A stretch of DNA of 64,000 nt from a virus (lineage: Duplodnaviria > Caudoviricetes). The notes under the pieces are model-generated. The model ran no database searches. It was not told the origin of the DNA and worked only from the letters and a program-made list of their open reading frames with translations. Positions 1-64,000 of the stretch are shown here, piece after piece. Within the stretch, counting starts at the first letter, position 1, and each line of letters starts with the position of its first letter. The stretch lies in IMG/VR virus record IMGVR_UViG_3300048549_001527; one strand, written 5' to 3'. The position numbers were made by a program, and so were the translations under genes.

Positions 1-172
1 GGTTTAGAATCAACCTTTCTTTCAAATCATTATCTTGTCTGTATCTTCCAAATAATTTGCGTAAATATTGAAACCGTTTTAAGTCTTCCTCAAACTCTGA
101 TACATCGGAGCATTGCGGATTGTCGTAATATTTAGATGCAAATAACAGAAAGGTTGATTCTGTTAATTTCAT
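1..172 (-). CDS. Conserved T4-like phage hypothetical protein, N-terminal part (runs off the window edge)
   Basis: Manually translated from ATG at 172: MKLTESTFLLFASKYYDNPQCSDVSEFEEDLKRFQYLRKLF...LILN. The YYDNPQ/EDLKRF/LILN pattern is recalled from marine T4-like phages. Confidence 0.65.
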   Translation of the reverse strand, partial: MKLTESTFLLFASKYYDNPQCSDVSEFEEDLKRFQYLRKLFGRYRQDNDLKERLILN

Positions 173-189
173 ATTATATTTTCTTTACT

Positions 190-492
190 TTATGTGTCAG
201 CTACAATAGTATCTTCAATTGCAGTATTACCTGTTACACCAGCGTCTCCAGCGTCTGATTGAGAAACTTTCATTGGTACTAAGCATTCTGCATGGTGGCG
301 CCCGCCATCTGTGTGGTATAACCACCAGCCCGGACCAGTAATACCTTTAGCACGGTTAGCAGCAACGCCAGCCTCAGTAAGATCAACAAAGATTGCGTTG
401 TCGCGATCATTTGATTTGTTTGTATTTGCCGCGTCGTCTTCCAACCATTTTGGAACGTCGGCTAATGTATCGGTTTTTCCCCAAAGTGCCAT
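190..492 (-). CDS. Hypothetical protein, probably late/virion
   Basis: 100-aa ORF with SD (aggag), downstream of the late promoter at 526-533. Confidence 0.6.
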   Translation of the reverse strand: MALWGKTDTLADVPKWLEDDAANTNKSNDRDNAIFVDLTEAGVAANRAKGITGPGWWLYHTDGGRHHAECLVPMKVSQSDAGDAGVTGNTAIEDTIVADT

Positions 493-525
493 TTTTTTAT
501 ATCTCCTTATTTGGGTTTCTTGATT

Positions 526-533
526 TATTTATA
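526..533 (-). promoter_or_regulatory. T4-type late promoter TATAAATA
   Basis: Exact gp55 consensus on the minus strand, intergenic. Confidence 0.7.
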
Positions 534-536
534 AAC

Positions 537-731
537 TTAATCGGCGTCACGAAGTTCTTGTTCTTCCTTCATAGCCTTTTTAATTGCTTTACGGCGCTTG
601 TGAAGATATTCATCAGAACCGTCTACGTCGCCATCGTTATCAATGTCGGCGTCAGCTTGTCCAACTGGATCCATTTTCTTTTCTTCCAAAGCATCCAACA
701 ACTTGGATTTAAATGATGATGCAAAGTCCAT
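537..731 (-). CDS. Small charged protein with an EF-hand-like DxDxDGD loop, possible head internal protein
   Basis: DADIDNDGDVDGSDEYL motif; lies in the late internal-protein cluster. Confidence 0.55.
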   Translation of the reverse strand: MDFASSFKSKLLDALEEKKMDPVGQADADIDNDGDVDGSDEYLHKRRKAIKKAMKEEQELRDAD

Positions 732-745
732 TGTGTTTTCCTTTT

Positions 746-1123
746 TTATGGATTAGATTGTTGTCTAGATTGTCTTGCTTGTTTGCGAGCCGCTTGATAA
801 TCGGATCTTGCTTTTTTAAGATCATTACGAGTATCGGTTGCGCGTTTCAATTCTTTTTGTTTACGTTTAAATGCGTCAGCTTTTGCCTGTCTTGCATCGT
901 TACGCCCAGCGCGAGAAACCCTAAGGTTTCCTTGTTTATTAACAAGACCACGACGTATACCTTTAGCCGCAAGTTTTGCAGCACCACCGATTACTTTACC
1001 GATGATTTCATTTAACTCTTCTTCAGTTAAATCATCTGGGTCAATATTTTCTTCGTGCATATGTTCCCATACGAGTGCGAGCTGCATCTCGTGCTCAGTC
1101 ATATGTGATTTAAACGTCTTCAT
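746..1123 (-). CDS. Putative internal head protein with capsid-targeting-like N-terminus
   Basis: Starts MKTFKSHMTE; acidic N-half, very basic C-half. Confidence 0.6.
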   Translation of the reverse strand: MKTFKSHMTEHEMQLALVWEHMHEENIDPDDLTEEELNEIIGKVIGGAAKLAAKGIRRGLVNKQGNLRVSRAGRNDARQAKADAFKRKQKELKRATDTRNDLKKARSDYQAARKQARQSRQQSNP

Positions 1124-1385
1124 TTATTATTATCCTTAACTTGTTTCTTCCAGGTATAATCCTGTGATAAACCATTTTAGGTATTTCTATTGTATCACGT
1201 TTATTTATAACAGTAGGCAGTTCATCATCAAATTGTATTTTCCAATCGTCCCCGTCTAAAACTGTAAACACCCTATTATGCTTATCTCTGTGCCAAACAT
1301 AATCATCGTTTGTTGTATTATACGGGTTAAATATTCTTATCCATTGGTTATCAGTCAAGTGTTCATCATAATATGGTTTTACCAA
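1110..1385 (-). CDS. Small cupin-like hypothetical protein
   Basis: WHRD and YHR motifs in a beta-rich sequence. Confidence 0.45.
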   Translation of the reverse strand: MVKPYYDEHLTDNQWIRIFNPYNTTNDDYVWHRDKHNRVFTVLDGDDWKIQFDDELPTVINKRDTIEIPKMVYHRIIPGRNKLRIIINEDV

Positions 1386-1912
1386 AAGAACGAGCCCCCA
1401 TTTTTTAATCCTAATTCATTCGCATATCGAGGTAAACGGCAAGACCAATATCCAGCTTTAGTTTTATCGTTTTTTAAATGACATTGGTGGCGAGCTGCGA
1501 AAGACTTGCGTGCCTCTTTATCATCAAAGTTTACGGCCAAACCGGACGTATCCCCAAAGGTTACTTTTTTGACTTTATCCCCATCTTTCACGTACACATA
1601 GAACTTTTTGGGACCACCTCTTTGTGGCTTATTGAGCTCAACATCTTTTTCTTCCCCTTCCAACATGGGAATGTCAAGTGGAACTCGCCGTCCTTCGTAA
1701 ATATCGTGTTCACCTATATCTGTTTCTAATAGGTCTTTATCGAAATAATTAGATGGGTTTATGATACCTTCTTTGAATAACTTACGCGCTTCAATAAAAA
1801 AATTGTAAAACGATTTGCTGTGCGGTCTATACACGCACTCTGCAAGTGGTATTTCGTTTTCTAAATGGTATACAATTCCTTCGTGTAAGTTATGCTTTAT
1901 AAAGGTTTTCAT
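1379..1912 (-). CDS. Conserved T4-like phage protein with capsid-targeting-like N-terminus
   Basis: Starts MKTFIKHNLHE; C-terminal KKFYVYVK...KKVTFGD...ARKSFAARHQC...YWSC module recalled from marine myoviruses. Confidence 0.6.
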   Translation of the reverse strand: MKTFIKHNLHEGIVYHLENEIPLAECVYRPHSKSFYNFFIEARKLFKEGIINPSNYFDKDLLETDIGEHDIYEGRRVPLDIPMLEGEEKDVELNKPQRGGPKKFYVYVKDGDKVKKVTFGDTSGLAVNFDDKEARKSFAARHQCHLKNDKTKAGYWSCRLPRYANELGLKNGGSFFW

Positions 1913-2166
1913 AATCTATCTTCCTTGCTGTCTAAACATCTTGTTGTAAACAATGCTGCATCTCTTGCAGTCTTAAAGTACATTGAGTGCTCGTGGAGAT
2001 CAGTCCACTTTTTAAATTTCCATCTGTAATCTTCAAGATGGTATTCCACCCACTTAATTGCTGCGAGCTTTTTGCTACTGTGAAACTTAATCTGTACACG
2101 ATCTTCGGATTTCATCCATTCCGCAATAACTGCTAAGTGCTCTTCTGATTTTGATCCCTTATTCAT
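1909..2166 (-). CDS. Hypothetical protein
   Basis: 85-aa ORF tightly packed in the operon. Confidence 0.5.
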   Translation of the reverse strand: MNKGSKSEEHLAVIAEWMKSEDRVQIKFHSSKKLAAIKWVEYHLEDYRWKFKKWTDLHEHSMYFKTARDAALFTTRCLDSKEDRL

Positions 2167-2169
2167 AGG

Positions 2170-2397
2170 TTAACCTCCAAACTCGTGACCTGCGACTCTT
2201 CGCATTTGTTTATTAAATTCTGCCTGTGATGGCTTTTCTTTATATAATTTAATAGAGATATTAGGTCTATCTTTACCTTTAATTCTCCAATTTTTTCCGT
2301 CTTCTTTGTGCTCAGGTTTAGTGGTTTTAACAACACGGCGCTTATATCCTGCTTCCCATGTTTCTGAACCTTCGCAAAACTGTTTAAAACTTTTCAT
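2170..2397 (-). CDS. Small putative internal head protein
   Basis: Likely start is ATG 2397 (SD aagggag), giving MKSFKQFCE. Confidence 0.6.
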   Translation of the reverse strand: MKSFKQFCEGSETWEAGYKRRVVKTTKPEHKEDGKNWRIKGKDRPNISIKLYKEKPSQAEFNKQMRRVAGHEFGG

Positions 2398-2399
2398 TG

Positions 2400-2720
2400 C
2401 TATTCTCCCTTTGGAACGCAATTAGGGACCATCTTATCCCCTTTTTTCTTCATACCAACTTGTTTATAATCAGACCAACAAGCTTCTTGCTGTCCAATTT
2501 CTTTATCATCTTGCGATTTCATATAATCCCGAGCAGTATCAATATAATCTGTAGCCTTAGTGATTTTGCTTTGTACCCACTCTGGCATATTTTCATCGTC
2601 AGACAACATATCATGCAATTGTTGTGCTGCATCAATCATGGTTTTTAGTTGGCCTTTTGCCATACTACCTTCGTTATCATATTCGTCTTTTGATTCTAAA
2701 AAAGATTTAAAGTTTTTCAT
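2400..2720 (-). CDS. Putative internal head protein
   Basis: Starts MKNFKSFLE; contains MPEWVQSKITKA and C-terminal EACWSDYKQVGMKKKGDKMVPNCVP modules. Confidence 0.6.
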   Translation of the reverse strand: MKNFKSFLESKDEYDNEGSMAKGQLKTMIDAAQQLHDMLSDDENMPEWVQSKITKATDYIDTARDYMKSQDDKEIGQQEACWSDYKQVGMKKKGDKMVPNCVPKGE

Positions 2721-3010
2721 TTCATCAACTTCTTTATTGCTGCCAACGCTTTTTTACCGTCGGGATGTTTTGGATTAATACCTACAGGTTCGCCATTCAC
2801 AAGTTCTGATACATTAACAGATTTCCGCAAAGCTGCAATTGCTTTATGTAAAGGATCTTTTGAGTCATACTTAGTTTCAAACCCTGGTTTGCCGCGAACT
2901 TCAACCCAAGATTTTTCATTACTGTCTTTTATTTTTAAAACGTCTTGAGACTTACCCCTAATGAGTTTAATCTTAAGACCTTCTGATACATATTGTTTAA
3001 AACTATACAT
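2717..3010 (-). CDS. Putative internal head protein
   Basis: Likely start is ATG 3010, giving MYSFKQYVSE. Confidence 0.55.
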   Translation of the reverse strand: MYSFKQYVSEGLKIKLIRGKSQDVLKIKDSNEKSWVEVRGKPGFETKYDSKDPLHKAIAALRKSVNVSELVNGEPVGINPKHPDGKKALAAIKKLMK

Positions 3011-3563
3011 ACTCTTTAATCTTTTTCTCAATCGCTGTAATGATTTTATTATGTGTTTTACTTAAATATCTATCACTGCGTAGGCGTTTGATAGCGAGCG
3101 AAGTTTGTGCAGCATATTTCTTTTGAAAATCTACAGGCCGCGTATCAATGTCTTGTACGTTTGCTAATCTATCAGCAAGTTTAATAACCAATGACCAACT
3201 TGACATTTTAGCCATCTTATTGGCAATGTATTCACCTTTACCAATCGCATCAGACGCAGCCTTATCAGTTGTTAATTCCTGAACCATATCAGCTACAAGA
3301 GCACCAAACTGTTTAACTAAATCAGCATATGTGGTATCAGTATCTTCAATAGTATCATGCAAATATGCTGCTTGTACTAATGCTGAGAGGTTGTTTGATT
3401 TTTTAAACTTTTGTACGAACCTAGCAACTTCTTTTGGATGCTCAATGTATTTACCACCGCTTTTACGCGTCTGCCCTGAATGAGCTTGAGTAGCAACACG
3501 TAAAGCTTTAAGCGCGCTTTCATTTAGTGTATCTTCAGATATGAATTTTTTAAAAGTTTTCAT
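3003..3563 (-). CDS. HD-domain small alarmone hydrolase-like protein (SpoT-hydrolase/Mesh1 family) with capsid-targeting-like N-terminus
   Basis: AH.GQ.RKSG..YIEHP, AAYLHDTIEDT, V.ELT.DK and IKLADRLANV motifs; starts MKTFKKFISE. Confidence 0.85.
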   Translation of the reverse strand: MKTFKKFISEDTLNESALKALRVATQAHSGQTRKSGGKYIEHPKEVARFVQKFKKSNNLSALVQAAYLHDTIEDTDTTYADLVKQFGALVADMVQELTTDKAASDAIGKGEYIANKMAKMSSWSLVIKLADRLANVQDIDTRPVDFQKKYAAQTSLAIKRLRSDRYLSKTHNKIITAIEKKIKEYV

Positions 3564-6496
3564 TTTTTAGCTTTTTTCTTTGCCATAATTTTCTTAGCCA
3601 TTTTATATACACCTTTAGCTGTAGCTTTGGCACCTTGAGCAACCATTGGAGCGGCAAGAGCAGCTCCTACAACTTCTGGCGGAATACTTTCCATTGGTGT
3701 ATCTTTTTTATATTTTTTAGTAAGCTCATTAGTTCCTTGCTCACCAGCACCACAGGATGCCTCTTTACGCATATCCTTATATGTAGGTTTTGCTTTTGGT
3801 TTATCAGCGTATTCATCCATTTCACCTGCAGCTTTTTTCTTTGCCGCCGCCGCAGCTGAAAATTTAGCTAAGTCTTCTTTTTCATCTTCGTCAATAGTTG
3901 GTGTAGTATTAATATGTTTCTTTGAGCTTTTTTCTTCACCATAGCCTGCTTTAAGACCGCCCATCATACCGCCATATGTTTTCTTTGTTGCAGATTTAGC
4001 ACTCATTGAAGGACGCTGTTTACCGCTTGCTTTATTTTCGCGTTCTTTGTCCTTTTTGATTTCTTCGGGGGTTGGCGCTGTATACTTTTCTAAAAACGCC
4101 ATAGCTTGCTCGTCAAGATTTGATTCTACGTAACCTTTATCACCAGGCTTTTTGCCGTGGTTCATAACCTTTTTACCAATAGCAGTAAGGTTACCTTTCT
4201 TATCATACATTTGATTGACAAGTTTCTTTTCTGATGGTGATAAAGTTTCATCAAGTTCTACTTCTTCGCGGATTTTAACTTTAAACATTTTTTCAACTGT
4301 TTGTTTACCCATAGTCTTAGCAAGATTAGTGATTAACCATTCACGTGGCTCTGTGTCAAGATCATCTACAAATTTAACAAAGTTTGTACCTGCGTTGCCA
4401 CTTGACAACATTTTTGCGGCTTTCATAAAGTCTGCTTTATCAATACCACCACTTTTCTTTGCGTATGCTTCAATACTTGCCGCAGCTTTTTTCATGGCAG
4501 GAGTTGCAGCTTCAATTATATTTTTATATGTTTTTGGCATCTGTTCGTTTCCTTCTCCGCGTAACGACGCAAGTGATCTTTGAGTTGAAGTCATGGTTTT
4601 CTTTGGCAGTTTACGGCCTGTTTTTACTGAACGGCCCATTGCCTTTGCGTGCGCTGCATCCTTAGCACGTTGAATAGCAATAGAGTCACCGGTCATTTTT
4701 GGCGCCTTTTCATCAAGTTGAGTTTCCTCTTTACGAACCTTGTCGGCAAGGTCTTTATCTGCCTTACCCCAAGTACCTGACGATTTTGTTATAAATGAAT
4801 TAACTCTTGCGTGTCCCCATTGCTCAGGAGTTGTGCCTGGGCGGTGACCTGTTCGCCATGCCGCCACGCCACGATTATAAACTTTACGTAAAATACCAGC
4901 AGGCATACCTGATTTCGCCGCTTTATCTTTTAAAGATTTGCCAGCTTTATCTTCTTGTAATCCATCGCCTTCGCAAGTACAAGGATCACAATTACATTGT
5001 CCGCAAACCCATTCCTCTACAAATGTTTCTGTTGCTTCATATAGTTCTGCAATATCTTCAATGTCAAACTCGTTTGCTTCTTTAACATCTTTTGGTTTGT
5101 ACATTTTAAATCTTTTATCAAATTTTACTTTTCCGTTTGCAGCATACAGCATATGTGGACGTTTCATAATACGTTTTCCCCATAGTCCTTCATCAAGACC
5201 TTCAACAAGTTCTTCCCAGATCAAGTCTTCCGTGAAACCCATAGCTCTTGCTTTTTTGGTAAACTTTGACTCTTTAGTCTTTGCTTCCTTATCACCAGGT
5301 GCAGGTTTGTACGCAGCAGGATTATCGTCAGACATCTTTGCGCCTTTTTCAAAATGAGCAGCGCGCGCATCTTTCTTATTTTTATCTACACCTTTATAAT
5401 AACCTTTTGGTTGAGAACCCGGACGATCTGACACGTCGCTATCTTGCGGCTTTGTCATTTTTTCCATGAACATTGCAAATTGTTCGTCAAGGCTAACTTC
5501 TTCCTTTTTTGAACGTGCCGACGCAAGTCGTTCTTGTTCTTTCTTTTTAACCATTGGTATCATTTTGCGCGCAAGTCTATCAATACGTGCAGGAGGTATT
5601 TTTTCCATACGTTTATCAATACGTTCTTTTTCAGCATATGACAAGCTTGCATACTTTTTAGGTTTTGCTAACCTATCTTTAATCATATTCCTAGCCGACT
5701 TTTGTGCTCTTTGTTTAATCTTTTTCATATCAGCTTTTTTACGCTTAGCCCGTTCTTGACCGCGCTTGATTTTTGCACGAGCCTTTCTCATAGACCGAGC
5801 TTTTTTAAATCTTTGAACTCTATTTAGAGCTTCATCCATTTCTAAGTCGTTTTCTTCTGACATGTTCATCCCCATGCTAACTAACGTTGCGATTTTGTCG
5901 GCATCCGTTTTTAATTTCTTAGGCAAATTTGATGTAAACTTTTTCATATCTGTCGATGCATAGCCTCGCATTTTAGTGCCAGAAATTCCAGATACATCAT
6001 CTGCGTCTGGGTCTCTGCTACCTGCTGATACTACTTTAATCTCATCAAACTTATATTCTTTGCCATTATATTTATTTAGTGTAGTATTAAATTCTTTAAC
6101 TCTATCAGAGCCAGCAACCAAAACAACCCGTTTAAATGATCTTTCAAGTTGTTTCATTAGTTGGAAAATAGTTTTAGCATTTGATTTTTTAACAACAGAA
6201 CCAAAAGCTTTTTGGGCAAAATTGATTTTGTCTTCGTAACCTAATGGATTTTTCTTTTTGTCAACTGTATGTGTAAGGAATACGTGCGGTATTCCCTTTT
6301 CAGATTTAGCAACAGAAATAACTTTATTAACTAATTTTTCATGGCCTGCGGTCATAGGGTTCATTCTACCCCACGCAACAACTGCTGTCGCACCAGCGGC
6401 CTCGTCTATCGTAGGCTCAAGCTCAATGTATTTGGCAGAGTCAAACTCTTTAAAACCTGCAATTTTTCTGTCTTTCTTTTTTTCTTTATCAGCCAT
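3560..6496 (-). CDS. 978-aa modular protein: N-terminal cytidylyltransferase/NadD-like (HIGH-motif) domain plus several internal-protein-like modules
   Basis: WGRMNPMTAGHEKL (TxGH), VAGSDRV and SAG.RDPD...GISGTKMR motifs; repeated LDE/xxE boundaries downstream. Confidence 0.75.
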   Translation of the reverse strand: MADKEKKKDRKIAGFKEFDSAKYIELEPTIDEAAGATAVVAWGRMNPMTAGHEKLVNKVISVAKSEKGIPHVFLTHTVDKKKNPLGYEDKINFAQKAFGSVVKKSNAKTIFQLMKQLERSFKRVVLVAGSDRVKEFNTTLNKYNGKEYKFDEIKVVSAGSRDPDADDVSGISGTKMRGYASTDMKKFTSNLPKKLKTDADKIATLVSMGMNMSEENDLEMDEALNRVQRFKKARSMRKARAKIKRGQERAKRKKADMKKIKQRAQKSARNMIKDRLAKPKKYASLSYAEKERIDKRMEKIPPARIDRLARKMIPMVKKKEQERLASARSKKEEVSLDEQFAMFMEKMTKPQDSDVSDRPGSQPKGYYKGVDKNKKDARAAHFEKGAKMSDDNPAAYKPAPGDKEAKTKESKFTKKARAMGFTEDLIWEELVEGLDEGLWGKRIMKRPHMLYAANGKVKFDKRFKMYKPKDVKEANEFDIEDIAELYEATETFVEEWVCGQCNCDPCTCEGDGLQEDKAGKSLKDKAAKSGMPAGILRKVYNRGVAAWRTGHRPGTTPEQWGHARVNSFITKSSGTWGKADKDLADKVRKEETQLDEKAPKMTGDSIAIQRAKDAAHAKAMGRSVKTGRKLPKKTMTSTQRSLASLRGEGNEQMPKTYKNIIEAATPAMKKAAASIEAYAKKSGGIDKADFMKAAKMLSSGNAGTNFVKFVDDLDTEPREWLITNLAKTMGKQTVEKMFKVKIREEVELDETLSPSEKKLVNQMYDKKGNLTAIGKKVMNHGKKPGDKGYVESNLDEQAMAFLEKYTAPTPEEIKKDKERENKASGKQRPSMSAKSATKKTYGGMMGGLKAGYGEEKSSKKHINTTPTIDEDEKEDLAKFSAAAAAKKKAAGEMDEYADKPKAKPTYKDMRKEASCGAGEQGTNELTKKYKKDTPMESIPPEVVGAALAAPMVAQGAKATAKGVYKMAKKIMAKKKAKK

Positions 6497-6528
6497 TTTG
6501 CCCTCAAGATAAAAACTATTCCCAATAT

Positions 6529-7359
6529 TTATAAGATTGAGTAACCCAACCTATTCATAAGATCTTCTCCCATAATTTTAGGAACCATATCTATAAATCT
6601 TTGCTCCAATTGAGTCGGAACACTTTTAACATAATAAGCTATACGATCTTTAGTCATAGGCTGTGACGAGCCAGAATGCATTGCCCAAGTATATTCAGGG
6701 AATTGATATTCAGGCCAACTGAACTTTTGCCACATTTCATTAAAAATGTCTTCACGTAAATCTTTATATAATAGATGTTCCCATTTGATAAGCATAGTTG
6801 TTTCTTTATTTTCGTCATAATATTTTAGCCAAGTATTGAACCAATGTTTATAGCATCTTAACATTTGGTCAGGGAAGCAAGTACCGTTTTCTTCAATATC
6901 AACTCTAGTCTTGTTTCTTTCCCATTGGTTTTGTATTTTATATGTTTCGCCATATGTTTGCTGCCAACCACCGTTTGAGGCTCCTCTTCTGTACATCATA
7001 GACTCAAGCCAAGTATACGGATTTTTGTGGTTTAAAACTACAGGCAAACCTGGGCGTAAAAGCTTTGGCACATTAAGTTCGTGTTTCCATGTTAGTAAGT
7101 CTGCGTTAGGTGGTTTAACCGTATGCGGGGTAAGATCGTTTGCTTTATTAAATTTAAAGTTATCGCGGATCATCCTGTCAATAATAGTTGTCCCTGTTCT
7201 TTGTAACCCAAATTGATAATATGCATAATACTTATGATCTTTCATAATATATTTTGCGCCGTCTTTTTCGATTTCAATTTCATGATCTAACATTTTTTGG
7301 TACCTCTTGAACTTGGCCTGTAAAATGCTCCTTAAACGAAGGTAGCAATTCTTTAACAT
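6529..7359 (-). CDS. Sulfotransferase-like protein
   Basis: FGLQRTGTT (5'-PSB-like) and KNPYTWLES (3'-PB-like). The true start is probably downstream of the annotated one. Confidence 0.6.
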   Translation of the reverse strand: MLKNCYLRLRSILQAKFKRYQKMLDHEIEIEKDGAKYIMKDHKYYAYYQFGLQRTGTTIIDRMIRDNFKFNKANDLTPHTVKPPNADLLTWKHELNVPKLLRPGLPVVLNHKNPYTWLESMMYRRGASNGGWQQTYGETYKIQNQWERNKTRVDIEENGTCFPDQMLRCYKHWFNTWLKYYDENKETTMLIKWEHLLYKDLREDIFNEMWQKFSWPEYQFPEYTWAMHSGSSQPMTKDRIAYYVKSVPTQLEQRFIDMVPKIMGEDLMNRLGYSIL

Positions 7360-8002
7360 TATTATGAGTTGCTGACCTACCCCATATTGTAGATTTCTTT
7401 AATGCGCCCATGCCAGCAATAGGATCAGTAATGGCCATTTTTGTTTTTGTATGTATTACGCGAGTATGCATAAAGTGCCTGTTATCAATAGCTTCAGTTA
7501 TACCGCTTTTTTCTATTTCGTCAACTAAAGTTTGAGCCATAACATGAGTAATTGCATATGCGTGAGACCCAGGATGAAACTGAACATCAACTAATTTTTT
7601 TGGCGGACCTGCAGATTGATAATCATACTTATCCCAATCGTAGTATTTATATCCTAATGCTACAATTCTATCATCAGGAATATCTAAATCAAGTGGATGA
7701 AGCATAATACCGTCGTGTTCTAATATAATAACGCATTCTTTATTTTTAGAAATACGTCGCCACAAATGAGCATGGCTTGCAGTACATCCTGCAGCTCCTT
7801 TATCCATAGGTTTAAACTTTGGAACCGTAACATCAGCTGTATCTTTAAAATTTTTCCAAAGATCTTTTTGATTGGTGGGTTTATAACCTTTATAATATTC
7901 CCACGGCAATCCAACCTTATCACAAGACTCGGCTGATGTTTTTGCGTATTCAATAGACACAGGATCGTCGTGATACATTATATAAGCTTTACTTACTTTC
8001 AT
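7280..8002 (-). CDS. Glycosyltransferase family 25-like protein
   Basis: GCTASHAHLW, IILEHDG and GSHAYAIT motifs. Confidence 0.65.
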   Translation of the reverse strand: MKVSKAYIMYHDDPVSIEYAKTSAESCDKVGLPWEYYKGYKPTNQKDLWKNFKDTADVTVPKFKPMDKGAAGCTASHAHLWRRISKNKECVIILEHDGIMLHPLDLDIPDDRIVALGYKYYDWDKYDYQSAGPPKKLVDVQFHPGSHAYAITHVMAQTLVDEIEKSGITEAIDNRHFMHTRVIHTKTKMAITDPIAGMGALKKSTIWGRSATHNNVKELLPSFKEHFTGQVQEVPKNVRS

Positions 8003-8718
8003 TATATAATATCCTTAATAAAAAGTGAATTGATTTGAAGGTTAACTGGCAAGTGTTTATTGTGATGCGCTAACTTGTAAACCGGTGCTGTAAAGTTTTG
8101 TACCGTTTTAGCAACGATAGAAAGATGCCTAGAGTCGTAAGGAGCAAATACATGCGGGTTACTTCCATCATATGATGCCGGGCTCCATGTTGCATTATAC
8201 TTTTTTACTTTATCCCACTTATCTTTAAACTCAGGTAACTGATTATAGCAAGAATCAAAACAAAAATGAAACCACAAATAATCGTGAAACTTTTGTCTCA
8301 TATCCCAATAATTATCTACTGTTTCTTTCCATTTGTCAACTAAAAAATTACCTTTTTCACCATATAAAAACCAACTACAAACATTATTGCGGTTTGTAGG
8401 TTTTGAAAAGGCAAAGAAGCCTTTTGACGCGTACTCAGGTAACCATTCATCAAGCGGCTTATTAAACAACACCGTTGCATCAACCCATACGCCACCATAC
8501 TTGTTAAGAAGAGAAATACGGATGATATCTGAATACGCAGCCAAAGGACCAGGATGATAAACGTCACTAATGTATTCTTTTAAGTTAACATCCGTAAGTT
8601 CAACAACATTCCAATCTAAGTTGTAATGCTTAATGCTTTTTAAACATTCTTTAACTAAAGGTGGTGCATTATCAAATCCTTGAGACCAATATACCCATAT
8701 GTTTTTATTCATAACCAA
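8002..8718 (-). CDS. Capsular polysaccharide synthesis protein (DXD glycosyltransferase, GT32-like)
   Basis: IWVYWSQG...AP..V..C, SDIIRISLLNKYGGVWVDAT motifs. Confidence 0.75.
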   Translation of the reverse strand: MVMNKNIWVYWSQGFDNAPPLVKECLKSIKHYNLDWNVVELTDVNLKEYISDVYHPGPLAAYSDIIRISLLNKYGGVWVDATVLFNKPLDEWLPEYASKGFFAFSKPTNRNNVCSWFLYGEKGNFLVDKWKETVDNYWDMRQKFHDYLWFHFCFDSCYNQLPEFKDKWDKVKKYNATWSPASYDGSNPHVFAPYDSRHLSIVAKTVQNFTAPVYKLAHHNKHLPVNLQINSLFIKDII

Positions 8719-9367
8719 ACAACTCCAAATCTTTGTGTATATATGGATACAAATCTTTTTTGATTTTAGGAGTTAGGTAATCGTCATAATCTTTTCTTTC
8801 AGATTTATTATGGTGACCAAACTCAACTTTCATATTGAGCTTTTCTGATATAGTCTTTTCGGCTTTATCTTTTTCTTCTAACTTAAATACGTCGTCAACA
8901 AGTAAGTTAAGATGCTGGTCGTAAACAAACTTATACTGAGGAGCATTATGAGGTCTGTTTAACTTCATTTGATAGGTACTTTCCATCGACTGCATTCTTA
9001 TTTGAGCTTCTAAGTTATGAGTACGTTGCCCTAAATGTTGTTGTTTCCATATAGTTTCAGATACAAATCTGTGCCATGGATTACGAACAAATGCAAATGT
9101 ATAGTTTGAATTACAAAAAGAAGGATCGTTCCATTCTTTTAATTGCCATGCTGATAAATGTTGCGTTTCTCCAGTCGGTAATCGCTCAGGAGTTTTTTGA
9201 CCAAAATGGTATTTGGCACCAACTTCTCGACCGAGCTGTTCAAACATTTTGCCATTATCTTGCATATTTGGAAAACCACAAACGTTTCGGAAGAAAAACA
9301 TTTCAACCGAGGTTCCACCACACTTTGGGATATGAATAAAATATGTATTGATTTCTGGTATGTACAT
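8705..9367 (-). CDS. Sulfotransferase family 2 protein
   Basis: FIHIPKCGGTSV and FAFVRNPWHRFVS motifs. Confidence 0.8.
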   Translation of the reverse strand: MYIPEINTYFIHIPKCGGTSVEMFFFRNVCGFPNMQDNGKMFEQLGREVGAKYHFGQKTPERLPTGETQHLSAWQLKEWNDPSFCNSNYTFAFVRNPWHRFVSETIWKQQHLGQRTHNLEAQIRMQSMESTYQMKLNRPHNAPQYKFVYDQHLNLLVDDVFKLEEKDKAEKTISEKLNMKVEFGHHNKSERKDYDDYLTPKIKKDLYPYIHKDLELFGYE

Positions 9368-10020
9368 TATATAAAAGCCTGAGGAACTATGTCTTTATTC
9401 CACCAATATTTGTAGTCTTGCCTGTAATAGAATTTGATTGTATTTATATCATTTTCAGTAAGCTTTATTTTATCTTTATGTTCAGATCCACCGGTTTGAC
9501 GTTTAATTGGCTGTACGTCTCTTCCGCTTATTTTTGAAAGAAACTTTGCAACCTTATCCATTTCGTTGATTGTGAATACTTTATCAAATTTTTCGGGTTC
9601 GTATCCTATTTCTCTGACCATAGGTAAAGTATGGTGAGTAAGATCACCGTTATTGTATTTACCGAGGCGTAACACAAACTCTTCCCAACCGCCAGGAACC
9701 GATCCTTTGCCGTGGTATAAAACTCTATTTGTGTATGCTGATTTTAATCGTTCTATAGGATCACGTATCATACAAATCCTATAGTGTATTTTATCGTAAA
9801 AATTTTCATCGTGGAGCTTGTGAAACTTAGTACTTTGCCCGCGGTACGAGTCTTTATAATCTCGTTCTTTTTCAGGCTTGCCCCAATCTCTTGAAATTTC
9901 ATTGTGCCAATCTAAACCTTCAGCATCAAGCATCATTGTTTTAACCGAGGTTCCACCACACTTTGGTGTATGTACAAAACTAACAACTATATCATTTATA
10001 TTTGCACAAAATCTTGGCAT
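9367..10020 (-). CDS. Sulfotransferase family 2 protein
   Basis: FVHTPKCGGTSV and IRDPIERLKSAY motifs. Confidence 0.8.
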   Translation of the reverse strand: MPRFCANINDIVVSFVHTPKCGGTSVKTMMLDAEGLDWHNEISRDWGKPEKERDYKDSYRGQSTKFHKLHDENFYDKIHYRICMIRDPIERLKSAYTNRVLYHGKGSVPGGWEEFVLRLGKYNNGDLTHHTLPMVREIGYEPEKFDKVFTINEMDKVAKFLSKISGRDVQPIKRQTGGSEHKDKIKLTENDINTIKFYYRQDYKYWWNKDIVPQAFI

Positions 10021-10042
10021 AATATACTTATACTCCTATAAA

Positions 10043-10068
10043 CAAAAAGGGCAACCAAAGCTGCCCTG
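10043..10068 (-). terminator. Intrinsic terminator
   Basis: Minus strand gggcagc-tttg-gttgccc followed by ttttt. Confidence 0.65.
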
Positions 10069-10069
10069 T

Positions 10070-10077
10070 TATTTATA
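10070..10077 (-). promoter_or_regulatory. T4-type late promoter TATAAATA
   Basis: Exact consensus upstream of the sulfotransferase/GT genes. Confidence 0.65.
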
Positions 10078-10285
10078 AGACTTTACAGTCAAAGTTAGAT
10101 GGTCCATTTTGTATGGGTACTCCGCCTGCTTCTATGCAAGCTTCACCCCAAGTAGGTTGTTTAAACTCTTGAATTACTGCAAAAAACCCAAATGCAATAC
10201 ACACTACAGTCAAAAGTGTCATTACAAAGAAAGAGTAGAAACCAACCTTGTCGACTATTTCAGCCGCAGGCGTTGTTGGGCCCAT
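10073..10285 (-). CDS. Small membrane protein
   Basis: One hydrophobic segment; C-terminal C...C pair. Confidence 0.5.
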   Translation of the reverse strand: MGPTTPAAEIVDKVGFYSFFVMTLLTVVCIAFGFFAVIQEFKQPTWGEACIEAGGVPIQNGPSNFDCKVL

Positions 10286-10510
10286 TTAGACAACGGCAAA
10301 CATTAACAACAACGCTACAAGAAACGCAAAGATTCCTAACGCTTCAGCAAATGCAATACCAACAAACATTGTGGATGTATCAGATTTTTTAGGCATTACT
10401 TTAAATACGCTACCAACAATCATTCCAACTGCAATAGCTGCGCCACCCATACCAAAAGTAGCAAGGCCTGCGCCAATCAAGGCACCCATCGTTGCAATAT
10501 CACCGGTCAT
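10286..10510 (-). CDS. atpE: ATP synthase F0 subunit c-like protein with a divergent loop
   Basis: GAGLA..G.GGAAI.VG glycine stripe and [26 protein letters not shown]-terminal helix with the conserved Glu. Confidence 0.9.
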
Positions 10511-10688
10511 TATACAACCCTTTGATTTCCATCATACACGCTTTCGATTCCTCGTGATATCCAAGTCTTGCGAGCTCCGCTGCCGCTCTCGAGTATCCCA
10601 CTACTTGGGCCCAACGATCTATTGAAGACCACAAGCCAGACAATGGCGAAAAGACATAATTGCTTACTAATGCTGTCATTAAACCCAT
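10500..10688 (-). CDS. Small hypothetical protein, Rhodobacteraceae-like
   Basis: [17 protein letters not shown] pattern; coupled to the DUF1127 gene. Confidence 0.55.
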
Positions 10689-10933
10689 CCCTGTAAATTG
10701 TTATTTGCTTTTACATTATCAATGCAGGTTGACGTACGAGCGATTGTATAAATGTCGCCACGTGTAATTCCAATATCATCTAGTTCTGCATTTGTTAATG
10801 ATCGTAAAGCTTTTTCCGTTTGGCGAATTGCTTTACGTTCAATTCTTTTTTCGTTTACTGATTTTAAAAAATCTAATAGGCCTTCGATTGCGCCTGTTAA
10901 GTGGCTGTGCGCCGTAAGGATTGCTTGTGTCAT
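10679..10933 (-). CDS. DUF1127 (YjiS-like) small protein
   Basis: R...R.T.K.LRSLTNAELDDIGITRGDI signature. Confidence 0.8.
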   Translation of the reverse strand: MTQAILTAHSHLTGAIEGLLDFLKSVNEKRIERKAIRQTEKALRSLTNAELDDIGITRGDIYTIARTSTCIDNVKANNNLQGWV

Positions 10934-11101
10934 TTCCGTTTCCTCTAATATATGTGTATGTATGATCCGATCCTAGACCCCACGCCTAGGTTTAATCCTT
11001 TTTACAAATATATTTATTAGAGAAATGGGTAAACAATGGTTACCAATTTGATATAGCCGGATTGCTTCTAATGCAACAGCGACATTATGTCAAATTGACT
11101 T

Positions 11102-11482
11102 TTAAGAATATCCGCCGGTTTTATTTAGTTTGAGGATGCAATGGAATTCACCATCACCAATGAGGCGAATATCAGCTTCAGAATATGCGTTGTCTACGAA
11201 ACCAACAAAGGTATGTTCAGATGCCCCAACCAAATAGTAATGACCGTGTGACGCAACGCCGTCCCATCTGTTTACATCAATATGCTTATTTGGTTTTACA
11301 CCCCAGAATATTTCTTTGAGAGTAACATTAGCATCGCCTGCAGTATAAGTTTCGCCTGGTGCTATAAGTGTAGATAAAGCAATATCAACTATTTCGCCAG
11401 AAGCTTCTGAAGAGTAAACTTTGACTACTGCTTCGTTTTTATCTCGTTTTAAGTAATGTATTTCAGCCATTATTTCTGCCAT
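11102..11482 (-). CDS. Hypothetical protein
   Basis: 126-aa ORF overlapping the upstream stop. Confidence 0.5.
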   Translation of the reverse strand: MAEIMAEIHYLKRDKNEAVVKVYSSEASGEIVDIALSTLIAPGETYTAGDANVTLKEIFWGVKPNKHIDVNRWDGVASHGHYYLVGASEHTFVGFVDNAYSEADIRLIGDGEFHCILKLNKTGGYS

Positions 11483-12711
11483 CCCTTAATATATTTGTCT
11501 GAAAAGTTTGCTGCTGAAAATTGTAAGCGGTCAACAAGTTTTAACGCATTCTTACCATAACGGTCGATTGCCACAAAACCTTCTTGGCCTGTAACTTCAA
11601 ATCCTTTATTCGTTTTAAGCAATGTTTTCAATCCGTCAACTTTTTCAAGTTTGCGTACGATCATATGTTTTGCATCTACGATTAGGTTATACATTGTGAA
11701 TAAATTTTCAATATCTTTTGGTTTGTTTGTTTTAAAGAACTTCATTGCGTCGGCTTTCTTAGCTTCCCAAGTTGCCTTACCTTTTGGTGATTTCTTTGCG
11801 GCAATTTCTCCATCGTACCAATCGTTAAGATATTTTGTTAATCCTTTAACAAACACTTTTGGATTACCTACACGCTGGCCTTCACGTACTTTAACGTTAA
11901 TATAGGTATTTACTCTCATATTGAGTTCTTTATTGGTTGAAGGCAGTAAACCATCAAATGTCTTTTTAGGAATTACACGAAATAATGTTCCGATTTGAGA
12001 AAGGATCCTTGTAATTTCTGCAGTTTCGTCTGCGGTAAAATTAGCTGTACCTGATTGATCTTTAAATACTGCATCAACTGACCATACTGATTTTACTTTT
12101 TTGAGGCTTGAAGCAATCTCCTCTCCAAAACTTGCAGACATTGATTCAAACGCATCTCCTCGGTAGACTGTATGCCAGACCACACCGACCTTGGATCCGA
12201 GTATTGCTTTACCAAGTTCTGATGATTTAGGTACCGCATAAACAATCGTATTAGGATGGAAAGTAAGATGCGATTCACCATCAATCGTTTCTTCTTTAAT
12301 ATCACTTCTTTCATATAAAAAATCGCCTTGTACTACACCCTTAATCCCAAGTTTTGAAAACTCGTCAAGGGCAACTTTCAATTTGGAATTAAGATCGCCT
12401 TTACCAACAGTATCAGCATCAATATCAGCATGCGTTTTGTAAACTTTAGGGTTTTTATTAAACACGCCTTTTTTAGCTACAAAGAACTTTCCGTCACTTG
12501 GATCTGTTCCTGCAAATACGGCTGGAGCGCCATCCCATTTAACACTTATGTTAACAGCAGACTTAGTGTTGCCGCTAAGCATATCACGAATATCACGGAG
12601 ATAGTTGATAACATTTCTTGTTCCTTTTATACCGCCATCTATAACAGCATCTTCAGCATGCGTCATATGAAGATTTTTATCTTCTGTTATAAACGATTTA
12701 AAACTTTTCAT
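11470..12711 (-). CDS. Conserved T4-like phage protein with ATP-dependent ligase-like nucleotidyltransferase motifs and capsid-targeting-like N-terminus
   Basis: SVKWDG (motif I), VQGDFLY (III), QEGFV (IV), LKLV (V); starts MKSFKSFITE. Confidence 0.6.
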   Translation of the reverse strand: MKSFKSFITEDKNLHMTHAEDAVIDGGIKGTRNVINYLRDIRDMLSGNTKSAVNISVKWDGAPAVFAGTDPSDGKFFVAKKGVFNKNPKVYKTHADIDADTVGKGDLNSKLKVALDEFSKLGIKGVVQGDFLYERSDIKEETIDGESHLTFHPNTIVYAVPKSSELGKAILGSKVGVVWHTVYRGDAFESMSASFGEEIASSLKKVKSVWSVDAVFKDQSGTANFTADETAEITRILSQIGTLFRVIPKKTFDGLLPSTNKELNMRVNTYINVKVREGQRVGNPKVFVKGLTKYLNDWYDGEIAAKKSPKGKATWEAKKADAMKFFKTNKPKDIENLFTMYNLIVDAKHMIVRKLEKVDGLKTLLKTNKGFEVTGQEGFVAIDRYGKNALKLVDRLQFSAANFSDKYIKGWQK

Positions 12712-13481
12712 ATTTCTACCTTAAATAGCTGTGCAATAGATTTTTCCATTACATCTAAATTTATCATTACATTCTTTGCACTTGTTACTGGCGCAATGTT
12801 ATAATCTGACCGATTCTGTCTAATTATACCAAATGTTAACTCAAATGTAAACTGATAATTTCCGCCACCTTTGTTTTGTACTCTTGCCCTATAACCTGCT
12901 GTTGCTAATTTACCAAAGGTTCTTAGTCCTTTTAGATTTAACGGATTTTTCTGTCCTAGCAAATACAAGCCGTGTGTACCAACATTAATATAATAAGTGT
13001 CCTTTGTGTTATAATAGCCTTCTATTTCAGTAGATGGTATTTCACCTTTTACATCAGGAAACCTTTTCAGTTCTTTTGCGTATTGTTCTCTTTTTGTTAA
13101 TATTTTCTTTTCGTTTATCAATAATGCAGAAGTAGCAAACTTATATGACTCAATACCGTCCCACGCTTTGTTAATTTTGTCTAATGCCTTTGCGCGTATT
13201 GCAACTGCTTTTATAAATCTTTTTTCAACATCTTTTACTGGTATTTCATCAAATTGCCATTTACCATTTATATATTTTAAAACTAAAGATCCACCTGATG
13301 CCGCTGGCGATATCTTTAATTCACAGCCGCTTTGTCCTAATGCCCTAGGTCCTGGCTTTTTAATTATTAAATCCGGTTGATCTGCTCCTGCTCCTGCTGG
13401 AGTAAAAGTAGCCGGTACTAAATCATATTTCTTTAACGCATCCGATGCGTATCGCTCATATACAAAACCTAACTGTGCCAT
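12708..13481 (-). CDS. PD-(D/E)XK nuclease-like protein
   Basis: YERY...QPDLII...GCELK arrangement. Confidence 0.55.
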   Translation of the reverse strand: MAQLGFVYERYASDALKKYDLVPATFTPAGAGADQPDLIIKKPGPRALGQSGCELKISPAASGGSLVLKYINGKWQFDEIPVKDVEKRFIKAVAIRAKALDKINKAWDGIESYKFATSALLINEKKILTKREQYAKELKRFPDVKGEIPSTEIEGYYNTKDTYYINVGTHGLYLLGQKNPLNLKGLRTFGKLATAGYRARVQNKGGGNYQFTFELTFGIIRQNRSDYNIAPVTSAKNVMINLDVMEKSIAQLFKVEI

Positions 13482-14536
13482 TAGAAATTAATTTTATTAT
13501 TAACCTTAACATCTGGGTCAGTTTCAAAGAATGACATTACGTTTGATACCTTGCCTGAAATAAACGATCTAGCCTTTTTGATACCTTGACCGATCTTACC
13601 TTTTAACCTGCTGATAACGTTTCTAAACATTCCTTCTTCAAGCTCAACTTCTTCTTTGAGTTTTGCATCAACGATAAGTGAAATAACAGACCAGAAGTTA
13701 TACTCGCCAGTTTTTACGCCTTTTAATTTACGGGAGGATGTTTTAAACCGAGCTTGTAGCTTCATTGCATCAGCAATCTTTTTACAATACGCATCGTCAT
13801 ATACTGAGGTGATTTTAGTTGAAGATCCGTTGTGATCTGATACAACCATAAACTCTGCGGCTGAATTACTTGTTTCGCCATACTTAACAAAACCTGACAT
13901 AGCTTCACGCGCAAACTCAATTTTAAATTGTTCACTTTCCTCAAACAACTTGCCGAGTTCAACCATAATTTGTTTATGAGCAGCTTCACCTCGGTTAACT
14001 ACCGGATTATTTCCTGCTTTAATAATAGGTCTTAATTGAGATGGTGCAAGCTGGGCAGTAACAAAGTCATCAAAAATACCTAATACTTTTTTTAGTTGCG
14101 GCGATTTTGAAATATTTACTTTTTCCATCGCAGCATAAAAAGTTGCAGTTGACTCTGCTTTACCGCCTGACATTAATTGTGCCATACCAATTTTCAATGA
14201 TAGTCTTTTATCGCCAATTAGTATATCGGTTTTTGGAGTTGTATCAGTAGCACCGTGGCCGCTCCAAAAAGAAGTAAGACTTGATTTAGCACGACCATAT
14301 TGTTCAGCTTTAACTTTGTCGCCAAGTTTAAAATGAGATTTAATTGATTGTGCAATTTTTTTACCGGCATCAACATACTGAGGTTGCGCCATAATGCTAT
14401 CGTATACCTTTTGCGATATACCCGCAGCTTCAGGATTAATTTCTTGTCCAGTGATTTCGTGCCATCCAATCACAATTGCCGCTTCAAAATCTTCAGCCTT
14501 AATAGCTTCGGTAAGGTGTGTCTTGAACCCCTTCAT
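13481..14536 (-). CDS. PD-(D/E)XK-like nuclease with capsid-targeting-like N-terminus
   Basis: DFEAAI...PKTDILIGDKRLSLK; starts MKGFKTHLTE. Confidence 0.5.
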   Translation of the reverse strand: MKGFKTHLTEAIKAEDFEAAIVIGWHEITGQEINPEAAGISQKVYDSIMAQPQYVDAGKKIAQSIKSHFKLGDKVKAEQYGRAKSSLTSFWSGHGATDTTPKTDILIGDKRLSLKIGMAQLMSGGKAESTATFYAAMEKVNISKSPQLKKVLGIFDDFVTAQLAPSQLRPIIKAGNNPVVNRGEAAHKQIMVELGKLFEESEQFKIEFAREAMSGFVKYGETSNSAAEFMVVSDHNGSSTKITSVYDDAYCKKIADAMKLQARFKTSSRKLKGVKTGEYNFWSVISLIVDAKLKEEVELEEGMFRNVISRLKGKIGQGIKKARSFISGKVSNVMSFFETDPDVKVNNKINF

Positions 14537-14566
14537 AGTCTTTCCTCTTATAGAATAATCTAGGGT

Positions 14567-14574
14567 TATTTATA
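14567..14574 (-). promoter_or_regulatory. T4-type late promoter TATAAATA
   Basis: Exact consensus about 30 nt upstream of ATG 14536. Confidence 0.7.
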
Positions 14575-14580
14575 AAATAT

Positions 14581-14760
14581 TTAGATCCTCTGCATCACAA
14601 AAGCTGGTATGTTACCTTCAAACCCAGAACCTAAATTGAGTTTACGAGCCATATCGTTTGCTTTTTGCTTATCAAGACTTAGTTGAATTGGAAGATCTTG
14701 ATCTTTGTCCCAAATCATATATTGATCTTTTACTTCAGTTTTGCGTACTACGTAACTCAC
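14581..14760 (-). CDS. 59-aa hypothetical protein (not in ORF track)
   Basis: GTG start overlapping the gp41 stop: MSYVVRKTEVKDQYMIWD...RKLNLGSGFEGNIPAFVMQRI. Confidence 0.55.
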   Translation of the reverse strand: MSYVVRKTEVKDQYMIWDKDQDLPIQLSLDKQKANDMARKLNLGSGFEGNIPAFVMQRI

Positions 14761-16178
14761 ATTAAATCTCCTGTATCAAATAAACCTTTTTTCTTTTTGC
14801 CAAATTGAGTATTATCAAATATTGGGGTATCTGTTAAGGATGGTTTTTGAAAAGACGTGTTGGCTGCAGGCTGGTCATTTGATATTCCATTTTGCGCGCC
14901 ATCTTCCAAATCGTATAATTTCATTTTTGATCTATCAACACCAACCACAAACCTACGATAATAACTAAGATCGTTCCAACGGTTTTTCAACTGTTTAATC
15001 ATTAGTTGTCCAAGCTGATCTAAATCTTCAGATGTGATTAGGCCTAGAATACAGTCAGCAGTATGGGTAATTCCCATACTTTCAGAAGTATTAGTGAGAT
15101 CCACGTCAGAGTTGCCGTAACCATCACGATTAAACTGAGAACTAGTAACCACAGCACAATTATATTCCATCGCAAGACCACGTACCTCCTCAGCGATTGA
15201 TTTTACAAGAGTGTATGAGTTAGCCGCCGCGGCGCCTTTTACTCTTGCAGACGCACAAATATTCAAATAGTCAATAAAGATAATATCAGGCGCAAAGTTG
15301 CGTTTCATTTTTAATTCGTTAAGTAAATGCCTAAAGTGGCCAACATGAGCAGAGCCAGTTGGATATTCTTTAACGACTAACTTACCAGTTGTTTTTGATG
15401 TAAATCTGCCAATTCTTTTTGCAAACACGTCGCGTGGAGTTTCAGAAACTTCGTCAATAGTAACGTCCATCATATTAGCATCAATACGTTCAGAGATGCG
15501 TTCTTCAGCCATTTCCATTGTAATATATAAAACGTTCTTACCCATCATTAATGCCGACGCAGCATGGTGACATTTGACTAATGATTTACCACCACCAGTT
15601 GTGGCGAGCAATACAGTCATAGATTTGCGAGGTAGACCACCTTTAGTAATCTTGTTGAGTAATTCAATATCGAATGGAATGCGCTCTTCTTTCTTATGAT
15701 AAAAGTCATAGCGGCTTTCGTAGTCTTCGAGATAATCGTGGCCGATGCTTGTATCAAAACTGATTGATAATGAATTAGATAATAACTCAGGTAATGAACC
15801 TTTATCCATTTCTTTATCTTCGCCGTCAATTACGAGGATTGCTTTACGAATAGAATTGAATAAGTCTTTATCTTGACAAAACTTTTCGGTTTCTTTTACA
15901 AGCCAATCAAAGTCTGTTCCTTGGTCAATTGCCATATTATCAACCTCGGACATAATGCCTTTATAACTATCTTCATTAAGGTCTTTACGTTTATCCAACG
16001 AAATCTTTAATGCTTCAATTGAAGGCGGAGATTTGTATTCATCAACATATCCAGAATACGTATCAAATATTTTCTTAAGGCTATTATCGTCAAAATACTC
16101 CTGTTTGATGTAAGGATATACTTTACGAAAATAATCTTCGTTAAATATTAAGTTTGCTAATACTGTTTTTTCAATCAT
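14757..16178 (-). CDS. 41: Replicative DNA helicase gp41
   Basis: Walker A ATTGGGKS, FIDYLN, SSQFNRDG, KQLKNRW; T4 gp41 architecture. Confidence 0.95.
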   Translation of the reverse strand: MIEKTVLANLIFNEDYFRKVYPYIKQEYFDDNSLKKIFDTYSGYVDEYKSPPSIEALKISLDKRKDLNEDSYKGIMSEVDNMAIDQGTDFDWLVKETEKFCQDKDLFNSIRKAILVIDGEDKEMDKGSLPELLSNSLSISFDTSIGHDYLEDYESRYDFYHKKEERIPFDIELLNKITKGGLPRKSMTVLLATTGGGKSLVKCHHAASALMMGKNVLYITMEMAEERISERIDANMMDVTIDEVSETPRDVFAKRIGRFTSKTTGKLVVKEYPTGSAHVGHFRHLLNELKMKRNFAPDIIFIDYLNICASARVKGAAAANSYTLVKSIAEEVRGLAMEYNCAVVTSSQFNRDGYGNSDVDLTNTSESMGITHTADCILGLITSEDLDQLGQLMIKQLKNRWNDLSYYRRFVVGVDRSKMKLYDLEDGAQNGISNDQPAANTSFQKPSLTDTPIFDNTQFGKKKKGLFDTGDLM

Positions 16179-16204
16179 AAGAATTCCTGTGTGTAAAGAT
16201 AAAT

Positions 16205-16233
16205 GATGGCGCCTAACTTAATAGCCGCCATCT
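16205..16233 (-). terminator. Hairpin, possible terminator
   Basis: gatggcg...cgccatc inverted repeat between uvsX and 41. Confidence 0.45.
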
Positions 16234-16278
16234 TTAATATTATAGTATTATACATTTCGTATAATGTCAACAACTATT

Positions 16279-17373
16279 TTAGCTTTCAATAACTTCTTCA
16301 AATACTTCATCACGGTCATCATCATCACGCATAATACTACCTGAAGCTCCAATTGTAAATGTATTCCGTACATATTCTTTGAAGTCTGTAGTTTCAAACA
16401 TCATATTCCAAAATTCACCGTTATCGTTAACTTCTTTAGCACGCATTAACTTTTGTGAAATAACTTCACCAGTTGCTGGATTTACTGCTTCATACCAACC
16501 AACTTTTGGTTTACGCAAGTAGCCACCTTTTTCAGCAACATCCATTAAACCCGACCATTTAACAATACCGCCATCCCAACTTACACTAATTGGAATTTTA
16601 GATTTTTCTTTAACATGGCGTGACTTTTCAATATTGATAACAAAATGATAACCTTGGATTTCAGTACCAACTTTATCTTGTTGTCGACCAACAATCCAAA
16701 TAGCATCAGCTGAATAATAAATGCCTGTACCGCCCGAAACAATAGCCTTAGGAAACAATCCAATTTCTTGATAAGTATGGTTAACTGCAATCAAAGGGAT
16801 GTCTTTAAGATTAAGGTGTGGTGTTACAATACGGAACAAAGACTTTAAAGATTTAGCCCGAGACATATCCGCAACGGATTTTTCATTCATTGCGTCCTCA
16901 ACTTCTTTCTTTGAAGCCAAGTTGCCGACCGAGTCAATAATAATACAGACATGGTCTTTTTTATCAATTTGATCTAATTGGTTACTAATATCAAACTTGA
17001 GTTCTTCAACATTGGTAATCGGCGTATGAACTACGCGATCCATATCAATACCAAATGACTCGAAGTATGCTTGAGGCGTACCAAATTCTGAATCATAAAA
17101 GAGCAGGATTGCATCTTTGTATTTGTTCATATATGCGGCCGCCGTCAATAATGCAAACGCAGATTTGAAGTGTTTAGATGGACCTGCCAAAACCAATAGT
17201 CCTGGGCTAAGACCGCCATCAGTATCACCTGATAACGCTACATTAACCATAGGAACTGGTGTTGGCGCCATTTCTTTTTTACCAAAAACCTTCGACTCAG
17301 ATAACTGAGCTGTTAATTTAATAGTAGAGTTTTTCACTAGTTTGTCTAATAGACTCATATTATTTTCCCTCAA
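16279..17373 (-). CDS. uvsX: RecA-like recombinase UvsX
   Basis: LAGPSKHFKS, DSEFG, IIDSVGNLAS, VSGGTG motifs. Confidence 0.95.
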   Translation of the reverse strand: MRENNMSLLDKLVKNSTIKLTAQLSESKVFGKKEMAPTPVPMVNVALSGDTDGGLSPGLLVLAGPSKHFKSAFALLTAAAYMNKYKDAILLFYDSEFGTPQAYFESFGIDMDRVVHTPITNVEELKFDISNQLDQIDKKDHVCIIIDSVGNLASKKEVEDAMNEKSVADMSRAKSLKSLFRIVTPHLNLKDIPLIAVNHTYQEIGLFPKAIVSGGTGIYYSADAIWIVGRQQDKVGTEIQGYHFVINIEKSRHVKEKSKIPISVSWDGGIVKWSGLMDVAEKGGYLRKPKVGWYEAVNPATGEVISQKLMRAKEVNDNGEFWNMMFETTDFKEYVRNTFTIGASGSIMRDDDDRDEVFEEVIES

Positions 17374-17686
17374 CGATCTTCAATAGTTTAGCTTTATAAG
17401 ACTCAATTTTACCAACTCTGTCGGGCCAGTAAATTGTAGACTTATCCGCATTCTTACACAAGTTATCTAAGAATGGGGAGATTGATTTATATAGAAGTTC
17501 TAAACGATATTCAAAGTCGTCAGCAGCTACTTTAGCATCAGTAAGTTGATCCTCAAGTGATTGCTTTTCACTACTGACTTCTTGAATTTTTTGTTCGGCC
17601 ACAGCTTCTTTTTCTTGAAGCTCTTCATCAATAAAGCTGAAGCCGAAATCGAAATCTAAAACCTCTTCGTAGGTTTTATTAACCAT
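17360..17686 (-). CDS. Hypothetical coiled-coil protein
   Basis: 108-aa ORF coupled between 32 and uvsX. Confidence 0.55.
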   Translation of the reverse strand: MVNKTYEEVLDFDFGFSFIDEELQEKEAVAEQKIQEVSSEKQSLEDQLTDAKVAADDFEYRLELLYKSISPFLDNLCKNADKSTIYWPDRVGKIESYKAKLLKIVEGK

Positions 17687-18605
17687 TCGCTAGTTCCTTA
17701 AAGATTGATAGATCGTCGTCATCATCCATACTCATTGCTGGAGCAGGTGCAGCAGCAGGAGCGGATGGCGCAGGAGTGGCAGCCTGAGTATTACCCATGT
17801 TGCTCAAATCCAAATCTTCGTCAACATCCATTGCGGTTGTAGGTTCTGACGGCTCTTCACCAATCGCAAGAACGCGATATAGTTTGGCTTTCAATTCAGA
17901 ATATGTTTTGAAGTTCTTTGGGTCAACCAATTCTTGTAGTGAATGTTGCTGGTTCCAAGTTGCTTCAATTTGACTGTCGTCTTCTGAAATAGCAGACGGT
18001 TGGTCAAACTCTGATTTGTCATAGTTTGGATATCCTTCGAACTGACGGATTTTCAAACGGAAGTTTGCGCCTTCCCAAAAGTCAAACGGATTAACTGGTG
18101 TTTCATCCTCAAACGACGGGTTCATCATATCGTTCAATTTGTCAAAGATCTTTTTGCCAAACTGATACATAAAGACTTTGCCTTCGTTTTCAGGATTTGC
18201 ACTGTCTTTAATAACCAAAATATTGGATACATATTTTAGACGACGTTTCTGTTTACGAGCCTGTTCTTTATCAGAGTCAATGCCACTGTTCCACAGTTTT
18301 GAATTGAACTCGGATACAGGATCGTCTTGGTTTAAAGTTGTAAGTGAGTTTTCAATATACCAAAGACCTGTTGGTCCTTGAAAACCATGATCCCAGATAC
18401 GTACGAAAGGCATTTCTTCGCCTTGGGCTGCAGGTAGGAAACGAATAATTGCAAAACCGTTGCCAGCTTTGTCACGTGTTGGTTTCCAAAATTTACCTTC
18501 GTTGGGATCTGAATAGCTCTTAGTTGAAATCTTTTCGAGCTGTGCGTTCAATTTGTTTAGTGAACTTGAACGATTCTTTTTAAGTGCATCAAATGATGTT
18601 GCCAT
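17679..18605 (-). CDS. 32: Single-stranded DNA-binding protein gp32
   Basis: DKAGNG.A.IRFLP, HGFQG..G.WYIENS, NPFDFWEGANF.LKI, acidic tail. Confidence 0.95.
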   Translation of the reverse strand: MATSFDALKKNRSSSLNKLNAQLEKISTKSYSDPNEGKFWKPTRDKAGNGFAIIRFLPAAQGEEMPFVRIWDHGFQGPTGLWYIENSLTTLNQDDPVSEFNSKLWNSGIDSDKEQARKQKRRLKYVSNILVIKDSANPENEGKVFMYQFGKKIFDKLNDMMNPSFEDETPVNPFDFWEGANFRLKIRQFEGYPNYDKSEFDQPSAISEDDSQIEATWNQQHSLQELVDPKNFKTYSELKAKLYRVLAIGEEPSEPTTAMDVDEDLDLSNMGNTQAATPAPSAPAAAPAPAMSMDDDDDLSIFKELANG

Positions 18606-18674
18606 AGTCGTATCTCCTTGTATAGCGTTGTATGTTTTTGTATTGCGAAATATAGTTAACCGAAGTCAACGATA

Positions 18675-18682
18675 TATTTATA
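18675..18682 (-). promoter_or_regulatory. T4-type late promoter upstream of gene 32
   Basis: Exact TATAAATA. Confidence 0.65.
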
Positions 18683-19285
18683 TCAGAAAAACCTATCTCT
18701 GATAATTTCTTTGAACTTTTTTTCATTAATTTCCAAGAATGGTTTGTACTTTCTTGATAATCTAATTATATCACGCGCAACGATTTTGTCAACTATTTTT
18801 TGCTCCCAATAAGGAAAAATATTTGACATATGCGTAAGTATAGTAAATGTCTCAAGAGTTATTTGTCGCTGTACATATAAGGTCATAACATATGGATGCT
18901 GACCGTCATGTGTGACAAAGTTAGACTGATAGTTGTCGTCTAATTTATTTAAGTCTGATTTGAAAGTATGCGTTAAAGAATCAATCTTTTTCTTCCAGTC
19001 AAAGTACTTGCTTTCACCTTCCTGCTCTACGATTGTTCGGATCCAAACATTTGGATTGACTAACATATTAGCCAACATAAGATTTATTGGATCGTCTTTT
19101 TGTGCAAGCTTATGGAAAAAGAATACGTCGTTTCGAGTACGATATGTCTCAAACTTAGCTCTTATTTTTCCATTATACTTGTGGTAATCGTAGCCGTCAG
19201 TAGTGAAGTGTTTCTTTAGTGCAAGATACCTAACATAGAGATTAAATGATTCCTCATTTGCAAAGCTCTGTGATGTCTTGATCAT
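18683..19285 (-). CDS. 59: Helicase loader gp59
   Basis: YLALKKHF....YDY.KYNGK...F..R.D..FF.KL motif. Confidence 0.85.
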   Translation of the reverse strand: MIKTSQSFANEESFNLYVRYLALKKHFTTDGYDYHKYNGKIRAKFETYRTRNDVFFFHKLAQKDDPINLMLANMLVNPNVWIRTIVEQEGESKYFDWKKKIDSLTHTFKSDLNKLDDNYQSNFVTHDGQHPYVMTLYVQRQITLETFTILTHMSNIFPYWEQKIVDKIVARDIIRLSRKYKPFLEINEKKFKEIIRDRFF

Positions 19286-19502
19286 CTCGTTCTTCTCTTT
19301 GGACTAGTTTTAGCTTAACTGCCTCTCCTCTAAGTTTTTCCTTAAGGATAGACGATTTTTTTACAATATCTGCTACTGCCTCGATTTCAAGATCGTTTTG
19401 TCTGGCATATTCAACAAGCGCGTCAATATAATTGACTCCGTTTGCCAACATAGCGGCGATTTCATGATGAATCTTTTCCGGTGATCTTGGTGGTGTTATC
19501 AT
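19254..19502 (-). CDS. 33: Late transcription coactivator gp33
   Basis: YIDALVEYA..NDLE.E.V....K.S.ILKEKL..EA; likely start is ATG 19502. Confidence 0.8.
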   Translation of the reverse strand: MITPPRSPEKIHHEIAAMLANGVNYIDALVEYARQNDLEIEAVADIVKKSSILKEKLRGEAVKLKLVQREERDDQDITELCK

Positions 19503-19509
19503 TATGTTT

Positions 19510-19695
19510 TTAAATTCCCAATGCGGTGCGTATTTCATTTTTCTTATGGTCCCTTCCCATTCTATAGGCATGAAGAAACAACATAACTTCTTTTTTATTA
19601 TTATACATTATTTCTCCATTCAATTTAACCCAACATTCTCCAGGGGTTACGCTTATTTCAACTCCATAAGTATTTCCACGTATTCCATTATCCAT
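19510..19695 (-). CDS. Hypothetical protein
   Basis: Likely start ATG 19695 (MDNGIRG), coupled to the upstream gene. Confidence 0.5.
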   Translation of the reverse strand: MDNGIRGNTYGVEISVTPGECWVKLNGEIMYNNKKEVMLFLHAYRMGRDHKKNEIRTALGI

Positions 19696-19888
19696 TGAGT
19701 ACTTTAATCCCGCTAATCCAATTGTGAGCTGCATCTTCAACATAGTAAATACTTTTAGAAGGAAATGTTTCTGTTTGCTGTAAAACATTATTAATATAAA
19801 ATTCTATAGCATAGCCATCTTCATTATCATGTATTTCAGCACGCAGTGAGGATCCATTACGATCGCCAACATATTCGTTAATTTTCAT
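19688..19888 (-). CDS. Hypothetical protein
   Basis: 66 aa, SD aggaagg. Confidence 0.55.
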   Translation of the reverse strand: MKINEYVGDRNGSSLRAEIHDNEDGYAIEFYINNVLQQTETFPSKSIYYVEDAAHNWISGIKVLNG

Positions 19889-20048
19889 ATTTACCTTCCC
19901 TTATATTTGAGGTGGCTTTTTTATTACCACAGTTAGAGCAAAAGAATACCGTTACGGTAAACTGGTGATTCTCAAAAGTAACAGTAGTTTGTCCTTTTGT
20001 TATATTAACAGTATCACAACAACCGTTAACTGTCAACTGTTTTTTCAT
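19878..20048 (-). CDS. Small Cys-containing hypothetical protein
   Basis: Likely start ATG 20048; CC and CSNC motifs. Confidence 0.45.
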   Translation of the reverse strand: MKKQLTVNGCCDTVNITKGQTTVTFENHQFTVTVFFCSNCGNKKATSNIREGKYEN

Positions 20049-20332
20049 TATACTGCAAAACTTTCTCCGCAACCACACGATGCAGTTGCGTTTGGATTTA
20101 CGACTTTTAAATAAGAACCACCTAATTCCTCTATATAATCTATAGTACATCCAAATATAAACATTTCTGCCATTGGATCAAGCCAAAGATTTTCTATAGT
20201 AGGTTCCTTATCGGTTGTTCCCCATTCATATTGAAATCCTGAGCAACCGCCACCTTTTACATTAAGAGATACATTTGGTTTTCCAGCTTTTGCTAAATAC
20301 TGTTTAGCTTTTTCTGTAACTGTAATGTTCAT
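20048..20332 (-). CDS. iscA: HesB/IscA-family Fe-S cluster assembly protein
   Basis: GGGCSGFQY and NPNATASCGCGESF motifs. Confidence 0.9.
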   Translation of the reverse strand: MNITVTEKAKQYLAKAGKPNVSLNVKGGGCSGFQYEWGTTDKEPTIENLWLDPMAEMFIFGCTIDYIEELGGSYLKVVNPNATASCGCGESFAV

Positions 20333-20985
20333 CCTTCTGCTTCCTCTTTTGTTTTATATTGCCATTCATCGGTATGTCCAACGGACCATTTAGGTTGATC
20401 TTCAACTGCGTAGTTTTGAGTACACACTTTAAAATCAGGTCGTTTCAAATCAGCGGGTGTTAATGAGCTATCTCTCCAGATAACCCTATTGTTTGGTTGA
20501 GCAGCGAATTGACCGTTGTCCAATCTAATAACATTAAATGATTTGTGCTCAGGGTCGTGTTCGCTGAAGTTGGTGTCAATGATGGAAGAATCGCGGTGAC
20601 AATTATCAATTGTGAACTCGTATTCTCCTGCATGCATTTTTTTGTCTTTACCGAAAAACTCGCATCTACACAGGATTGGCTTTTCGATAACAGTAATATC
20701 ATAATCAAAACAATCCCAAAGCTGAAGAACATCGAGTGGAAGATGATCATCTGGATTAAACTCTTCTTTCCACACAAAAGCTGATATAGGTAATTTATCA
20801 TATAATGCTCCATAGTCTGTAAGAAGTGTTTCAAAATATAACGCTTTTGACTGAGTTGATTTAACACTAATCCAAATACCAGGAGTTAAGTTACCCCAAC
20901 TAGGATGCCCAGGTTCTAAATCGTATAGGTATTCCATTTTAACATATACGTTTACTGGTGGTAAGGGATGTACTAAAAACGCCAT
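20329..20985 (-). CDS. Conserved hypothetical protein
   Basis: 218 aa; GALYDKLPISAF and QFAAQPNNR pattern recalled from alphaproteobacterial/phage proteins. Confidence 0.6.
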   Translation of the reverse strand: MAFLVHPLPPVNVYVKMEYLYDLEPGHPSWGNLTPGIWISVKSTQSKALYFETLLTDYGALYDKLPISAFVWKEEFNPDDHLPLDVLQLWDCFDYDITVIEKPILCRCEFFGKDKKMHAGEYEFTIDNCHRDSSIIDTNFSEHDPEHKSFNVIRLDNGQFAAQPNNRVIWRDSSLTPADLKRPDFKVCTQNYAVEDQPKWSVGHTDEWQYKTKEEAEG

Positions 20986-20988
20986 AAT

Positions 20989-21138
20989 TTACTCCTGGTA
21001 ATTTGCTTTGATTTTAACTTCTTTGTATGGTTTGCGCTTAGCCGATGCCTCAATTTGCATCTTACGTACTTCCATACCATGCTGAATTGTTTTGTCTTCT
21101 AAAAGATAATCTAAAAGTTCTTTATATTTCTCGTCCAT
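20989..21138 (-). CDS. 49-aa hypothetical protein (not in ORF track)
   Basis: MDEKYKELLDYLLEDK...KANYQE; ATG follows the pcyX stop. Confidence 0.45.
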   Translation of the reverse strand: MDEKYKELLDYLLEDKTIQHGMEVRKMQIEASAKRKPYKEVKIKANYQE

Positions 21139-21819
21139 TTAGATTTCCTCAAATAAAACGTTATTTACATATTCATCTTTATCTTCTTCTGATATACCCA
21201 TTGCTAAAATGGATCTGTGAAGATGCGGATTCATTTTTTGATTTTCGCAATACTTATTTAATAGTGGCTTTGTATCACGACGAGCCACAAATTGATTTGT
21301 TTCCATACCCATTAAATAATATTCTACTAAATCTGACGTTACTTGAATAAATTGGTTAAGCTCTTTATCAGTATTAATATTCCCAACTGCTAGCATATCA
21401 GTTGAAAAGATTTCTTTTGCCCACGGCGGTAATTCACGTGGTTTATTCCATTCTAAGTTTGCAACCCTTTTTTCCATATAATCATGGTATGGATGCGGAA
21501 ATCCATATAATGGAGAAAAATCCATAAAAGAACCAGTAATTTTTTTAGGGCCGGCAACAATATCAAATCCTAGTATAGGTAATTCAATTCCAATTTTAGG
21601 GAATACGTTAACGTGCATTAGCCATAAACCTTTACCATCTTCTGGAACAATAGTTTTTAAATGAGCTTTAGAAATACTATCTGAAGACCAAAACCGATCT
21701 GTCCAGTCTTTAAACTGCAAGTCTTTCATAGCAGCGTTTTCGTATTCAGTAAAGTACTCATCAAAGCTAGACGCAATATAATCTGCGTAGCCGTTAAGCC
21801 TGTCCCATAATGGATACAT
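21139..21819 (-). CDS. pcyX: Ferredoxin-dependent bilin reductase, PcyX/PcyA-like
   Basis: LMHVNVFP, PILGFDIVAGPKKITGSFMDFSP, LPPWAKEIFS, YCENQKMNPH; near hemO. Confidence 0.8.
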   Translation of the reverse strand: MYPLWDRLNGYADYIASSFDEYFTEYENAAMKDLQFKDWTDRFWSSDSISKAHLKTIVPEDGKGLWLMHVNVFPKIGIELPILGFDIVAGPKKITGSFMDFSPLYGFPHPYHDYMEKRVANLEWNKPRELPPWAKEIFSTDMLAVGNINTDKELNQFIQVTSDLVEYYLMGMETNQFVARRDTKPLLNKYCENQKMNPHLHRSILAMGISEEDKDEYVNNVLFEEI

Positions 21820-21965
21820 TAATCTTTTTTCCTAACATACCAAGTAGTGTGGTTACCAGACCACTCGAGAGTATCGCCTTCTTTCCAATCGAGCTCTTCT
21901 AACATTTCCTTAGGTATGTCTAGGTAGAGGTCCCCGGTTTGGGGATCCTCTTTTACTTCCATCAT
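21819..21965 (-). CDS. 48-aa AbrB/MazE-like small DNA-binding protein (not in ORF track)
   Basis: MMEVKEDPQTGDLYLDIPKEMLEELDWKEGDTLEW...; IP.E.L..L.W.EGD pattern. Confidence 0.6.
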   Translation of the reverse strand: MMEVKEDPQTGDLYLDIPKEMLEELDWKEGDTLEWSGNHTTWYVRKKD

Positions 21966-21972
21966 TTTCATT

Positions 21973-22152
21973 TTAACTTCTTTTTCTGGCCCGACGAGCT
22001 TTTGCGAATTTATTTGCTAATCTCGTCTCGCGGGTCTCTTTTGCGCTTCGTCGCCGGCGCCTTGCAGCGTCTGACCTTGACATTCGGTTTACTCTACTCA
22101 TATCCTTTTGAAACTCAGGTTCTTCGGTTGCGTAAGTAATTTGCTCTTGCAT
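21973..22152 (-). CDS. 59-aa protein with Arg-rich C-terminus (not in ORF track)
   Basis: SD aggagg, consensus promoter upstream; ...SDAARRRRRSAKETRETRLANKFAKARRARKRS. Confidence 0.6.
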   Translation of the reverse strand: MQEQITYATEEPEFQKDMSRVNRMSRSDAARRRRRSAKETRETRLANKFAKARRARKRS

Positions 22153-22191
22153 TGCAAGTCTCCTCCTGTTTTTTATATAGCGTATGTTTAT

Positions 22192-22220
22192 ATTATAACT
22201 TGATAATATAGGAATGTCAA
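22192..22220 (-). promoter_or_regulatory. Consensus sigma70 promoter
   Basis: TTGACA-17-TATAAT. Confidence 0.8.
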
Positions 22221-22223
22221 CAA

Positions 22224-22766
22224 TTATGTAGACAATTCGTCAAAAAGTTTTGATGCAAATTCAAAACATTTTTTGGCCTCTGTGGCCATATCATCATTTA
22301 AGAGTTTTCTAAACTCCTCAATGAGAACTTTTGTATCACCTTCAAACTCGTACATTGTTCCAGAGCCAGGTGCTTTTCTTTTAATAATTTGACCGCCATG
22401 CAATTCGCCAAAGTGCCTTGTATACATATGGGCAAGCAAGCCTTGGTTATCGTCAGCTTCTGCTAAACTACCAATATGAGCTTGATATTCTTTAACTGAA
22501 ACAGGCAACGCAGACGGCATACCAAAGCCGTGTTCTTTTTCTAATTCTTGGATGTCAGCCATAATACGGTCAGCTCTATAAATTGCAGACAAATTCGGAG
22601 GAATGATAACTGCGTTTTCAAGAGGGGTATAATTATGCCATTGGCACCAAAGAAATATGTAATACTCGTGTGAGGTAAGTTCGCCGCGTAATAGTTTTCT
22701 AGCAAAAGCACGACGTTCTGCTGACTGATGGTGATCCCATGTCAACTGTTTCAAACGATTGGTCAT
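22224..22766 (-). CDS. hemO: Heme oxygenase
   Basis: LKQLTWDHHQSAE (proximal His) and AHMYTRHFGELHGGQII (distal helix). Confidence 0.9.
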   Translation of the reverse strand: MTNRLKQLTWDHHQSAERRAFARKLLRGELTSHEYYIFLWCQWHNYTPLENAVIIPPNLSAIYRADRIMADIQELEKEHGFGMPSALPVSVKEYQAHIGSLAEADDNQGLLAHMYTRHFGELHGGQIIKRKAPGSGTMYEFEGDTKVLIEEFRKLLNDDMATEAKKCFEFASKLFDELST

Positions 22767-22802
22767 TATAAAACCTTTTTTGTATAGGGTGCGTATCAGA
22801 TC

Positions 22803-22810
22803 TATTTATA
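22803..22810 (-). promoter_or_regulatory. T4-type late promoter upstream of hemO
   Basis: Exact TATAAATA. Confidence 0.65.
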
Positions 22811-22825
22811 CATTCTTTCAATGAC

Positions 22826-22849
22826 CAAAGGGGCAGCTTACGCCGCCCC
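22826..22849 (-). terminator. Terminator after the porin gene
   Basis: ggggcggc-gtaa-gctgcccc then ttt. Confidence 0.55.
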
Positions 22850-22877
22850 TCTACCAAGTTTTTTCTATAGGTATTCT

Positions 22878-23672
22878 TTAGAAGTTAAAGCTTACGCCTG
22901 CAGTTGGTGTAAACTCTTCAGCGTCAAAGTTGTATGAACTACCGAGTGTGATTTCAGCACCGCCGCCAACTTGATACTCATATTCGGCGCCAACGTTTTG
23001 TAGCGTTTCATCTGAGTCACCGTTAAGGTAAGCTGTAAGGCCCATTGCCTCAGCAGTTACTTCAAAGCCAATATCTTCTGCATCCATGTCGTATGTTACA
23101 GCGCCACCGAGTTCGGCAACTCCTGCATCTACGCCATCAACACCAGCAGCAATGACTGTGTTTTCAGTGTCTAAATTGTAATCAGCACCAGCTGTTACTT
23201 GAAGACGACTCATATCAATTGTGTATGCGCCTTGGATGTTACTAATGTCTGTAATGTCAGAGCTAAAGTCTGTGAAGCCAAGAGCTACTGCAGCTCCGCC
23301 TGCTTGTACACCCAAAGCTGTTCCCATTGCTGGTGCTGCAAGCGTTTGCTCGCCTTCTGCTCCTGGCAATACACCTTGGTCGTTGCCGAAGGACAGACCA
23401 AGACCTGCTACCGACATTCCAACGCCATATGTGTCAAGTTTAACATTATCATTTGCGTCTAAAACAAAATCCAAGTCAACTTGTGCTAATCCAGCTGCAT
23501 CAATTCCGAGATCCAAACCAGTAGTACCACCCCAATCGCCAGCGGCAGTTTCAGCAACGTTAATACTAAACTCTCCTGAAATCATGGCTCCTGCTTGAGC
23601 CGTCGTGTCTTCAGCAAATGCACCGCTAGCGAGTACTGTTGTGATTGCTGATGTGATGAATAAATTGCGCAT
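22878..23672 (-). CDS. Alphaproteobacterial-type outer-membrane porin
   Basis: Signal peptide (ASGAFA/E), alternating amphipathic beta-strands, C-terminal Phe (GVSFNF). Confidence 0.75.
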   Translation of the reverse strand: MRNLFITSAITTVLASGAFAEDTTAQAGAMISGEFSINVAETAAGDWGGTTGLDLGIDAAGLAQVDLDFVLDANDNVKLDTYGVGMSVAGLGLSFGNDQGVLPGAEGEQTLAAPAMGTALGVQAGGAAVALGFTDFSSDITDISNIQGAYTIDMSRLQVTAGADYNLDTENTVIAAGVDGVDAGVAELGGAVTYDMDAEDIGFEVTAEAMGLTAYLNGDSDETLQNVGAEYEYQVGGGAEITLGSSYNFDAEEFTPTAGVSFNF

Positions 23673-23704
23673 TATTATTCTTTCCTTTTAAAAATAGTTG
23701 TGTT

Positions 23705-24035
23705 AAGTTACCACTTTTCTGTTGCTAAGCAAGTGGCCAGCTCCCTGTGTTATGCCGCTAGGGCGTAACCAGATGGTGCAAAATTATCGTTTGCATTTGT
23801 AGTTTTTGGCTTAATAACGTAGGCCAACACGGTAATCTACTCTCATCTCTCTACGTCAGTCGATCCTATTTCGACCCCATCAAAGATACATTATAGAGAA
23901 AAGGAAACTTTTTTCAGCAATTCTTTTTCAGTTTACGTTCTCTCCAACGCTTAACCCATAATGTATCTATGGTGGAGTCGCTGGGTACCGCCCCCAGGTC
24001 CTGTCCGCATGTTGAATTGTATCAACGATTACTAG
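23705..24035 (-). ncRNA. ssrA: Permuted (two-piece) tmRNA
   Basis: Acceptor piece ends ...gacctgggggcggtacccagcgactccacca (CCA end at 23970). Intervening segment 23879-23969. Coding piece starts ggggtcgaa at 23878. Tag ORF 23794-23750 encodes ANDNFAPSGYALAA*. TTGACA upstream at 24068-24063. Outer ends are approximate. Confidence 0.9.
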
Positions 24036-24105
24036 ATATATATAAACTATATAAGGCCAAATGTCAACCACTCAGCCTTATATTTTATTAATTGTTACTT
24101 AAATG

Positions 24106-25071
24106 TCACACCGGGTTGATAACATAATGAATTAGTAACACTAACGCAACCGAGGCGCCAAGACCGACCATCATTTTACCAAAGTCCTTTGCGACCAACG
24201 GAAATACTGATTTGGTTTTCTTTTTACCAAAGTATGTAGCCATTGCCAATTCACGACCTGCTAGAAGCCCAACAAAGACCCAAGTTGTACTCATTGGAAT
24301 ATCGTTTAGTTCTTTAAAGAAATACAGACATAGCCAATAAAATAAGTCAATCAATGTCGCCGATCGTACGTATCGAGTGTTATGCTTTTCCAAAACAATC
24401 TTTTGGATCTTACCACCTTTTTCTCTAAACATAAAAAACAGGCCGGCAACAAACACAATACTAATAAACACCATTAGGTCTACTGGAATTTGTCGTGGTA
24501 GGAATACCGCAATGTTAGCAATATCGTGAGATAACCAAGTAAACCATAATCCACCTGTTGCTACCCATTGGGCAATACGCCAAAACTTTTTATTACCTTC
24601 AGATACTGGTTGAGTTTCGTCGTACCATTTACCAAAATACTTATGGATAGCAAACCACACAACATAAGCAAATGCTGCGGCAACACCATAACCCATAATT
24701 GATTTCATTAGCATCTTCTCTAACACAAAGGTTGAAGCAAATACTGATAAGACCAAAAACGATGTTGAAACGGGTACACCCATTCGTGTTAGTAAAACAA
24801 GAATAGCTGGGGCTGCGGCATGATACCATTGTACATCTTGGAATGGGATTTTATTCAAACGGCCATAGGATATATCGCCGCCATTCATATACCAACCATA
24901 CCATAGTGTATACAACAAAACCGCAGATGCTGCGGCCCATAATACTTTAAAGTTAAATCGCTCATTGTTTGATGCCATCCAAGTACCGAGCGTTTGTACT
25001 GAATCGTTTGCTATAACTGCATACGCAGCAAGCAGGAAGCCGACAAGGCTCCACATAGTGAGTAATTCCAT
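24106..25071 (-). CDS. PiT/PHO4-like multi-pass membrane permease, putative phosphate transporter
   Basis: About 10 TM segments; IANDSVQT and SHDIANIA resemble the two PiT GxND signature repeats; MGVPVSTS; Pho box upstream. Confidence 0.6.
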   Translation of the reverse strand: MELLTMWSLVGFLLAAYAVIANDSVQTLGTWMASNNERFNFKVLWAAASAVLLYTLWYGWYMNGGDISYGRLNKIPFQDVQWYHAAAPAILVLLTRMGVPVSTSFLVLSVFASTFVLEKMLMKSIMGYGVAAAFAYVVWFAIHKYFGKWYDETQPVSEGNKKFWRIAQWVATGGLWFTWLSHDIANIAVFLPRQIPVDLMVFISIVFVAGLFFMFREKGGKIQKIVLEKHNTRYVRSATLIDLFYWLCLYFFKELNDIPMSTTWVFVGLLAGRELAMATYFGKKKTKSVFPLVAKDFGKMMVGLGASVALVLLIHYVINPV

Positions 25072-25167
25072 TTAGTTCTCCTTTTTGCTTGACGGCTTTA
25101 CCCCGTCGCTCGCATTAAAAAAGACAAGGTATTTACCACCTTGCCTTAAAATATTTATTATAGAAAT

Positions 25168-25196
25168 ATGAAAGTTTTGTAACAGTACTGTAAAAC
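25168..25196 (-). promoter_or_regulatory. Pho box (PhoB-type 11-bp direct repeats)
   Basis: GTTTTAC-AGTA-CTGTTAC-AAAA-CTTTCAT followed by atttcTATAAT. Confidence 0.6.
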
Positions 25197-25200
25197 TTAG

Positions 25201-25225
25201 AAAAAAAGAGGGACCTAAGTCCCTC
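25201..25225 (-). terminator. Intrinsic terminator
   Basis: gagggac-ttag-gtccctc followed by 7 T. Confidence 0.8.
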
Positions 25226-25323
25226 CTAAAACCCAAAGGTTTTGTCTCCTTTGTGACACCCATTGTTTATCCGAGTCTAACTCAGCGATAGTTAGGCAGC
25301 GTAATCGCTTTGGGATTTGCCTA

Positions 25324-25704
25324 TTAGGCTGCAAGACGCCAGTCATGCGAAAAAGCAACAAAGCCGATTGGAGCAACTACAATACACTGACCTTCTTCGT
25401 CAACGAGTACATCGCTAACTGAAATTGAGTGCATACGTTCTAAGCGCTCAATGTTTTCTTCAGGACCGATGTTACCAATTTGAAATACTTCATTTGCTGA
25501 AGCAGCTTCAATATTAGCAACATGAGTGTAGTAGTTGTTTACTACGAAAGCATCGTATGCCAATCCACCGATCTTATGTCCTGCGAAATCCATATCCATA
25601 TCAATCTTTGCTTTTTTGGCAGGAACTGACTCAAAGCTTTGTGTTTCGTTGATTCTGTCAATTTGAGCATCTGTAAGACGGATTTGATAAATTGCGTATT
25701 TCAT
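25324..25704 (-). CDS. Early hypothetical protein ending in -RLAA
   Basis: 126 aa; own promoter and SD; HSISVSDV motif. Confidence 0.6.
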   Translation of the reverse strand: MKYAIYQIRLTDAQIDRINETQSFESVPAKKAKIDMDMDFAGHKIGGLAYDAFVVNNYYTHVANIEAASANEVFQIGNIGPEENIERLERMHSISVSDVLVDEEGQCIVVAPIGFVAFSHDWRLAA

Positions 25705-25736
25705 AAGATGATTCCTTTTGTTTACCTTATAGAATC

Positions 25737-25765
25737 AATCTATACTATTCTGGACTAAATGTCAA
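25737..25765 (-). promoter_or_regulatory. sigma70-type early promoter
   Basis: TTGACA-17-TAGATT, with TGATTCT immediately downstream. Confidence 0.7.
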
Positions 25766-25774
25766 TAGTTAATT

Positions 25775-26254
25775 TCATAATGCTGTAGGAAATGGGGGAT
25801 TACCTATTTCCGGCAGTTCATCAAATACTGTGTTTGCCCAAAGAACTCCAGTTCTCATTCTAGCATCAGTCCCATAAGGAAGCACTTGCCCAGTGCAGTT
25901 TATGGTTACTGTTTCATCATCATCGTTAAATGTAATACCGCCGTGCAAATTGGCAGGTACAATAATATTAGGAGAAGCTGTATTCAAATCAACCATCCTA
26001 AAAGATAGGTCATCTTCAGTGTACGTTAAACCTTCAGACTGTAACATGCGATTAATACACACAAGTAAAGTAGGTACTACATAAGATTGAAACTCGTATA
26101 TTGGATATCCGTTTTCATCGGTTGTCTCTGTATTGATTGCTGCAAAAAGAGAGCAGTGCTGTGCCCACTCTTGCACTTGATCATCAGTTACTCCATCAAT
26201 TTTAACTGGATATTGGATGTACCAAAGCTTGGTCTGAGTTGGAATATTGCTCAT
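25775..26254 (-). CDS. Hypothetical protein, late
   Basis: 159 aa, downstream of TATAAATA at 26284-26291. Confidence 0.55.
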   Translation of the reverse strand: MSNIPTQTKLWYIQYPVKIDGVTDDQVQEWAQHCSLFAAINTETTDENGYPIYEFQSYVVPTLLVCINRMLQSEGLTYTEDDLSFRMVDLNTASPNIIVPANLHGGITFNDDDETVTINCTGQVLPYGTDARMRTGVLWANTVFDELPEIGNPPFPTAL

Positions 26255-26283
26255 AATAATGCCTCATGTTGATCTGTTTAGTC

Positions 26284-26291
26284 TATTTATA
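26284..26291 (-). promoter_or_regulatory. T4-type late promoter
   Basis: Exact TATAAATA. Confidence 0.6.
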
Positions 26292-26295
26292 AAGA

Positions 26296-26544
26296 CTAGT
26301 CGTAATGCCCACCAAGTACTGCAACTTTTTTGATTTCTTCGTTAAACATTTCAGCTTCTCTTTGCTTCCATGCTTGTTCAAATCCGTCTTCATGGATATA
26401 ACTTTCGTTATTTCCCCAAAGTCTTTTAAAATATGAATCGTAGGTTTTTTCAACTTCTGTGTCGGACCAGGAAACATCAATTAGTTTTCCTTTTATCATC
26501 CAATTCAAACGGTTGGCTTCTTTACGTACAAATGGACTGCGCAT
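26296..26544 (-). CDS. Hypothetical protein
   Basis: 82 aa, SD aggagg. Confidence 0.6.
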   Translation of the reverse strand: MRSPFVRKEANRLNWMIKGKLIDVSWSDTEVEKTYDSYFKRLWGNNESYIHEDGFEQAWKQREAEMFNEEIKKVAVLGGHYD

Positions 26545-26644
26545 GGTGGGACCTCCTATATAAACAATGTAATATTATTTATGTTTTAGTGGTACTTACC
26601 ATGCGCTATGTTAACGGTAACATTCAATATTTATTTAATTTATT

Positions 26645-27055
26645 TTACAAAGCTTTATTTAAATCACCGTGATTACCTTCGTGTGAAGGTGGTTTCCAAC
26701 CCAATGGTTTTAACAAATCAGGCAAACCAAAACGATTAGGTCGGCCAGGTTTTACACCAGGTTCCTTTGCCATGTTAGCTTCGTAAATAGCGTTCCATGC
26801 TTTATTAGCATCAACGCCAAATACATCAAGTGTACCTAACGCGAATACACACATATCAATCAAGCCATCAACAACTTCTTCAGCATCTGAATTATTAATA
26901 GCCGATAATGTTTCTTGGTATTCTTCGCCAATCATAAGCATCCGAAACATCAGATATTTGCTCATCAGATCTTTATCACCACGATTCTTTTGAAACCAAT
27001 CATGCACTCCAAATTTGTCATGCATCATATTCATATCGTTTGCCATATCAGTCAT
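26645..27055 (-). CDS. MazG/PRA-PH-like all-alpha nucleotide pyrophosphohydrolase
   Basis: EEYQE...EEVVDGLID motif, EANMAK, and KP.GW..P tail. Confidence 0.75.
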   Translation of the reverse strand: MTDMANDMNMMHDKFGVHDWFQKNRGDKDLMSKYLMFRMLMIGEEYQETLSAINNSDAEEVVDGLIDMCVFALGTLDVFGVDANKAWNAIYEANMAKEPGVKPGRPNRFGLPDLLKPLGWKPPSHEGNHGDLNKAL

Positions 27056-27230
27056 TATTTTTTAGTCCTTCACTTTTTAAAATTGCGATCTTATCTTTAA
27101 TACGTAGTCTTTCTTTCTTGGCTTTTTGAACATATTTGTCTGGCGCGTTTTCAGCCTCTAGGCATTCAACGACAGTGTTCTGATAACGCCAAGATGCTTC
27201 AAGCGTTGCTAATTTGTGGTTCGGCGTCAT
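27048..27230 (-). CDS. DUF465/YdcH-like small coiled-coil protein
   Basis: KKERLRIKDKIA motif. Confidence 0.5.
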   Translation of the reverse strand: MTPNHKLATLEASWRYQNTVVECLEAENAPDKYVQKAKKERLRIKDKIAILKSEGLKNND

Positions 27231-27239
27231 ATTATTCTC

Positions 27240-29816
27240 CTATGCAAAGAAATCTTCGAGTGTGTTAATTTTTTCGGCAGACCATCCGATAGCTTCAAGG
27301 ATTGCTTCTATTGGGTTTAGGAATACCTTCTCAAACTGTTTATCATAGTCAATGTAATTTGTCAACTCAAATTCAGGGGGTAATACACCTGGAAAAGAAA
27401 TAATGTTTTCTTTAATCGGGTTTGGTACTTTAAGGTATACAAACTTGATCTTTCCACCACCTTCAATTACTTCATACCTTTTGTTTAGCTTAAGTTGTTT
27501 TAGATGATTGTTATATAGAATACATCCACGTACATGCATCGGACAACCTTTCTTATAGGTACCTTTGACAATATACTTACCGATGTTATCAGTACCTGAG
27601 TTGCGTCCAATATCTTCAGGTGGTAACTTTCTGAACTCTTGGCGGAACTCTTCAATAAAGTCCTGCATGGCCGTTTCACCTTCGTTCATAATAACCTTAA
27701 ACGATTTCTTTAGCTTTTCACGGCATACTTCAGGAGTTGACGAGCGAACAGACTCAAGTCCTGTAACAGAAATCTTTGGCTCTTCGTAATGAACGCCTTC
27801 AGAGTTTAGCGTGTTCATAATGTAACGCTTCTTAGCGATGAATACAGATTTATCAGTAATCTTTTCGCGTTTCATACCCATAGCTTGACGATATGCGCCC
27901 ATCTTTTTAGCAAGATCTTCATAGCCGGCTTCAATAACTGGCTCAATCTTCATTTGGCAAACTTTATCTAAGAATGCTTCGCCTTTTTTACGGTCAATAT
28001 CAACAGTGCCAAACGCAGACTCAACAATAGGAGCCATGTCAACATAAATTGAGTCAGTGTCAATATATACAATATAGTCCTGGTTGTCTGTCTTGAGGAT
28101 CTTATTCATATAATCATTAACAGACTTTTGAGCATATCGGATTGATAACTGGCCTGACGTTGTAATTGCTTCAGCCATATCGTTAATATAATATAAAAAG
28201 TAGATATTTGCCATTGCGCCATATAATGAGTTCATACTAATTTTGATAGCCATCTGAGCATTGTGTAGCTGATTTGCTTTTCGTTTTAGTTGCTCTTTTT
28301 GAGCTGAGTCAGTTGCGTTTTCAAGGTCTTGCTCAACTTTCAACATTTCTTGTTTAATGATCTTACGATTTCCATAATATTCATCAATGATTTCAGGAAT
28401 GATACCGAGATGATTATTTGTAAAACAAGCGCCGTTGGCCGCGACCGACATGTCAGTTCTTTGACTTTGATACTTCCCGCTCAATACCATATCCTGCGAT
28501 ACGTTTTCACGTTCATCTTCAAGATATGTTTCAGGAGACATATTGTATTGCAACATCAAGTGAGGATACAGCGAGTTCAAATCAAACGATACAATCCAAG
28601 GATGCATACCGACTTTAGGATCTTTAACATAACCGCCAACCAATTCACCAGCCCTTTGTCCTGGGCCACCTTTAATTGGAGGAATACGATTTTCTTTAAT
28701 TAGTTTACGGTATAAGGTTGTTTCCCATATACCCACAGTACCGAAAGCATCGCCGTAGTTGACTCCACCACCGTATGCAACAGTCATGACTAACTGAAGC
28801 AAACTCGTTTCATCTTCAAATCTTTGGATCAACCATGTATCTTTAAGATTATAGTCAAGATACAGTTGTGGATTTTGTTCATATAAGTTTGTAAGGTTAC
28901 CATACTCAGAATAGTCCATCTTCTTTTCGCCGAGAATAACGTGAGCAATGTGGTCAAGTTTCCACGACTCCTGAGGACCATACTTATAGCCAAACTTTTT
29001 AAACGCATCCATATAGTCAATCACGGCGATGCCACCGATGCGGTATGAACCCTGATCTTTACCGAAGAACTCACGGGAATATGGACGAACAGAACGCCAA
29101 GGAGACAGTTCTTTAATACGTTCTTCACCTAACAGGTTTTTCATACGCGTTATAATATATTGAATGTCAAAGAATTCAACGTTCCAACCTGTAACAATAT
29201 CAGGATAGTCGTTTACCCAAATCTGTAAGAACCTGCGAAGTAATGCCTCTTCGGTATCAAACTTCATGAATTGAATATCATCTTGAGGAATGTTAGTCAG
29301 AGTTTTTGTCTTATCGTAATCTTTACGTCCAAGCAAATGGTAAGTATCAGATTTGGAAGACTTGATTGCAATTGATGTAATTTCTTTATCAGCAAAATCC
29401 ATATCAGGATAGCCGTCAGAAACATCAACCTCGATGTCAAAAGACACAATGTTAATCAACGATGGATCAAATTTGATTTCATTAGGATATTTTTCTTGGA
29501 TGAATTGCGATACGTAATTCGTATTACCACATATTTCAATACCATGAACACCTTTATATTGCTCGGTAAATTCTTTAGCATCTTTCATACTATCAAATTT
29601 CTTTGCGGCAATTGGTTTTTTGGTAAATAAAGATTGGTATTGCGATTCTTGTTTCTGCGTTGTCAAAAACAAGGTTGGCTCGTACTTGACTTTGCGTTCA
29701 AATCTACGGCCGTTTTCGTATCCTCGCCACAAGATTGTATTACCAAATCTTTCGACCGATGTATAAAAGTTAGACATGTTTATCCTTTGTGTATTGTATA
29801 CCGTACATAGTACCAC
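27240..29816 (-). CDS. 43: Family B DNA polymerase gp43
   Basis: FDIE exonuclease [28 protein letters not shown]. Likely start ATG 29777. No intein or intron. Confidence 0.97.
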
Positions 29817-29831
29817 TTAATGTTGAATTTG

Positions 29832-30530
29832 TCAACCATTATTTGTGAGATACATCATAAAACCTGAACCCCACCCAATAGGCCATTCGCCAGTCAACCA
29901 TTCATCATCATACGCCTTTTGCTTATGCTTAGGATCAAGATATCTAATCTTACCATTATATTTAGAAAGTAAATTGTCTCTGATCCACATGAATTGTTTA
30001 GGAGCATCTTCAAATACATCAAGATGCCATTCGACTGCAATATGTTTAACGTTATTACATAGGAAATCCCAATTTCTTTCAGTAAAGATACTATACTCCC
30101 CACCTTCAATATCAATCTTAAGATAGTCAATATGGTTTATGTTATGCTTATACAAGAACTCAGAAAAGACCATAGTCTTAGCATTAGAATCACTAAAAGA
30201 ATTCAAAGTATGATCTTTTTCAGATCCAATGAATGCGTTCTCAGGCACAACCGATCCTGGGTTCTCTACTAAATGCGGTAAAACGTTTTTCATAGTTGTT
30301 GATAGTAATTGCAGACTTGGCTCTACTGAATACACCTTCGAGGCTCCTAAGTCTAAAGCGCGACACGTAAACATACCTACGCAAGCTCCAAGGTCAACTA
30401 CAATATCACCAGCCTTAACTGGTACCCACCAATCATATGTCTCTTTATGAAAGAATTCTTTAAACATTGTTTCAAGTGTTTCAAGATCATTAAGTCCTTC
30501 GGTAGACATTGAGTTATTTAACAAAGTCAA
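29832..30530 (-). CDS. FkbM-family methyltransferase
   Basis: VVDLGACVG and IDYLKIDIEGGE motifs. Confidence 0.8.
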   Translation of the reverse strand: MTLLNNSMSTEGLNDLETLETMFKEFFHKETYDWWVPVKAGDIVVDLGACVGMFTCRALDLGASKVYSVEPSLQLLSTTMKNVLPHLVENPGSVVPENAFIGSEKDHTLNSFSDSNAKTMVFSEFLYKHNINHIDYLKIDIEGGEYSIFTERNWDFLCNNVKHIAVEWHLDVFEDAPKQFMWIRDNLLSKYNGKIRYLDPKHKQKAYDDEWLTGEWPIGWGSGFMMYLTNNG

Positions 30531-32239
30531 GCTGTAACCTCACTAAAGTTTTTAACTTTTTGAAAACGAATATGATTATCAAACTTATCACCAAACTGAT
30601 GACCACGATGGCTAATAACAAATATATTATCATCAGCGTTTAGATTATGTAATGTGTCAATAAGATTTTCAATACCGACTGAGTCAAGAGCGCCATCCAA
30701 CGTTTCGTCAAGTAGCAATAAATTGGTAGAAACAGAATTTCTTAGTTTCGCAACAGAACGCCAAGCCAACATAATTGACAACGTGATCCTGAGCTTTTCG
30801 CCTTCGCTGAACGATGCGTAAGAAAACGCGTCGCGGAACCTTGACTTAATTACTTCATTAAAGTTTTCGTCAAGTTGGAAGTCAACAAATAAATCAAACG
30901 CGCCGAGGTACTTATTAATTAGTTTGTTCATAACAGGAATGTATTGACGAATGATCTTTGCTTTAATACCACCATCTCTTAACATTGTTTGGACAACGCT
31001 AATTACTTCTTTTTGATTAAACAAATCCTGCTGTTTTATTTCAAATTCTTTTAATTTTGTACTTAACTCTTCGAGCTTTGATGTATCAACTGCTTCAACC
31101 TGTTCTTCAGCTTTTGTTAATTCATTCTTATATGATTTCAAAGCATTCATAGATACCTTAATAGTTGCACGATGGTCGCCAATAGTCAAATTAAGTTCAG
31201 AAATCTGATCCTCAACGTTTGATATTTCTTCAACTCGCGTTTCGTAGCTTGTTATCTTTTCCAATAACTGTTCAAGACCGCCGTCAAGTTCGCCAATCTT
31301 TTTACCTTTATCGGTAATAATAGTTTCTTTGAAATCGTGTTCAATACCCTGTTTACATGTTGGGCAGTTATCGTGATTGTTATAAAAAGAAAGCTCATCA
31401 TGATGGCTACGAAGTTTAATAGCTAATTCTTGTTTTAATTTCTTTGCTTTGTCAATCTTTGATTTGACTGATTGCTTATCTGTAATAGTTTTAACCAGTT
31501 CTTCAATATTTGTTTGAAGCTGCTCTATTGCTTCTTTTTCTTCTTCGACCTTAACTAAATGGCCTGACATTTTTTCACGTACTTTTTCAACTTCATCTTC
31601 ACGGATCTTACGGATTGAAGCGTTGTGCTCCTTTGCAGAATCAAGCTTTTGCTCTGTAAGATCCATTTGGTAACCAGTTTCAGCAATATTATCTTTATTA
31701 ATTGATACACGATCTTTTAGCAAAGTATTCATTGTACTAAAGACTTGAATATCTAACAAATCTTCGATAATATCGCGACGTGTATGAGCAGGCAACTCCA
31801 TAAACGGAACATAGGTTGCACTACCTAATACTACAATTTGATTAAATGATTTATAATTTAAGTTGAGAATGTTTTGCTCAAGATACGATTGGTAATCTCG
31901 AGACGCAGCGTCCTGATTTATGACTTCACCATTTTTCCATATTTCAAAGACGACGGGCTTAATGCCACGGCGAACCATATATTTGTTTTGACCAATTTGA
32001 AACTCTATTTCAACAAGAGTGTCTCGACCATTAATACTGTTAATAAGTTGGTTCTTATTAATTTTACGAAATGCTTTACCGTATAAACCAAAAACGATAG
32101 CGTCCAACAATGTTGACTTACCGCTACCATTTGTACCGCTGATTAAAGTTGTTCTGTTATTATTAAGCGGGATTGTTGTCCAAGAATTACCAGACGACAG
32201 TAAATTTTTATAACGAACAGTTTTAAATTCAATCTTCAT
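30527..32239 (-). CDS. 46: Recombination endonuclease ATPase subunit gp46 (Rad50-like)
   Basis: GTNGSGKS, CPTC hook, SFSEGEK, LLLDE. Confidence 0.95.
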   Translation of the reverse strand: MKIEFKTVRYKNLLSSGNSWTTIPLNNNRTTLISGTNGSGKSTLLDAIVFGLYGKAFRKINKNQLINSINGRDTLVEIEFQIGQNKYMVRRGIKPVVFEIWKNGEVINQDAASRDYQSYLEQNILNLNYKSFNQIVVLGSATYVPFMELPAHTRRDIIEDLLDIQVFSTMNTLLKDRVSINKDNIAETGYQMDLTEQKLDSAKEHNASIRKIREDEVEKVREKMSGHLVKVEEEKEAIEQLQTNIEELVKTITDKQSVKSKIDKAKKLKQELAIKLRSHHDELSFYNNHDNCPTCKQGIEHDFKETIITDKGKKIGELDGGLEQLLEKITSYETRVEEISNVEDQISELNLTIGDHRATIKVSMNALKSYKNELTKAEEQVEAVDTSKLEELSTKLKEFEIKQQDLFNQKEVISVVQTMLRDGGIKAKIIRQYIPVMNKLINKYLGAFDLFVDFQLDENFNEVIKSRFRDAFSYASFSEGEKLRITLSIMLAWRSVAKLRNSVSTNLLLLDETLDGALDSVGIENLIDTLHNLNADDNIFVISHRGHQFGDKFDNHIRFQKVKNFSEVTA

Positions 32240-33306
32240 GCAACCTGCTGTGCCTCAATATATAAATCATCAATTAACATTTTAATATCTTTCCTATCAA
32301 CCTTCGTGTCAAGAGAGTCAATATAACTATGTAGGATTTCTTTTGTATCCTTTGTTTCATCAAGGATATCTTCAACCCCTTCTGACTCTAAATTAAGACT
32401 GTCCTCAATAGCTTTAACATCAGCAGCGCCTGCGTCAGTTAATTTATTAATGAACAAGTCATATATGTATGGATTGGAACGTTCTTTCACAATCACTTTA
32501 ATATATGCATCTTTGATATTATCAGTATCCAAGGATGCAATTTCTTCAATAGTCATATCAGTATCGTCGTAGTCTATCTTATGATAGATTTGAAACGGAT
32601 TTAAGATCCATTCCAATTCACGGGTTTCAGTATCAAGTATACGGAAACCACGACGCCCTTCGTAATCGGACCAAGTCATTTCATACGGAGCGCCAAGGTA
32701 CTTAATATTGCCATACTCTGAAGGATGGTGAAAGTGTCCTGAGTAAACTTGCTCAAAATGAGTGAACACATCTTTCTGTAAACCGTGGTCGTTAATTGCG
32801 CCTTTCAACATTTCAAAACCTTGAATAGCAAAGTGGCCCATACAAATGTTTGCAGTTGAGTTTTTTATTGCCGTAAGACTTGTTTCCATATTATCTTTTG
32901 TAAGCCATGGAACCATAATAACACTAGTTGACCCAAATGTCAACTCAATTGGATTGTCTTGATAAATGTTGAAGTTTGAATACTCTTGAAGCAATAGGTT
33001 CATCGAGTTAACTTCGTTGGTGTTTGTATAATATACAGAATGATTTCCAACGATTGCATGATATTCAATGTTGCGATTTGATAATTGGTCAAAGAACATT
33101 TTCTTAGCTCTTGCAAGTGTAACATAATTGACATACTTGCGGCGGTCAAACGTATCACCAAGATCTAGAACAATCTTAATATCATGTTTATCTAAATACG
33201 GAAAAAATATTTCGCTGAAAAACTTTTCTTGATGATCCAAGAATACTTTAGAGTCACCTCGTACACCGAGATGCATATCTGTAATAATTGCTATTTTCAT
33301 TACCAA
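32236..33306 (-). CDS. 47: Recombination endonuclease subunit gp47 (Mre11-like)
   Basis: TDMHLG, LGDTFD, VGNH, SGHFH motifs. Confidence 0.95.
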   Translation of the reverse strand: MVMKIAIITDMHLGVRGDSKVFLDHQEKFFSEIFFPYLDKHDIKIVLDLGDTFDRRKYVNYVTLARAKKMFFDQLSNRNIEYHAIVGNHSVYYTNTNEVNSMNLLLQEYSNFNIYQDNPIELTFGSTSVIMVPWLTKDNMETSLTAIKNSTANICMGHFAIQGFEMLKGAINDHGLQKDVFTHFEQVYSGHFHHPSEYGNIKYLGAPYEMTWSDYEGRRGFRILDTETRELEWILNPFQIYHKIDYDDTDMTIEEIASLDTDNIKDAYIKVIVKERSNPYIYDLFINKLTDAGAADVKAIEDSLNLESEGVEDILDETKDTKEILHSYIDSLDTKVDRKDIKMLIDDLYIEAQQVA

Positions 33307-33509
33307 AATCCTAACGTTTTACCATTGCCACCTATAATCATAAAGCAAGTAACAATATGTAGTACTATCCAAAATGTTCTAAACCAAAGAGCCTTCATAA
33401 CATCCTTTTGAGTAATCGGAAGGTTTTCAGGTTTATCATTATCATTTAATCCTATAGGCATTCCAACAGTTCTTGCCCAGAGTTTAAACCATTTGCGCTG
33501 ACCGCTCAT
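33300..33509 (-). CDS. Small membrane hypothetical protein
   Basis: 69 aa; hydrophobic C-terminal segment. Confidence 0.55.
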   Translation of the reverse strand: MSGQRKWFKLWARTVGMPIGLNDNDKPENLPITQKDVMKALWFRTFWIVLHIVTCFMIIGGNGKTLGFW

Positions 33510-33979
33510 AAATTACCTTTATTATAGATTAACCATACTATAAACACAAAAACACTGGATGTCAATAGAAATAAGAATATTCCTGCTGTCCACTCTATAC
33601 ATTTTTCTTTAAATTCCTGCGCAGCATATACTGCTTCCTTTTGATCTTGTTTAATTTGATTTTCAATTCTAAGGATTTCTTGCCAAGCTGATGGACCGTA
33701 ATTCGATGATATAAAACTACGGAGTTCATCTCTCATATTTTCAACCTTTTTCTTTTCAGCCCAAATTTGAACAGCGTCTGCTTTAGATTTGCTACCAAGA
33801 GCTTTGTACCATTTTGGTTTTTCAGTCTTGTCTGCGGCATAATTAAAATCAGATATAGCTTTTGACCATTGGCCGAGTTGACCTGCCATGTCTTGAATGT
33901 CGCGACCAACAGAAACTGCTTTTTTGATTCCGTTGAACGCTGCAGTTGCTGCAGCAACCGCTGTAAATGGATCTACCAT
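33506..33979 (-). CDS. Hypothetical membrane-anchored coiled-coil protein
   Basis: 157 aa; C-terminal TM segment. Confidence 0.55.
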   Translation of the reverse strand: MVDPFTAVAAATAAFNGIKKAVSVGRDIQDMAGQLGQWSKAISDFNYAADKTEKPKWYKALGSKSKADAVQIWAEKKKVENMRDELRSFISSNYGPSAWQEILRIENQIKQDQKEAVYAAQEFKEKCIEWTAGIFLFLLTSSVFVFIVWLIYNKGNL

Positions 33980-34066
33980 ATGATAACCTTTCTAGATCAA
34001 ACATTTTGTATATCATATGGTAATTAATATAAGTCAAGTTTTGAAAAAATTATTTATTCTCCAATA

Positions 34067-34570
34067 CTATTTTTTCTTCTCTTTATCACGAGTTAATTTG
34101 TCTTCAAAGTCTTGAACAAATGCATTCATATAATCAGCATTAGTATTTAAATTGAGAACCACTTCGTCGCCAGCGTACGTTCCGCCAGTTGCAATCATAC
34201 TTTGTGAAGATTTAAAACGAATATACATTTGCTTCTTTTCTTTTTGAATGCGCCGTAAAAACGCGTACCAAATGATTTGCGTAAAGTATGCAAATGGATT
34301 CTGCGATTTTTCAGGATTAAAGTTATTGATATATTGTAGGCAATTTTCAATGCCGTCTGATATCATATCTTCTTTGTACGAATAACCACTGAAGTTTGGT
34401 TTTGTCGCGAGTCTTGTTGCGATTTGATAAATGCATTTGCCAATGTAATCAGGTACGCGTGGTACTATTTCACCTTGGTCTTCTGCTTCGACACAATCTT
34501 TTTTGTAATTGATTAACGCTTCTAGCAGATCTTTGTTGTTTACGTAATTCCGTTTGCGAGGTTTCGCCAT
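34067..34570 (-). CDS. 55: Late sigma factor gp55
   Basis: NYVNNK, YIGKC...IA..L..KPNF.GY.YKEDMI.DG.ENC, NPFAYFTQI...AFLRRI.KEK. Confidence 0.95.
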   Translation of the reverse strand: MAKPRKRNYVNNKDLLEALINYKKDCVEAEDQGEIVPRVPDYIGKCIYQIATRLATKPNFSGYSYKEDMISDGIENCLQYINNFNPEKSQNPFAYFTQIIWYAFLRRIQKEKKQMYIRFKSSQSMIATGGTYAGDEVVLNLNTNADYMNAFVQDFEDKLTRDKEKKK

Positions 34571-34633
34571 GGACGGTGTCCTCCTTTATTGTGGTTATAT
34601 TAATATAGTATTCTAAAAATACTAATATGTCAA

Positions 34634-35233
34634 CTACTTTTTTCTAACATCGCGTGCTGATACAAAAGATGGTTCTTCTGGATCTCGCAGCTCATATACA
34701 AAAAATTCGTTAAGTAATTCTATCCATTGATCTTTTTTGATACGATTAAGAAAAAATCCTTTGTAATGCTCTCGGTGTTCTACACCCCAAGTATCATCTT
34801 CGTAATGGTCAAATGTAGGCGGTATTTGTTTTTTATGATCTGAAAGGTCAATATGTATTCCGCCTGAGCCTTCATCGTCTATCTTATTATACATCCCAAC
34901 AAGAGTATCAAATACTTCGCCCTCAGGTATATGTTCTAAAACGGAATCACACCTGAACTGTTCTGCCATAATGTAAGAAGGCATATCGTTTCTGATATCA
35001 TCAATCACATATATATCATGTAAACGAAACGAATATTCATGTTTCTTTATCCAAACGTTTTTAGCCGTTTGAGTATATCCTGCTACAAGTAAATCTATAA
35101 ATTGTTTTGACGCGTTGTGCTTAATCGGCCTACGATCTATTCCAACATACGGAACATCTTTTGGAACTGGCCAATAAGTTTGCTTATGTTGAAATTGGCT
35201 AAGATCGTAACCGCAACCAAAGTCTATAAACAT
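34634..35233 (-). CDS. SAM-dependent methyltransferase-like protein
   Basis: IDFGCG, YVGID and SVLEHIP motifs. Confidence 0.55.
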   Translation of the reverse strand: MFIDFGCGYDLSQFQHKQTYWPVPKDVPYVGIDRRPIKHNASKQFIDLLVAGYTQTAKNVWIKKHEYSFRLHDIYVIDDIRNDMPSYIMAEQFRCDSVLEHIPEGEVFDTLVGMYNKIDDEGSGGIHIDLSDHKKQIPPTFDHYEDDTWGVEHREHYKGFFLNRIKKDQWIELLNEFFVYELRDPEEPSFVSARDVRKK

Positions 35234-35260
35234 TTTTTTTCCTTTTTATGAAAATATTGG

Positions 35261-35309
35261 TTGACATACTCTGGATACTGTGTATAATAGACTTATGTCT
35301 CTATAAATA
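35261..35309 (+). promoter_or_regulatory. sigma70-like promoter plus late promoter, antisense to uvsW
   Basis: TTGACA 35261, 16-nt spacer, TATAAT 35283; TATAAATA at 35302-35309. Confidence 0.45.
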
Positions 35310-35313
35310 ATAA

Positions 35314-36807
35314 TTAGATGTTAACTGTATATATCTTATATGGGAATTGTTCAGAACCATAAATCTCAATACGTTTACGGAAATGTTTGAGAGTATAGTT
35401 TTCAAACGATCCTACTGATAGGTCGTCAGTAATATCATACAACGTAGCTTTATCTGCGTCGTTACCTTTCCTAAGAGTCCGTCCGATTGATTGAAGTACT
35501 TTGATTTCAGATTTAGAACCAGACGCAAAGATTACGTTATCCAATTTCTTAAGGTTAACACCAGTTGAGAATACACCATACGATGCAAGAATGTCATGTT
35601 GCTTAATTGGATCATTTTCAATCATATGACGAATACGTTCACGTTCTTCACCTTTTGTTGCGCCATATATAAAATGTAGTTGACGATCGTCTCTCCGAAG
35701 GAGTGGCTCTAATATCTTACCATGTTTTTCAACCAAATCAAACAACACTAAGTTATTTTGATTTTTAAGAGACCATAACAAGTTGCGAATGAATATGTTT
35801 CTTTTTTCGTTATTAACAATAAACTCTCTTTCAGCTGGGTACTTTTTCTGAGTTTCTTTAACTTGTTTAAAAGCGTCTTTAAACTTTTTACGTGTTTCGT
35901 TATTATGAGAAAGAACAATTGCTTTGATGTTGAAATCTGCAACTGTTCCGCTTTCAATTAAATCCTTAGTATTAACAAAGCGACGAACAGGACCAAAGCA
36001 ACCTTCAAGAACAAGTTGGTGTGTTTTGCTTTCCTCAGTTTTTAGTGTACCTGTAAATCCATGTCGGTAATAACATTCGTCTAAACCTTCCATGATTTTT
36101 TGCAAAGACTTAGCTTGGAACAAGTGAGCTTCGTCTCCTAATGCAACTTTAAATTGAGAGAACCAATCCTTTGGCTGTTTAATTAGTGATTGCCAAGTAC
36201 TTATAACAATAGGAGCTGAAGTATTCTTATCGACACCTCCTTGTATTTTATAAATCAAACTAGGATCGCAACCATAGTCTTCGAAGTCACCGGCCATCTG
36301 ATGAACAAGACCAATTGTAGGAACAATGATTAAGGTTCTATGACCATAAGTTTCATAATAATGTTGTTGCATAAGATAAATGATTAATGATTTACCTGAT
36401 GAAGTTGGCGATAACGATAATGATCTGCGATCTCGTAACGCGCTAACAATATAATCGTTTTGATAATCTCGAGGCTCGAATTTACAGTTTATATCTTTAG
36501 CAATTTGATAACCATAATCATCAGGAATATCATCACCGTGTATAAGATCGTCGTCAGCATTAATAGTATAACCTCTGTCTTCACAGAATTTAATTAGGTG
36601 TTTCATCAAACCGACGTAAAGCGTTGGCCGCATAGGTTGATATAAGCGGATCCAACCATCCCACATACGATTTTTGTATGCAGGAGTAAATTGATAATTA
36701 TTTGGTCTAAATGAAAAGAATTGCTGAATCTCTTGACGAGTTCCAGGATCTGCGGTTACTTTCAAATAAACAGCATTAATCTGTTCAACATTTACAACGT
36801 CAGTCAT
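35314..36807 (-). CDS. uvsW: SF2 helicase UvsW
   Basis: PRDYQ, SPTSSGKS, GDEAH, GFTGT, QSIGR.LR. Confidence 0.95.
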   Translation of the reverse strand: MTDVVNVEQINAVYLKVTADPGTRQEIQQFFSFRPNNYQFTPAYKNRMWDGWIRLYQPMRPTLYVGLMKHLIKFCEDRGYTINADDDLIHGDDIPDDYGYQIAKDINCKFEPRDYQNDYIVSALRDRRSLSLSPTSSGKSLIIYLMQQHYYETYGHRTLIIVPTIGLVHQMAGDFEDYGCDPSLIYKIQGGVDKNTSAPIVISTWQSLIKQPKDWFSQFKVALGDEAHLFQAKSLQKIMEGLDECYYRHGFTGTLKTEESKTHQLVLEGCFGPVRRFVNTKDLIESGTVADFNIKAIVLSHNNETRKKFKDAFKQVKETQKKYPAEREFIVNNEKRNIFIRNLLWSLKNQNNLVLFDLVEKHGKILEPLLRRDDRQLHFIYGATKGEERERIRHMIENDPIKQHDILASYGVFSTGVNLKKLDNVIFASGSKSEIKVLQSIGRTLRKGNDADKATLYDITDDLSVGSFENYTLKHFRKRIEIYGSEQFPYKIYTVNI

Positions 36808-36813
36808 ATAATC

Positions 36814-37077
36814 CTATACTTCAATATCTACGAATTCACCTTCAGTAACAGCAGGTAAAATCTTATCTCCATTTGGAGCATATCGCAATACCGCTTGTTG
36901 TCTGAGTATATTTATCTCTTCTATCCGCTCTTCGATTTCCTTAACTCGATGGCTAGCAATCTCAGCTCGAGTGGCAGCTTCAACAACACGAACACGTTCT
37001 TTTTCCAAAGGCGGTAAAATGTTTTCGCTATTAGGATACACTATCGGATGCCCATACACGTTATTAATTTCTGTCAT
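36814..37077 (-). CDS. Hypothetical protein
   Basis: 87-aa ORF coupled to uvsY. Confidence 0.5.
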   Translation of the reverse strand: MTEINNVYGHPIVYPNSENILPPLEKERVRVVEAATRAEIASHRVKEIEERIEEINILRQQAVLRYAPNGDKILPAVTEGEFVDIEV

Positions 37078-37514
37078 TAGTATTCTCCAGCTTGAAATTT
37101 CATAATGTCAATTATATTTTTGATAATGAAATTGCGGCTATGTATTGTCTTAACGATATCTTCCAGGTAGTTTGCTCGTACCGAATGATAATCTATTTTA
37201 AGACTTAAGTTTATAACATCTTTATCGCTCTGAATATATTTATCCATATCTTGGCGAATAACTTTTTTCTGAAATGGTCGCCATCCGCGGTCATGTAGAT
37301 CTTCTTCTGCCATGGATCCATCAATCCATTCGCGCTTTGCCATTTCAAGTTCTTTATAGTCATATCGAAGCTTTTTAACTTTTAGCGCTTCCTTATAATA
37401 TAAATTATAATACTTACTATGCAATTCAGGAATTCGTTTTGATTCACCCATAAGGTTCGTTTCGTCAATCTTAGAATCTTTTGACCACAGCTCGCTGATA
37501 TCATCAGTGCTCAT
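37077..37514 (-). CDS. uvsY: Recombination mediator UvsY
   Basis: W.KDSKID...L..ES..IP.LHSKY and R.F.IKN.I motifs. Confidence 0.9.
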   Translation of the reverse strand: MSTDDISELWSKDSKIDETNLMGESKRIPELHSKYYNLYYKEALKVKKLRYDYKELEMAKREWIDGSMAEEDLHDRGWRPFQKKVIRQDMDKYIQSDKDVINLSLKIDYHSVRANYLEDIVKTIHSRNFIIKNIIDIMKFQAGEY

Positions 37515-37540
37515 ACTATACTCCTCTAGCTTATACTGCT

Positions 37541-37569
37541 ATTCTACACTAGAATCAGTGGAATGTCAA
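37541..37569 (-). promoter_or_regulatory. sigma70-type promoter with GANTC in the spacer
   Basis: TTGACA-ttccacTGATTCTagtg-TAGAAT. Confidence 0.75.
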
Positions 37570-37572
37570 CAA

Positions 37573-38064
37573 TTATAATTGAGTGATTGTGAAACCGTTA
37601 TGGCGGAATGTTACGGTTACTTCAGGGTTTACAATATCGCCAGGTGTAATATCTAAACTGATTGGAGAGATAGTAAGTGGGAAAGCATCTTTAAACCTAA
37701 ACTCAATATTTGGGTTCTTGTGGCTATTCGTCATGATAATTACAATATCTGACTTCAATCCATCTCTTGATTTCTTTAAGCGATCGAACTGCGCCAAATT
37801 TTCAGGAGTTGCAAGACCTTCCATCCAATTTAAAATTTCTATATAATTATCAAGGTTTTCATTGAGGATAAAACTCAAGTCAAGTTCAGCATATTCAAGA
37901 TGGTCAGGAACTTGATAGATATTTTTCAATGGGTTAGGAGTTGTAACCGCGGACATCGAAATCGAAGGCAAGATAGCCCGTTGTGTTGTAAATACTACAT
38001 TTGGTATTCTTTCAATAGACACCAAAAAGGATGTTGGATTCAAATAATTTGTCTGCATGTTCAT
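37573..38064 (-). CDS. 3: Tail completion/sheath stabilizer gp3-like (tail-tube fold)
   Basis: YLNPTSF, LPSISM, L.Y..L...FI.NE...NY.EI.NW, F.DAFP; synteny next to uvsY. Confidence 0.7.
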   Translation of the reverse strand: MNMQTNYLNPTSFLVSIERIPNVVFTTQRAILPSISMSAVTTPNPLKNIYQVPDHLEYAELDLSFILNENLDNYIEILNWMEGLATPENLAQFDRLKKSRDGLKSDIVIIMTNSHKNPNIEFRFKDAFPLTISPISLDITPGDIVNPEVTVTFRHNGFTITQL

Positions 38065-38071
38065 TTTCCTA

Positions 38072-38100
38072 TTTACATTCTGTCCCGAATCAGTTAGTAT
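38072..38100 (+). promoter_or_regulatory. sigma70-type promoter with GAATCAG
   Basis: TTTACA-ttctgtcccGAATCAGt-TAGTAT. Confidence 0.65.
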
Positions 38101-38239
38101 AGATATTTATAATAAATAGAGTAACCGGTAACAGAAACAAGGATCTGTATGGACAACGACGACATTCCGCATAAATGGGATGATCCGTGCGATGATTGTA
38201 CTCATTGGTTTTGAGTATACTATATAAAATGGAGTAAAT

Positions 38240-40069
38240 ATGTCTGAACAATTTAAAATCTTAACAGCTCGTCAACACGTTCGTGAACGCATTGGTATGT
38301 ACATGGGATCAAGCGCCCGTGAACCAATTGAACGTTTTATGATGGGCCAATGGGATAGAGTTGAATACGTACCAGCTTTATCAAAAATGATTGATGAAAT
38401 CTTAGATAACTCAATAGATGAAGCAATTCGCACTAATTTCAAATATGCAAATAAAATTGACGTGTCTATTAAAATGGACAACTCAATCACCGTAACAGAT
38501 AACGGACGTGGTATACCACATGAATTGGTTTATGATGAAACTACAGGAAGTAAAATATCTCAAGCGACAGCAGCATGGACGCGTGTCAACGCAGGTACAT
38601 CTTTTGACGATGAGCGAGTAACCATCGGAACGAACGGCGTAGGATCTGCGGCGACTAATTTCTTGTCTGCAAAATTTACAGGCAAAACATGGAGAGATGG
38701 TAAATGTCAAATCGTTCAGTGTACTAACGGTGCCGAGTCAATCAAAGAAAAAGTATCAGACAAAGCAGGTAACGGAACTGAAGTTTCATTCATTCCTGAT
38801 TTTGAATTATTTGAGTGTAATAGCCTAAATGAATACGATACGATTTCTTTAGTTGAAGATCGTCTTATCAGTTTGCAAATGGCCTTTCCTGAAATTACAT
38901 TTTCGTTTAATAAGAAACGGATTAAAGTTAACGATCTTAAAAAATATTCTAAAATGTTTGTAGGTGACCAACCAGCAATTATTGAAAAGTCTGATAACTT
39001 ATCATTTTTTATTGCGCATTCGTCAGATGGCTTTCGTTCAAATAGTTTTGTAAACGGTGTTAATACTCGCCAAGGCGGAACATATGTCGATTTTGTAATG
39101 AATAGCATTGTTGAAGAATTGTGCGTTATGATTAAACGTAAACATAAGATTGAAATTAATCGTAATCATTGTAAAGGTAATCTTACGTTTATTATGTTTG
39201 CTCGTAATTTTACTAATCCAAAATTTGACAGCCAAACTAAAGAGCGTCTAACAAACCCAACTGGAAATGTTAAAGAACACGCAACTGAAGCTGGTATTAA
39301 GGATGCTGTATTCTTTGCTCGCAAAATTTTAAATACTCCTGAGCTTATTGATCCTATTATCGAAGCGCAACTTGCGAGAAAGATTGCAGCTGATAAACGT
39401 GCAGCTACGCTTGCTCAAAAAGGCCTACGCCGCGTTAAGGTTGCAAAACATATTGCTGCCAACAAATCAAACGCAACTCTAAAGATCGTCGAAGGTGACT
39501 CAGCTATGGGTTTCTTACTTAAGGTTCGCGATGCTAATAAGGTTGGAGCATATCCACTTCGAGGCGTCATTATGAATACGTGGGATATGAAACCTGCTGA
39601 TGTATTGAAGAATAAAGAACTCTCCGAGCTCGTTGCGGTTTTAGGACTTGATATTACTAATCCTAATAGCGTTGACAATATGACATATGAAAGCGTTGCA
39701 ACTCTAACTGATGCTGACCATGATGGTATTGGTCATATTAGTCCATTGCTGATTGCATTCTTTTTCAAATTCTGGCCACGCCTATTAACCGAAAAACGTG
39801 TAAAGATTACTCGTACACCTATGATGATTTCAACGTTCAAAGATAAGGTTATTTGGTTTTACGATTACGATAGCGCAAACGATCATAAACAAAAAAATCC
39901 AAATTGGAAACACCGTTACATTAAGGGCCTCGGTTCATTAACTGAAAACGAATATGATAGTATTATTAACGATCCACAATATGATACTGTTACGGTCGAT
40001 GATGCAAGTATTTTTCAAATGATGTTTGGTAAAGACTCAGCATTACGTAAGGAGTATATGTTTGCATGA
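38240..40069 (+). CDS. 39: Type II DNA topoisomerase large subunit (gp39+gp60 fused)
   Basis: EILDNSIDE, DNGRGIP, GTNGVG, VEGDSA, TDADHDG, YIKGLGS. Confidence 0.95.
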   Translation: MSEQFKILTARQHVRERIGMYMGSSAREPIERFMMGQWDRVEYVPALSKMIDEILDNSIDEAIRTNFKYANKIDVSIKMDNSITVTDNGRGIPHELVYDETTGSKISQATAAWTRVNAGTSFDDERVTIGTNGVGSAATNFLSAKFTGKTWRDGKCQIVQCTNGAESIKEKVSDKAGNGTEVSFIPDFELFECNSLNEYDTISLVEDRLISLQMAFPEITFSFNKKRIKVNDLKKYSKMFVGDQPAIIEKSDNLSFFIAHSSDGFRSNSFVNGVNTRQGGTYVDFVMNSIVEELCVMIKRKHKIEINRNHCKGNLTFIMFARNFTNPKFDSQTKERLTNPTGNVKEHATEAGIKDAVFFARKILNTPELIDPIIEAQLARKIAADKRAATLAQKGLRRVKVAKHIAANKSNATLKIVEGDSAMGFLLKVRDANKVGAYPLRGVIMNTWDMKPADVLKNKELSELVAVLGLDITNPNSVDNMTYESVATLTDADHDGIGHISPLLIAFFFKFWPRLLTEKRVKITRTPMMISTFKDKVIWFYDYDSANDHKQKNPNWKHRYIKGLGSLTENEYDSIINDPQYDTVTVDDASIFQMMFGKDSALRKEYMFA

Positions 40070-40221
40070 TAGAATGGTATGATATACTAGCTGCAACCTT
40101 TTGTGCGTGGCTAATACTAAACTTTTTCTTCTTTCCATTTATCGGTCCCATTATATCATACAGTTTGTGGGAAGCTTGGAAAGTGTATTGCAATTATCGG
40201 TTGACATCTACACTCAAATAG
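40066..40221 (+). CDS. 51-aa membrane protein (not in ORF track)
   Basis: ATGA overlap; MIEWYDILAATFCAWLILNFFFFPFIGPIISYSLWEAW... Confidence 0.5.
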   Translation: MIEWYDILAATFCAWLILNFFFFPFIGPIISYSLWEAWKVYCNYRLTSTLK

Positions 40222-40253
40222 TGTAGAATATATAGAATCACAAAGGAAATATA

Positions 40254-41603
40254 ATGAGTATACTTGATTTTGCAAAAGCAGAAAAAGAATATCCAATTTC
40301 ATCTGTTGCGAAAAACGAATGGCTTTCGTTTGCTATGTACACAGTTGAAAGTCGTGCTATTCCAAATATGATTGACGGATTGAAACCTGTTCAGCGTTTC
40401 TACTTATATTCATCAATCCTAAATTCTAAAAACGATTTCAAAAAGGTGTCTGCGGTTGCTGGTATTATATCAGACTACGGATACAACCACGGTGAAGCAA
40501 GCGCAGCTGGTGCCGGTCAACTTATGGCTGCAGAGTGGAACAATAATGTCTGCTTAGTTGAAGGACGAGGATCGTTTGGTACTCGGTTAGTTCAAGAGCC
40601 TGGTGCAGCTCGTTATGTTTACACTCGTTTACACCAAAACTTCAAAAAGTATATTCGTGATTTAGATCTATCTCCACAACATAGCGATCCTGAACACGAA
40701 CCTCCTTCGTTTTATATTCCAGTTATTCCACTCGTGTTGACTAATGGAACTAAAGGTATCGCAACTGGTTTTGCTACAAACATATTACCTCGAAGCGCTG
40801 ATGCACTTTCTCGTGCCTGTCGCGAATATGTGACGTATGGTAATATATCCAAAAGGCTTCCAGTGTCCTTTCCGGACTTCAAAGGTACCGTAAACTATGA
40901 CAAAACTGATGATAAATACACAGTTCTTGGTTGTTTTGAAAAGAAGAGTAAAACAGTATTAGAAATAACTGAAGTACCATATGGCTTTGACAGAGAAGGC
41001 TATGTTAAGGTACTTGACAAGTTAGAGGAAGACGGAGATATCGTTTCTTATGAAGATCTTTGCGATAAATCTGGTTTTAAATTTGAAGTTAAACTAAAAC
41101 AGAACAGCTCATCAACGTGGACTAACGTAAAAATTATTTCAAAATTTAAGCTATCAAAGCCATTAACTGAAAACTTAACAGTAATTGGATTTGACGGAAA
41201 GCTGCGTGAATATAAAGACGAACGGCAACTCATCAAAGACTTTTGTGAATTTCGTATGGGTGTTCTTCAGCAGCGTATTGATTTGCGCAAGAAAGAAGCT
41301 GAAGAAGAAATGCGTTGGCTGAACGTTAAAATGCAATTCATTCAAGCAGTACTTGACAATCGTATTGAGTTTAAAAATCAAAAGAAAGCTGACGTAGCTG
41401 AGCAGATTTATAAACAAACAGATGCAGTACGCAACCTTGACGATGTTGACCGTTGTCTCCGTATTAATATACTAAGTCTTACGCAAGAAATGGTAAAAGC
41501 ATTAGAAAAAGAAATCAAAGAGGCTGAAAAGGATCTTAAGTTTTGGTCCAAGACAACACCAGCAAAACAATTCACAACAGATCTTGACGAGTTGGATTCA
41601 TAA
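40254..41603 (+). CDS. 52: Type II DNA topoisomerase medium subunit gp52
   Basis: RAIP..IDGLKPVQR, YNHGE, AARY (catalytic Tyr), GIATG. Confidence 0.95.
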   Translation: MSILDFAKAEKEYPISSVAKNEWLSFAMYTVESRAIPNMIDGLKPVQRFYLYSSILNSKNDFKKVSAVAGIISDYGYNHGEASAAGAGQLMAAEWNNNVCLVEGRGSFGTRLVQEPGAARYVYTRLHQNFKKYIRDLDLSPQHSDPEHEPPSFYIPVIPLVLTNGTKGIATGFATNILPRSADALSRACREYVTYGNISKRLPVSFPDFKGTVNYDKTDDKYTVLGCFEKKSKTVLEITEVPYGFDREGYVKVLDKLEEDGDIVSYEDLCDKSGFKFEVKLKQNSSSTWTNVKIISKFKLSKPLTENLTVIGFDGKLREYKDERQLIKDFCEFRMGVLQQRIDLRKKEAEEEMRWLNVKMQFIQAVLDNRIEFKNQKKADVAEQIYKQTDAVRNLDDVDRCLRINILSLTQEMVKALEKEIKEAEKDLKFWSKTTPAKQFTTDLDELDS

Positions 41604-42013
41604 TGTACTATGTTAGCTATGGAAAACCAAGATGGATATCTAATGAACTTATGGATAAGGCTGTATTGTTTGCATCTGACTTTCTTGAAATAGATGAGTC
41701 AGTTGAAATAGATTTTGGTGGCGAGTTTGATAACGAATGCGCTGGATATTGTGACTATGATGAAGAAGATGGTATAACATTATTTGTTAATCCAAAACTT
41801 AAAAAGAAAATGGTAATCACAACACTCTTTCACGAGTTTGTCCATGCAAAGCAATACATAAATGGTGAGCTTGAAATAGGTGAAGGCAAAGCGCCATCGC
41901 GTTGGAATGGCGAACCATTTGACGGAGATTACTATTCTTTACCGTGGGAAAAAGAAGCATACGAATTAGAAACAGTAATGTCAGACATATTTTTTAATGA
42001 AGTATTTAAATAA
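41603..42013 (+). CDS. Small HExxH metallopeptidase-like protein
   Basis: TTLFHEFVHAKQY and PWEKEA motifs. Confidence 0.65.
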   Translation: MYYVSYGKPRWISNELMDKAVLFASDFLEIDESVEIDFGGEFDNECAGYCDYDEEDGITLFVNPKLKKKMVITTLFHEFVHAKQYINGELEIGEGKAPSRWNGEPFDGDYYSLPWEKEAYELETVMSDIFFNEVFK

Positions 42014-42016
42014 CTA

Positions 42017-42045
42017 TTGACATTCTATCGCGAATCAGATAGTAT
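42017..42045 (+). promoter_or_regulatory. sigma70-type early promoter with GAATCAG
   Basis: TTGACA-ttctatcgcGAATCAGa-TAGTAT. Confidence 0.75.
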
Positions 42046-42071
42046 AGTTCTATAAATGGAAGGAACTATAC

Positions 42072-42245
42072 ATGATTGAACTTATTGTAATTGCCGAACG
42101 TCTTCGTAGTTTATCTCGCCGCGCTGATAACTTTGGTAAATCGCGGCAGGAACTCCTCGAAGAAATTATTATGATTGCTGAAGATTATGAAGATCGCGCC
42201 GAGCGTCTTGAAATGGCTCAAATTGTTGAGGCTCAAGCAGTATGA
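42072..42245 (+). CDS. 57-aa hypothetical protein (not in ORF track)
   Basis: SD aaggaa; MIELIVIAERLRSLSRRADNFGK... Confidence 0.55.
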   Translation: MIELIVIAERLRSLSRRADNFGKSRQELLEEIIMIAEDYEDRAERLEMAQIVEAQAV

Positions 42246-42448
42246 TATTTTCTACTTCATTGGTAAACACTAAAAACCATTGGGCTGTTGGTACAGAATG
42301 GCAATATGCTAAAGGTACAGTAAAAATGCATAACGAAGGTTTTAGTTGCTCATGCAAAAAGAAACCACGTAAAGCGTGTAGTCATATTCGTAACGTAAAG
42401 CTACGGCTGCATGGAACTTTTGATGAATATTATAAGGAGGCTGCGTGA
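42242..42448 (+). CDS. SWIM-type zinc finger protein
   Basis: FSCSC...ACSHI motif. Confidence 0.6.
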   Translation: MIFSTSLVNTKNHWAVGTEWQYAKGTVKMHNEGFSCSCKKKPRKACSHIRNVKLRLHGTFDEYYKEAA

Positions 42449-42536
42449 TGGGAGCTTTTATTGGATGCAGTGTTTTCTTTATTACATTGGTAGCTGTTAC
42501 AGCTGTATACGAAACATTTTTTTAAAGGAGAAATAA

Positions 42537-43031
42537 ATGCCTAACTGGTGTATGAACGATGTTCTTATTAGTGGACCTAAAGAAAAGATTACTGATCTGT
42601 ATAATAAAATAATGGATACAGGTGGTCTTTTAGAAGTTATGTCACCTCAAGGAGAATGGGATTATAGTAATGCAGTTGATAAGTGGGGTACCAAGTGGGA
42701 TGTAGATCCTGAAAATCTTGAAATTGAATTTGAGAAAGAAGAAGGCTCAATTTCAGGTACTGTGGACAGCGCATGGAGTCCTCCTGTAGAAGCATTTAAA
42801 ACCTTTTTGAATAATAACCCAGAATGTGTTGCTGAGCTTAGATATTACGAATCAGGTATGGAATTCATTGGAATATTTGCTGATGGCAAAAATGAATATT
42901 TTGAATATGATTCAAACGATATTAATTCGTTAGACTCGATTCCTAAAGATCTTGTAGAACACTTTAATCTTGAAGAAGAACTACAAATGAACTTTGATGA
43001 AAGTGAAGAAATTTGGGAAGATGAATATTAA
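42537..43031 (+). CDS. DUF1281/YubB-like ferredoxin-fold protein
   Basis: MPNWC.N, WGTKWD, SAWSPP and YYESG motifs. Confidence 0.7.
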   Translation: MPNWCMNDVLISGPKEKITDLYNKIMDTGGLLEVMSPQGEWDYSNAVDKWGTKWDVDPENLEIEFEKEEGSISGTVDSAWSPPVEAFKTFLNNNPECVAELRYYESGMEFIGIFADGKNEYFEYDSNDINSLDSIPKDLVEHFNLEEELQMNFDESEEIWEDEY

Positions 43032-43407
43032 AGTAGATAATTTAGATGATTCTTTAACAAAAGACTTTGTTAATTTTTGTTGTAAAGAGCTTAATATAAA
43101 ACCTCATAGCATTGAAGTTGTTGGCGCTGCGTATTTAGCAGGTAAAGACAGAACAGGAATGTGTATAGATCTTGACGAACAAAGCTATATAATAATGACT
43201 GCAGTTAAAGATCGTACTCTTACTGAAATATATACTACTGTTGCACATGAAATAGTTCACATCAAACAATACATGGAAAATAATCTCGGTAAATTACTCG
43301 ACAGCAACAAACCAAAATACGAAGATCGTTGGTGGGAAAAGGAAGCAAGAGAAAAAAGTTTGGTTTTTGTGAAAAAATTTGTTGACATTCTTGATAGAAT
43401 CAGATAG
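42994..43407 (+). CDS. Small HExxH metallopeptidase-like protein (paralog of 41603-42013)
   Basis: TVAHEIVHIKQY and WWEKEA; true start probably 43021. Confidence 0.6.
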   Translation: MMKVKKFGKMNIKVDNLDDSLTKDFVNFCCKELNIKPHSIEVVGAAYLAGKDRTGMCIDLDEQSYIIMTAVKDRTLTEIYTTVAHEIVHIKQYMENNLGKLLDSNKPKYEDRWWEKEAREKSLVFVKKFVDILDRIR

Positions 43408-43410
43408 ATT
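43382..43410 (+). promoter_or_regulatory. sigma70-type early promoter with GAATCAG
   Basis: TTGACA-ttcttgataGAATCAGa-TAGATT. Confidence 0.75.
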
Positions 43411-43440
43411 ATATATATCAAATGGAAAAAAGGAATCACC

Positions 43441-43665
43441 ATGAACATTACATTTTTTGAACAAACTCCTCAGCAACGTGTAATTGCTAACTTTGGCCGT
43501 AAAATGATGTGGTTTTCAGAAAGCGGAGAAAATATGAATGTGCCTTTGGCAATTCTAAACGCGTTTTCAGATGTAGGAGAGCATCTTGCAGAGACAGCTT
43601 CAACTAAAGGTTTAAACGACGCTCAGCTCTTAACTATTAAATATGCTAAAAAGGTTATGAAATAA
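43441..43665 (+). CDS. Early hypothetical protein
   Basis: 74 aa, SD aaggaa. Confidence 0.6.
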   Translation: MNITFFEQTPQQRVIANFGRKMMWFSESGENMNVPLAILNAFSDVGEHLAETASTKGLNDAQLLTIKYAKKVMK

Positions 43666-43904
43666 TGTTTAAGTTTGGTAAAGATTTAGATCTCGAAGAA
43701 GAGTTTAAAGAATTTAAAGTTATTGATTGGATGTTTGACACTTTTGATGCGCAAGAGCGTGAAGAAATACAAGACATGTCACGCCAGATCGCGATGAATA
43801 AATATCTGTCTGAGTACAATTCAGATATAGATATCAGCTTTGAGTGTGATGGTTCGTCAGAGCCGTTTGATGAATGGGATTTTAGTAGTGAATATGTTGA
43901 TTGA
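43665..43904 (+). CDS. Acidic hypothetical protein
   Basis: 79 aa, translationally coupled. Confidence 0.55.
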   Translation: MFKFGKDLDLEEEFKEFKVIDWMFDTFDAQEREEIQDMSRQIAMNKYLSEYNSDIDISFECDGSSEPFDEWDFSSEYVD

Positions 43905-44008
43905 AATAATTCTTCCTAACATTGTTTTTTGGTGTGTATACGGCTGGGTTTGTTATTTACCCTACAAAATCTTTCAAAACGCAATAGACAACCATAAAGG
44001 ATATAACA

Positions 44009-44479
44009 ATGTCTAAGTTCATTATTACAGCAAGCCTATTGTTGGCTGCAACAACTGCAACCGCAGACGCAAAAACAAAAATGGTTGGTGTACAAGATTA
44101 TTACGCAACTCAAGTTATTTCTGAACCTTACTCTGTCAAGGAATGTTATACTGTAGAGACCCCGATTTATGGCAGACAGCAAGGCGGTGACGCTGGTGCT
44201 GGCGCTTTAGGCGGTATGATCCTCGGTGGCATCCTCGGCAAAGGCCTGACCGGTGATGACGGAGGCGCAGCTGCAGGAGCTGTCCTTGGCGGTATTATTG
44301 GCGCAAATGAAGCGCAAAATAGTACTAAGCGAGTCATCACCGGTTACAGGCAAGAACGTAAGTGCGATAAGGTAACAAGATACCGCGATAAAACGCGTCG
44401 TGTTTATGACTATTCAGTTGTCACCTTCAAACAAAATGGTAGAACATACGAGCTACAATTTATTGATGTAACAAAGTGA
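44009..44479 (+). CDS. Glycine-zipper 2TM secreted/envelope protein (YcfJ-like)
   Basis: Signal peptide; GALGGMILGGILG...GAAAGAVLGGIIG; C...T...E...Y.V tail. Confidence 0.75.
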   Translation: MSKFIITASLLLAATTATADAKTKMVGVQDYYATQVISEPYSVKECYTVETPIYGRQQGGDAGAGALGGMILGGILGKGLTGDDGGAAAGAVLGGIIGANEAQNSTKRVITGYRQERKCDKVTRYRDKTRRVYDYSVVTFKQNGRTYELQFIDVTK

Positions 44480-44481
44480 TA

Positions 44482-44559
44482 GGTCTCTTAGCTCAGCCGG
44501 ATTAGAGCAAGTGCCTTCTAAGCACTAGGTCGTAGGTTCGAGTCCTACAGAGATCACCA
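44482..44559 (+). tRNA. tRNA-Arg(UCU)
   Basis: Cloverleaf; anticodon arm agtgc-cttctaa-gcact; TTCGAGT T-loop; encoded CCA. Confidence 0.95.
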
Positions 44560-44561
44560 AT

Positions 44562-44646
44562 ACTCGCATGTTGGAATTGGTAGACAATGAAGACTTAAAA
44601 TCTTTTGCCTTAGGGCGTACCGGTTCGAGTCCGGTTGCGAGTACCA
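44562..44646 (+). tRNA. tRNA-Leu(UAA)
   Basis: Acceptor actcgca/tgcgagt; anticodon loop cttaaaa; long variable arm; encoded CCA. Confidence 0.95.
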
Positions 44647-44664
44647 AATAGAAAGAATGATTAA

Positions 44665-44853
44665 ATGTGGGCCCTTGTCTTTATATACTTTTACGATACT
44701 ATACCTTATGCCGAATTGGTAACAACTCATTCTACGATGACAGAATGTTTTTACGCCCGTGAAGCTCTTAGTGATGATGTAGGAAAGGGTGGAGGTTATT
44801 TCAAACTAGGGCAACAGGCTTTATGTATTAATTTAAATGAAAGATCAATATAA
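44665..44853 (+). CDS. Hypothetical protein
   Basis: 62 aa; hydrophobic N-terminus; two Cys. Confidence 0.5.
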   Translation: MWALVFIYFYDTIPYAELVTTHSTMTECFYAREALSDDVGKGGGYFKLGQQALCINLNERSI

Positions 44854-45143
44854 TGTATAAAACAAATGATATTGTTACAGTACTAACAACCAACGGTGAA
44901 TATGTTGGAAAATTAGTATCACAAGATAACGATAAGGTGGAACTTAAAGATCCTAGGTTTGTGTCTATTAGTGACCAAGGAATGGGATTTGCAAATGGTA
45001 TTTCTATGACAGGCCACGCAAATCCAAAAGAAGTTACTCTCTATAATATTTCATGTATTATGGAAACAAACGAACAAGTACAAGATGCGTATCGTCAAAT
45101 GACAAGTGGACTTGTAACGCCAAAAACAAATCTAATTGTATAG
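44853..45143 (+). CDS. Sm/SH3-like conserved phage protein
   Basis: DIVTVLT.NGEYVGKL...VEL.DPR; AY..MTSGLV tail. Confidence 0.5.
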   Translation: MYKTNDIVTVLTTNGEYVGKLVSQDNDKVELKDPRFVSISDQGMGFANGISMTGHANPKEVTLYNISCIMETNEQVQDAYRQMTSGLVTPKTNLIV

Positions 45144-45357
45144 GAGAAAGAAAATGGAATTACGAGATCAAATGATAGCAGCTCTAAAAGACCACGCGCG
45201 CGCTCATATCGAAAAACATCGTATGAATGCAGAAATTTATTTGCGGAACCCAGTAGGAGTTGGCGAGCATTCAGAAGTTATGGAAGAAATTGAAAAGCAG
45301 CTTGAAGAAATGGCTAAGTATGAAGACCAATTGGACATGCTAACTAATTATTTCTAA
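45136..45357 (+). CDS. Conserved hypothetical protein
   Basis: H..N.EIYL.NPVGVGEHS motif recalled from marine myoviruses. Confidence 0.6.
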   Translation: MYRRKKMELRDQMIAALKDHARAHIEKHRMNAEIYLRNPVGVGEHSEVMEEIEKQLEEMAKYEDQLDMLTNYF

Positions 45358-46169
45358 TGGAGCCAAAACTAAAAGGATTTCCAAAGTGCTACGTTGTTAA
45401 CCTTGAAGAAAGTGTTGAACGTAGAGACTATATGAATTCCGAGTTTAATAGACTCGGTTTAGATGGAACCGTCCTACAATACAAAAGACTTGAAGACAGC
45501 GATTTAAAGATTGCTGGCGACCGTGACACCTTGGACATACTACCATTAGGTGCTACTACTTCTCATCTCCTGACCATTAAGTGGTGGTATGAAAATACTG
45601 ATGATGAACAAGCCGCATTCTTTGAAGACGACTGTGACTTTAGCACTATTCAACATTGGAACTTTGTTTATGAGGATTATGTTAAGGAGTTTGGCGTATT
45701 GTGGGATGGTCTCCAACTTTGCTGCATGCACGAAGGCTGGGCTGTTATGTATCCACGCCACCGCAACGGCCACGATCATGGACTTCAATGCTATGTAATT
45801 AAGCGCCATTATGCTAAAAAAATTATAGACTATTATTTTGTAAATGATAACACAATACATTTTAAAATGCCGTATGTATTAAAGAGTGAAGATAGTAAAA
45901 AGTATAAACCTACTATAGAAAATGTTGTATATGGATTAGGCACTTTCTATATTCACCCGTTATTTAATCATAACGTACCAAAATTTCCATCAACAGTTCA
46001 CGATCCAAATTCACAACATTTAAAAGATGTTGCTAATCACGCATATGGATATGTTAAACAGTGGTGGGAAACCAAAGGAGGAACTGGTAACCTTAATGAA
46101 TTATTTACTTATGAGTGGTGTTGTCCACCACCTCAAACATTTTCCCAAGTCATGCATATTGATAGGTAG
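45357..46169 (+). CDS. Glycosyltransferase family 25-like protein
   Basis: YVVNLEESVERR, SHLLTIKWW and FFEDD motifs. Confidence 0.7.
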   Translation: MEPKLKGFPKCYVVNLEESVERRDYMNSEFNRLGLDGTVLQYKRLEDSDLKIAGDRDTLDILPLGATTSHLLTIKWWYENTDDEQAAFFEDDCDFSTIQHWNFVYEDYVKEFGVLWDGLQLCCMHEGWAVMYPRHRNGHDHGLQCYVIKRHYAKKIIDYYFVNDNTIHFKMPYVLKSEDSKKYKPTIENVVYGLGTFYIHPLFNHNVPKFPSTVHDPNSQHLKDVANHAYGYVKQWWETKGGTGNLNELFTYEWCCPPPQTFSQVMHIDR

Positions 46170-46629
46170 TCTTGCAGGCTGTTCAATACTTTCTGAAGAA
46201 CACGATTTATCACACCCTGATTATATAAAATTAGGTGCTGAATACATAGGATATTCAGAAACAGAGCATCGCTCTGATTTGAGAAACTTTCTAAAAGTAG
46301 ATCCTGTCAACACAGAATGGTGCGCAGCGTATGTTAATGCTGTGCTTCGTGATTCTGATATCCCTGGTTCCGAAACAGTATCAGAAAATCCATATATGGC
46401 AAGAAGCTTTATGGATTTGGGATATAAAGTTAATACTCCAGAACACGGAGACATTGTTGTCTTAAAGCGAGGAGAGCCTTGGGAAGGTCATGTCGGTTTT
46501 TATCTTGACCTTAAGATTATAGGCGGAGATGTTTATTATCAAATTCTTGGCGGTAATCAAGATAACTCAGTGTCAATTCAATTATTTAGAGCTGACCGTG
46601 TTGTAGCAGTTAGAAGGTTAATACTATGA
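46111..46629 (+). CDS. TIGR02594-like NlpC/P60 cell-wall amidase with a lipobox
   Basis: WCAAYVN, ARSF, GDIVV..RG, GHVGFY, LGGNQ; SLAGC lipobox. Start uncertain. Confidence 0.75.
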   Translation: MSGVVHHLKHFPKSCILIGSLAGCSILSEEHDLSHPDYIKLGAEYIGYSETEHRSDLRNFLKVDPVNTEWCAAYVNAVLRDSDIPGSETVSENPYMARSFMDLGYKVNTPEHGDIVVLKRGEPWEGHVGFYLDLKIIGGDVYYQILGGNQDNSVSIQLFRADRVVAVRRLIL

Positions 46630-47489
46630 AAGTATTAGTAACAGGTGCAACAGGTTATATTGGTAGTCATGTTTGCAAACAATTAAAAGAACACGGTCAT
46701 GAAGTGCACGGCTTTGATTTGAACATACACGGCGAATATAACAACGTTGAAAAGTATTGCGATAAGTTTTGGGTACAAGACCTTATGGATCATTGGCTTA
46801 TGGGTTGGGGAGACGCAGTAGTTCACCTAGCAGGCCGTAGCGTTGTTCCTCAATCACTAAAAGAACCATCAGCGTATTATCGTACTAACATAATGGGTAC
46901 AAAAAATGCTGTTGAAAAGCTCAGAACAGAAAATTTTATATTTGCAAGTACAAGTTCTGCGTTTGAAATGGCTTCTCCATACGCAAGAAGTAAGGTAGGA
47001 GCAGAAGATGTAATTAAGGAGAAAGCAGATGGGTATACTATTTTTCGCTTTTTTAACGTCAGCGGTACTGATGGTGTTAACCGCCAACTTGGTGTGGCTT
47101 CCCATCTTATCCGTGTTGCTGCTATGGTGGCTGCTGGCAAAATTCCCAATATTAAGGTCTTTGGTAACGATTATGATACTAGGGACGGTACTTGCATTCG
47201 CGATTATATACACGTTAGTGATCTTAGCCGTTCTATAATTAATGCGGTTGAAGCTGGTCCTAGCAATACTCCATACGAGTGTTTAGGTTCTCAAAGCGGT
47301 TGGACTGTACATGAAGTACTTGATACAATGGAAAGAGTTACAGGCGTTAGTATGAACCGTGAAATCGTTGGCAGGAGATTGGGCGATCAAGCTGCCGCAG
47401 TCGCGACTCCGTCAACATTATGCAAATTAACTAAAACATTAGAAGATATGTGTTTAGACCAATTTACTTTAGAAATGAATAATCCATGA
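46626..47489 (+). CDS. galE: UDP-glucose 4-epimerase-like extended SDR
   Basis: TGATGYIGS, PYARSK, RFFNV, DGTCIRDYIHV. Confidence 0.85.
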   Translation: MKVLVTGATGYIGSHVCKQLKEHGHEVHGFDLNIHGEYNNVEKYCDKFWVQDLMDHWLMGWGDAVVHLAGRSVVPQSLKEPSAYYRTNIMGTKNAVEKLRTENFIFASTSSAFEMASPYARSKVGAEDVIKEKADGYTIFRFFNVSGTDGVNRQLGVASHLIRVAAMVAAGKIPNIKVFGNDYDTRDGTCIRDYIHVSDLSRSIINAVEAGPSNTPYECLGSQSGWTVHEVLDTMERVTGVSMNREIVGRRLGDQAAAVATPSTLCKLTKTLEDMCLDQFTLEMNNP

Positions 47490-48190
47490 AAATACAAAAT
47501 ATTGCCTTGTTTCCAACGAATGTAACTCACGCACAACATGAGGTTAGCAAAGAAGAACAAGATCTTTGGTTTGATTTGTATTTAAAACATTCTAATGAAG
47601 ATGGGAGAACTCATGACCTTTTAGGATATGAACAAATCCAATTAGAGCCAAGCCTAGAAGGTTTCTTTAAGCATAAAGTAATGCCGAGTGTACGTGAATA
47701 TTTCAAAACGTTAAGTGTTGACTCAAACAAGTTTAACGTCCATATAACTAAAACTTTCTTTAACGTTGTTGACGATAACGGAATCAATAAACACAACCAC
47801 GAAGAAAACCATATATCATTTACTTATTATCCATATATAAAACCAGGAAAAGAAAGAAGTATTATATTATATGATACTAAATCTTGCCATTCAAACGAAA
47901 TAAACACAAGTTGGTTTTTTCATTATGTTGATAAATGGACTGAAATGAATTGTACTAATTTTTCTATACCAGTAGGTCAAGGTTCTATGCTTATTTTTCC
48001 AAGCAATATGAACCATGATATCACAAAAGAAAAACATGAAAGTACAGTTATAAATTCGTTTAAAACTAAAGAGGATTTACTTGAAAGCCGGTTTTGTGTT
48101 GCAGGTGATATGATCATTACAAAAAAACCAGAAGCAAAAGTTTATATGAGAACTTTATCATCTCCTGAAAATTGGAAAACATTTGGTTGA
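47486..48190 (+). CDS. 2OG-Fe(II) oxygenase-like protein
   Basis: HNHEENHISFTYY and LIFPS...HD motifs. Confidence 0.65.
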   Translation: MKIQNIALFPTNVTHAQHEVSKEEQDLWFDLYLKHSNEDGRTHDLLGYEQIQLEPSLEGFFKHKVMPSVREYFKTLSVDSNKFNVHITKTFFNVVDDNGINKHNHEENHISFTYYPYIKPGKERSIILYDTKSCHSNEINTSWFFHYVDKWTEMNCTNFSIPVGQGSMLIFPSNMNHDITKEKHESTVINSFKTKEDLLESRFCVAGDMIITKKPEAKVYMRTLSSPENWKTFG

Positions 48191-48215
48191 CATTCTAAAA
48201 GAATCAGTATAAATT
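48187..48215 (+). promoter_or_regulatory. sigma70-type promoter with GAATCAG
   Basis: TTGACA-ttctaaaaGAATCAGta-TAAATT. Confidence 0.6.
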
Positions 48216-48239
48216 AAATATATCTAAAGGAGAATAGAT

Positions 48240-48464
48240 ATGGATAAGCAAGCTGAAATAGCTACAGAGTTAGCAATTGATATCATGATGAACGGTTTTC
48301 ATCAGCCTTTAGTAAATGGTAAAGCTAATGTAGAAAAAATTGAAGACGAAATAGTTAAAGGTATATATGCTCGTGAAATAAAAGACGTTAATCAAGAAAC
48401 GGTTAATATGGCAGTTATGTTTGTTAACGATATAATAAAAGAGTTTGGAGAATTAGATGGGTAA
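48240..48464 (+). CDS. Hypothetical protein
   Basis: 74 aa, SD aggag. Confidence 0.55.
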   Translation: MDKQAEIATELAIDIMMNGFHQPLVNGKANVEKIEDEIVKGIYAREIKDVNQETVNMAVMFVNDIIKEFGELDG

Positions 48465-49179
48465 TTATCAAATCAATCATAAAGAAGTTACCTTGGAAGG
48501 TCATACGTATTTTATTCCTTCATACGCGTTACGACGCCCTGCGGCAGAAGTAATGATAAATGGATATCGTTATGAAGCAAGGACACACGAGTTTGTTGTT
48601 GGAGTATTAAAAGATACTAAAATGTCTATGATCCATGGTGGTACGTTCTTTGGTGATATGGTTCCAAATTTTTCTGTACATTGCGAAGGTACATTATATG
48701 CCTTTGAGCCGGTATTAGAAAACTACGTTCTTACGAGACGTTGCGTTCAAGAAAACAATTTGACTAATGTTATGTTATTTAATGCAGCTATGAGTCTTGA
48801 AACTGGTTACGCGTATATGCAAACATTTGACAATGGCCACATGGGTGGCGCATCACAAATTACAGAAGATGACAATAAGAAAACACAATTAGTTAATACG
48901 ATCGCAATTGATGATTTGGCTATTAAAGAATTATCAATTATGCATTTGGATTTAGAAAACCATGAGCCTCCTGCAATCAAAGGAGCAAAGAATACAATAA
49001 TGCAAAATGAACCTATTGTAATTATGGAAGACTATTATGATAAAGCTGGTGATGTTCTTAAAGAATGGGGATACGAATATATTGGACAGCTAAAGTTCTC
49101 CCCTCACAATTGGTTAAATATATGGTCAACAGAAAAGTTTAAAGATGTCGCAACCAATAATTTACAAACACAATCATAA
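48457..49179 (+). CDS. FkbM-family methyltransferase
   Basis: IHGGTFFG, YAFEP, IDDL..K, MHLDLENHE. Confidence 0.75.
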   Translation: MGNYQINHKEVTLEGHTYFIPSYALRRPAAEVMINGYRYEARTHEFVVGVLKDTKMSMIHGGTFFGDMVPNFSVHCEGTLYAFEPVLENYVLTRRCVQENNLTNVMLFNAAMSLETGYAYMQTFDNGHMGGASQITEDDNKKTQLVNTIAIDDLAIKELSIMHLDLENHEPPAIKGAKNTIMQNEPIVIMEDYYDKAGDVLKEWGYEYIGQLKFSPHNWLNIWSTEKFKDVATNNLQTQS

Positions 49180-49256
49180 AGAGTTTTTAAAACTGCAGCG
49201 GTTTAAGAAAGAAACTCTCAAATTAAAACGAATGCGTAAAAGGGATTTGAAAGAAT

Positions 49257-49511
49257 ATGTCCTTAAAAATAATCCAGTTCATAGCTAATTACTCGAACTC
49301 AGCAAAACTGTTAGATAAGCAAATAGCAGGTAAAGATTTTGGTGTACCTATTGAAAAGGTAGACATAATGGGAAACGTTGGTTTAGCAGGTAGCTATGGT
49401 GTTAAAACATTACCGTGTTTTATACTATTAAAGGATGGTGTTGAAATTGATAGAGTTCAAGGTACAATTCCGCCGCGTTTAATAACTGAAATGATTAATC
49501 GTCATTCCTAA
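49257..49511 (+). CDS. Thioredoxin-fold protein lacking CxxC
   Basis: F.A.YSNSAK, KVD, YGV.TLP.FILLKDG.E.DR..G. Confidence 0.7.
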   Translation: MSLKIIQFIANYSNSAKLLDKQIAGKDFGVPIEKVDIMGNVGLAGSYGVKTLPCFILLKDGVEIDRVQGTIPPRLITEMINRHS

Positions 49512-50070
49512 AAAATATATTGCAATTTCTAACGTGATTAATGTTTCTTTTATTGCATGCTTTCTTTTGTATATCAGAACTTATCTTGTCTCTGCGGTAT
49601 CCACGCCTTTCCCACTCATCAATCCATTCTCTTTCGTGCCTTTCAGCAATATGACCATTGCCGCCTTGCCCAGGCCTTGCGGCTGAAAACAAAACGACGC
49701 GTGGATTTTTAGAAACAAGATAGTCAAATATTTCAGCATGGAATTTTTTGTCAATATGTTCCATAACTTCAATAGACACAATTGCGTCATAAGTTGGTAA
49801 TATTGGTGATGGTTCAGGATCTTTAGTTATATCCCAAACAATATTTTCACAACCTTCATTTTGAAACATATTAGGATCCATCGGGGCAGGTTCTACGCCA
49901 TGAACGATTGGAATATCGGAATTGGACATGTAATTACAATAATGCCCAATTCCGCAACCAAACTCAAAAACCGAAGTTGGTTTAAATTTATCTACAAAGG
50001 ACCTTATCATGCCATCGTCAAAGTTATTAGGATACCATTTTTTATGGTCTTCAAAAGTCCAGTGTGCCAT
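49495..50070 (-). CDS. Class I SAM-dependent methyltransferase
   Basis: FEFGCGIG, SIEVMEHI, FSAA.PGQGG.GHI.E. Confidence 0.8.
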   Translation of the reverse strand: MAHWTFEDHKKWYPNNFDDGMIRSFVDKFKPTSVFEFGCGIGHYCNYMSNSDIPIVHGVEPAPMDPNMFQNEGCENIVWDITKDPEPSPILPTYDAIVSIEVMEHIDKKFHAEIFDYLVSKNPRVVLFSAARPGQGGNGHIAERHEREWIDEWERRGYRRDKISSDIQKKACNKRNINHVRNCNIFFRNDD

Positions 50071-50073
50071 GGT

Positions 50074-50232
50074 TTATTCTTTACGCCAGATTGTCCATGC
50101 TCCCCAAGCAATTGCTGCATAAGCAATCATTTGAGTTAGCGGGCTGAATACAATAATGGCAGCACCAGCGGCAACCATTAAAATTCCGTCCATACTTGAA
50201 CGCTCTGTAAGTTTTGATTTTAACCAATTCAT
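50074..50232 (-). CDS. 52-aa two-TM membrane protein (not in ORF track)
   Basis: MNWLKSKLTERSSMDGILMVAAGAAIIVFSPLTQMIAYAAIAWGAWTIWRKE. Confidence 0.65.
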   Translation of the reverse strand: MNWLKSKLTERSSMDGILMVAAGAAIIVFSPLTQMIAYAAIAWGAWTIWRKE

Positions 50233-50543
50233 TTTTTGGTCTCCTTCTGTTTTATTACTTTTGCTTTAGATCCAGCTTCTAGCGTTCGCAGCCGCAATTC
50301 TAAATCATCAATTTTCTTTGTGACTTTAGGATAGCGTTTACGCCAAGCTTCAGGATCGTCTTGTAGCCAATCCCAACCAAAGCGGTCTACTAAATAATCT
50401 AAAAATGCATCAAACTTCGACATCAGATAAAGTGCTGCGTGTGTATTTCTGAACCATGCCAAAAATGCTGCGCCAATTACTGATCCGCCGATAGCTGTAT
50501 ATATCCACAGCGTATCGCCAAACATTCTAGTTAACATTTCCAT
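50229..50543 (-). CDS. Membrane-anchored hypothetical protein
   Basis: N-terminal TM segment; basic coiled tail. Confidence 0.6.
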   Translation of the reverse strand: MEMLTRMFGDTLWIYTAIGGSVIGAAFLAWFRNTHAALYLMSKFDAFLDYLVDRFGWDWLQDDPEAWRKRYPKVTKKIDDLELRLRTLEAGSKAKVIKQKETKK

Positions 50544-50735
50544 TTATTTATCCTTATGATTATGAGTTCCGTTTCCGTGCGTATGACCATGACCAACATA
50601 TGACCATATAGCCCATCCACCTAAACCAACCGGTACAGCATGTAATAATAAATGCAAGATAAAAAGTATTGTACTTATAGCATAAGTTATATGTGCTGCT
50701 TTACTGTGAAAAAAATTGTCGAATAATTTAGCCAC
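50544..50735 (-). CDS. Small membrane protein with His-rich tail
   Basis: Hydrophobic core; GHGHTHGNGTHNH tail. Confidence 0.5.
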   Translation of the reverse strand: MAKLFDNFFHSKAAHITYAISTILFILHLLLHAVPVGLGGWAIWSYVGHGHTHGNGTHNHKDK

Positions 50736-50976
50736 CGAAAGTACTCATTATCATTGGACCAAAGGCTGTTGCAACAAAACCTAGTATTGCAATAGCTATA
50801 AGACCAAGGATAAGCCACTTTGCTTTGAAATCGTCGACTCGCATTGCAAATCCAATAACTTCGTTGTTCATTATTCTAAAACTTAAATCAAAAGTTCCTT
50901 CTGGTGTATCTTCATCTTTTAATGGTACAGGTTTTTGTAATATTTTTGGTACTTCAATTTCATCAGACATTTTCAT
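50728..50976 (-). CDS. Small membrane protein
   Basis: C-terminal TM segment. Confidence 0.55.
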   Translation of the reverse strand: MKMSDEIEVPKILQKPVPLKDEDTPEGTFDLSFRIMNNEVIGFAMRVDDFKAKWLILGLIAIAILGFVATAFGPMIMSTFGG

Positions 50977-51700
50977 TTTCTTTCGTGTATTTACAATAAT
51001 GGTTCATACCGTGATCGTATGCCCCGTCGAATGGCATTCCTTTTTTAAATGCACGTAATCTTCCACGCCATTTATCTTTTGTTCTTTGCCATCTACTCAT
51101 TTTTCTAATATTACCGAAGTAGTTGATGTACCGCGGTTGCGAATGGTGTCTATATCCCATTGCAGCAAAAGGAACACAAGTGACCAAGTCGTTATTGTTA
51201 ACATGGCGGAAATGAGGTATATGAGCAAACGATTTAACAAATTTTCTAGTCCCTACTCTTGGCGACCCATATGTATATAAAGCTGTAACTTTATCGCCGA
51301 GTCGGCTTGTTGCAATTGTTGCCATTGCAGCTCCTAAAGAATGGCCGCAAATAAACAAATGTTTTCCATCTGTTTTCATTTTAGATAAAGCCTTTTCAAT
51401 GTCAGGCCATACTTTGTTTACTTCTTCTTGAAACCCGTTATGTACTAATCCGTGTCCATTGTTTGGTTTATCTGGAAAGGCGTTTAAATCTGCCTTAATA
51501 TCAGAAAACTCTTTTGGTTCGGTACCGCGAAATGCAATTGTTATTTCTTCTTTGTTTGAAATGATGTGGCATTGTGCACCGTTTACTTCAACAAACTTGT
51601 GGGCTACATAACCTAATTTTTTATATTTAGGTTTTGCCTCAGGTCCGTCTAAGTATGCAAGCTCAGCTACTTCTGCCATCTTTGCACAATTTTCTAACAT
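50963..51700 (-). CDS. Class 3 lipase (alpha/beta hydrolase)
   Basis: AFRGTE, VHNGF, GHSLG (GxSxG), YTYGSPRVG, NNNDLV..VP, DHGM. Confidence 0.9.
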   Translation of the reverse strand: MLENCAKMAEVAELAYLDGPEAKPKYKKLGYVAHKFVEVNGAQCHIISNKEEITIAFRGTEPKEFSDIKADLNAFPDKPNNGHGLVHNGFQEEVNKVWPDIEKALSKMKTDGKHLFICGHSLGAAMATIATSRLGDKVTALYTYGSPRVGTRKFVKSFAHIPHFRHVNNNDLVTCVPFAAMGYRHHSQPRYINYFGNIRKMSRWQRTKDKWRGRLRAFKKGMPFDGAYDHGMNHYCKYTKENENV

Positions 51701-51702
51701 TG

Positions 51703-52044
51703 TTACTCCCCTGCTGCTAACATTTTTTCTAATATATCATCTTGTCTCATTTCCATGATATCTATTTGTATTTGTTGCATGTCGTGAAACGTTTCATGCC
51801 TTGCATATTTTGAAGCGATTGCTCCTGATAATTCAAGATGATTCATCTCAGTTTGCTTTTTTAATTCTTTAACTTGAATTTCTAATTTTTCCGTATTAAT
51901 TATAAGATTATTAATTTGTTCTTGCTGCTTTATACTTTCTGCAGTATTTTGTTCTTGAAAATAACCTAATGTCGCTACTTCGTTTTCCAAGTTGTTAATA
52001 GTGTTTCCCATAGCAAAAAACGTTATGAATGCTAAAATTTCCAT
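51703..52044 (-). CDS. Membrane-anchored coiled-coil protein
   Basis: Hydrophobic N-terminus; heptad pattern. Confidence 0.55.
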   Translation of the reverse strand: MEILAFITFFAMGNTINNLENEVATLGYFQEQNTAESIKQQEQINNLIINTEKLEIQVKELKKQTEMNHLELSGAIASKYARHETFHDMQQIQIDIMEMRQDDILEKMLAAGE

Positions 52045-52257
52045 TTACTTACCTTTGCTTAACAGTTTTGCTTTAATGGCTTCGCTTGGACTGACCGGAA
52101 CATCGGCCGGTCGCCGTGGCGATTCTTCCACTTTTCCATCTTTTCGTGTAGTACTGCGTCGTGGCGAATTACCAGAAATTTGAGCTCTGAGTTCTGCAAT
52201 TCTTCTTCTGATATCTCGAATTTGTTTTCTAGTACTTTCATAATAGTCATTAGTCAT
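52045..52257 (-). CDS. Basic hypothetical protein
   Basis: 70 aa, coupled in the operon. Confidence 0.5.
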   Translation of the reverse strand: MTNDYYESTRKQIRDIRRRIAELRAQISGNSPRRSTTRKDGKVEESPRRPADVPVSPSEAIKAKLLSKGK

Positions 52258-52369
52258 TTTTCTTGCAGCTGCATTTTATGCATACGTCATTTTGGCAATC
52301 TTTACAGTCAGGTCTATAACAATGGCAATCATGGCCGCACGACGTACATGTTCTTTTTGATTCTTGCAT
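52250..52369 (-). CDS. 39-aa Cys/His-rich metallothionein-like peptide (not in ORF track)
   Basis: SD aggag; MQESKRTCTSCGHDCHCYRPDCKDCQNDVCIKCSCKKND (9 Cys, 2 His). Confidence 0.65.
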   Translation of the reverse strand: MQESKRTCTSCGHDCHCYRPDCKDCQNDVCIKCSCKKND

Positions 52370-52378
52370 GTGTATCTC

Positions 52379-53074
52379 CTATTCTGATAACGGATTATCT
52401 AATGCTTCTTGTATTGTTTCTTTGAGGTCCTTTTCTAATAATCTCATTTCACTATCAATATTAGTTTGTGTATCACGCATAGTATTACGTACGTCTTTTT
52501 CAGACGCTCTTATCGTCGCTTCAACTTCACGGATAGACGAAGTTACGTCTTTTTGAAGTTCGTTCATTTCAGTACGAATACCTTCAAGAGTACCACCAAT
52601 ACTATTTTGTGTATTCTTAATTCTTGCTTCTGAATTGTCAAGGTTAGTTGAAATTGTATCTCTTAAGTTTGCCATTGTATCTTGGTTATCTTTAAGAGTT
52701 ATTCTTAGCCTTTCTTCGAAGGCATCAAGTTTTGCGTATATATCTTTACGCAAATCTCTTACGGTGGTTTCAGCCGCAATAACCTGATCTTCTAATACTC
52801 CTATTAAATTTTCAGAACGGGCAATGTCACCTTTTAAATCGTCTTTAATATCTTGTGTATATCCTATAGCGTCTTCAAGCTTTTGTAGTTGCAATGCATT
52901 TGCTGCGGCGATTTCGTCAATGTCAATGTTTTGAACAATTTCTTTCATGTCCATATAGTCCGCATAAAATTCAAAACCGGCCCATGCGCCACCACCTAAA
53001 GTAGATAGTGCGGTTAAGACAGCAAACATTTTACCACCTTTAAACGTGGTTCCGGCAAATTCAAATTCAGCCAT
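52379..53074 (-). CDS. Inner-membrane-anchored long coiled-coil protein
   Basis: N-terminal TM (FAVLTALSTLGGGAWAGF) then about 190 aa of amphipathic helix. Confidence 0.65.
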   Translation of the reverse strand: MAEFEFAGTTFKGGKMFAVLTALSTLGGGAWAGFEFYADYMDMKEIVQNIDIDEIAAANALQLQKLEDAIGYTQDIKDDLKGDIARSENLIGVLEDQVIAAETTVRDLRKDIYAKLDAFEERLRITLKDNQDTMANLRDTISTNLDNSEARIKNTQNSIGGTLEGIRTEMNELQKDVTSSIREVEATIRASEKDVRNTMRDTQTNIDSEMRLLEKDLKETIQEALDNPLSE

Positions 53075-53077
53075 ATA

Positions 53078-53488
53078 TTACTCCTCGAAAGATAATTCTT
53101 TCAACTGCTGAAGCTCTCTTCTTAAACGTTCTAATTCCAGCGATTTTAACTGTAATTCCATTTCATATAATCTATTACAATCAATTCTTTCTTTAGGTCT
53201 TGCGCCGAGTGGTATAACAATCCTTGCATATACACCAACGTTATCAACTCTCCTATCATTAACATATCGATTCACATCATCATAATAACCGCCGTCAATA
53301 AGACCAGTTACACCGAGCTCAAGTTGTGTAGCCGATCCGATGGCATTAGAACAATCTAAATCACCAGCCCTAAATTTATCGGATTGGTAATTACCTGGTG
53401 CACTCGGTAATGCCAAACTTACCGAACCAGAGTCTGCGTTTACTGTTGTCGTAAACAACATTAAACACAATGAAATAATATAACGCAT
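53078..53488 (-). CDS. Secreted protein with signal peptide and Cys pair
   Basis: MRYIISLCLMLFTTTVNA/D; VGVYARIVIPL beta-hairpin; C-terminal coiled coil. Confidence 0.6.
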   Translation of the reverse strand: MRYIISLCLMLFTTTVNADSGSVSLALPSAPGNYQSDKFRAGDLDCSNAIGSATQLELGVTGLIDGGYYDDVNRYVNDRRVDNVGVYARIVIPLGARPKERIDCNRLYEMELQLKSLELERLRRELQQLKELSFEE

Positions 53489-53495
53489 AATGTTC

Positions 53496-53870
53496 TCACT
53501 TTAATTTGGAGCATATCCTTGATTTTACTCCGGTTGATAGTACATCATCCCTCAAAAGTTTAGAGGTAGTACATATATATACAGCCTTAGCTTTGTGTTC
53601 ACTTTTGATATAAACCTCAAATTGTTTCTTTTCTAAATAACCAAGCTTTATAACTTTATCTTGTGAAGCAAACGGAAGTGCCTCCCAATATTTATCAAAG
53701 ACTTCTATTTCGTAATACTCTACATCTGTTCTTCTATTCCATATATCCATAGTTGTCACCAACACACCATCTACGTACGCAGGTCGTAACTCAGGGTATG
53801 TTGGCGTCAATTCGTGTGATGTAACCGCAGTACTTATTAACACAAAAATCAAACTCACTAGGTATTTCAT
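53496..53870 (-). CDS. Secreted Ig-fold/periplasmic chaperone-like protein
   Basis: Signal peptide ending AVTS/H; beta-rich; YICT...SRIC Cys pair. Confidence 0.45.
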   Translation of the reverse strand: MKYLVSLIFVLISTAVTSHELTPTYPELRPAYVDGVLVTTMDIWNRRTDVEYYEIEVFDKYWEALPFASQDKVIKLGYLEKKQFEVYIKSEHKAKAVYICTTSKLLRDDVLSTGVKSRICSKLK

Positions 53871-53909
53871 TTTTAATCCTTCACTTTACTCTTTACGCAA
53901 ATTAACACC

Positions 53910-54413
53910 TTAGTCTGCGATACACTCTGCAACAACATTAGCTTTATATTCACCACCTGGTAGTGATTTGCCTACGCCATACTTTGCTTCTGATTCAACT
54001 TGAAACCAAGTAGACCCAGCTACACTAAGATCGTATTCAGTGTGATTATCGTATTCAATTTTAGCTGCTTCATATCCTGACATATTAGTATCTGATGTAT
54101 TAGATACTGTAACTTCGCCATCCCACGTTACTGAGTCACTAAGACTCGGTGCGGAAGTAAACGATGTTGGCCAGGAAATTTTAGCGGTATAGTAGTCTGC
54201 AATAGCAACGTCATAGCGTACAACTGGATAAACACCGCCGTCCGCTGGGATTGTGCTCAATTCGTCTGGTGTAGGGTTACCATAAACCCCAGCTGTGTCT
54301 GTAAAAATTGAGCATTTTGACGCAACGTTACCGGTGATTGGAGTTTCTGCTGCGCCTACAGATCCGCCTAGCATAATAGCTGCTACGCTACTAAATATTA
54401 GATGTTTGAACAT
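53910..54413 (-). CDS. Secreted pilin-like (fimbrial subunit-like) protein
   Basis: Likely start 54413; signal peptide SVGA/A; N-terminal ITGNVASKCSI; C-terminal PGGEYKANVVAEC. Confidence 0.5.
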   Translation of the reverse strand: MFKHLIFSSVAAIMLGGSVGAAETPITGNVASKCSIFTDTAGVYGNPTPDELSTIPADGGVYPVVRYDVAIADYYTAKISWPTSFTSAPSLSDSVTWDGEVTVSNTSDTNMSGYEAAKIEYDNHTEYDLSVAGSTWFQVESEAKYGVGKSLPGGEYKANVVAECIAD

Positions 54414-54423
54414 ATATTTCTCC

Positions 54424-55323
54424 TTATCGTTCATATTGAGAGCGTACCATAGATTTATGATTAGCATCAGATGCCAAGTTTCTCATCGCTCTTCGGTTGT
54501 CTGGATAACTAGATGAAGGCAATACTAAAGTATCTTCGTATATACCTCCAGGAATAGTTATTTCATAATATGGTACAATCTTTGGATTTAACGATAAATC
54601 AGCTAAGATTTTTTGTTGCGCGGTACTATCGACTAATTTGTCAATATTATTATTACCGCCAAGCTGTTCTTCCAAATCATCCTCTACTTCATTATTGGTT
54701 GTTTGTTCTATTTCTTCTTCGTCTTCTACATTTGCTTCACGGTTCAATTCAGCCTGAACCCATTCATCATAATAAGGATCTCCAATTGACGGTGGAACGG
54801 CAAGTGAAGCTAAATATTCTTGTAATGCTGTCGAATATCCAGGACAACTTGGATCTGATAATGGTGAAAGACATTTATAACTATCATCTACCACCATCTT
54901 ATAATTATAAACCACAAATGGATCCGTAACCGTACCTTCTCCTTCAACACTTATTTCTCCATCTCCCCACCTAGAAGAATCTGTATATCCAAATCTAAAA
55001 AATTTTCTTACAGACCCACCTGGGTTACCACTCCAATCATCTGTTTCTTCAAAAATATTTTGCCCAGGATTTGCAAGGTCTTCGTTTGAAATTGTAACCT
55101 TTGCGTCTGCCTCAGGATCTTTTACCATTGTATATTGATAAGCTAAACCATTTACTTCTACTGTAATATAAGGTGAAGCTGAATCAGGTAATACATTTTT
55201 CATTGCCCACGCTAAAGCATCCGCTGCGGCGTTATTTGTTGAATGATACGTTGTATCAGAGTAACAATAAGAGGAGGAGGCCGCCAACAATGCCACCGCC
55301 GAACAAAGTAGACTTAGTCTCAT
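54424..55323 (-). CDS. Secreted acidic protein
   Basis: Signal peptide; beta-rich N-domain; CLSPLSDPSCPG motif; acidic linker. Confidence 0.6.
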   Translation of the reverse strand: MRLSLLCSAVALLAASSSYCYSDTTYHSTNNAAADALAWAMKNVLPDSASPYITVEVNGLAYQYTMVKDPEADAKVTISNEDLANPGQNIFEETDDWSGNPGGSVRKFFRFGYTDSSRWGDGEISVEGEGTVTDPFVVYNYKMVVDDSYKCLSPLSDPSCPGYSTALQEYLASLAVPPSIGDPYYDEWVQAELNREANVEDEEEIEQTTNNEVEDDLEEQLGGNNNIDKLVDSTAQQKILADLSLNPKIVPYYEITIPGGIYEDTLVLPSSSYPDNRRAMRNLASDANHKSMVRSQYER

Positions 55324-55828
55324 CGTTCATATCCTTTATTATATTACTTTGCGGATCTTCAGGTTGTTCATCGCGATTTGCTATCCATGCTGCTTTAGCT
55401 GCGTCCCCAATCATACCATCATAAGGGCAAGGTGTTCCTGCATCCATCATAGCGTTAAATACGCGAGGATCTTGGCACATCACTGAAACCGCAGCAACTT
55501 TCATTCCCATATCATATAATGTTTTAGCGTTCTTTAACTTTTCACAATTCATATCACGAACCATCTTGGCACCTGATATACCCAATATTTGTGTTTGGAC
55601 TGCGCCGGAAACTCCAACTGTACATAAGTCTGAGTTAGCTGAATTAATCGAAGGGGCGATCGCCGACGGCGGTGGAGAATTAACTGTAGTCTCCGATGTA
55701 CTATTACTATTGATAGTACTTTCTGTTGTACTTTCTGTAACTATTGGCTCTGCCTCCACTGCGGTTGTTCCAATGAAAGGTATAAATAATAAAAACAGAA
55801 AGAGTAAATGTTTAGTCATAATGTTCAT
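55256..55828 (-). CDS. Secreted Cys-rich protein with C-terminal hydrophobic anchor
   Basis: Signal peptide AVEA/E; Ser/Thr-rich linker; four Cys; LFGGGIVGGLLLLLLL tail. Confidence 0.65.
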   Translation of the reverse strand: MNIMTKHLLFLFLLFIPFIGTTAVEAEPIVTESTTESTINSNSTSETTVNSPPPSAIAPSINSANSDLCTVGVSGAVQTQILGISGAKMVRDMNCEKLKNAKTLYDMGMKVAAVSVMCQDPRVFNAMMDAGTPCPYDGMIGDAAKAAWIANRDEQPEDPQSNIIKDMNDETKSTLFGGGIVGGLLLLLLL

Positions 55829-55871
55829 CCCATATTAGTAATGATAAAAGCATACTTTACTCTATTATATA

Positions 55872-55879
55872 TATTTATA
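55872..55879 (-). promoter_or_regulatory. T4-type late promoter for the secreted-protein operon
   Basis: Exact TATAAATA, 44 nt upstream of ATG 55828. Confidence 0.7.
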
Positions 55880-55933
55880 AGTTTTTTAAGAGTGTCAAAG
55901 TTTTGACACATAATATAATTTGACAGTTGCAAA

Positions 55934-57262
55934 ATGAAAACAATCGTTAACAAAATAAAAATTTGGACGTGGGATATAGCTGTTTGCCCGGTGCACAAGA
56001 CGGCAATGTGGTATGGACCAGAGTCTCAAAAATTTGGCGAATCTTTGGATCAAGTTAAAACAATTTGGTATGATAAAAAAATACGAGAACAGTTTTTTAA
56101 ATATTTTGCAGACGAACAAGACGAAGAATGTTATGGAGAATTTAGACCTTCATACAAAATAATAAATCAAGATGTAGTCAACGATAACGATATAAATCTT
56201 ATAATTTTACCAGGTGATGATACTCGTACTTTAGCTGAAATTCCTGGGTTATTATTAAAAAATCAAGACTTAATAAACTTTGCAAATAACAATAATGTTA
56301 CGATAGTTATAGCATGGATATTCGAGCATATATCGTTAAATCCTGATTACTATATAGGTAATCCTGATTTTAAAAATTTCTTTTTAGAATTTGATAAATT
56401 GTGTGAACAGTTACCACCAAGCAAATTTCAATGGCTGTTAAATTCATACGATACAAACCACAAACATCTTGATATTGGAACACACCTTGAAAAATATAAA
56501 CCATATGTAACACACATTGATTGTTTTGATAAGATTTCTCATTTTCCATATATTCAGTGGGATCCGTATGCAAATCATGAATACAAGTTATCAGTGCCAG
56601 TTGGAATGATAGACGGAAGGTGGCTACGTTTAGACTTAATTGCTGAATTGATTGAAAGAAACATATTATGGCAAGATGACGTAATACATACGCAAAACGT
56701 ACCAAACCCAGAAGCATCTATTAAAAAATATTTAGAAAATCCAGACCCAGTATTAAAACAATCTGTACACGATACTGTAAACCGCGTAGGTCCTGAAAAT
56801 GTTTTTAAACACCGTATTTTAAATGATAATGGCGAAGATATTAAAACGAGTTGGATGAAAGTTGCAACAGGACAATTTTGGTATAGGACTCCACCGCAAT
56901 TTATAGATTCGCAATTTCAAGTTGTAATTGAATCAAGAACTCATATACCATCAATTACTGAAAAAATTTATAGGCCATTAATGCTAGGGCAACCTTTTCT
57001 GTGGATTGGTGCGTCAGGTATAAAAACATATTTGGAAAGTAAAGGATATAAGTTTTATCCATGGATTGACTATTCGTTTGACGCGGAGCATAACCAATTA
57101 TATCGCTTTAACATGGTAATGGATGAAGTAGAAAGATTGTATCATACTGATTTGTCGCAGTATTTAATTGACAGCGATGAGATAAATATACATAATATAA
57201 AGGCATTTAGATATAATGAAAATGATATATCTGATATGGAAAGGTTTTTAAATGATTTATAA
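55934..57262 (+). CDS. Hypothetical protein with glycosyltransferase-like C-terminus
   Basis: VVIESR...ITEKIYRPLMLGQPF...GYKFY..IDYSFD, resembling the GT10-like TEK motif. Confidence 0.45.
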   Translation: MKTIVNKIKIWTWDIAVCPVHKTAMWYGPESQKFGESLDQVKTIWYDKKIREQFFKYFADEQDEECYGEFRPSYKIINQDVVNDNDINLIILPGDDTRTLAEIPGLLLKNQDLINFANNNNVTIVIAWIFEHISLNPDYYIGNPDFKNFFLEFDKLCEQLPPSKFQWLLNSYDTNHKHLDIGTHLEKYKPYVTHIDCFDKISHFPYIQWDPYANHEYKLSVPVGMIDGRWLRLDLIAELIERNILWQDDVIHTQNVPNPEASIKKYLENPDPVLKQSVHDTVNRVGPENVFKHRILNDNGEDIKTSWMKVATGQFWYRTPPQFIDSQFQVVIESRTHIPSITEKIYRPLMLGQPFLWIGASGIKTYLESKGYKFYPWIDYSFDAEHNQLYRFNMVMDEVERLYHTDLSQYLIDSDEINIHNIKAFRYNENDISDMERFLNDL

Positions 57263-57797
57263 AATAAAACTAAGACATGATTTTTCAACCTTTTTGAATG
57301 CTGATTACGAAAAACACAAAGGTAGTTGTATAAGTTACCAAGTTCGCGAACAAGAAGATATTCATAAAACATTTGGTGGATTTCCGGAAAGTTACTCCAA
57401 AGAAAACACAAAGATCCAACAACTATGGTTTGATCCTATTGATGTAGACTTTGAAGAGCTTGGCAATAAATTAAAGATTGAGCCAGTTACAATAAGTACG
57501 ATATTGCAACCGCCTGGGAATACTATTACAATGCATAGGGACACGTTTTTTAAAATAAATAAATTGTTTCCTGATGATAAACGTAAAAAGGTAAGAGCTA
57601 ATATTTACTTAGAAGATTGGGCTCCCGGCCATTTTATAAATTATCAAGATCATTACAAAAAATGGCAAACAAGTACTCATTGGAAAGCTGGTGATGGGTT
57701 TGTTTGGGATAGTGATCATTTACACCTTAGCGCAAATGCTGGCTTAACGCCAAAATATACTTTACAGATTAGTGGATTTTATAATGGAAGGGAATAA
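57252..57797 (+). CDS. Cupin/2OG-Fe(II) hydroxylase-like protein
   Basis: MHRDT, HLSANAG and YTLQISG motifs. Confidence 0.65.
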   Translation: MIYKIKLRHDFSTFLNADYEKHKGSCISYQVREQEDIHKTFGGFPESYSKENTKIQQLWFDPIDVDFEELGNKLKIEPVTISTILQPPGNTITMHRDTFFKINKLFPDDKRKKVRANIYLEDWAPGHFINYQDHYKKWQTSTHWKAGDGFVWDSDHLHLSANAGLTPKYTLQISGFYNGRE

Positions 57798-57799
57798 CT

Positions 57800-58063
57800 A
57801 TGAGCAAACCAATTAATGAATTAGAAGGTTGGGTATTTGAATATTTAAAAAATGAAACAGGTGAAGATTTAACAAGAGAACACTTGATTAGTAATTATAT
57901 TGATTCTTTAGACGTAATGAATATTGTTATGGAAGCCGAAGACGTATTTTATCCAGGAAAAGAAATTCCTGATAACGTAGTTAGAGAATGGATACAAAAC
58001 ATGGGTACCATTGGTGAATTCATCGATAATGTACATTCTTATGCAGTAAGACTTCAAACTTAA
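57800..58063 (+). CDS. Acyl carrier protein-like
   Basis: YIDSLDVMNIVMEAED (DSL phosphopantetheine motif); acidic; 87 aa. Confidence 0.7.
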   Translation: MSKPINELEGWVFEYLKNETGEDLTREHLISNYIDSLDVMNIVMEAEDVFYPGKEIPDNVVREWIQNMGTIGEFIDNVHSYAVRLQT

Positions 58064-58121
58064 AATAAATATATGGCGATAATCGCATTCCGATAACAAT
58101 TATAATAAATGAGGAAATAAA

Positions 58122-58604
58122 ATGAGCCATCAAAACGAATATGACGTGACTGTCGTTAAAGTAGTCGACGGTGATACTGTAGATGTAGATATTGATCTAG
58201 GTTTTGGTATTTGCCTAAAAGATGAAAGGGTACGCATCATGGGTATTGATACACCTGAGTCAAGAACGTCAGACCGTGTAGAAAAACTATTCGGTAAAGC
58301 ATCAAGTAAAAGACTCGGCGAGCTTTTAGAAAAAGACGCAAAACTTATCACAACTGAAAACAAACATGGCGAGGATATGAAAGGCAAATTTGGTCGTATC
58401 CTTGGTGATTTCAGAGCAGCCGATGGGCGTTTAATAACAGAAATCATGGCTGAAGAAGGACACTGCGTTCCGTATTTTGGTGGATCAAAAGAAGACACTC
58501 AAGCAGCTCATATGGCCAATCGTGAACGTTTACTCGCTGAAGGATTAGTTAATCGTGAAGATTACGATAAGATGGTTATTGCAGAAGCCAACGAAAAAAA
58601 ATAA
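58122..58604 (+). CDS. Staphylococcal nuclease (SNase)-like protein
   Basis: VVDGDT, RIMGIDTPE and KFGRILG motifs. Confidence 0.9.
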   Translation: MSHQNEYDVTVVKVVDGDTVDVDIDLGFGICLKDERVRIMGIDTPESRTSDRVEKLFGKASSKRLGELLEKDAKLITTENKHGEDMKGKFGRILGDFRAADGRLITEIMAEEGHCVPYFGGSKEDTQAAHMANRERLLAEGLVNREDYDKMVIAEANEKK

Positions 58605-58626
58605 TTCGTTTTCACTAAAAAAGTTG

Positions 58627-58655
58627 TTGACATTTGGTTTAGAATCAGTTATATT
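58627..58655 (+). promoter_or_regulatory. sigma70-type early promoter with GAATCAG
   Basis: TTGACA-tttggtttaGAATCAGt-TATATT. Confidence 0.8.
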
Positions 58656-58686
58656 GTTTATATAAGGTAAACAAAGGAACAACCAA

Positions 58687-58917
58687 ATGTCAACAATTAC
58701 ACATCTTCCAAACGGTTCAATGATTAAAGCTGATGTTGTCGAGAGCTTTCAAAAAGCAATCCGCAACGATTTTAACTTGCGCCCTGGTTTTGGTTCAACA
58801 GATTTTTGGAATTTTGTTGAGTCTGATATGTATATGGATCTTGCTGGAATTTACGCTTCAACATACATCGACGAATGCTTTGAAGCATTGGCTGATCTTG
58901 AAATGGAGACAGTATAA
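58687..58917 (+). CDS. Early hypothetical protein
   Basis: 76 aa, SD aaggaa. Confidence 0.6.
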   Translation: MSTITHLPNGSMIKADVVESFQKAIRNDFNLRPGFGSTDFWNFVESDMYMDLAGIYASTYIDECFEALADLEMETV

Positions 58918-59156
58918 TGGAACCTTGGATTCAAGAAACTCGCAATGGCTTTGAAATGGCTGAAGAAGAAATTAATCGTATTGAAGCTCGGCCTGCCCAA
59001 GGTGAACAGTCTTGCATGGTTCAGTCTGATATGAAACAGTGGGCTCTTAAAAAGGGTCTGTGGCCATCCGAACCATATAAGAATATGATTGTTCTGCACG
59101 CAATTGACCGTGGTTGGTTACAAGAAAACTTTACTGGAATGGAGATCGTAGAATGA
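58917..59156 (+). CDS. Early hypothetical protein
   Basis: 79 aa, coupled. Confidence 0.55.
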   Translation: MEPWIQETRNGFEMAEEEINRIEARPAQGEQSCMVQSDMKQWALKKGLWPSEPYKNMIVLHAIDRGWLQENFTGMEIVE

Positions 59157-59395
59157 ATAGTGTTGAAAATCCTTACATGGAAGACGTAATTGTAACTGAA
59201 GGATTACCACGCCACGGGTCGCCTCAAGATCGCGGTAGTGCAGATGCTTATTACCATCGTCCTTATGATCCTCATTACTATGTTGGTGATTCTATTACTT
59301 CGGAAAGAGTAGAAAAAGACAATATGACTGTTGGTGAAATTGAGGCTTATAAATACGGTTATGATAATGAAGACGATCGTAAGGATTGGGGATGA
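59153..59395 (+). CDS. Early hypothetical protein
   Basis: Likely start 59153; HGSP.DRG.AD.YY.R...PHY motif. Confidence 0.6.
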   Translation: MNSVENPYMEDVIVTEGLPRHGSPQDRGSADAYYHRPYDPHYYVGDSITSERVEKDNMTVGEIEAYKYGYDNEDDRKDWG

Positions 59396-59501
59396 TTTAT
59401 TGTATTAACGGCAAACGCTTTGATTGTGTTCTTGACGCCATAGAATACAGAGATATTCTTGATGCTCATTATATTAAAGTGGTATGGAAGCAAATTAACT
59501 A

Positions 59502-59530
59502 TTGACATTCTGTTTAGAATCAGTTATATT
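59502..59530 (+). promoter_or_regulatory. sigma70-type early promoter with GAATCAG
   Basis: TTGACA-ttctgtttaGAATCAGt-TATATT. Confidence 0.8.
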
Positions 59531-59561
59531 AGTTATATCAAATGGAAAAAAGGAATCAGTT

Positions 59562-59693
59562 ATGGAACAGTTTATCACATTAGGCGGCATCATCTTTCTT
59601 AGTGGTGTTATTGGATATATTCTTGGTAACCGCTCTGGTTGGGCAAGCGCTAAAGAAATTTATGGAAAAGATAATCCATATGTAGATGTATAA
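59562..59693 (+). CDS. 43-aa single-TM protein
   Basis: MEQFITLGGIIFLSGVIGYILG...; SD aaggaa. Confidence 0.55.
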   Translation: MEQFITLGGIIFLSGVIGYILGNRSGWASAKEIYGKDNPYVDV

Positions 59694-59695
59694 GG

Positions 59696-59914
59696 ACTAC
59701 TTTACTCAGCGTCCGTGTAGAGGGAACCGGACCTAGAAGCACTTGGAAGAAATCGACTTACAAATGACGACGGTGCTATCTAACAATCGTATTAGATAGT
59801 AAATATAGCGAAACTAGTAAGTTAGATCCAATTGGTTTCAATCAAACTAGAGCGGCAATGTCAATAAGGCCGTGCGGAGAGATTGGAGATACTAGGGGCG
59901 TTGAGTAAAGTAGT
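59696..59914 (+). ncRNA. Candidate structured ncRNA of about 220 nt, family unassigned
   Basis: 19-bp closing stem (59696-59714 with 59896-59914) containing two G-U pairs; several internal hairpins. Confidence 0.65.
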
Positions 59915-59920
59915 TTATCA

Positions 59921-59997
59921 CTCGGTGTAGCTTAGCTTGGTAAAGCGCCTGGTTTGGGACCAGGAGACCGTAGGTTCAAATCCTACTTCCGAGACCA
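59921..59997 (+). tRNA. tRNA-Pro(UGG)
   Basis: Anticodon arm cctgg-tttggga-ccagg; TTCAAAT T-loop; encoded CCA; one U-U mismatch in the acceptor stem. Confidence 0.9.
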
Positions 59998-60002
59998 AAG
60001 GA

Positions 60003-60177
60003 TAATGAGGAAAACCCGACTAGCAGGTAAGAACTCATTATACTAAACCCTATATGTGGTTCGAGGCGCGTCGGACATATAGGTCGGTAAAAAGCACTGG
60101 TACCGTAAAAAAACCCAGTCGGTTGTTGCATACGTCAAATGCAAATAAGGGGAGAGGCACTGCAGAAAGCCTCTCCC
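60003..60177 (+). ncRNA. Candidate structured ncRNA with H-type pseudoknot
   Basis: Four hairpins plus pseudoknot cggta/taccg and actgg/ccagt. Confidence 0.55.
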
Positions 60178-60204
60178 TCGAAAACTATACAAGGATAAAA
60201 TATT

Positions 60205-60978
60205 ATGTTTTGGAAAAAGAATCCAGTAATTAAATTTCATATACCGGATGATATGAATATAAAGCCATATCACCCTGTACCGGCTGATCGTAGTATTCCG
60301 GAATGGTTTGTAAAGACACCAAAAGGTTGCCCAGCAGGAAAGCTACCAAAAGGCCAAGATCCAAATAAAGATTCTACAATTAAAACATGTATGCCTGTTC
60401 TTGATGCAATGACTGGAGGATATGTTGTAAAATCTCCAGTAGATATGAACATAAGAGCTTGGAAAGAAGATGGTGACGTTCATTTTGGTTGTGAATGGGC
60501 TAAAAGCGGTATGTCAACACATGATTTTATTAATTTTCATGGTACATGGCAATTAGGAAAACACTCATTATTTGATAAAACACCACCAGACGCAGTTGCT
60601 CTAAAACTTATTACTTGGTTTTGTATTGAAACACCACCTGGATATAGTATCTTGGTTAATAGCCATCACAATAACGATCATTTAAAAGATCTAGGAATAG
60701 AATTTATGACTGGTATTATAGACTCAGACAAATATACATTAGAAATTAATTTTCCATTTATATTTACAAATTTTTCTAAAGAAGGTGTATTTGTACCACA
60801 AGGTACTCCACTTTTACAATTATTTCCATTTAAAAGAGAAGCCTGGAACCATGAAATTATTAGCATGATCCCAGGCGACGAGTTTAGTAAAAAACGCCAC
60901 CGCAACATTACTGCATTACAGAGTATGTTTCGCGCTGGCTATCGTAAAAATTTTCGTTCTGTCAAAAAGTTTAAATAA
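60205..60978 (+). CDS. Conserved marine phage hypothetical protein
   Basis: KTCMPVLDAMTGGY, TPPGYS, GIIDSD and QLFPFKRE.W motifs. Confidence 0.6.
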   Translation: MFWKKNPVIKFHIPDDMNIKPYHPVPADRSIPEWFVKTPKGCPAGKLPKGQDPNKDSTIKTCMPVLDAMTGGYVVKSPVDMNIRAWKEDGDVHFGCEWAKSGMSTHDFINFHGTWQLGKHSLFDKTPPDAVALKLITWFCIETPPGYSILVNSHHNNDHLKDLGIEFMTGIIDSDKYTLEINFPFIFTNFSKEGVFVPQGTPLLQLFPFKREAWNHEIISMIPGDEFSKKRHRNITALQSMFRAGYRKNFRSVKKFK

Positions 60979-61329
60979 TTAGTCGTCGCTACTTCCGCCG
61001 CGGCCTTTCAATGCATCAGCACCAAAGAAGGCTGAAACTAAGACTGCAATTGAAGCAAAATATGTTGGGGCAATATCTGCAATTAATTGTGCAGCAGTAT
61101 CTAATCCTAACCAGGATGTTAACATTATCCCAATTGGATAAAGTAAAAGACCGAATAGAGCAAACCACGCCATTTTACGTATGGCATCGCGTTGTGCATC
61201 GGCATCTTCCATTTCTAGCATTTTACGCTGCATATCGAGTTCTTCATTAGTGATCACTCCATCGCCATTATAATCCGCTGCTTTTGGATCATATTTAGAT
61301 GGCGCAGCTGCTTTTTTCTTACCTGCCAT
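60979..61329 (-). CDS. Membrane protein with EF-hand-like loop, holin-like topology
   Basis: DYNGDGVITNEEL followed by two TM segments. Confidence 0.55.
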   Translation of the reverse strand: MAGKKKAAAPSKYDPKAADYNGDGVITNEELDMQRKMLEMEDADAQRDAIRKMAWFALFGLLLYPIGIMLTSWLGLDTAAQLIADIAPTYFASIAVLVSAFFGADALKGRGGSSDD

Positions 61330-61378
61330 TTCATTCTCCTATAAAATTTTGAATTGCATGACAAATAACTCACGTTTT

Positions 61379-61390
61379 TATTTATAAATA
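61379..61390. promoter_or_regulatory. Overlapping divergent late promoters
   Basis: tatttataaata contains TATAAATA on both strands. Confidence 0.6.
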
Positions 61391-61403
61391 AAGAAAAGGA
61401 GGT

Positions 61404-61607
61404 TTGTTTTTGTATATAACACCCTGTGTATCAGTATGCCAAGTTGACGCTTTTACTGGTGTTTGCATTGGTTGTAAAAGAACGCAAAAGCAAATAAATC
61501 GCTGGAACGATTATACAGATGACCAACGTATGGAAGTAATGAAGTCGTTGGGTTACGGAAAACGTATGAGCAAAGAAGAGCGATTACGAAGGTATGATCG
61601 CGGATAA
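61404..61607 (+). CDS. DUF1289 family protein
   Basis: PCVSVC...CIGCKRT..QI..W motif. Confidence 0.75.
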   Translation: MFLYITPCVSVCQVDAFTGVCIGCKRTQKQINRWNDYTDDQRMEVMKSLGYGKRMSKEERLRRYDRG

Positions 61608-61640
61608 ATAAAACGTAGCCTAGTCGAATTATAGGAGGAG

Positions 61641-61829
61641 ATGAAAATGGCATTACAAACAGACGGTACAACTCGCATTACAAATGCTGGCGAGCTAGCA
61701 AATATTTCAGGAACGGACTCAGTTTCTGATGCTGCAATCAATACTGCTATTAAAAACCAAAACAATGTTCTAAGAATTTATAACGCTGCGGGTACTGAAG
61801 TTAAAACTTTATTCTGCGCTCAAAACTAA
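61641..61829 (+). CDS. Small putative virion protein (paralog of 62840-63025)
   Basis: GT..IT....L..I.GTD.....AIN.AI...N.L.I..A.GT.VKT shared with the paralog. Confidence 0.55.
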   Translation: MKMALQTDGTTRITNAGELANISGTDSVSDAAINTAIKNQNNVLRIYNAAGTEVKTLFCAQN

Positions 61830-61841
61830 AAGGTTTTTAAC

Positions 61842-62816
61842 ATGACAGTTAGGGCACCGGCGTATTTAGACACGTCCAATACTTTTATCACATATGTATA
61901 CTCTGCTAATTCCGTTCAAATGGAAAGCGTTTATAATTATGCGGCATATCGTTATACTACTAGTACAGCTGTAGAATTATCTGTTGTTTCATCTGGCGGT
62001 AATCTTGGAAATATGACTGACAGAAGAAAGCAAGCGGGTGATGCTGGATCTAATTCTGGAGCAGGACAAACATTTCCAACAGAAGCAGTTACTGATGATA
62101 TTAGCAATGTTGATACTACAGCTGCAACTATTTCCCAAACCGTTAATGTGACTAGTGAGCCAACATACACCGATGAAAACTACGCGTTTCCTGCATATGT
62201 TACCGCATCAGGTAATTTGCAGAATATGACCAAAGCTGACTTTTATGACACATACATATATCCAACAATTACTAGAATGACTGCTGGCGGATCTGGGGCC
62301 GACGCCGATAGAACTGGTACTTATATTATTAGTACCTTAAGTTCCATCACAGGGGCGCAATTGGTTTCAGCTACTCCTGTATTTACGGATACCCGTGCAA
62401 ATGCTGCAAGCTACACGGCTGCAGGTATTGCAGAAAATAACGACCAGCCTGTTGACATCAACGATTATTATTTACATCAAATTGTTCAAGTGCAACTAGC
62501 ACCAGCTGAAATTCCATTTTATATTAACAGTAGTGGTGAAATGAGACAATATAGTACAACTGCCTGGCGAAATATGTTAAGAGATCATTTAAAATATGTA
62601 GCATCTTCTGTTACTCCTTATAGAATACGCTATAATATTAACGGCGGCGGAAACAACTGTGGTACTGGTATGGCTGATACATATTTGTCTGGTACATCGG
62701 CTCAAGGTTACACTACAAGGTTTGACTCGGCCACAACTACATATTATGCTCAGGAATTTCCGAATGGTACACCAGCAACAAGAATAACATATTATTTAAG
62801 AATAACCGCGGATTGA
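61842..62816 (+). CDS. Putative virion structural protein (paralog of 63035-63982)
   Basis: Thr/Ser-rich; VSATPVFTDTRA and YYAQEFPNGTP...TYYL shared with the paralog. Confidence 0.6.
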   Translation: MTVRAPAYLDTSNTFITYVYSANSVQMESVYNYAAYRYTTSTAVELSVVSSGGNLGNMTDRRKQAGDAGSNSGAGQTFPTEAVTDDISNVDTTAATISQTVNVTSEPTYTDENYAFPAYVTASGNLQNMTKADFYDTYIYPTITRMTAGGSGADADRTGTYIISTLSSITGAQLVSATPVFTDTRANAASYTAAGIAENNDQPVDINDYYLHQIVQVQLAPAEIPFYINSSGEMRQYSTTAWRNMLRDHLKYVASSVTPYRIRYNINGGGNNCGTGMADTYLSGTSAQGYTTRFDSATTTYYAQEFPNGTPATRITYYLRITAD

Positions 62817-62839
62817 TAAATATCTGATAGGAGAAAAAC

Positions 62840-63025
62840 ATGGCAATTAAAGTAGGAACTGACACGGTTATCACCGACCTTAAAGCGCTCAACGGTATAA
62901 CTGGAACAGATGATACAACACAAACAGCAATTAATAATGCAATAGTAGCTGTTGATAATAAGCTCGTTATTAAAGATGCAACAGGTACGGCTGTAAAAAC
63001 AATTTATGGCGGACAATCCGCGTAA
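62840..63025 (+). CDS. Small putative virion protein (paralog of 61641-61829)
   Basis: Shares the pattern listed for 61641-61829. Confidence 0.55.
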   Translation: MAIKVGTDTVITDLKALNGITGTDDTTQTAINNAIVAVDNKLVIKDATGTAVKTIYGGQSA

Positions 63026-63034
63026 GGAAAAATC

Positions 63035-63982
63035 ATGGCGGCTAGATCACCATTATATTACAGTGGCGGAGAAATATTAACCGCGACTAATCTTGACACA
63101 GTCGTGGATCAAGTTGTGCGAGCATATGGCCAAAACCCAGGTGTTACGCTTACAGTTGTTTCATCAGGCGGCGATGCAAAATTTGAAATGACTGATACGA
63201 GATACAAAGCAGGCGCGGTTTCAGTCGGCGATGGAGCATATCTTCCAGCAGGACAAACACCTGATATTGAGGCTATAGAAACAACCGCTTCAAATATTAC
63301 AGAAACCGCCGCTTCAGTTACCCAACCCGCTGCTTCTTCTAATCCAAGATCGTTTCCTGTGTATTATAATAATGCCGGCGAAATACAAGCTATGACTGAA
63401 ACTGATTTTATTGATACGTTCATTAAGCCTGCCTTGGACGAAATTGTTGCAAATAATAGTGCAGGCGAATATTTCGTTTCAACTTTGTCTACTATTACCG
63501 GTGCAACAAGAGTTTCAGCTACTCCAATATTTGTTGATACTCGTGCTGATGAAACTTTATATGATGATGTTGGTATTACAGGCGAGACTTTAGATCAGCC
63601 TGAAACAGTAAATTCATATTACTTATTTCAAAGAGATGCAGGTGACACTCAATATGGAGAAACAGGTTGGGTAGATCTTATGTATATTGACACAGATGGT
63701 AGCTTAAGAGTATATAGCGACTCTGATATTTCTGCATTATTTGGTGATTATGTTAGGTATGCGGCTTCAAATACAGTAGGCGCTAGACTTTCTTATAGTA
63801 TTAATGGATCAGGTACAACAAAAGGTACTGGCATGATTGATACCGTTTTGGATGGAACTTCGGCAGAAGGTTATACAGAGGGTGACGTTGATCCAGATAC
63901 AAATTACTACTATGCTCAGGAATTTCCAAACGGCGAGCCTACAGCTTTAACTACATATTATTTAAAACTTACAACATACTAA
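63035..63982 (+). CDS. Putative virion structural protein (paralog of 61842-62816)
   Basis: VSATPIFVDTRA and YYAQEFPNGEP...TYYL. Confidence 0.6.
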   Translation: MAARSPLYYSGGEILTATNLDTVVDQVVRAYGQNPGVTLTVVSSGGDAKFEMTDTRYKAGAVSVGDGAYLPAGQTPDIEAIETTASNITETAASVTQPAASSNPRSFPVYYNNAGEIQAMTETDFIDTFIKPALDEIVANNSAGEYFVSTLSTITGATRVSATPIFVDTRADETLYDDVGITGETLDQPETVNSYYLFQRDAGDTQYGETGWVDLMYIDTDGSLRVYSDSDISALFGDYVRYAASNTVGARLSYSINGSGTTKGTGMIDTVLDGTSAEGYTEGDVDPDTNYYYAQEFPNGEPTALTTYYLKLTTY

Positions 63983-64000
63983 AAGGTGATTATACAATGG

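Follow-up and report, generated by a model that had tools for sequence, protein, structure and literature searches.

The internal proteins IPII and IPIII of phage T4 both begin with MKTYQEFIAE/A (T4 record; here and below, the slash follows the closing Glu). This leader is a capsid targeting sequence, removed by the prohead protease gp21. Within it, targeting is determined by residues 4 and 7, and processing by residues 8 and 10 (PMC9026906). Closer to the phage discussed here, virion-associated 'non-structural' proteins have been reported for the cyanomyoviruses S-CREM2, S-SM1 and S-SZBM1; in the parts of these papers that were available, no N-terminal tag is mentioned. The present phage is marine and T4-like, and belongs to a distant lineage related to the Kyanoviridae, its DNA polymerase being 44% identical to the best phage match. 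Its genome has a GC content of 36%. The whole stretch of DNA analysed, 64,000 nucleotides (64 kb) long, is called the window.

Eight proteins with a common N-terminus

Eight ORFs of the minus strand share the N-terminus M-K-x-F-K-x-(F/H/Y)-φ-x-E. A sequence-only reading of the window had quoted the eight N-termini and placed their genes in two blocks downstream of TATAAATA late promoters. Both observations hold: all eight ORFs exist, gene calls on independent metagenome contigs place their starts identically, and exact boxes lie about 30 nt before the starts at 14536 and 6496. The features are as follows (mature pI values refer to the part after the tag).

14567-14574, minus: late-promoter-like TATAAATA box heading block 1 (exact match, ~30 nt upstream of the ATG at 14536)
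13481-14536, minus: tagged protein 8, 351 aa, MKGFKTHLTE/A, restriction-endonuclease fold (AF2 and structure matches)
12708-13481, minus: untagged 257-aa ORF starting MAQLGFVYE, translationally coupled between tagged genes
11470-12711, minus: tagged protein 7, 413 aa, MKSFKSFITE/D, DUF6267 (Pfam, 1.6e-108)
11102-11482, minus: untagged 126-aa ORF, last in block 1 (ORF list)
6526-6533, minus: late-promoter-like TATAAATA box heading block 2 (exact match, ~30 nt upstream of the ATG at 6496)
3560-6496, minus: 978-aa cytidyltransferase-like/DUF5824 protein opening block 2 (Pfam and PHROG matches)
3003-3563, minus: tagged protein 6, 186 aa, MKTFKKFISE/D, RelA/SpoT-type HD hydrolase (Pfam HD_4, 4e-16)
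2717-3010, minus: tagged protein 5, 97 aa, MYSFKQYVSE/G, basic (mature pI 10.0)
2400-2720, minus: tagged protein 4, 106 aa, MKNFKSFLE/S, acidic (mature pI 4.7)
2170-2397, minus: tagged protein 3, 75 aa, MKSFKQFCE/G, basic (mature pI 10.1; also called at 75 aa on metagenome contigs)
1379-1912, minus: tagged protein 2, 177 aa, MKTFIKHNLHE/G, phrog_7595 domain (ORF list and PHROG match)
1202-1209, minus: internal TATAAATA box before the last tagged gene (exact; inside ORF 1110-1385, 86 nt upstream of the 1123 start)
746-1123, minus: tagged protein 1, 125 aa, MKTFKSHMTE/H, basic (mature pI 10.0)

The block 1 box at 14574-14567 is followed by GAGGAAAG. Enrichment of TATAAATA is modest overall (17 matches against 8.9 expected), and at least eight other genes preceded by it, including a signal-peptide operon at 52379-55828, do not carry the tag. 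The gp21, gp22 and gp23 genes of this phage (protease, scaffold, capsid) are not within the 64 kb window.

A loose form of the tag, ^M..[FY]..[FYHILM].{1,3}E, scanned against the 243 first-ATG ORFs of at least 40 aa in the window, recovers all eight members and matches no other genuine ORF start. In leave-one-out PSSM scoring each member (7.6-20.6) ranks above the 718 other ATG starts, the best of which reach 4.3-5.9. The DNA upstream of the eight ORFs is unrelated among them, their tag codons differ synonymously (AAA/AAG, TTT/TTC, CAT/CAC, GAA/GAG), and comparison of the eight mature parts revealed no mutual similarity. It is therefore the peptide that is conserved, rather than a cassette that has been duplicated. 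Conservation extends to hundreds of metagenomic relatives, where homologues bear the same leader: it is kept in 108 of 120 close homologues of the DUF6267 protein, and the HD protein's close homologues mostly have it too. The leaders are disordered in AF2 models, and in six of the eight proteins the mature part is basic (pI 9.3-10.1).

The likeness to T4 noted in the sequence-only reading is supported in two ways. The leader of IPII and IPIII matches the pattern built solely from this window, and the φ-x-E ends of the tags resemble the maturation site of T4 gp23, GSFLTE65/A. Sixty-one gp23 N-termini from Kyanoviridae-like phages have an equivalent φ-L-x-E junction in the corresponding position. 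On the other hand, at the P3 position I or L is found in only four of the eight tags, the others having M, V or F.

Nature of the tagged proteins

Three of the tagged proteins had been guessed to be an alarmone hydrolase, a ligase-like nucleotidyltransferase and a nuclease, and all three guesses survive at the level of family or fold (HD_4/Rel, DUF6267 with a ligase fold, HinP1I/MspI fold). By family match the 186-aa HD protein is small-alarmone-hydrolase-like: it scores 59.6 bits with HD_4 (cut-off 27.2), and its PDB matches, the best at E 1e-15, are Rel hydrolase domains, MESH1/HDDC3, small alarmone hydrolases and a (p)ppApp hydrolase. Homology begins at residue 18-19, so that the tag lies outside the fold.

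The 413-aa DUF6267 protein is predicted from its model (AF2 pLDDT 94) to be a ligase-fold covalent nucleotidyltransferase. RNA or DNA ligases fill the top 18 places (Z 8.5-5.9) among the 48,161 chains compared with this model. Its conserved residues are K58-W-D60-G61 (KxDG), Q128-G-D130, E377-G378 and K391; D130, E377, G378 and K391 are invariant, and the others are found in at least 90% of sequences. Some DUF6267 homologues have the leader, others lack it.

For the 351-aa protein, modelling (AF2 mean pLDDT 83, residues 1-9 disordered) indicates a HinP1I/MspI restriction-endonuclease fold. Foldseek matches it to MspI (E 4e-4), and VIA Z values are 10.9 and 10.8 for HinP1I, 10.1 for MspI and 6.6 for HhaI, the next being 3.1. 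Leader length varies from 10 to ~30 aa among 120 homologues, and in those inspected the leader closes with φ-φ-x-E where the conserved domain begins, directly before a conserved KAEDFEAAIV. A second invariant φ-x-E (E301) stands where the folded domain ends.

Tagged protein 4 has a C-terminal Cys-containing module common to many PHROGs. By eye, a KKFYVYVK stretch like that of tagged protein 2 is seen directly after the tag in the N-terminal extension of a DUF6267 representative (P0363). The untagged 257-aa ORF has no Pfam family and a weak match to phrog_26930; a family search with the 126-aa ORF found none, and in some metagenome variants a gene of 261-287 aa takes its place. The 978-aa protein has no tag at its N-terminus, but a tag-like stretch, IAGFKEFDSAKYIELE, is found displaced to residues 12-27. 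It is 40% identical over 185 aa to GC190 of S-SM1, and is probably packaged too.

Tagged proteins in the virions of relatives

Published mass spectrometry of purified virions from three cultured Kyanoviridae has detected, among other proteins, some that bear such a tag. The numbers are small (five pattern matches in S-CREM2, two clear ones in S-SM1). Five of the 219 S-CREM2 proteins match the tag pattern, and four of these five are in the virion, against 52 of the 219 overall (Fisher one-sided p=0.012); as reported, the four are a SAM hydrolase, an APH/ChoK-like kinase, a cytidylyltransferase and gp136. The same virion list also holds gp13 (MKDLHSFLTE) and a Cas9-like protein (...LRFASFMAE). 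In the S-SM1 listing, the tagged cytidyltransferase GC190 (MKKFSAFLNE) has 25 peptide counts and GC1455 (MLSFKELQE) is detected, while the neighbouring gene's product GC71, a DUF6267 homologue lacking the tag, carries no detection flag. A tagged cytidyltransferase (MRFRQFIIE) is likewise listed for S-SZBM1. GC190 and its counterparts carry N-terminal tags and are reported as virion proteins in S-SM1, S-SZBM1 and S-CREM2. Against this, GC190 was not detected in the older proteomes of S-PM2 and Syn9.

A probable capsid-targeting propeptide and its alternatives

Taken as indirect evidence, these observations support reading the shared N-terminus as a T4-type capsid-targeting propeptide, which we consider likely. 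TATAAATA promoters would drive late transcription of the eight genes, at the time of prohead assembly. The leader of about 10 residues, with its aromatics at positions 4 and 7, would let each protein dock to the scaffolding core and thus become enclosed in the prohead. By analogy with T4, a head protease of the gp21 family would then cleave behind the Glu that ends the φ-x-E, and the mature proteins would remain in the DNA-filled head until the next infection, when they would exit together with the DNA. As cargo we predict an alarmone hydrolase of the ppGpp/ppApp type, a DUF6267 nucleotidyltransferase resembling RNA ligases, a nuclease of HinP1I/MspI fold, and five small proteins, most of which are basic. 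Because the same tag is borne by proteins in purified virions of cultured relatives, the phage probably brings ready-made enzymes into its next host, where they may act on arrival and possibly serve in counter-defence.

Might the leader instead be a mere site for the head protease, or for another late protease, switching enzymes on or off late without loading into heads? The φ-x-E junction is indeed the best-conserved element in homologues, and the second one at E301 ends the folded domain of the 351-aa protein. Yet the aromatics at 4 and 7, the targeting positions of T4, are as conserved as the cut site, and CsCl-purified virions of relatives, as published, physically contain tag-bearing proteins, which makes this account unlikely. 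To suppose that the tagged proteins are abundant late products that co-purify, their motif being a translation-efficiency feature or some other late localization signal, seems to us just as doubtful. Co-purification of abundant late proteins was allowed for by the S-CREM2 authors themselves, and a genome of 36% GC favours AAA and TTT codons. Against this, the motif is missing from other TATAAATA-preceded genes, a composition-aware leave-one-out scan finds no look-alikes while synonymous codons vary, the S-SM1 listing sets untagged GC71 apart from tagged GC190, and the motif agrees with a targeting signal defined by experiment.

The tag might also send proteins to the tail, the baseplate or the capsid exterior rather than to the head interior. 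Virion proteomics gives no localization, and S-CREM2 gp136 (MQTFSMFFSE) is encoded in a neck/terminase module; but the closing motif is that of a capsid-protein maturation site, cut by a protease inside the prohead, and the prevalence of basic mature parts fits DNA-associated internal proteins, so that we give this destination a slightly smaller chance again. Chance or base composition, with no common function behind the likeness, can be set aside almost entirely. In an AT-rich genome K and F are frequent residues, and the motif is a short one, but the 64-kb pattern scan, the leave-one-out separation and the leader's persistence on metagenomic homologues of the DUF6267 and HD proteins effectively refute it.

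Comparison with known systems

The resemblance to the IPII/IPIII tag of T4 lies in an N-terminal leader of about 10 residues with M-K-x-aromatic at position 4, an aromatic at 7, a φ-x-E end followed by a small or polar residue, late genes and otherwise unrelated cargo. Position 5 is K or I here and Q in T4, and position 7 is F, H or Y. There are eight or more cargo proteins against three T4 internal proteins, and, unlike IPII and IPIII, they include sizeable enzymes (186-413 aa), whose packaging and cleavage are predicted. In this they recall T4 Alt, a head-borne enzyme that gp21 processes at both termini; the 351-aa protein, too, has candidate cut sites at both ends. Alt belongs to a different enzyme class, the ADP-ribosyltransferases, and its injection and activity have been demonstrated, whereas here they are predicted. 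The giant phages phiKZ and SPN3US also have a head protease that cleaves after Glu, at a short x-x-E, and many packaged proteins that reach the host. Their motif is A-x-E or S-x-E, most of their propeptides exceed 100 residues, and they have no common 10-residue address tag. Finally, the cyanomyoviruses S-SM1 and S-SZBM1 share with this phage a syntenic gene block downstream of gp41; these two and S-CREM2 also have a homologous cytidyltransferase and the same kind of tag, while an alarmone hydrolase, a tagged DUF6267 protein and a restriction-endonuclease-fold protein distinguish the present cargo from that of all three.

A peptide leader shared by eight unrelated proteins

Eight ORFs begin with variants of one peptide of about ten residues, the tag (for example, over residues 1-10 or 1-12, MKSFKSFITEDK). 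That they share a start motif had been claimed from the sequence-only reading, and this is borne out: all eight N-termini read as quoted there, and the same starts recur in independent gene calls on metagenome contigs. By analogy with phage T4, the tag is probably a capsid-targeting propeptide, marking the proteins that are packaged in the head.

Tagged genes and their surroundings (coordinates, strand, description)
190-492 (-): 100-aa ORF (MALWGKTD...)
537-731 (-): Asp-rich 64-aa ORF
746-1123 (-): small tagged protein
1379-1912 (-): small tagged protein
2170-2397 (-): small tagged protein
2400-2720 (-): small tagged protein
2717-3010 (-): small tagged protein
3003-3563 (-): HD protein, tagged; RelA/SpoT-type hydrolase (HD_4 59.6 bits, cut-off 27.2)
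3560-6496 (-): 978-aa cytidyltransferase-like/DUF5824 protein, heading block 2; no N-terminal tag
6533-6526 (-): exact TATAAATA box, about 30 nt upstream of the gene that opens block 2, followed by a Shine-Dalgarno sequence
6529-10933 (-): untagged insert separating the tagged blocks; it encodes two sulfotransferases, two glycosyltransferases, one ATP-synthase-c-like and one DUF1127 protein
11470-12711 (-): DUF6267 protein, tagged; ligase-type motifs and adenylyltransferase fold
12708-13481 (-): 257-aa ORF, untagged
13481-14536 (-): 351-aa protein, tagged; HinP1I/MspI/HhaI restriction-endonuclease fold
14574-14567 (-): exact TATAAATA box, about 30 nt upstream of the gene that opens block 1 (14536 to 11102), followed by a Shine-Dalgarno sequence
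21139-22766 (-): heme oxygenase and ferredoxin-dependent bilin reductase

The motif is specific. Across the 64 kb, a loose pattern matches the starts of the eight tagged ORFs and of no other genuine ORF. The scan of ORF N-termini that had been proposed as a check separates them as clearly, each member scoring 7.6-20.6 with a leave-one-out PSSM, against best values of 4.3-5.9 among 718 other ATG starts, so that within the window all eight stand above every other start. The stretches of DNA that precede the eight starts are unrelated to one another, synonymous codons vary at the conserved positions of the tag, and the mature parts, six of the eight being basic, have no mutual similarity; the conserved element is therefore a peptide carried by unrelated proteins, and not a repeated piece of DNA.

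The leader also behaves as a module in homologous proteins. It is present in 108 of 120 close homologues of the DUF6267 protein, while among 150 diverse representatives of this family some have a leader of the tag type, 12-20 residues long, and others begin at the conserved NLHxxHxED. C48C1 and Stenotrophomonas phage DLP_6 each have a DUF6267 homologue with a similar leader, found in C48C1 on several neighbouring genes as well. The DLP_6 cytidyltransferase (L002, 13724-15892) begins MKNIKDILEA, a leader of Ile/Leu type. In homologues of the 351-aa protein the leader ranges from 10 to about 30 residues, and in those inspected it closes in φ-φ-x-E just ahead of the conserved KAEDFEAAIV. Many homologues (P0024-P0087) display a different leader of about 30 residues, typically MSLQxYVRQLRPR...VDKVQxFLxE, with φ-L-x-E at the same junction; this may represent a second type of leader, or else a propeptide with two sites. 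AlphaFold models are disordered at residues 1-9 of the 351-aa protein and 1-4 of the DUF6267 protein, and the homology of the HD protein to solved structures starts at residue 18-19.

Setting and predicted late expression

The region 746-14536, on the minus strand, belongs to the replication and late-gene region of a T4-like phage, downstream of the genes for gp41 helicase, UvsX, gp32 and gp59. Megablast found no close sequenced relative in the phage collection; the DNA polymerase is 44% identical to that of cyanophage S-RIM8. Many marine metagenomes contain near-identical contigs, two long ones at ENA measuring 139 kb and 191 kb (the latter ERZ23491181 scaffold_13). In IMG/VR, near-identical DNA is limited to a 5.4-kb fragment. 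Gene content near 11102-11482 varies among otherwise near-identical metagenome contigs. Heme oxygenase together with ferredoxin-dependent bilin reductase, both encoded at 21139-22766, are typical cyanophage auxiliary genes.

The two blocks had been said to sit behind TATAAATA late promoters, and exact boxes do precede both block-leading genes. Expression late in infection, concurrent with prohead assembly, is predicted from these boxes. At least eight other genes of the window preceded by TATAAATA, including an operon of signal-peptide proteins, have no tag, so it does not mark late genes in general. A further box, at 533-526, precedes the ORF at the left edge. There, the 100-aa ORF resembles the N-terminus of GC425 and the Asp-rich ORF the N-terminal region of GC1454, two proteins of the cultured cyanophage S-SM1 (Kyanoviridae). 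Both were detected in virions (PMC3037559), and the block of virion proteins therefore runs on to the left edge of the window.

The putative cargo

Three of the tagged proteins had been taken for enzymes (an alarmone hydrolase, a ligase-like nucleotidyltransferase and a nuclease), and each of these guesses holds at the level of family or fold. In the HD protein, YIEHP, LHDTIEDT and KLADRLAN align with the metal-binding motifs YITHP, LHDTVEDT and KVADRLHN of Rel. Its matches in the PDB are Rel hydrolase domains, MESH1, small alarmone hydrolases and a (p)ppApp hydrolase (best E 1e-15; 1e-15 to 6e-7 for MESH1 and the small alarmone hydrolases). It is thus a predicted (p)ppGpp or (p)ppApp hydrolase of the small-alarmone-hydrolase class.

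Four residues, D130, E377, G378 and K391, do not vary in an alignment of 101 DUF6267 sequences (34% mean column identity); at least 90% of the sequences also keep K58, D60, G61, Q128, G129 and L392-V393-D394-R395. Motifs I (KxDG, with its Lys), III, IV and V come in the order seen in covalent nucleotidyltransferases. The best 18 of 48,161 chains compared with the model (pLDDT 94) are all RNA or DNA ligases, with middling Z scores of 8.5-5.9, headed by a Naegleria RNA ligase (8.5), REL1 (8.0), Trl1 (8.0) and T4 Rnl2 (7.9). Foldseek gave weak ligase matches only, comparison with the PDB by sequence and profile gave no ligase, and the ESM Atlas returned DUF6267 clusters only. The ligase-type assignment comes from motifs and fold taken together. 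In some homologues (P0420, P0472, P0492, P0506) the DUF6267 domain is fused behind a HIGH-motif cytidyltransferase/NMNAT-like domain; these fusions suggest that the two neighbouring products in the window, the DUF6267 and cytidyltransferase-like proteins, cooperate.

The 351-aa protein matches the restriction enzymes of its fold with VIA Z scores of 10.9, 10.8, 10.1 and 6.6 over 162-202 aligned residues, the next unrelated match being at 3.1, and Foldseek retrieves MspI (E 4e-4); a sequence search of the PDB gave nothing meaningful. Among its homologues P101, D104, S113, K115 and E128 are invariant, making a D-x8-S-x-K pattern. PD-(D/E)XK enzymes of the MspI/HinP1I/HhaI type use a catalytic D...(N/Q)-x-K triad, and D104...S113-x-K115 could be the corresponding active site. 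At the end of the folded domain, residues 295-301 comprise a φ-x-E whose E301 is invariant across 62 homologues in an otherwise variable linker. E301 is thus a candidate second protease site, cleavage at which would remove a low-confidence C-terminal tail of 50 residues. T4 Alt is processed at both ends, and the 351-aa protein likewise has candidate sites at both ends.

The five small tagged proteins are without known family (for those of 125, 75 and 97 aa, searches of Pfam and PHROG gave none). The 257-aa ORF and the 351-aa protein have no BLASTP similarity to the products found at the same position in two cultured relatives, GC1453 of S-SM1 and gp134 of S-SZBM1. In the 978-aa protein a tag-like IAGFKEFDSAKYIELE lies at residues 12-27, and the acidic linkers EEVSLDE (around residue 332) and EEVELDE (around residue 744) are similar to EEVELEE, a linker in the 351-aa protein. 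Judging from these elements, it may be a packaged protein that the head protease cuts into pieces.

Virion proteomes of cultured relatives

The strongest evidence for capsid targeting is found in published virion proteomes. The S-SM1 genes downstream of gp41 are syntenic with the window locus, and six of their products were detected in purified virions (Sullivan et al. 2010, PMC3037559). Among the detected proteins, the cytidyltransferase GC190, which shares 40% identity over 185 aa with the N-terminal portion of the 978-aa protein, begins MKKFSAFLNE, and GC1455 begins MLSFKELQE. The S-SM1 homologue of DUF6267, GC71, starts without a leader (MCDSTL...) and carries no flag as a detected protein; T4-GC15 had been a candidate for this homologue and was rejected, its coordinates falling in the baseplate module. 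In S-SZBM1, the detected cytidylyltransferase begins MRFRQFIIE.

A strict PSSM of the eight tags gave a single weak match in S-SM1, too narrow a net, so that a looser pattern was used on S-CREM2, a third cultured member of the Kyanoviridae, for which 52 virion proteins are reported (Li et al. 2023, PMC10665884). This pattern, derived from the window and fixed before S-CREM2 was inspected, was run on all 219 annotated N-termini. Five proteins match, four of which are virion proteins (Fisher one-sided p=0.012, on few matches): a SAM hydrolase (MKDFDSFLEE), a kinase (VKRFDAFLTE), a cytidylyltransferase (MKNFSSFLTE) and gp136 (MQTFSMFFSE). The fifth, CP12 (MSNFTPYSEYFE), fits the pattern poorly. 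Two more S-CREM2 virion proteins come close, gp13 with the near-variant MKDLHSFLTE and a Cas9-like protein with ...LRFASFMAE behind a 17-residue extension. The S-CREM2 authors wrote that enzymes of this kind 'may be encapsulated', contamination being possible (PMC10665884). The tag goes unmentioned in the accessible parts of the three proteome papers, and our literature search found no paper joining a capsid targeting sequence to cyanophage or Synechococcus.

Virion proteomes of cyanophages repeatedly contain odd 'non-structural' proteins (cytidylyltransferase, kinases, SAM hydrolase), which the authors left undecided between cargo and contaminant. A shared T4-type address tag would account for such entries, and within the literature that could be searched this explanation is new.

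Comparison with T4 and meaning of the tag

The T4 internal proteins had been cited as sharing this type of start. They do: in the T4 record IPII and IPIII both begin MKTYQEFIAE|A, and they match the pattern derived from the window alone. In T4, the first 10 residues of IPIII are enough for packaging, with targeting by residues 4 and 7 of the tag and processing by residues 8 and 10 (PMC9026906). Where IPII and IPIII have Y4 and F7, all eight tags of the window have F4 and, as residue 7, F, H or Y; all close in φ-x-E, the Glu being at residue 9-11. The leader would be removed after this Glu and the protein ejected with the DNA.

The site of gp21, the T4 head protease, is (L/I)-x-E. Four of the eight tags have I or L at P3 (NLHE, FISE, FITE, HLTE); the remaining four have M, V or F there. 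The genes for gp21, scaffold and capsid protein gp23 are absent from the 64-kb window, and a metagenome scan with S-SM1 gp21 recovered 80 loci, all of other phages, with none from the contigs known to carry this one. Relatives bearing similar tags do encode gp21, gp22 (the scaffold) and gp23. The T4 record has gp23 cut at ...AQAFGSFLTE65|AEIGG, its known maturation site, and 61 distinct gp23 N-termini of Kyanoviridae-like metagenomic phages, drawn from the loci of the gp21 scan, show this kind of motif in the equivalent place, such as ILTE|T, VLNE|T, FLTE|Q or MLTE|A. These junctions, too, use I, V, M, L or F at P3. The protease specificity that the tags would require appears, from the sequences, to be conserved in the Kyanoviridae-like lineage.

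A fuller reading, that of an injected enzyme kit, is one that we advance tentatively. The tag would be a portable capsid address common to marine T4-like (Kyanoviridae-related) phages, so that each packaged and injected set could be read from sequence alone. The phage of the window would supply the first predicted virion-delivered alarmone hydrolase, and with it an RNA-ligase-like enzyme and a restriction-endonuclease-fold nuclease. These would act before phage gene expression; their targets might be, for instance, alarmone- or ribotoxin-based defences, or host DNA that is unmodified. A counter-defence role is hypothesised from the classes of enzyme involved. These predicted new classes of pre-made injected enzyme are candidates for counter-defence or takeover, and the tag offers a simple rule to predict packaged proteins in ocean phages, which are abundant and mostly uncultured.

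The advance is one of scope, cargo and cross-validation against published proteomes; it brings no new principle. The mechanism is that of T4, and is known; what is new is its probable reach into a distant marine lineage, with a putative cargo that is larger and more enzymatic.

Follow-up and report, generated by a model that had tools for sequence, protein, structure and literature searches.

Bacteriophage T4 offers two precedents for injected cargo, the anti-defence protein IPI* and the enzyme Alt. The internal proteins of T4 share a leader that is found on several unrelated, polymorphic small genes, are expressed late and are processed by gp21. According to a review of Black's work, no more than the ten N-terminal residues of IPIII are needed for uptake into the head, and T4 genetics assigned targeting mainly to residues 4 and 7 and processing to residues 8 and 10 (PMC9026906). 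The same review describes how the tag allows T4-like phages to load varied proteins, and reports that foreign enzymes carrying the 10-residue T4 tag alone were packaged at 20–200 copies and delivered (PMC9026906).

The closest described phage enzymes are PaSpo (Salmonella phage SSU5) and PbcSpo (PVP-SE1), small alarmone hydrolases (SAHs) which, like the protein analysed here, have a single HD_4 domain, belong to lytic phages and lack a synthetase domain. Eleven named SAH subfamilies exist, and (p)ppGpp and (p)ppApp are substrates of characterised SAHs; (p)ppGpp holds back the apparatus of transcription, translation and replication on which phages depend. Phage alarmone hydrolases are known as possible counter-measures against toxSAS or the stringent response, and have so far been treated as enzymes made after infection. 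The SSU5 and PVP-SE1 enzymes neutralised each toxSAS against which they were tried (Jimmy et al. 2020, PMC7229694). For these two proteins, which were compared by paper text, PMC7229694 and PMC9712102 mention neither a capsid-targeting leader nor virion association. More generally, a packaged or injected SAH, or an SAH with a T4-type tag, was not found described in a literature survey that covered subscription papers thinly, so that its support for novelty is weak; Sullivan et al. 2010 is silent on leaders and internal proteins. Both components, phage SAHs and the T4 tag system, have been described before; we found no published description of their combination.

The window (the whole stretch of DNA that was analysed, 64 kb) is a fragment of the genome of an uncultured marine T4-like myovirus, with a low GC content of 36.8%. 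Its genes include those for gp43 polymerase, a gp46-like nuclease subunit, helicases, both topoisomerase II subunits, gp41 helicase and UvsX, and its DNA polymerase is 44% identical to that of cyanophage S-RIM8. A megablast search with 20 kb of the window against cultured phages returned tRNA and topoisomerase fragments only, with no close cultured relative. The SAH encoded in the window is only 30–45% identical to any cultured-phage SAH; the SSU5 enzyme can be recognised as a homolog at 34% identity (E 3e-8). The gene and its parts are as follows.

3003..3563, minus strand: SAH gene with an N-terminal leader, 186 aa (ORF list, Pfam, AlphaFold2, Foldseek)
3534..3563, minus strand: leader MKTFKKFISE, codons 1–10, putative capsid targeting sequence that includes the cleavage motif I-S-E (comparison with T4 ipI, ipII and ipIII)
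3102..3506, minus strand: HD_4 catalytic domain, residues 20–154, with H42, H69-D70, E73-D74, D131 and N135 (Pfam envelope)

The original prediction had placed an ORF with a complete SpoT/Mesh1-type motif set at 3003–3563. The ORF is present, but on the minus strand, where it encodes 186 aa beginning with MKTFKKFISE; the plus-strand reading of the same interval contains many stops and no ORF. The motif set was complete as described, with HPKEV at residues 42–46, LHDTIED at 68–74, ELTTDK at 96–101 and KLADRLAN at 128–135. Pfam matched HD_4 (PF13328) with an E-value of 4e-16 and 59.6 bits against a cut-off of 27.2, and the only other Pfam match was HD. The protein also matched phrog_990, annotated as 'metal-dependent phosphohydrolase' (2.8e-30), and the hydrolase (N-terminal) part only of the NCBIfam RelA/SpoT models (TIGR00691 spoT_relA, 6.3e-26). 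Synthetase, TGS and ACT domains were absent by Pfam, as was a synthetase domain by NCBIfam. A sequence search of the PDB retrieved Rel, MESH1 and SAH chains (best 1.4e-15), and PADLOC assigned the protein to no defence-system family.

An alignment of 57 homologs showed that H42, H69, D70, E73, D74, D131, R132 and N135 are invariant. Residues H42, H69-D70, E73-D74, D131 and N135 correspond to the HD and ED motifs in alignments with Rel and MESH1 chains; in the established RSH literature, the H...HD...D set binds the metal and the ED pair is catalytic. Because the invariant residues fall on the HD/ED motifs of solved enzymes and a synthetase domain is absent, the protein is predicted to be a catalytically intact, stand-alone SAH. 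The AlphaFold2 model built on these 57 homologs had a mean pLDDT of 91.7. Foldseek matched it to MESH1 (9chy, 5vxa, 3nr1) and P. aeruginosa SAH (6yvc) with a probability of 1.00 and a TM-score of about 0.8, and the structural matches as a whole comprised human MESH1, Drosophila Mesh1, P. aeruginosa SAH and C. glutamicum RelH (TM about 0.7–0.8). These enzymes and XccSAH of Xanthomonas resemble the window SAH in fold, metal and catalytic motifs and length, whereas they are cellular proteins, are about 27% identical to it and begin approximately at its residue 16. Judged by sequence and model together, the phage protein is a single-domain HD pyrophosphohydrolase of the RelA/SpoT superfamily, with a complete active site and a stand-alone, all-helical SAH/MESH1 fold.

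A capsid tag had been proposed for the N-terminus of the enzyme. The tag claim held: MKTFKKFISE is a leader of the T4 internal-protein type that matches the functional positions 4, 7, 8 and 10 and recurs on unrelated neighbouring genes. In the T4 record, ipII and ipIII begin with MKTYQEFIAE and ipI with MKTFKEFTST, so that the targeting positions are F4/F7 in the SAH, Y4/F7 in IPII and IPIII and F4/F7 in IPI. The SAH leader carries F4, F7, I8 and E10, and it shares with IPI, IPII, IPIII and Alt the length of about 10 residues, the aromatic residues at 4 and 7, the aliphatic residue at 8 and the Glu at 10. A second candidate cleavage motif, L-N-E at residues 13–15, is kept within the family. 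The Pfam domain begins at residue 20, so the leader precedes HMM position 1, and residues 1–10 are the sole low-confidence part of the structural model (pLDDT 54). The SAHs of DLP_6 and Vibrio pv27, non-marine phages that are not T4-like, have no leader, and their N-termini fall at the first domain helix or close to it. In both the profile alignment and the model, the leader is thus an add-on outside the SAH fold.

In an unfiltered count of stand-alone family members, 81 of 94 had an aromatic residue at position 4, and position 7 was occupied by His or an aromatic residue in 71. The [ILVM]-x-E motif was present within the first 24 residues of 93 of the 94 sequences, with Glu at exactly position 10 in only 23. 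Conservation at positions 4, 7, 8 and 10 rests on this unfiltered set (n=94), as the codon table was built from sequences that had been pre-filtered for a strict leader.

The same leader type was found on seven other ORFs in the window.

2717..3010, minus strand: 97-aa ORF, MYSFKQYVSE, directly downstream of the SAH gene and unrelated to the other tagged ORFs beyond the leader
2400..2720, minus strand: 106-aa ORF, MKNFKSFLE
2170..2397, minus strand: 75-aa ORF, MKSFKQFCE
1379..1912, minus strand: 177-aa ORF, MKTFIKHNLHE
746..1123, minus strand: 125-aa ORF, MKTFKSHMTE
11470..12711, minus strand: DUF6267 protein with the leader MKSFKSFITE, part of a second late block
13481..14536, minus strand: 351-aa ORF, MKGFKTHLTE, with TATAAATA just upstream

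Six of the eight tagged ORFs form an unbroken run at 746–3563 and the other two lie at 11470–14536; apart from the leader, the eight have no mutual similarity. The pattern M[KY][TSNG]F[KI] at the first ATG occurred in 8 ORFs of the window against 0.03 expected from amino-acid composition, a generous statistic since the pattern was defined after the eight ORFs had been seen, and shuffled DNA gave a mean of 0.4 six-frame occurrences. Across 80 related loci we identified 198 distinct leader-bearing ORF products. The gene next downstream of the SAH was leader-tagged in 49 of 76 related loci, and in related contigs the SAH sits in a similar run of tagged genes whose members differ. Such runs with changing neighbours resemble the polymorphic internal-protein loci of T-even phages. 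With 8 genes in 64 kb and about 200 variants in relatives, the leader set exceeds that of T4, and its cargo would include an RSH-family hydrolase, whereas no such enzyme is known among the T4 internal proteins.

Directly upstream of the SAH gene lies a long ORF whose N-domain has a homolog detected in purified virions.

3560..6496, minus strand: 978-aa modular protein with a cytidylyltransferase-like N-domain, DUF5824 and other modules (Pfam, PHROG, ORF list)

The N-domain of this protein is homologous to cyanophage S-SZBM1_140 (37% identity, E 5e-27), which has a similar leader (MRFRQFIIE), and to S-CREM2 ORF154; these proteins are cytidylyltransferase/NMNAT-like. The S-SZBM1 cytidylyltransferase was found by mass spectrometry in CsCl-purified virions (PMC9146016; also PMC10665884), and three further cyanophages also yielded related enzymes; these virion detections are of low abundance, and the authors allowed for co-purification (PMC10665884). 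The homolog in the OM43 phage Melnitz starts with a comparable sequence, MKKFSEIIE. Unlike the family described here, the cyanophage virion transferases have no HD domain attached, and the authors drew no link to a targeting leader. Fusions of the HD domain in frame to the 978-aa type of protein were observed in two related loci; the fusion comprises the whole of that protein in L069 (1200 aa) and only the C-terminal half of it in L070. A further difference from T4 is that part of the cargo, which is predicted to be packaged, would be a long modular protein with internal leader-like junctions.

XccSAH and MESH1 also hydrolyse NADPH (PMC9765508), and SAHs restored pyrophosphorylated tRNA (bioRxiv 10.1101/2021.04.30.441581). 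The best sequence and structure matches of the window SAH span (p)ppGpp, (p)ppApp and NADPH enzymes. As substrates of the MESH1/SAH relatives range across these compounds, their activity is not transferable to the window SAH with certainty, and since SAH enzymes are promiscuous, the preferred nucleotide is not readable from the sequence; we infer an alarmone or pyrophosphorylated tRNA as the predicted substrate. A different possibility is that the protein is a MESH1-like phosphatase of NADPH or another 2'/3'-phosphonucleotide which, together with the NMNAT-like transferase, reshapes the host NAD(P) pool, whether packaged or not. Complexes of MESH1 with NADPH and with PAPS are among the best structural matches, the HD domain is joined to a cytidylyltransferase-type protein in L069, and the virion transferases were treated as NMNAT-like in the cyanophage papers (PMC10665884). 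However, the HD-domain fusions in the family involve many unrelated modules, which gives them the look of cargo concatenation and not of a pathway fusion. The Pfam match of the transferase domain is weak (E 0.0014), and among solved chains, Rel hydrolase domains are as near in sequence as MESH1. We consider a role in NAD(P) metabolism quite unlikely, and alarmone or pyrophospho-tRNA hydrolysis is the preferred reading.

The head module lies outside the 64-kb window, and the protease and scaffold genes were seen in relatives only. We used three relatives (G001, G002 and G003) that have about 70–85% nucleotide identity to the window in conserved genes. A prohead protease of the gp21 type (Peptidase_S77) was above threshold in all three, so a member of the family that processes the T4 internal proteins is likewise present in relatives of the window phage. 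The gp22-type scaffold and the gene order from gp20 to gp23 were checked in G001, which is 182.7 kb long and 91% complete and whose SAH is 94% identical to that of the window. Its genes run from terminase through sheath, tube and portal to a 559-aa protein and an 87-aa ORF, followed by protease, scaffold and major capsid protein. The slot between portal and protease, which in T4 holds the prohead core proteins gp67 and gp68, is thus partly occupied by the 559-aa protein, and this protein begins with MKTFKNLIAE. It also has two modules in common with the 978-aa protein of the window (E 3e-18 each).

In another conceivable role, the SAH would be a type IV antitoxin of a toxSAS synthetase encoded by the phage itself, as ATfaRel is for FaRel. 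In one 250-kb contig (L103), a 52%-identical homolog directly precedes a protein that scores above the Pfam cut-off for the RelA_SpoT synthetase domain. For the window phage this reading was set aside, because a synthetase-domain gene was found neither in the window (tblastn) nor in G001–G003, one of which is 91% complete as noted above. The gene directly downstream of the SAH is the tagged 97-aa ORF, which has no Pfam or PHROG match. An antitoxin function is therefore very improbable in this phage.

The time at which the SAH is made was approached from its transcription and translation context. Two motifs precede the tagged blocks.

6526..6533, minus strand: TATAAATA, late-promoter motif of the T4 type, located about 30 nt before the start of the 978-aa ORF
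14567–14574, just upstream of 13481..14536: second TATAAATA motif, before the other tagged block

The first motif heads a tightly packed gene run from 6496 to 746 that includes the SAH gene, and no convincing minus-strand terminator was detected between these positions. TATAAATA occurs 17 times in the window against a shuffled expectation of 8.9, an excess of about twofold only. The position of the motif is consistent with late expression of the whole run. In addition, the start codon of the SAH gene and the stop codon of the preceding 978-aa ORF overlap in the sequence ATGA, and no Shine-Dalgarno sequence lies before the SAH start; together, these two features suggest that translation of the SAH may be coupled to that of the 978-aa protein.

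Late expression is also what would be expected if the SAH remained in the cytoplasm. The main rival to packaged cargo is a late-phase cytoplasmic enzyme that keeps alarmones low or neutralises capsid-triggered toxSAS in the producing cell, its leader being a vestigial or regulatory propeptide or the boundary of a recombination cassette and not a working packaging signal. CapRel-type toxSAS are triggered by the major capsid protein (PMC9712102), and as this trigger is a late product, a late cytoplasmic SAH would also be timely and injection unnecessary for that role. Besides the late-promoter motif before the gene run, every characterised phage SAH has been tested as a cytoplasmic protein, and some family members have a shortened or degenerate leader (e.g., MQSFSAYTLNE and MMKFQTFNE). 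Against this, the leader is conserved at the peptide level across hundreds of divergent copies: in related loci, positions 2, 3, 5, 6 and 9 and synonymous codons vary freely, which indicates constraint on the peptide and not on the DNA. The conserved positions are those that are functional in T4. Moreover, the same leader is present on the protein in the prohead-core slot, and a similar one on the virion-detected cytidylyltransferase. We regard a purely cytoplasmic role as unlikely, although it is a serious alternative.

The leader, the set of tagged genes, the late-motif context and the links to the head in relatives make head cargo the simplest account. As judged from these sequence features, packaging of the SAH in the head is fairly likely and, given that the protein starts with a T4 head-loading tag, it is probably injected ready-made with the DNA. 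The proposed course is as follows. The SAH gene would be transcribed late behind TATAAATA in the packed run of cargo genes, with its translation coupled to that of the 978-aa protein. F4 and F7 of the leader would dock the precursor on the prohead scaffolding core, and the gp21-type protease would cut after Glu10 (I-S-E) or Glu15 (L-N-E), leaving an intact enzyme inside the head; both the cleavage site and the injection step are proposed by analogy with T4. At the next infection the enzyme would leave the head with the DNA and, in a Mn-dependent reaction, strip (p)ppGpp or (p)ppApp of its 3'-pyrophosphate; pyrophosphorylated tRNA is a further possible substrate. A stringent-type arrest or toxSAS toxicity could in this way be lifted ahead of any phage gene expression. 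The original prediction had pointed to the same outcome, suppression of the stringent response or reversal of toxSAS defence by an injected SAH, and we likewise see it as a possible purpose of delivery. For the complete chain, from late synthesis to alarmone hydrolysis after delivery, we see the case as evenly balanced.

If this course is correct, stringent-response arrest or CapRel-type toxSAS would be disarmed within seconds of DNA entry, before phage transcription. A virion-delivered SAH would act at time zero, and such action would matter most in slow-growing, starved marine hosts. A broader proposal, which we advance tentatively and with slightly less assurance than an even balance, is that marine T4-like phages pre-load an alarmone or pyrophospho-tRNA hydrolase as one item of a large, fast-changing cargo that is leader-tagged, released by protease and partly composed of modular polyproteins. 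The T4 "internal protein" idea would then extend from a few inhibitors of E. coli phages to a wide range of enzymes carried by viruses that are abundant in the ocean.

Relatives of the SAH are common in marine viromes. They are encoded on at least 245 IMG/VR stretches, many at 80–96% identity, and 340 related protein clusters were detected in the protein database (E <= 0.001). With this distribution, delivery of the enzyme would, if true, be a widespread way of infecting ocean bacteria that are starved of nutrients. In another T4-like contig, a 51%-identical SAH is located between the neck genes gp13 and gp14.

The small alarmone hydrolase (SAH, 186 aa) follows a large modular ORF:

3560-6496, minus strand: 978-aa modular protein whose N-terminal domain is cytidylyltransferase-like; it also contains DUF5824 and a Cys cluster, and its C-terminal tail is basic

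The stop codon of this upstream ORF is overlapped by the SAH start codon within AAAAAATGA (window 3560-3568, minus strand), and the SAH start has no Shine-Dalgarno sequence. Because the SAH reading frame is -1 relative to that of the 978-aa ORF, a hypothetical slip on the A run would yield a fusion of the type found in L069 and L070, two related metagenomic loci in which the HD domain is joined in frame to a 978-aa-type protein. In these relatives the same fusion is directly encoded. The 978-aa protein contains repeated acidic junctions with a terminal Glu, such as EEVELDE, as well as an internal leader-like stretch, MPKTYKNIIE, similar in type to the N-terminal leader that resembles the T4 capsid targeting sequence. 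It also has two modules in common with a leader-bearing protein of the related genome G001, which occupies the slot of T4 gp67/gp68. The 978-aa protein has the look of a cargo polyprotein processed by a protease.

Two short modules recurred in these proteins. A Cys-containing motif, CW.DYKQVGMKK...VPNCVP, was present at the C-terminus of a leader-bearing 106-aa ORF (window 2400-2720, minus strand), where it matched several PHROGs without known function. In the L069 fusion this small module also makes up the junction that immediately precedes the HD domain. The other, GAGE(W/Q)GT.ELT.KYKKDTP.E, was located towards the C-terminus of the 978-aa protein (window 3700-3760, minus strand). In the related locus L019 it separates the leader from the HD domain, and in L070 it lies at the fusion joint.

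SAH homologs were also detected in two other contexts:

L103, 5001-6333, on a 250.6-kb metagenomic contig: SAH homolog (52% identical to SAH) and P0122
L102, 4257-6301: SAH homolog P0115 (51% identical), inserted between the T4-type neck genes gp13 and gp14

In L103, the homolog is directly followed by P0122, a 253-aa protein with a RelA_SpoT synthetase domain scoring above the Pfam cut-off and a leader-like N-terminus (MSELKRYILE). The two may represent a phage-borne SAH-synthetase pair. In L102, gp15 and the genes for terminase and sheath follow downstream of P0115.

The leader was present on the DUF6267 protein in the window (11470-12711, minus strand), in the OM43 phage Melnitz and in DLP_6. 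The DUF6267 protein of the T4-like cyanophage S-SZBM1 has no leader (N-terminus MAKNTHLEHLEDD) and is absent from the virion proteins listed for this phage (PMC9146016). PHROG 455 is a DUF6267-cytidylyltransferase fusion.

A small ORF sits at one end of the cargo block:

190-492, minus strand: 100-aa ORF, N-terminus MALWGKTD...

A TATAAATA of its own accompanies this ORF at 526-533. In Melnitz, a gene annotated as 'putative S-layer protein' lies at that end of the block as well, and its N-terminus (MALWG.TD...) is alike by eye. The corresponding place in S-SZBM1 is occupied by S-SZBM1_136, a virion protein identified by MS (PMC9146016).

Other features of the window were as follows:

6529-10020, minus strand: run of sulfotransferase-like and glycosyltransferase-like ORFs between two tagged blocks
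44482-44646, 45400-45486 and 59921-59997: four tRNA genes (Arg-TCT, Leu-TAA, Asn-ATT, Pro-TGG)

The single ORF of the run that was examined (9367-10020) matched Sulfotransfer_2. The Asn-ATT tRNA, which has an unusual anticodon and lies on the minus strand inside the span of a plus-strand ORF (45357-46169), is possibly a spurious call.

Follow-up and report, generated by a model that had tools for sequence, protein, structure and literature searches.

A complete alpha-type two-piece tmRNA gene at the gp33-gp59-gp32 locus of a marine T4-like phage

Introduction

tmRNA is the RNA that frees stalled ribosomes. Why should a phage carry a gene for it, does that gene work, and what does it say about the host? 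These questions are raised by a 64,000-nucleotide stretch of viral DNA (IMG/VR record IMGVR_UViG_3300048549_001527; the whole stretch is referred to here as the window), in which an earlier note, made from the letters of the DNA, described a circularly permuted tmRNA with its own tag, took its type to fix the class of the host, and suggested that it might serve against host defences or redirect proteolysis through a different tag.

Two-piece tmRNAs of phages are already in print (PMC9004378, PMC11915505), and the novelty that the note implied is therefore too high. A two-piece ssrA has been described in the Methylophilales phage Melnitz and in kindred marine T4-like phages of the pelagimyophage type (Buchholz et al. 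2022, PMC9004378; Melnitz record MZ577097, Kyanoviridae), permuted tmRNAs are present in 17 of 47 contigs related to Melnitz, and 53 two-piece tmRNAs, nearly all of them aquatic, were found among the 18,146 phage genomes of a 2021 survey (PMC9004378). The 2025 tmRNA database holds 79 unique bacteriophage tmRNAs (PMC11915505), and the ssrA of roseophage DSS3_MAL1 is annotated in GenBank. The cellular two-piece tmRNA of the Caulobacter crescentus type goes back to Keiler, Shapiro and Williams (2000), as cited in PMC9004378. What the present locus adds is small: a fixed genomic position with a cargo slot, a spacer stem that covaries, peptide-level selection on a tag that is possibly private to phages, and a blind spot of the search program ARAGORN.

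Identity and architecture of the gene

Infernal and the Rfam models place a complete circularly permuted (two-piece) tmRNA gene of alpha type at 24071-23706 on the minus strand. The alpha_tmRNA model RF01849 (gathering score 50) matches 24071-23706 (-) over its full length with 112.4 bits and E 7.5e-30, which is the outcome of one of the checks that the earlier note had proposed; the tmRNA_permuted model RF04321 (gathering score 47) matches 24032-23750 (-), also over its full length, with 120.2 bits. Two full-length matches so far above their gathering scores bear out the reading of a phage-borne permuted alpha-type tmRNA with the tag given in that note. In a permissive Rfam scan of 22000-26000 the alpha model is the top scorer of the tmRNA clan, with the other clan models lower and displaced, and no further RNA family was found beside the tmRNA gene. 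In the Rfam alignment the tRNA-like domain matches essentially every position that is strongly conserved in the alpha consensus. That this is a complete phage tmRNA gene is as good as certain. Its parts are the following.

24039-24067, minus strand: sigma-70-type promoter, assigned from conservation; -35 TTGACA at 24067-24062, 17-nt spacer, -10 TATATA at 24044-24039
23970-24032, minus strand: acceptor piece, 63 nt, with the 3' strands of helix 2, the T arm, the 3' acceptor strand and an encoded ACCA (Rfam and dissection)
23879-23969, minus strand: intervening segment, 91 nt, a hairpin predicted from its length and fold to be excised during maturation
23706-23878, minus strand: coding piece, 173 nt, with the 5' acceptor strand GGGGUCG (including G3), the 5' strands of helix 2, a candidate pseudoknot 1, the tag, a short helix 5 and a 3' hairpin (Rfam and dissection)
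23750-23794, minus strand: tag reading frame, with resume codon GCA, 14 codons and stop TAA; peptide ANDNFAPSGYALAA
22878-23672, minus strand: 264-aa ORF, porin-like; its translation shows a signal peptide, an acidic body rich in Gly and Ala, and Phe as the C-terminal residue

The orientation of the gene on the minus strand had gone unstated in the earlier note.

The order of these parts is permuted: T arm, 3' acceptor strand and CCA precede the spacer, and the 5' acceptor strand follows it together with the coding part. The promoter, the CCA-ended acceptor piece, the 91-nt segment with its arms agatacattat/ataatgtatct and the tagged coding piece, all of which had been proposed, are each present in the sequence. 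The acceptor piece (its 5' end set from the start of the model and the position of the promoter) ends in CTCCACCA, and on dissection its terminal stretch reads CUCCACCA; its T arm is CUGGG / GGCGGUA / CCCAG. The acceptor stem consists of 7 bp, GGGGUCG with CGACUCC, and includes G3:U70, the alanine identity pair. The coding piece begins GGGGUCGAAAUAGGAUCGAC (GGGG at 23878), contains the conserved element AAAUAGGAUCGAC, and is taken to end at ~23706, where the alpha model ends. Near that end lies a pseudoknot-like hairpin (CCACUU 23736-23731 / AAGUGG 23716-23711) for which relatives have compensatory changes, as judged by eye from alignments. A candidate H-type pseudoknot 1, which is not represented in the Rfam models, occupies ~23831-23806 (CGUG/UACG with UUGGC/GCCAA); compensatory changes in its second stem, likewise judged by eye only, are seen in three related loci (L016, L032 and L114).

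The likeness to the alphaproteobacterial tmRNA of RF01849 covers the order of the pieces, the tRNA-like domain, G3:U70, the encoded CCA, and the ANDN start and ALAA end of the tag. The gene of the window differs in being virus-borne, in the shorter outer segments of its helix 2, in lacking ~45 model positions after the stop codon, and in a tag two codons longer than the RF01849 consensus ANDNYAPVALAA.

ARAGORN, the other program proposed for checking the gene, returns nothing at default settings, the Rfam models notwithstanding, and makes no call at mildly relaxed settings either. (At -ps80 it reports the correct tag with misplaced boundaries of the tRNA-like domain, together with a spurious second call; this output was left out of the evidence.) The failure is not peculiar to the window, since default ARAGORN misses 37 of 109 complete genes of the same type among the matches listed. 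ARAGORN is also the tool of the Buchholz survey (PMC9004378), and the number of phage tmRNAs in print is probably too low.

Conservation of structure and the intervening segment

In single-sequence minimum free energy folding and co-folding, the acceptor stem and the spacer hairpin form and the T arm does not. Absence of the T arm from such folds is usual for tmRNA; the structure of the gene therefore rests on the models and on covariation. To collect relatives, IMG/VR was scanned with the 5' core that is conserved in the coding piece; this gave at least 120 contigs, and a scan with the tag-coding stretch added two more. Among the matches listed, 16 of the closest relatives are all full alpha-type tmRNAs by Rfam. 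Within the window's own subfamily (14 distinct sequences), two pairs of the T stem alternate between CG and UA, helix 2a varies UA/AU, and helix 2b varies UA/CG and AU/GC; a middle helix-2 segment that the Rfam model pairs is unpaired in this subfamily. Across the 109 complete genes among the matches listed, pair 5 of the acceptor stem occurs as G-C, U-A, C-G and A-U, and G3:U is fixed.

Independently, RNAalifold finds the T arm, acceptor stem and spacer closing stem again in a set of 12 sequences. It marks 11 pairs as covarying (both partners changed in one or more sequences), and 9 of these belong to the spacer closing stem, amounting to 9 of the 11 pairs of that stem. The spacer is thus not junk. 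Its arms lie at 23968-23958 and 23894-23884, the extended closing stem has 14 bp, and the hairpin has a minimum free energy of -23.8 kcal/mol (z -3.3). Outside the hairpin there are just 1 nt after the CCA and, before G1, a conserved 5-nt leader, UUGAU, that is nearly invariant in the alignment of relatives. The same geometry recurs in 72 of 75 genes among the matches listed (genes with spacers of 40-300 nt were counted), the hairpin closing 1-2 nt after the CCA and 4-5 nt before G1. Such conservation agrees with a precursor whose spacer hairpin is stacked on the acceptor stem, with tRNA-processing enzymes cutting on either side of it. A small gene hidden in the spacer was also considered and is ruled out: the 91 nt contain no ORF, with stops in all three frames, and the sole ATG opens a frame of two codons.

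The tag peptide

Among the matches listed there are 83 distinct tags. The last residue is Ala in 83 of 83 and the penultimate residue is Ala in 82 of 83, and all four Ala codons are used at this Ala-Ala end. At the other end, the sequence A-N-(D)-N is kept through synonymous changes, with N2 and N4 alternating between AAC and AAT. One contig from an RNA library differs from the tag frame of the window by three synonymous changes and one Tyr-to-Phe change. Synonymous turnover of codons between fixed ends implies that the tag is conserved as a peptide. As read from these alignments, both the structure of the tmRNA and its tag peptide are under purifying selection. Conservation at the level of peptide and structure together points to selection for a translated tag and for a charged, folded tRNA-like domain; this is good, if indirect, evidence that the phage tmRNA would be active in trans-translation during infection and argues against a dead passenger.

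The proposal that a different tag redirects proteolysis finds no support, since the canonical ANDN start and ALAA end are both retained and both held by peptide-level selection. With ANDN at the start and YALAA at the end, the ordinary ClpXP route is to be expected.

The tag of the window, ANDNFAPSGYALAA, belongs to a 14-residue series to which Melnitz (ANDNYVPVDYALAA) and many viral contigs contribute; cultured roseobacter and Rhodobacter phages have 14-residue tags as well, ANTNAAPMEMAIAA and ANENFAPMEMRLAA. A search of 185,579 bacterial species genomes for ANDNFAPxGYALAA followed by a TAA stop yields 0 matches, and the wider pattern ANDNFAPxxxALAA plus TAA yields 1, on a 6-kb contig of a Verrucomicrobiales MAG. 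(Both scans demanded TAA; 25 of the 83 viral tags among the matches listed end with TAG or TGA.) The MAG contig also carries a manA RNA and T4-like genes and is probably a mis-binned phage contig. On the evidence of these scans the 14-residue tag frame is plausibly private to phages. The scans lead to no bacterial donor or host, the sole match lying on a probable phage contig.

Phage context and locus

The window belongs to a T4-like myovirus, with genes for gp43, gp32, UvsX, gp41, gp46/47, both topoisomerase II subunits, a UvsW-like helicase, UvsY, gp59 and gp33. Its DNA polymerase is at most 44% identical to the proteins of cyanophages and HTVC008M, and its gp32 at most ~55-59% identical to those of named cyanophages and Pelagibacter phage HTVC008M; by this measure no named phage is closely related to it. 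The tmRNA gene itself gives no match to named phages in blastn at E 1e-5, and at E up to 1 only short tRNA-like parts match the tmRNAs of roseophages and Rhodobacter phages, matches too weak to place the gene in this way.

Its position is more informative. Of the 123 viral loci with this tmRNA core among the matches listed, ~85 have T4-like genes in common with the window. Wherever a homologue of gp59 is present it lies downstream of the tmRNA on the same strand (39 of 39 loci among the matches listed), and the same is true of gp32 (24 of 24). In the window the order is tmRNA, gp33, gp59, gp32, all on one strand; in Melnitz it is tmRNA, gp33, gp59, thyX, gp32, with the same strand and the same gp33-gp59-gp32 order. 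The matching locus makes the tmRNA of the window the positional orthologue of Melnitz ssrA. Both are alpha-type permuted tmRNAs of marine T4-like myoviruses, with a TTGACA-17 nt-TATAxA promoter directly upstream. They also differ considerably: the two pieces are only ~62-66% identical, the spacer is 91 nt without an open frame in the window and 142 nt in Melnitz, where one frame is open throughout, a glutamine riboswitch follows the ssrA of Melnitz and none follows that of the window, and Melnitz lacks the ~4 kb of extra genes that separate tmRNA from gp33 in the window (among them the porin-like ORF and genes for a heme oxygenase, a ferredoxin-dependent bilin reductase and an Fe-S protein). 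Three cultured phages of Alphaproteobacteria, DSS3_MAL1, Phaeobacter phage MD18 and Rhodobacter phage RcXuper, have alpha-type permuted tmRNAs too, with spacers of 98-109 nt and 14-residue tags. Their genomes are ~148-150 kb in size, and the tmRNA lies among or near tRNA genes and not at gp33-gp59-gp32.

Association of the tmRNA with the gp33-gp59-gp32 locus is probably an old feature of the marine T4-like clade, and it is very likely, on comparative grounds, that the gene is a functional phage ssrA of alpha type fixed upstream of these genes in that clade. Could it instead be a chance pick-up of host DNA, an attachment-site remnant or a chimera of assembly, with no working phage gene at all? 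Integration at tmRNA genes is common, and prophages can contain ssrA fragments (PMC9004378). Here, on the other hand, both pieces are complete and lie between phage genes of a lytic-type T4-like genome, and the same locus recurs, with covariation, in dozens of independent viral contigs and in cultured Melnitz, which leaves such an origin a negligible chance.

A functional ssrA needs SmpB. The earlier note found no smpB in the window, and this stands: no SmpB family is represented among the 61 ORFs of 105-300 aa. None was found in four related viral records either, and in having no smpB beside the gene the window and these records are like the Melnitz-type ssrA. Host SmpB would therefore be needed, as far as the window goes (a copy elsewhere in the phage genome is possible). 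Dependence on host SmpB would also suit a decoy, that is, a phage RNA that competes with host tmRNA for SmpB. A decoy, however, requires none of what is conserved here, neither an intact tag under peptide-level selection, nor a canonical degron end, nor a canonical tRNA-like domain, and this reading is highly improbable.

Promoter and downstream gene

The sigma-70-type promoter listed above is called on conservation. In nearly all of 16 related genes a TTGACA or TTTACA hexamer, a gap of ~17 nt and a TATAAA or TAATAT hexamer stand equidistant from the acceptor piece, and the ssrA of Melnitz has the promoter arrangement at the same distance as the window. A simple consensus scan leaves this conserved promoter unflagged (position 6 of its second hexamer is A) and finds 3 sites against 2.7 expected by chance. 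A consensus scan that misses the promoter and counts at chance level is the reason for relying on conservation. Transcription is predicted to start at or within a few bases of 24032. Helix 2 begins at this predicted start, and 5' trimming of the acceptor piece may therefore be unnecessary.

The 264-aa ORF begins 33 nt past the tmRNA and has its own ribosome-binding site. No terminator-like site was found between the two, and they are probably co-transcribed, to judge from this short gap without a terminator. The protein falls in no Pfam or PHROG family; its matches in the atlas are viral-only clusters and a Porin_4 lead. Homologues of the ORF follow the tmRNA, in the same orientation, in four related loci (L073, L082, L092 and L035), and in the nearest relatives a ribosome-binding site and ATG follow within ~30 nt of the tmRNA. 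Different genes occupy the slot behind the tmRNA in different phages. In some cases an RNA element comes directly after the tmRNA, namely a glutamine riboswitch in L026, L076 and Melnitz and a manA RNA in L123; in L019 and L120 it is a terminator. The glutamine riboswitch at the 3' end of ssrA is described as common and not defining (Buchholz et al., PMC9004378), and the Rfam scan of 22000-26000 detects none beside the tmRNA of the window at E up to 1. The slot holds porin-like proteins, pigment and iron genes and riboswitch-controlled genes, and can be thought of as a hot spot for auxiliary genes.

This arrangement invites the thought that the tmRNA serves above all as an expression module, supplying a strong early promoter and a tRNA-like processing site for whatever gene follows, with ribosome rescue secondary. 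The next ORF 33 nt away with no terminator between, the closely spaced ribosome-binding site and ATG of the nearest relatives, the riboswitch or manA RNA directly behind, and the swappable genes of the slot would all be in keeping with it. An expression module has no need of a peptide-conserved tag with an Ala-Ala end, of the candidate pseudoknot 1 or of G3:U70, however, and L019 and L120 have a terminator after the tmRNA; it is very unlikely to be the main role.

Proposed function

A canonical tmRNA function is, in our estimation from the comparisons above, highly probable for the gene of the window. The sequence of events would be as follows. An early promoter of sigma-70 type would start the transcript where the acceptor piece begins, or close to it, and transcription would probably continue into the next gene. 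The precursor would fold with its 91-nt spacer hairpin stacked on the acceptor stem; host RNase P would cleave ahead of G1 in the coding piece and trimming by the host's 3' processing would stop at the encoded CCA, releasing the spacer and leaving two RNAs that stay joined by the acceptor stem and helix 2. Host alanyl-tRNA synthetase would charge the tmRNA through G3:U70, and together with host SmpB and EF-Tu it would enter stalled ribosomes, add ANDNFAPSGYALAA and bring about release, the ALAA end directing the tagged fragments to host proteases of the ClpXP type. The likely benefit is that rescue of ribosomes and recycling of amino acids could persist after shut-off of host transcription and breakdown of host mRNA and DNA. 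Buchholz et al. have speculated along similar lines, proposing upkeep of the hijacked machinery or amino-acid recycling (PMC9004378).

Counter-defence was one possibility raised in the earlier note. Spelled out, it would have the phage tmRNA supply extra rescue capacity against defences that cut tRNA or mRNA or attack host tmRNA, anticodon nucleases, mRNA-interferase toxins and CRISPR-associated RNases being examples; with each of them, ribosomes end up stalled on broken mRNA. The early-type promoter, whose position is conserved, implies that the tmRNA would be made at the start of infection, and retention of one locus across a large phage clade suits a benefit that is both strong and general. 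Neither defence nor anti-defence genes are linked to the tmRNA in the window or in its relatives, however; the variable genes behind it are metabolic or concern the envelope (porin-like ORF, heme oxygenase, bilin reductase, Fe-S protein); and general upkeep of translation after host shut-off covers the same facts without an added assumption. Counter-defence as the function is accordingly unlikely, if less so than the other alternatives considered above.

Beyond canonical rescue by a functional phage ssrA, a more far-reaching view of the gene is put forward tentatively, as possible but short of an even chance: that it has long been passed down vertically among phages and has followed an evolutionary course of its own, with a phage-private tag series ANDNFAP-x-x-[YF]-ALAA, a selected spacer processing hairpin and a fixed locus with a cargo slot for early expression, and is not a recent pick-up from a host. 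If so, trans-translation by phages would be a lineage-specific, tuned system and no simple spare part.

Host and RNA evidence

Parts of the window are found in 20 public sequencing runs, all from marine, estuarine or salt-marsh libraries. Evidence at the level of RNA consists of contigs assembled from four runs, in which neither ends nor abundance can be read. Pieces of the locus at exact identity occur in the RNA libraries of two studies (X3, 23472-23726 and 23787-23937; X5, 23972-24027 and 24055-24256). The X3 piece 23787-23937 spans the boundary between spacer and coding piece, and would be accounted for equally well by precursor RNA and by carried-over DNA. Some very deep RNA pieces (23704-23767, 23832-23895 and 23960-24023) were set aside as coming from other tmRNAs, for example a joined form with a different 19-nt spacer.

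The claim that the permuted tmRNA is the alphaproteobacterial form holds to the extent that the alpha model is the best one here; it fails as a general rule, permuted tmRNAs occurring also in a betaproteobacterial lineage and in cyanobacteria (PMC11915505; PMC9004378). Nor does the type of tmRNA fix the class of the host, as had been supposed: Melnitz infects OM43, which is not an alphaproteobacterium, and yet has an alpha-type ssrA at the same locus. The type of tmRNA tracks the lineage of the phage, and caution is called for in using it for prediction of hosts. An alphaproteobacterial host is nevertheless likely for the phage of the window, because its ATP-synthase c subunit fits the c-ring of Paracoccus denitrificans far better than other solved ones (59.9 bits, the next solved homologue scoring ~31).

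Genes flanking the tmRNA

The two genes that flank the tmRNA in the window, one on either side, are without family assignment, and those of the adjoining cargo block that are considered here relate to pigment and iron metabolism:

24106-25071: 321-aa ORF upstream of the tmRNA, no family
22878-23672, (-) strand: 264-aa ORF, start codon 33 nt downstream of the tmRNA
22224-22766, (-) strand: heme oxygenase
21139-21819, (-) strand: ferredoxin-dependent bilin reductase
20048-20332, (-) strand: small Fe-S cluster biosynthesis protein, IscA-like (PF01521), within the cargo block

A 15-pair hairpin at 24049-24083 on the (-) strand lies 23-57 nt past the stop codon of the 321-aa ORF and shares bases with the -35 element of the promoter in front of the tmRNA. 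It may terminate the transcript of the 321-aa ORF. One RNA-library contig ends at 24055.

The translated 264-aa ORF has a signal peptide, a Gly/Ala-rich acidic body and a C-terminal Phe. (What this amounts to, at the level of sequence, is a likeness to outer-membrane beta-barrel proteins.) It has no family match in Pfam or PHROG, and its Atlas neighbours are clusters composed of viruses only, plus a Porin_4 lead. Homologues lie downstream of the tmRNA in four related viral loci (L073, L082, L092 and L035), and one is also present in a fifth, L115.

The heme oxygenase and bilin reductase genes adjoin each other (21139-22766, (-) strand). A two-gene cassette of hemO with a PcyX-type reductase is known from uncultured oceanic phages (PMC11480375), and the window pair is this cassette. 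L115 likewise has a heme oxygenase and a bilin reductase, both adjoining its tmRNA locus. The IscA-like protein is 77-82% identical to ORFs of L069 and L123, two further related loci.

RNA elements and gene variants in relatives

In three related contigs a second RNA element directly follows the tmRNA, and in two others the tmRNA gene itself is compact:

L026, 1019-1072: glutamine riboswitch, directly 3' of the tmRNA
L076, 1903-1956: glutamine riboswitch, directly 3' of the tmRNA
L123 (NYWG01000240.1), 2536-3165: alpha-type permuted tmRNA, then directly a manA RNA motif
L121, 1835-2085: compact tmRNA gene, T4-like contig
L122, 7238-7488: compact tmRNA gene, T4-like contig

L026 and L076 are Melnitz-like contigs; identity between L076 and the ssrA region of Melnitz is 76.5%. 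L123 is assigned to a Verrucomicrobiales MAG; it also carries homologues of three phage genes of the window, and is probably a fragment of a marine T4-like phage mis-binned into a bacterial MAG.

Default ARAGORN misses 37 of the 109 complete alpha-type viral tmRNA genes among loci L001-L120, the window's gene included, so that surveys based on ARAGORN probably undercount phage tmRNAs. ARAGORN also calls an 87-nt tRNA-Asn (anticodon ATT) at 45400-45486 on the (-) strand of the window; the call has no supporting Rfam tRNA match and is probably false or an odd tRNA-like element.

The 142-nt ssrA spacer of Melnitz (MZ577097) has one frame open across all 47 codons, an ATG included, whereas the window tmRNA spacer has no fully open frame. 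The L121 and L122 genes are far more compact than that of the window (their matches to the permuted model cover 171 nt as against 283 nt); at least 33 nt of their tag-coding stretch are identical to that of the window.
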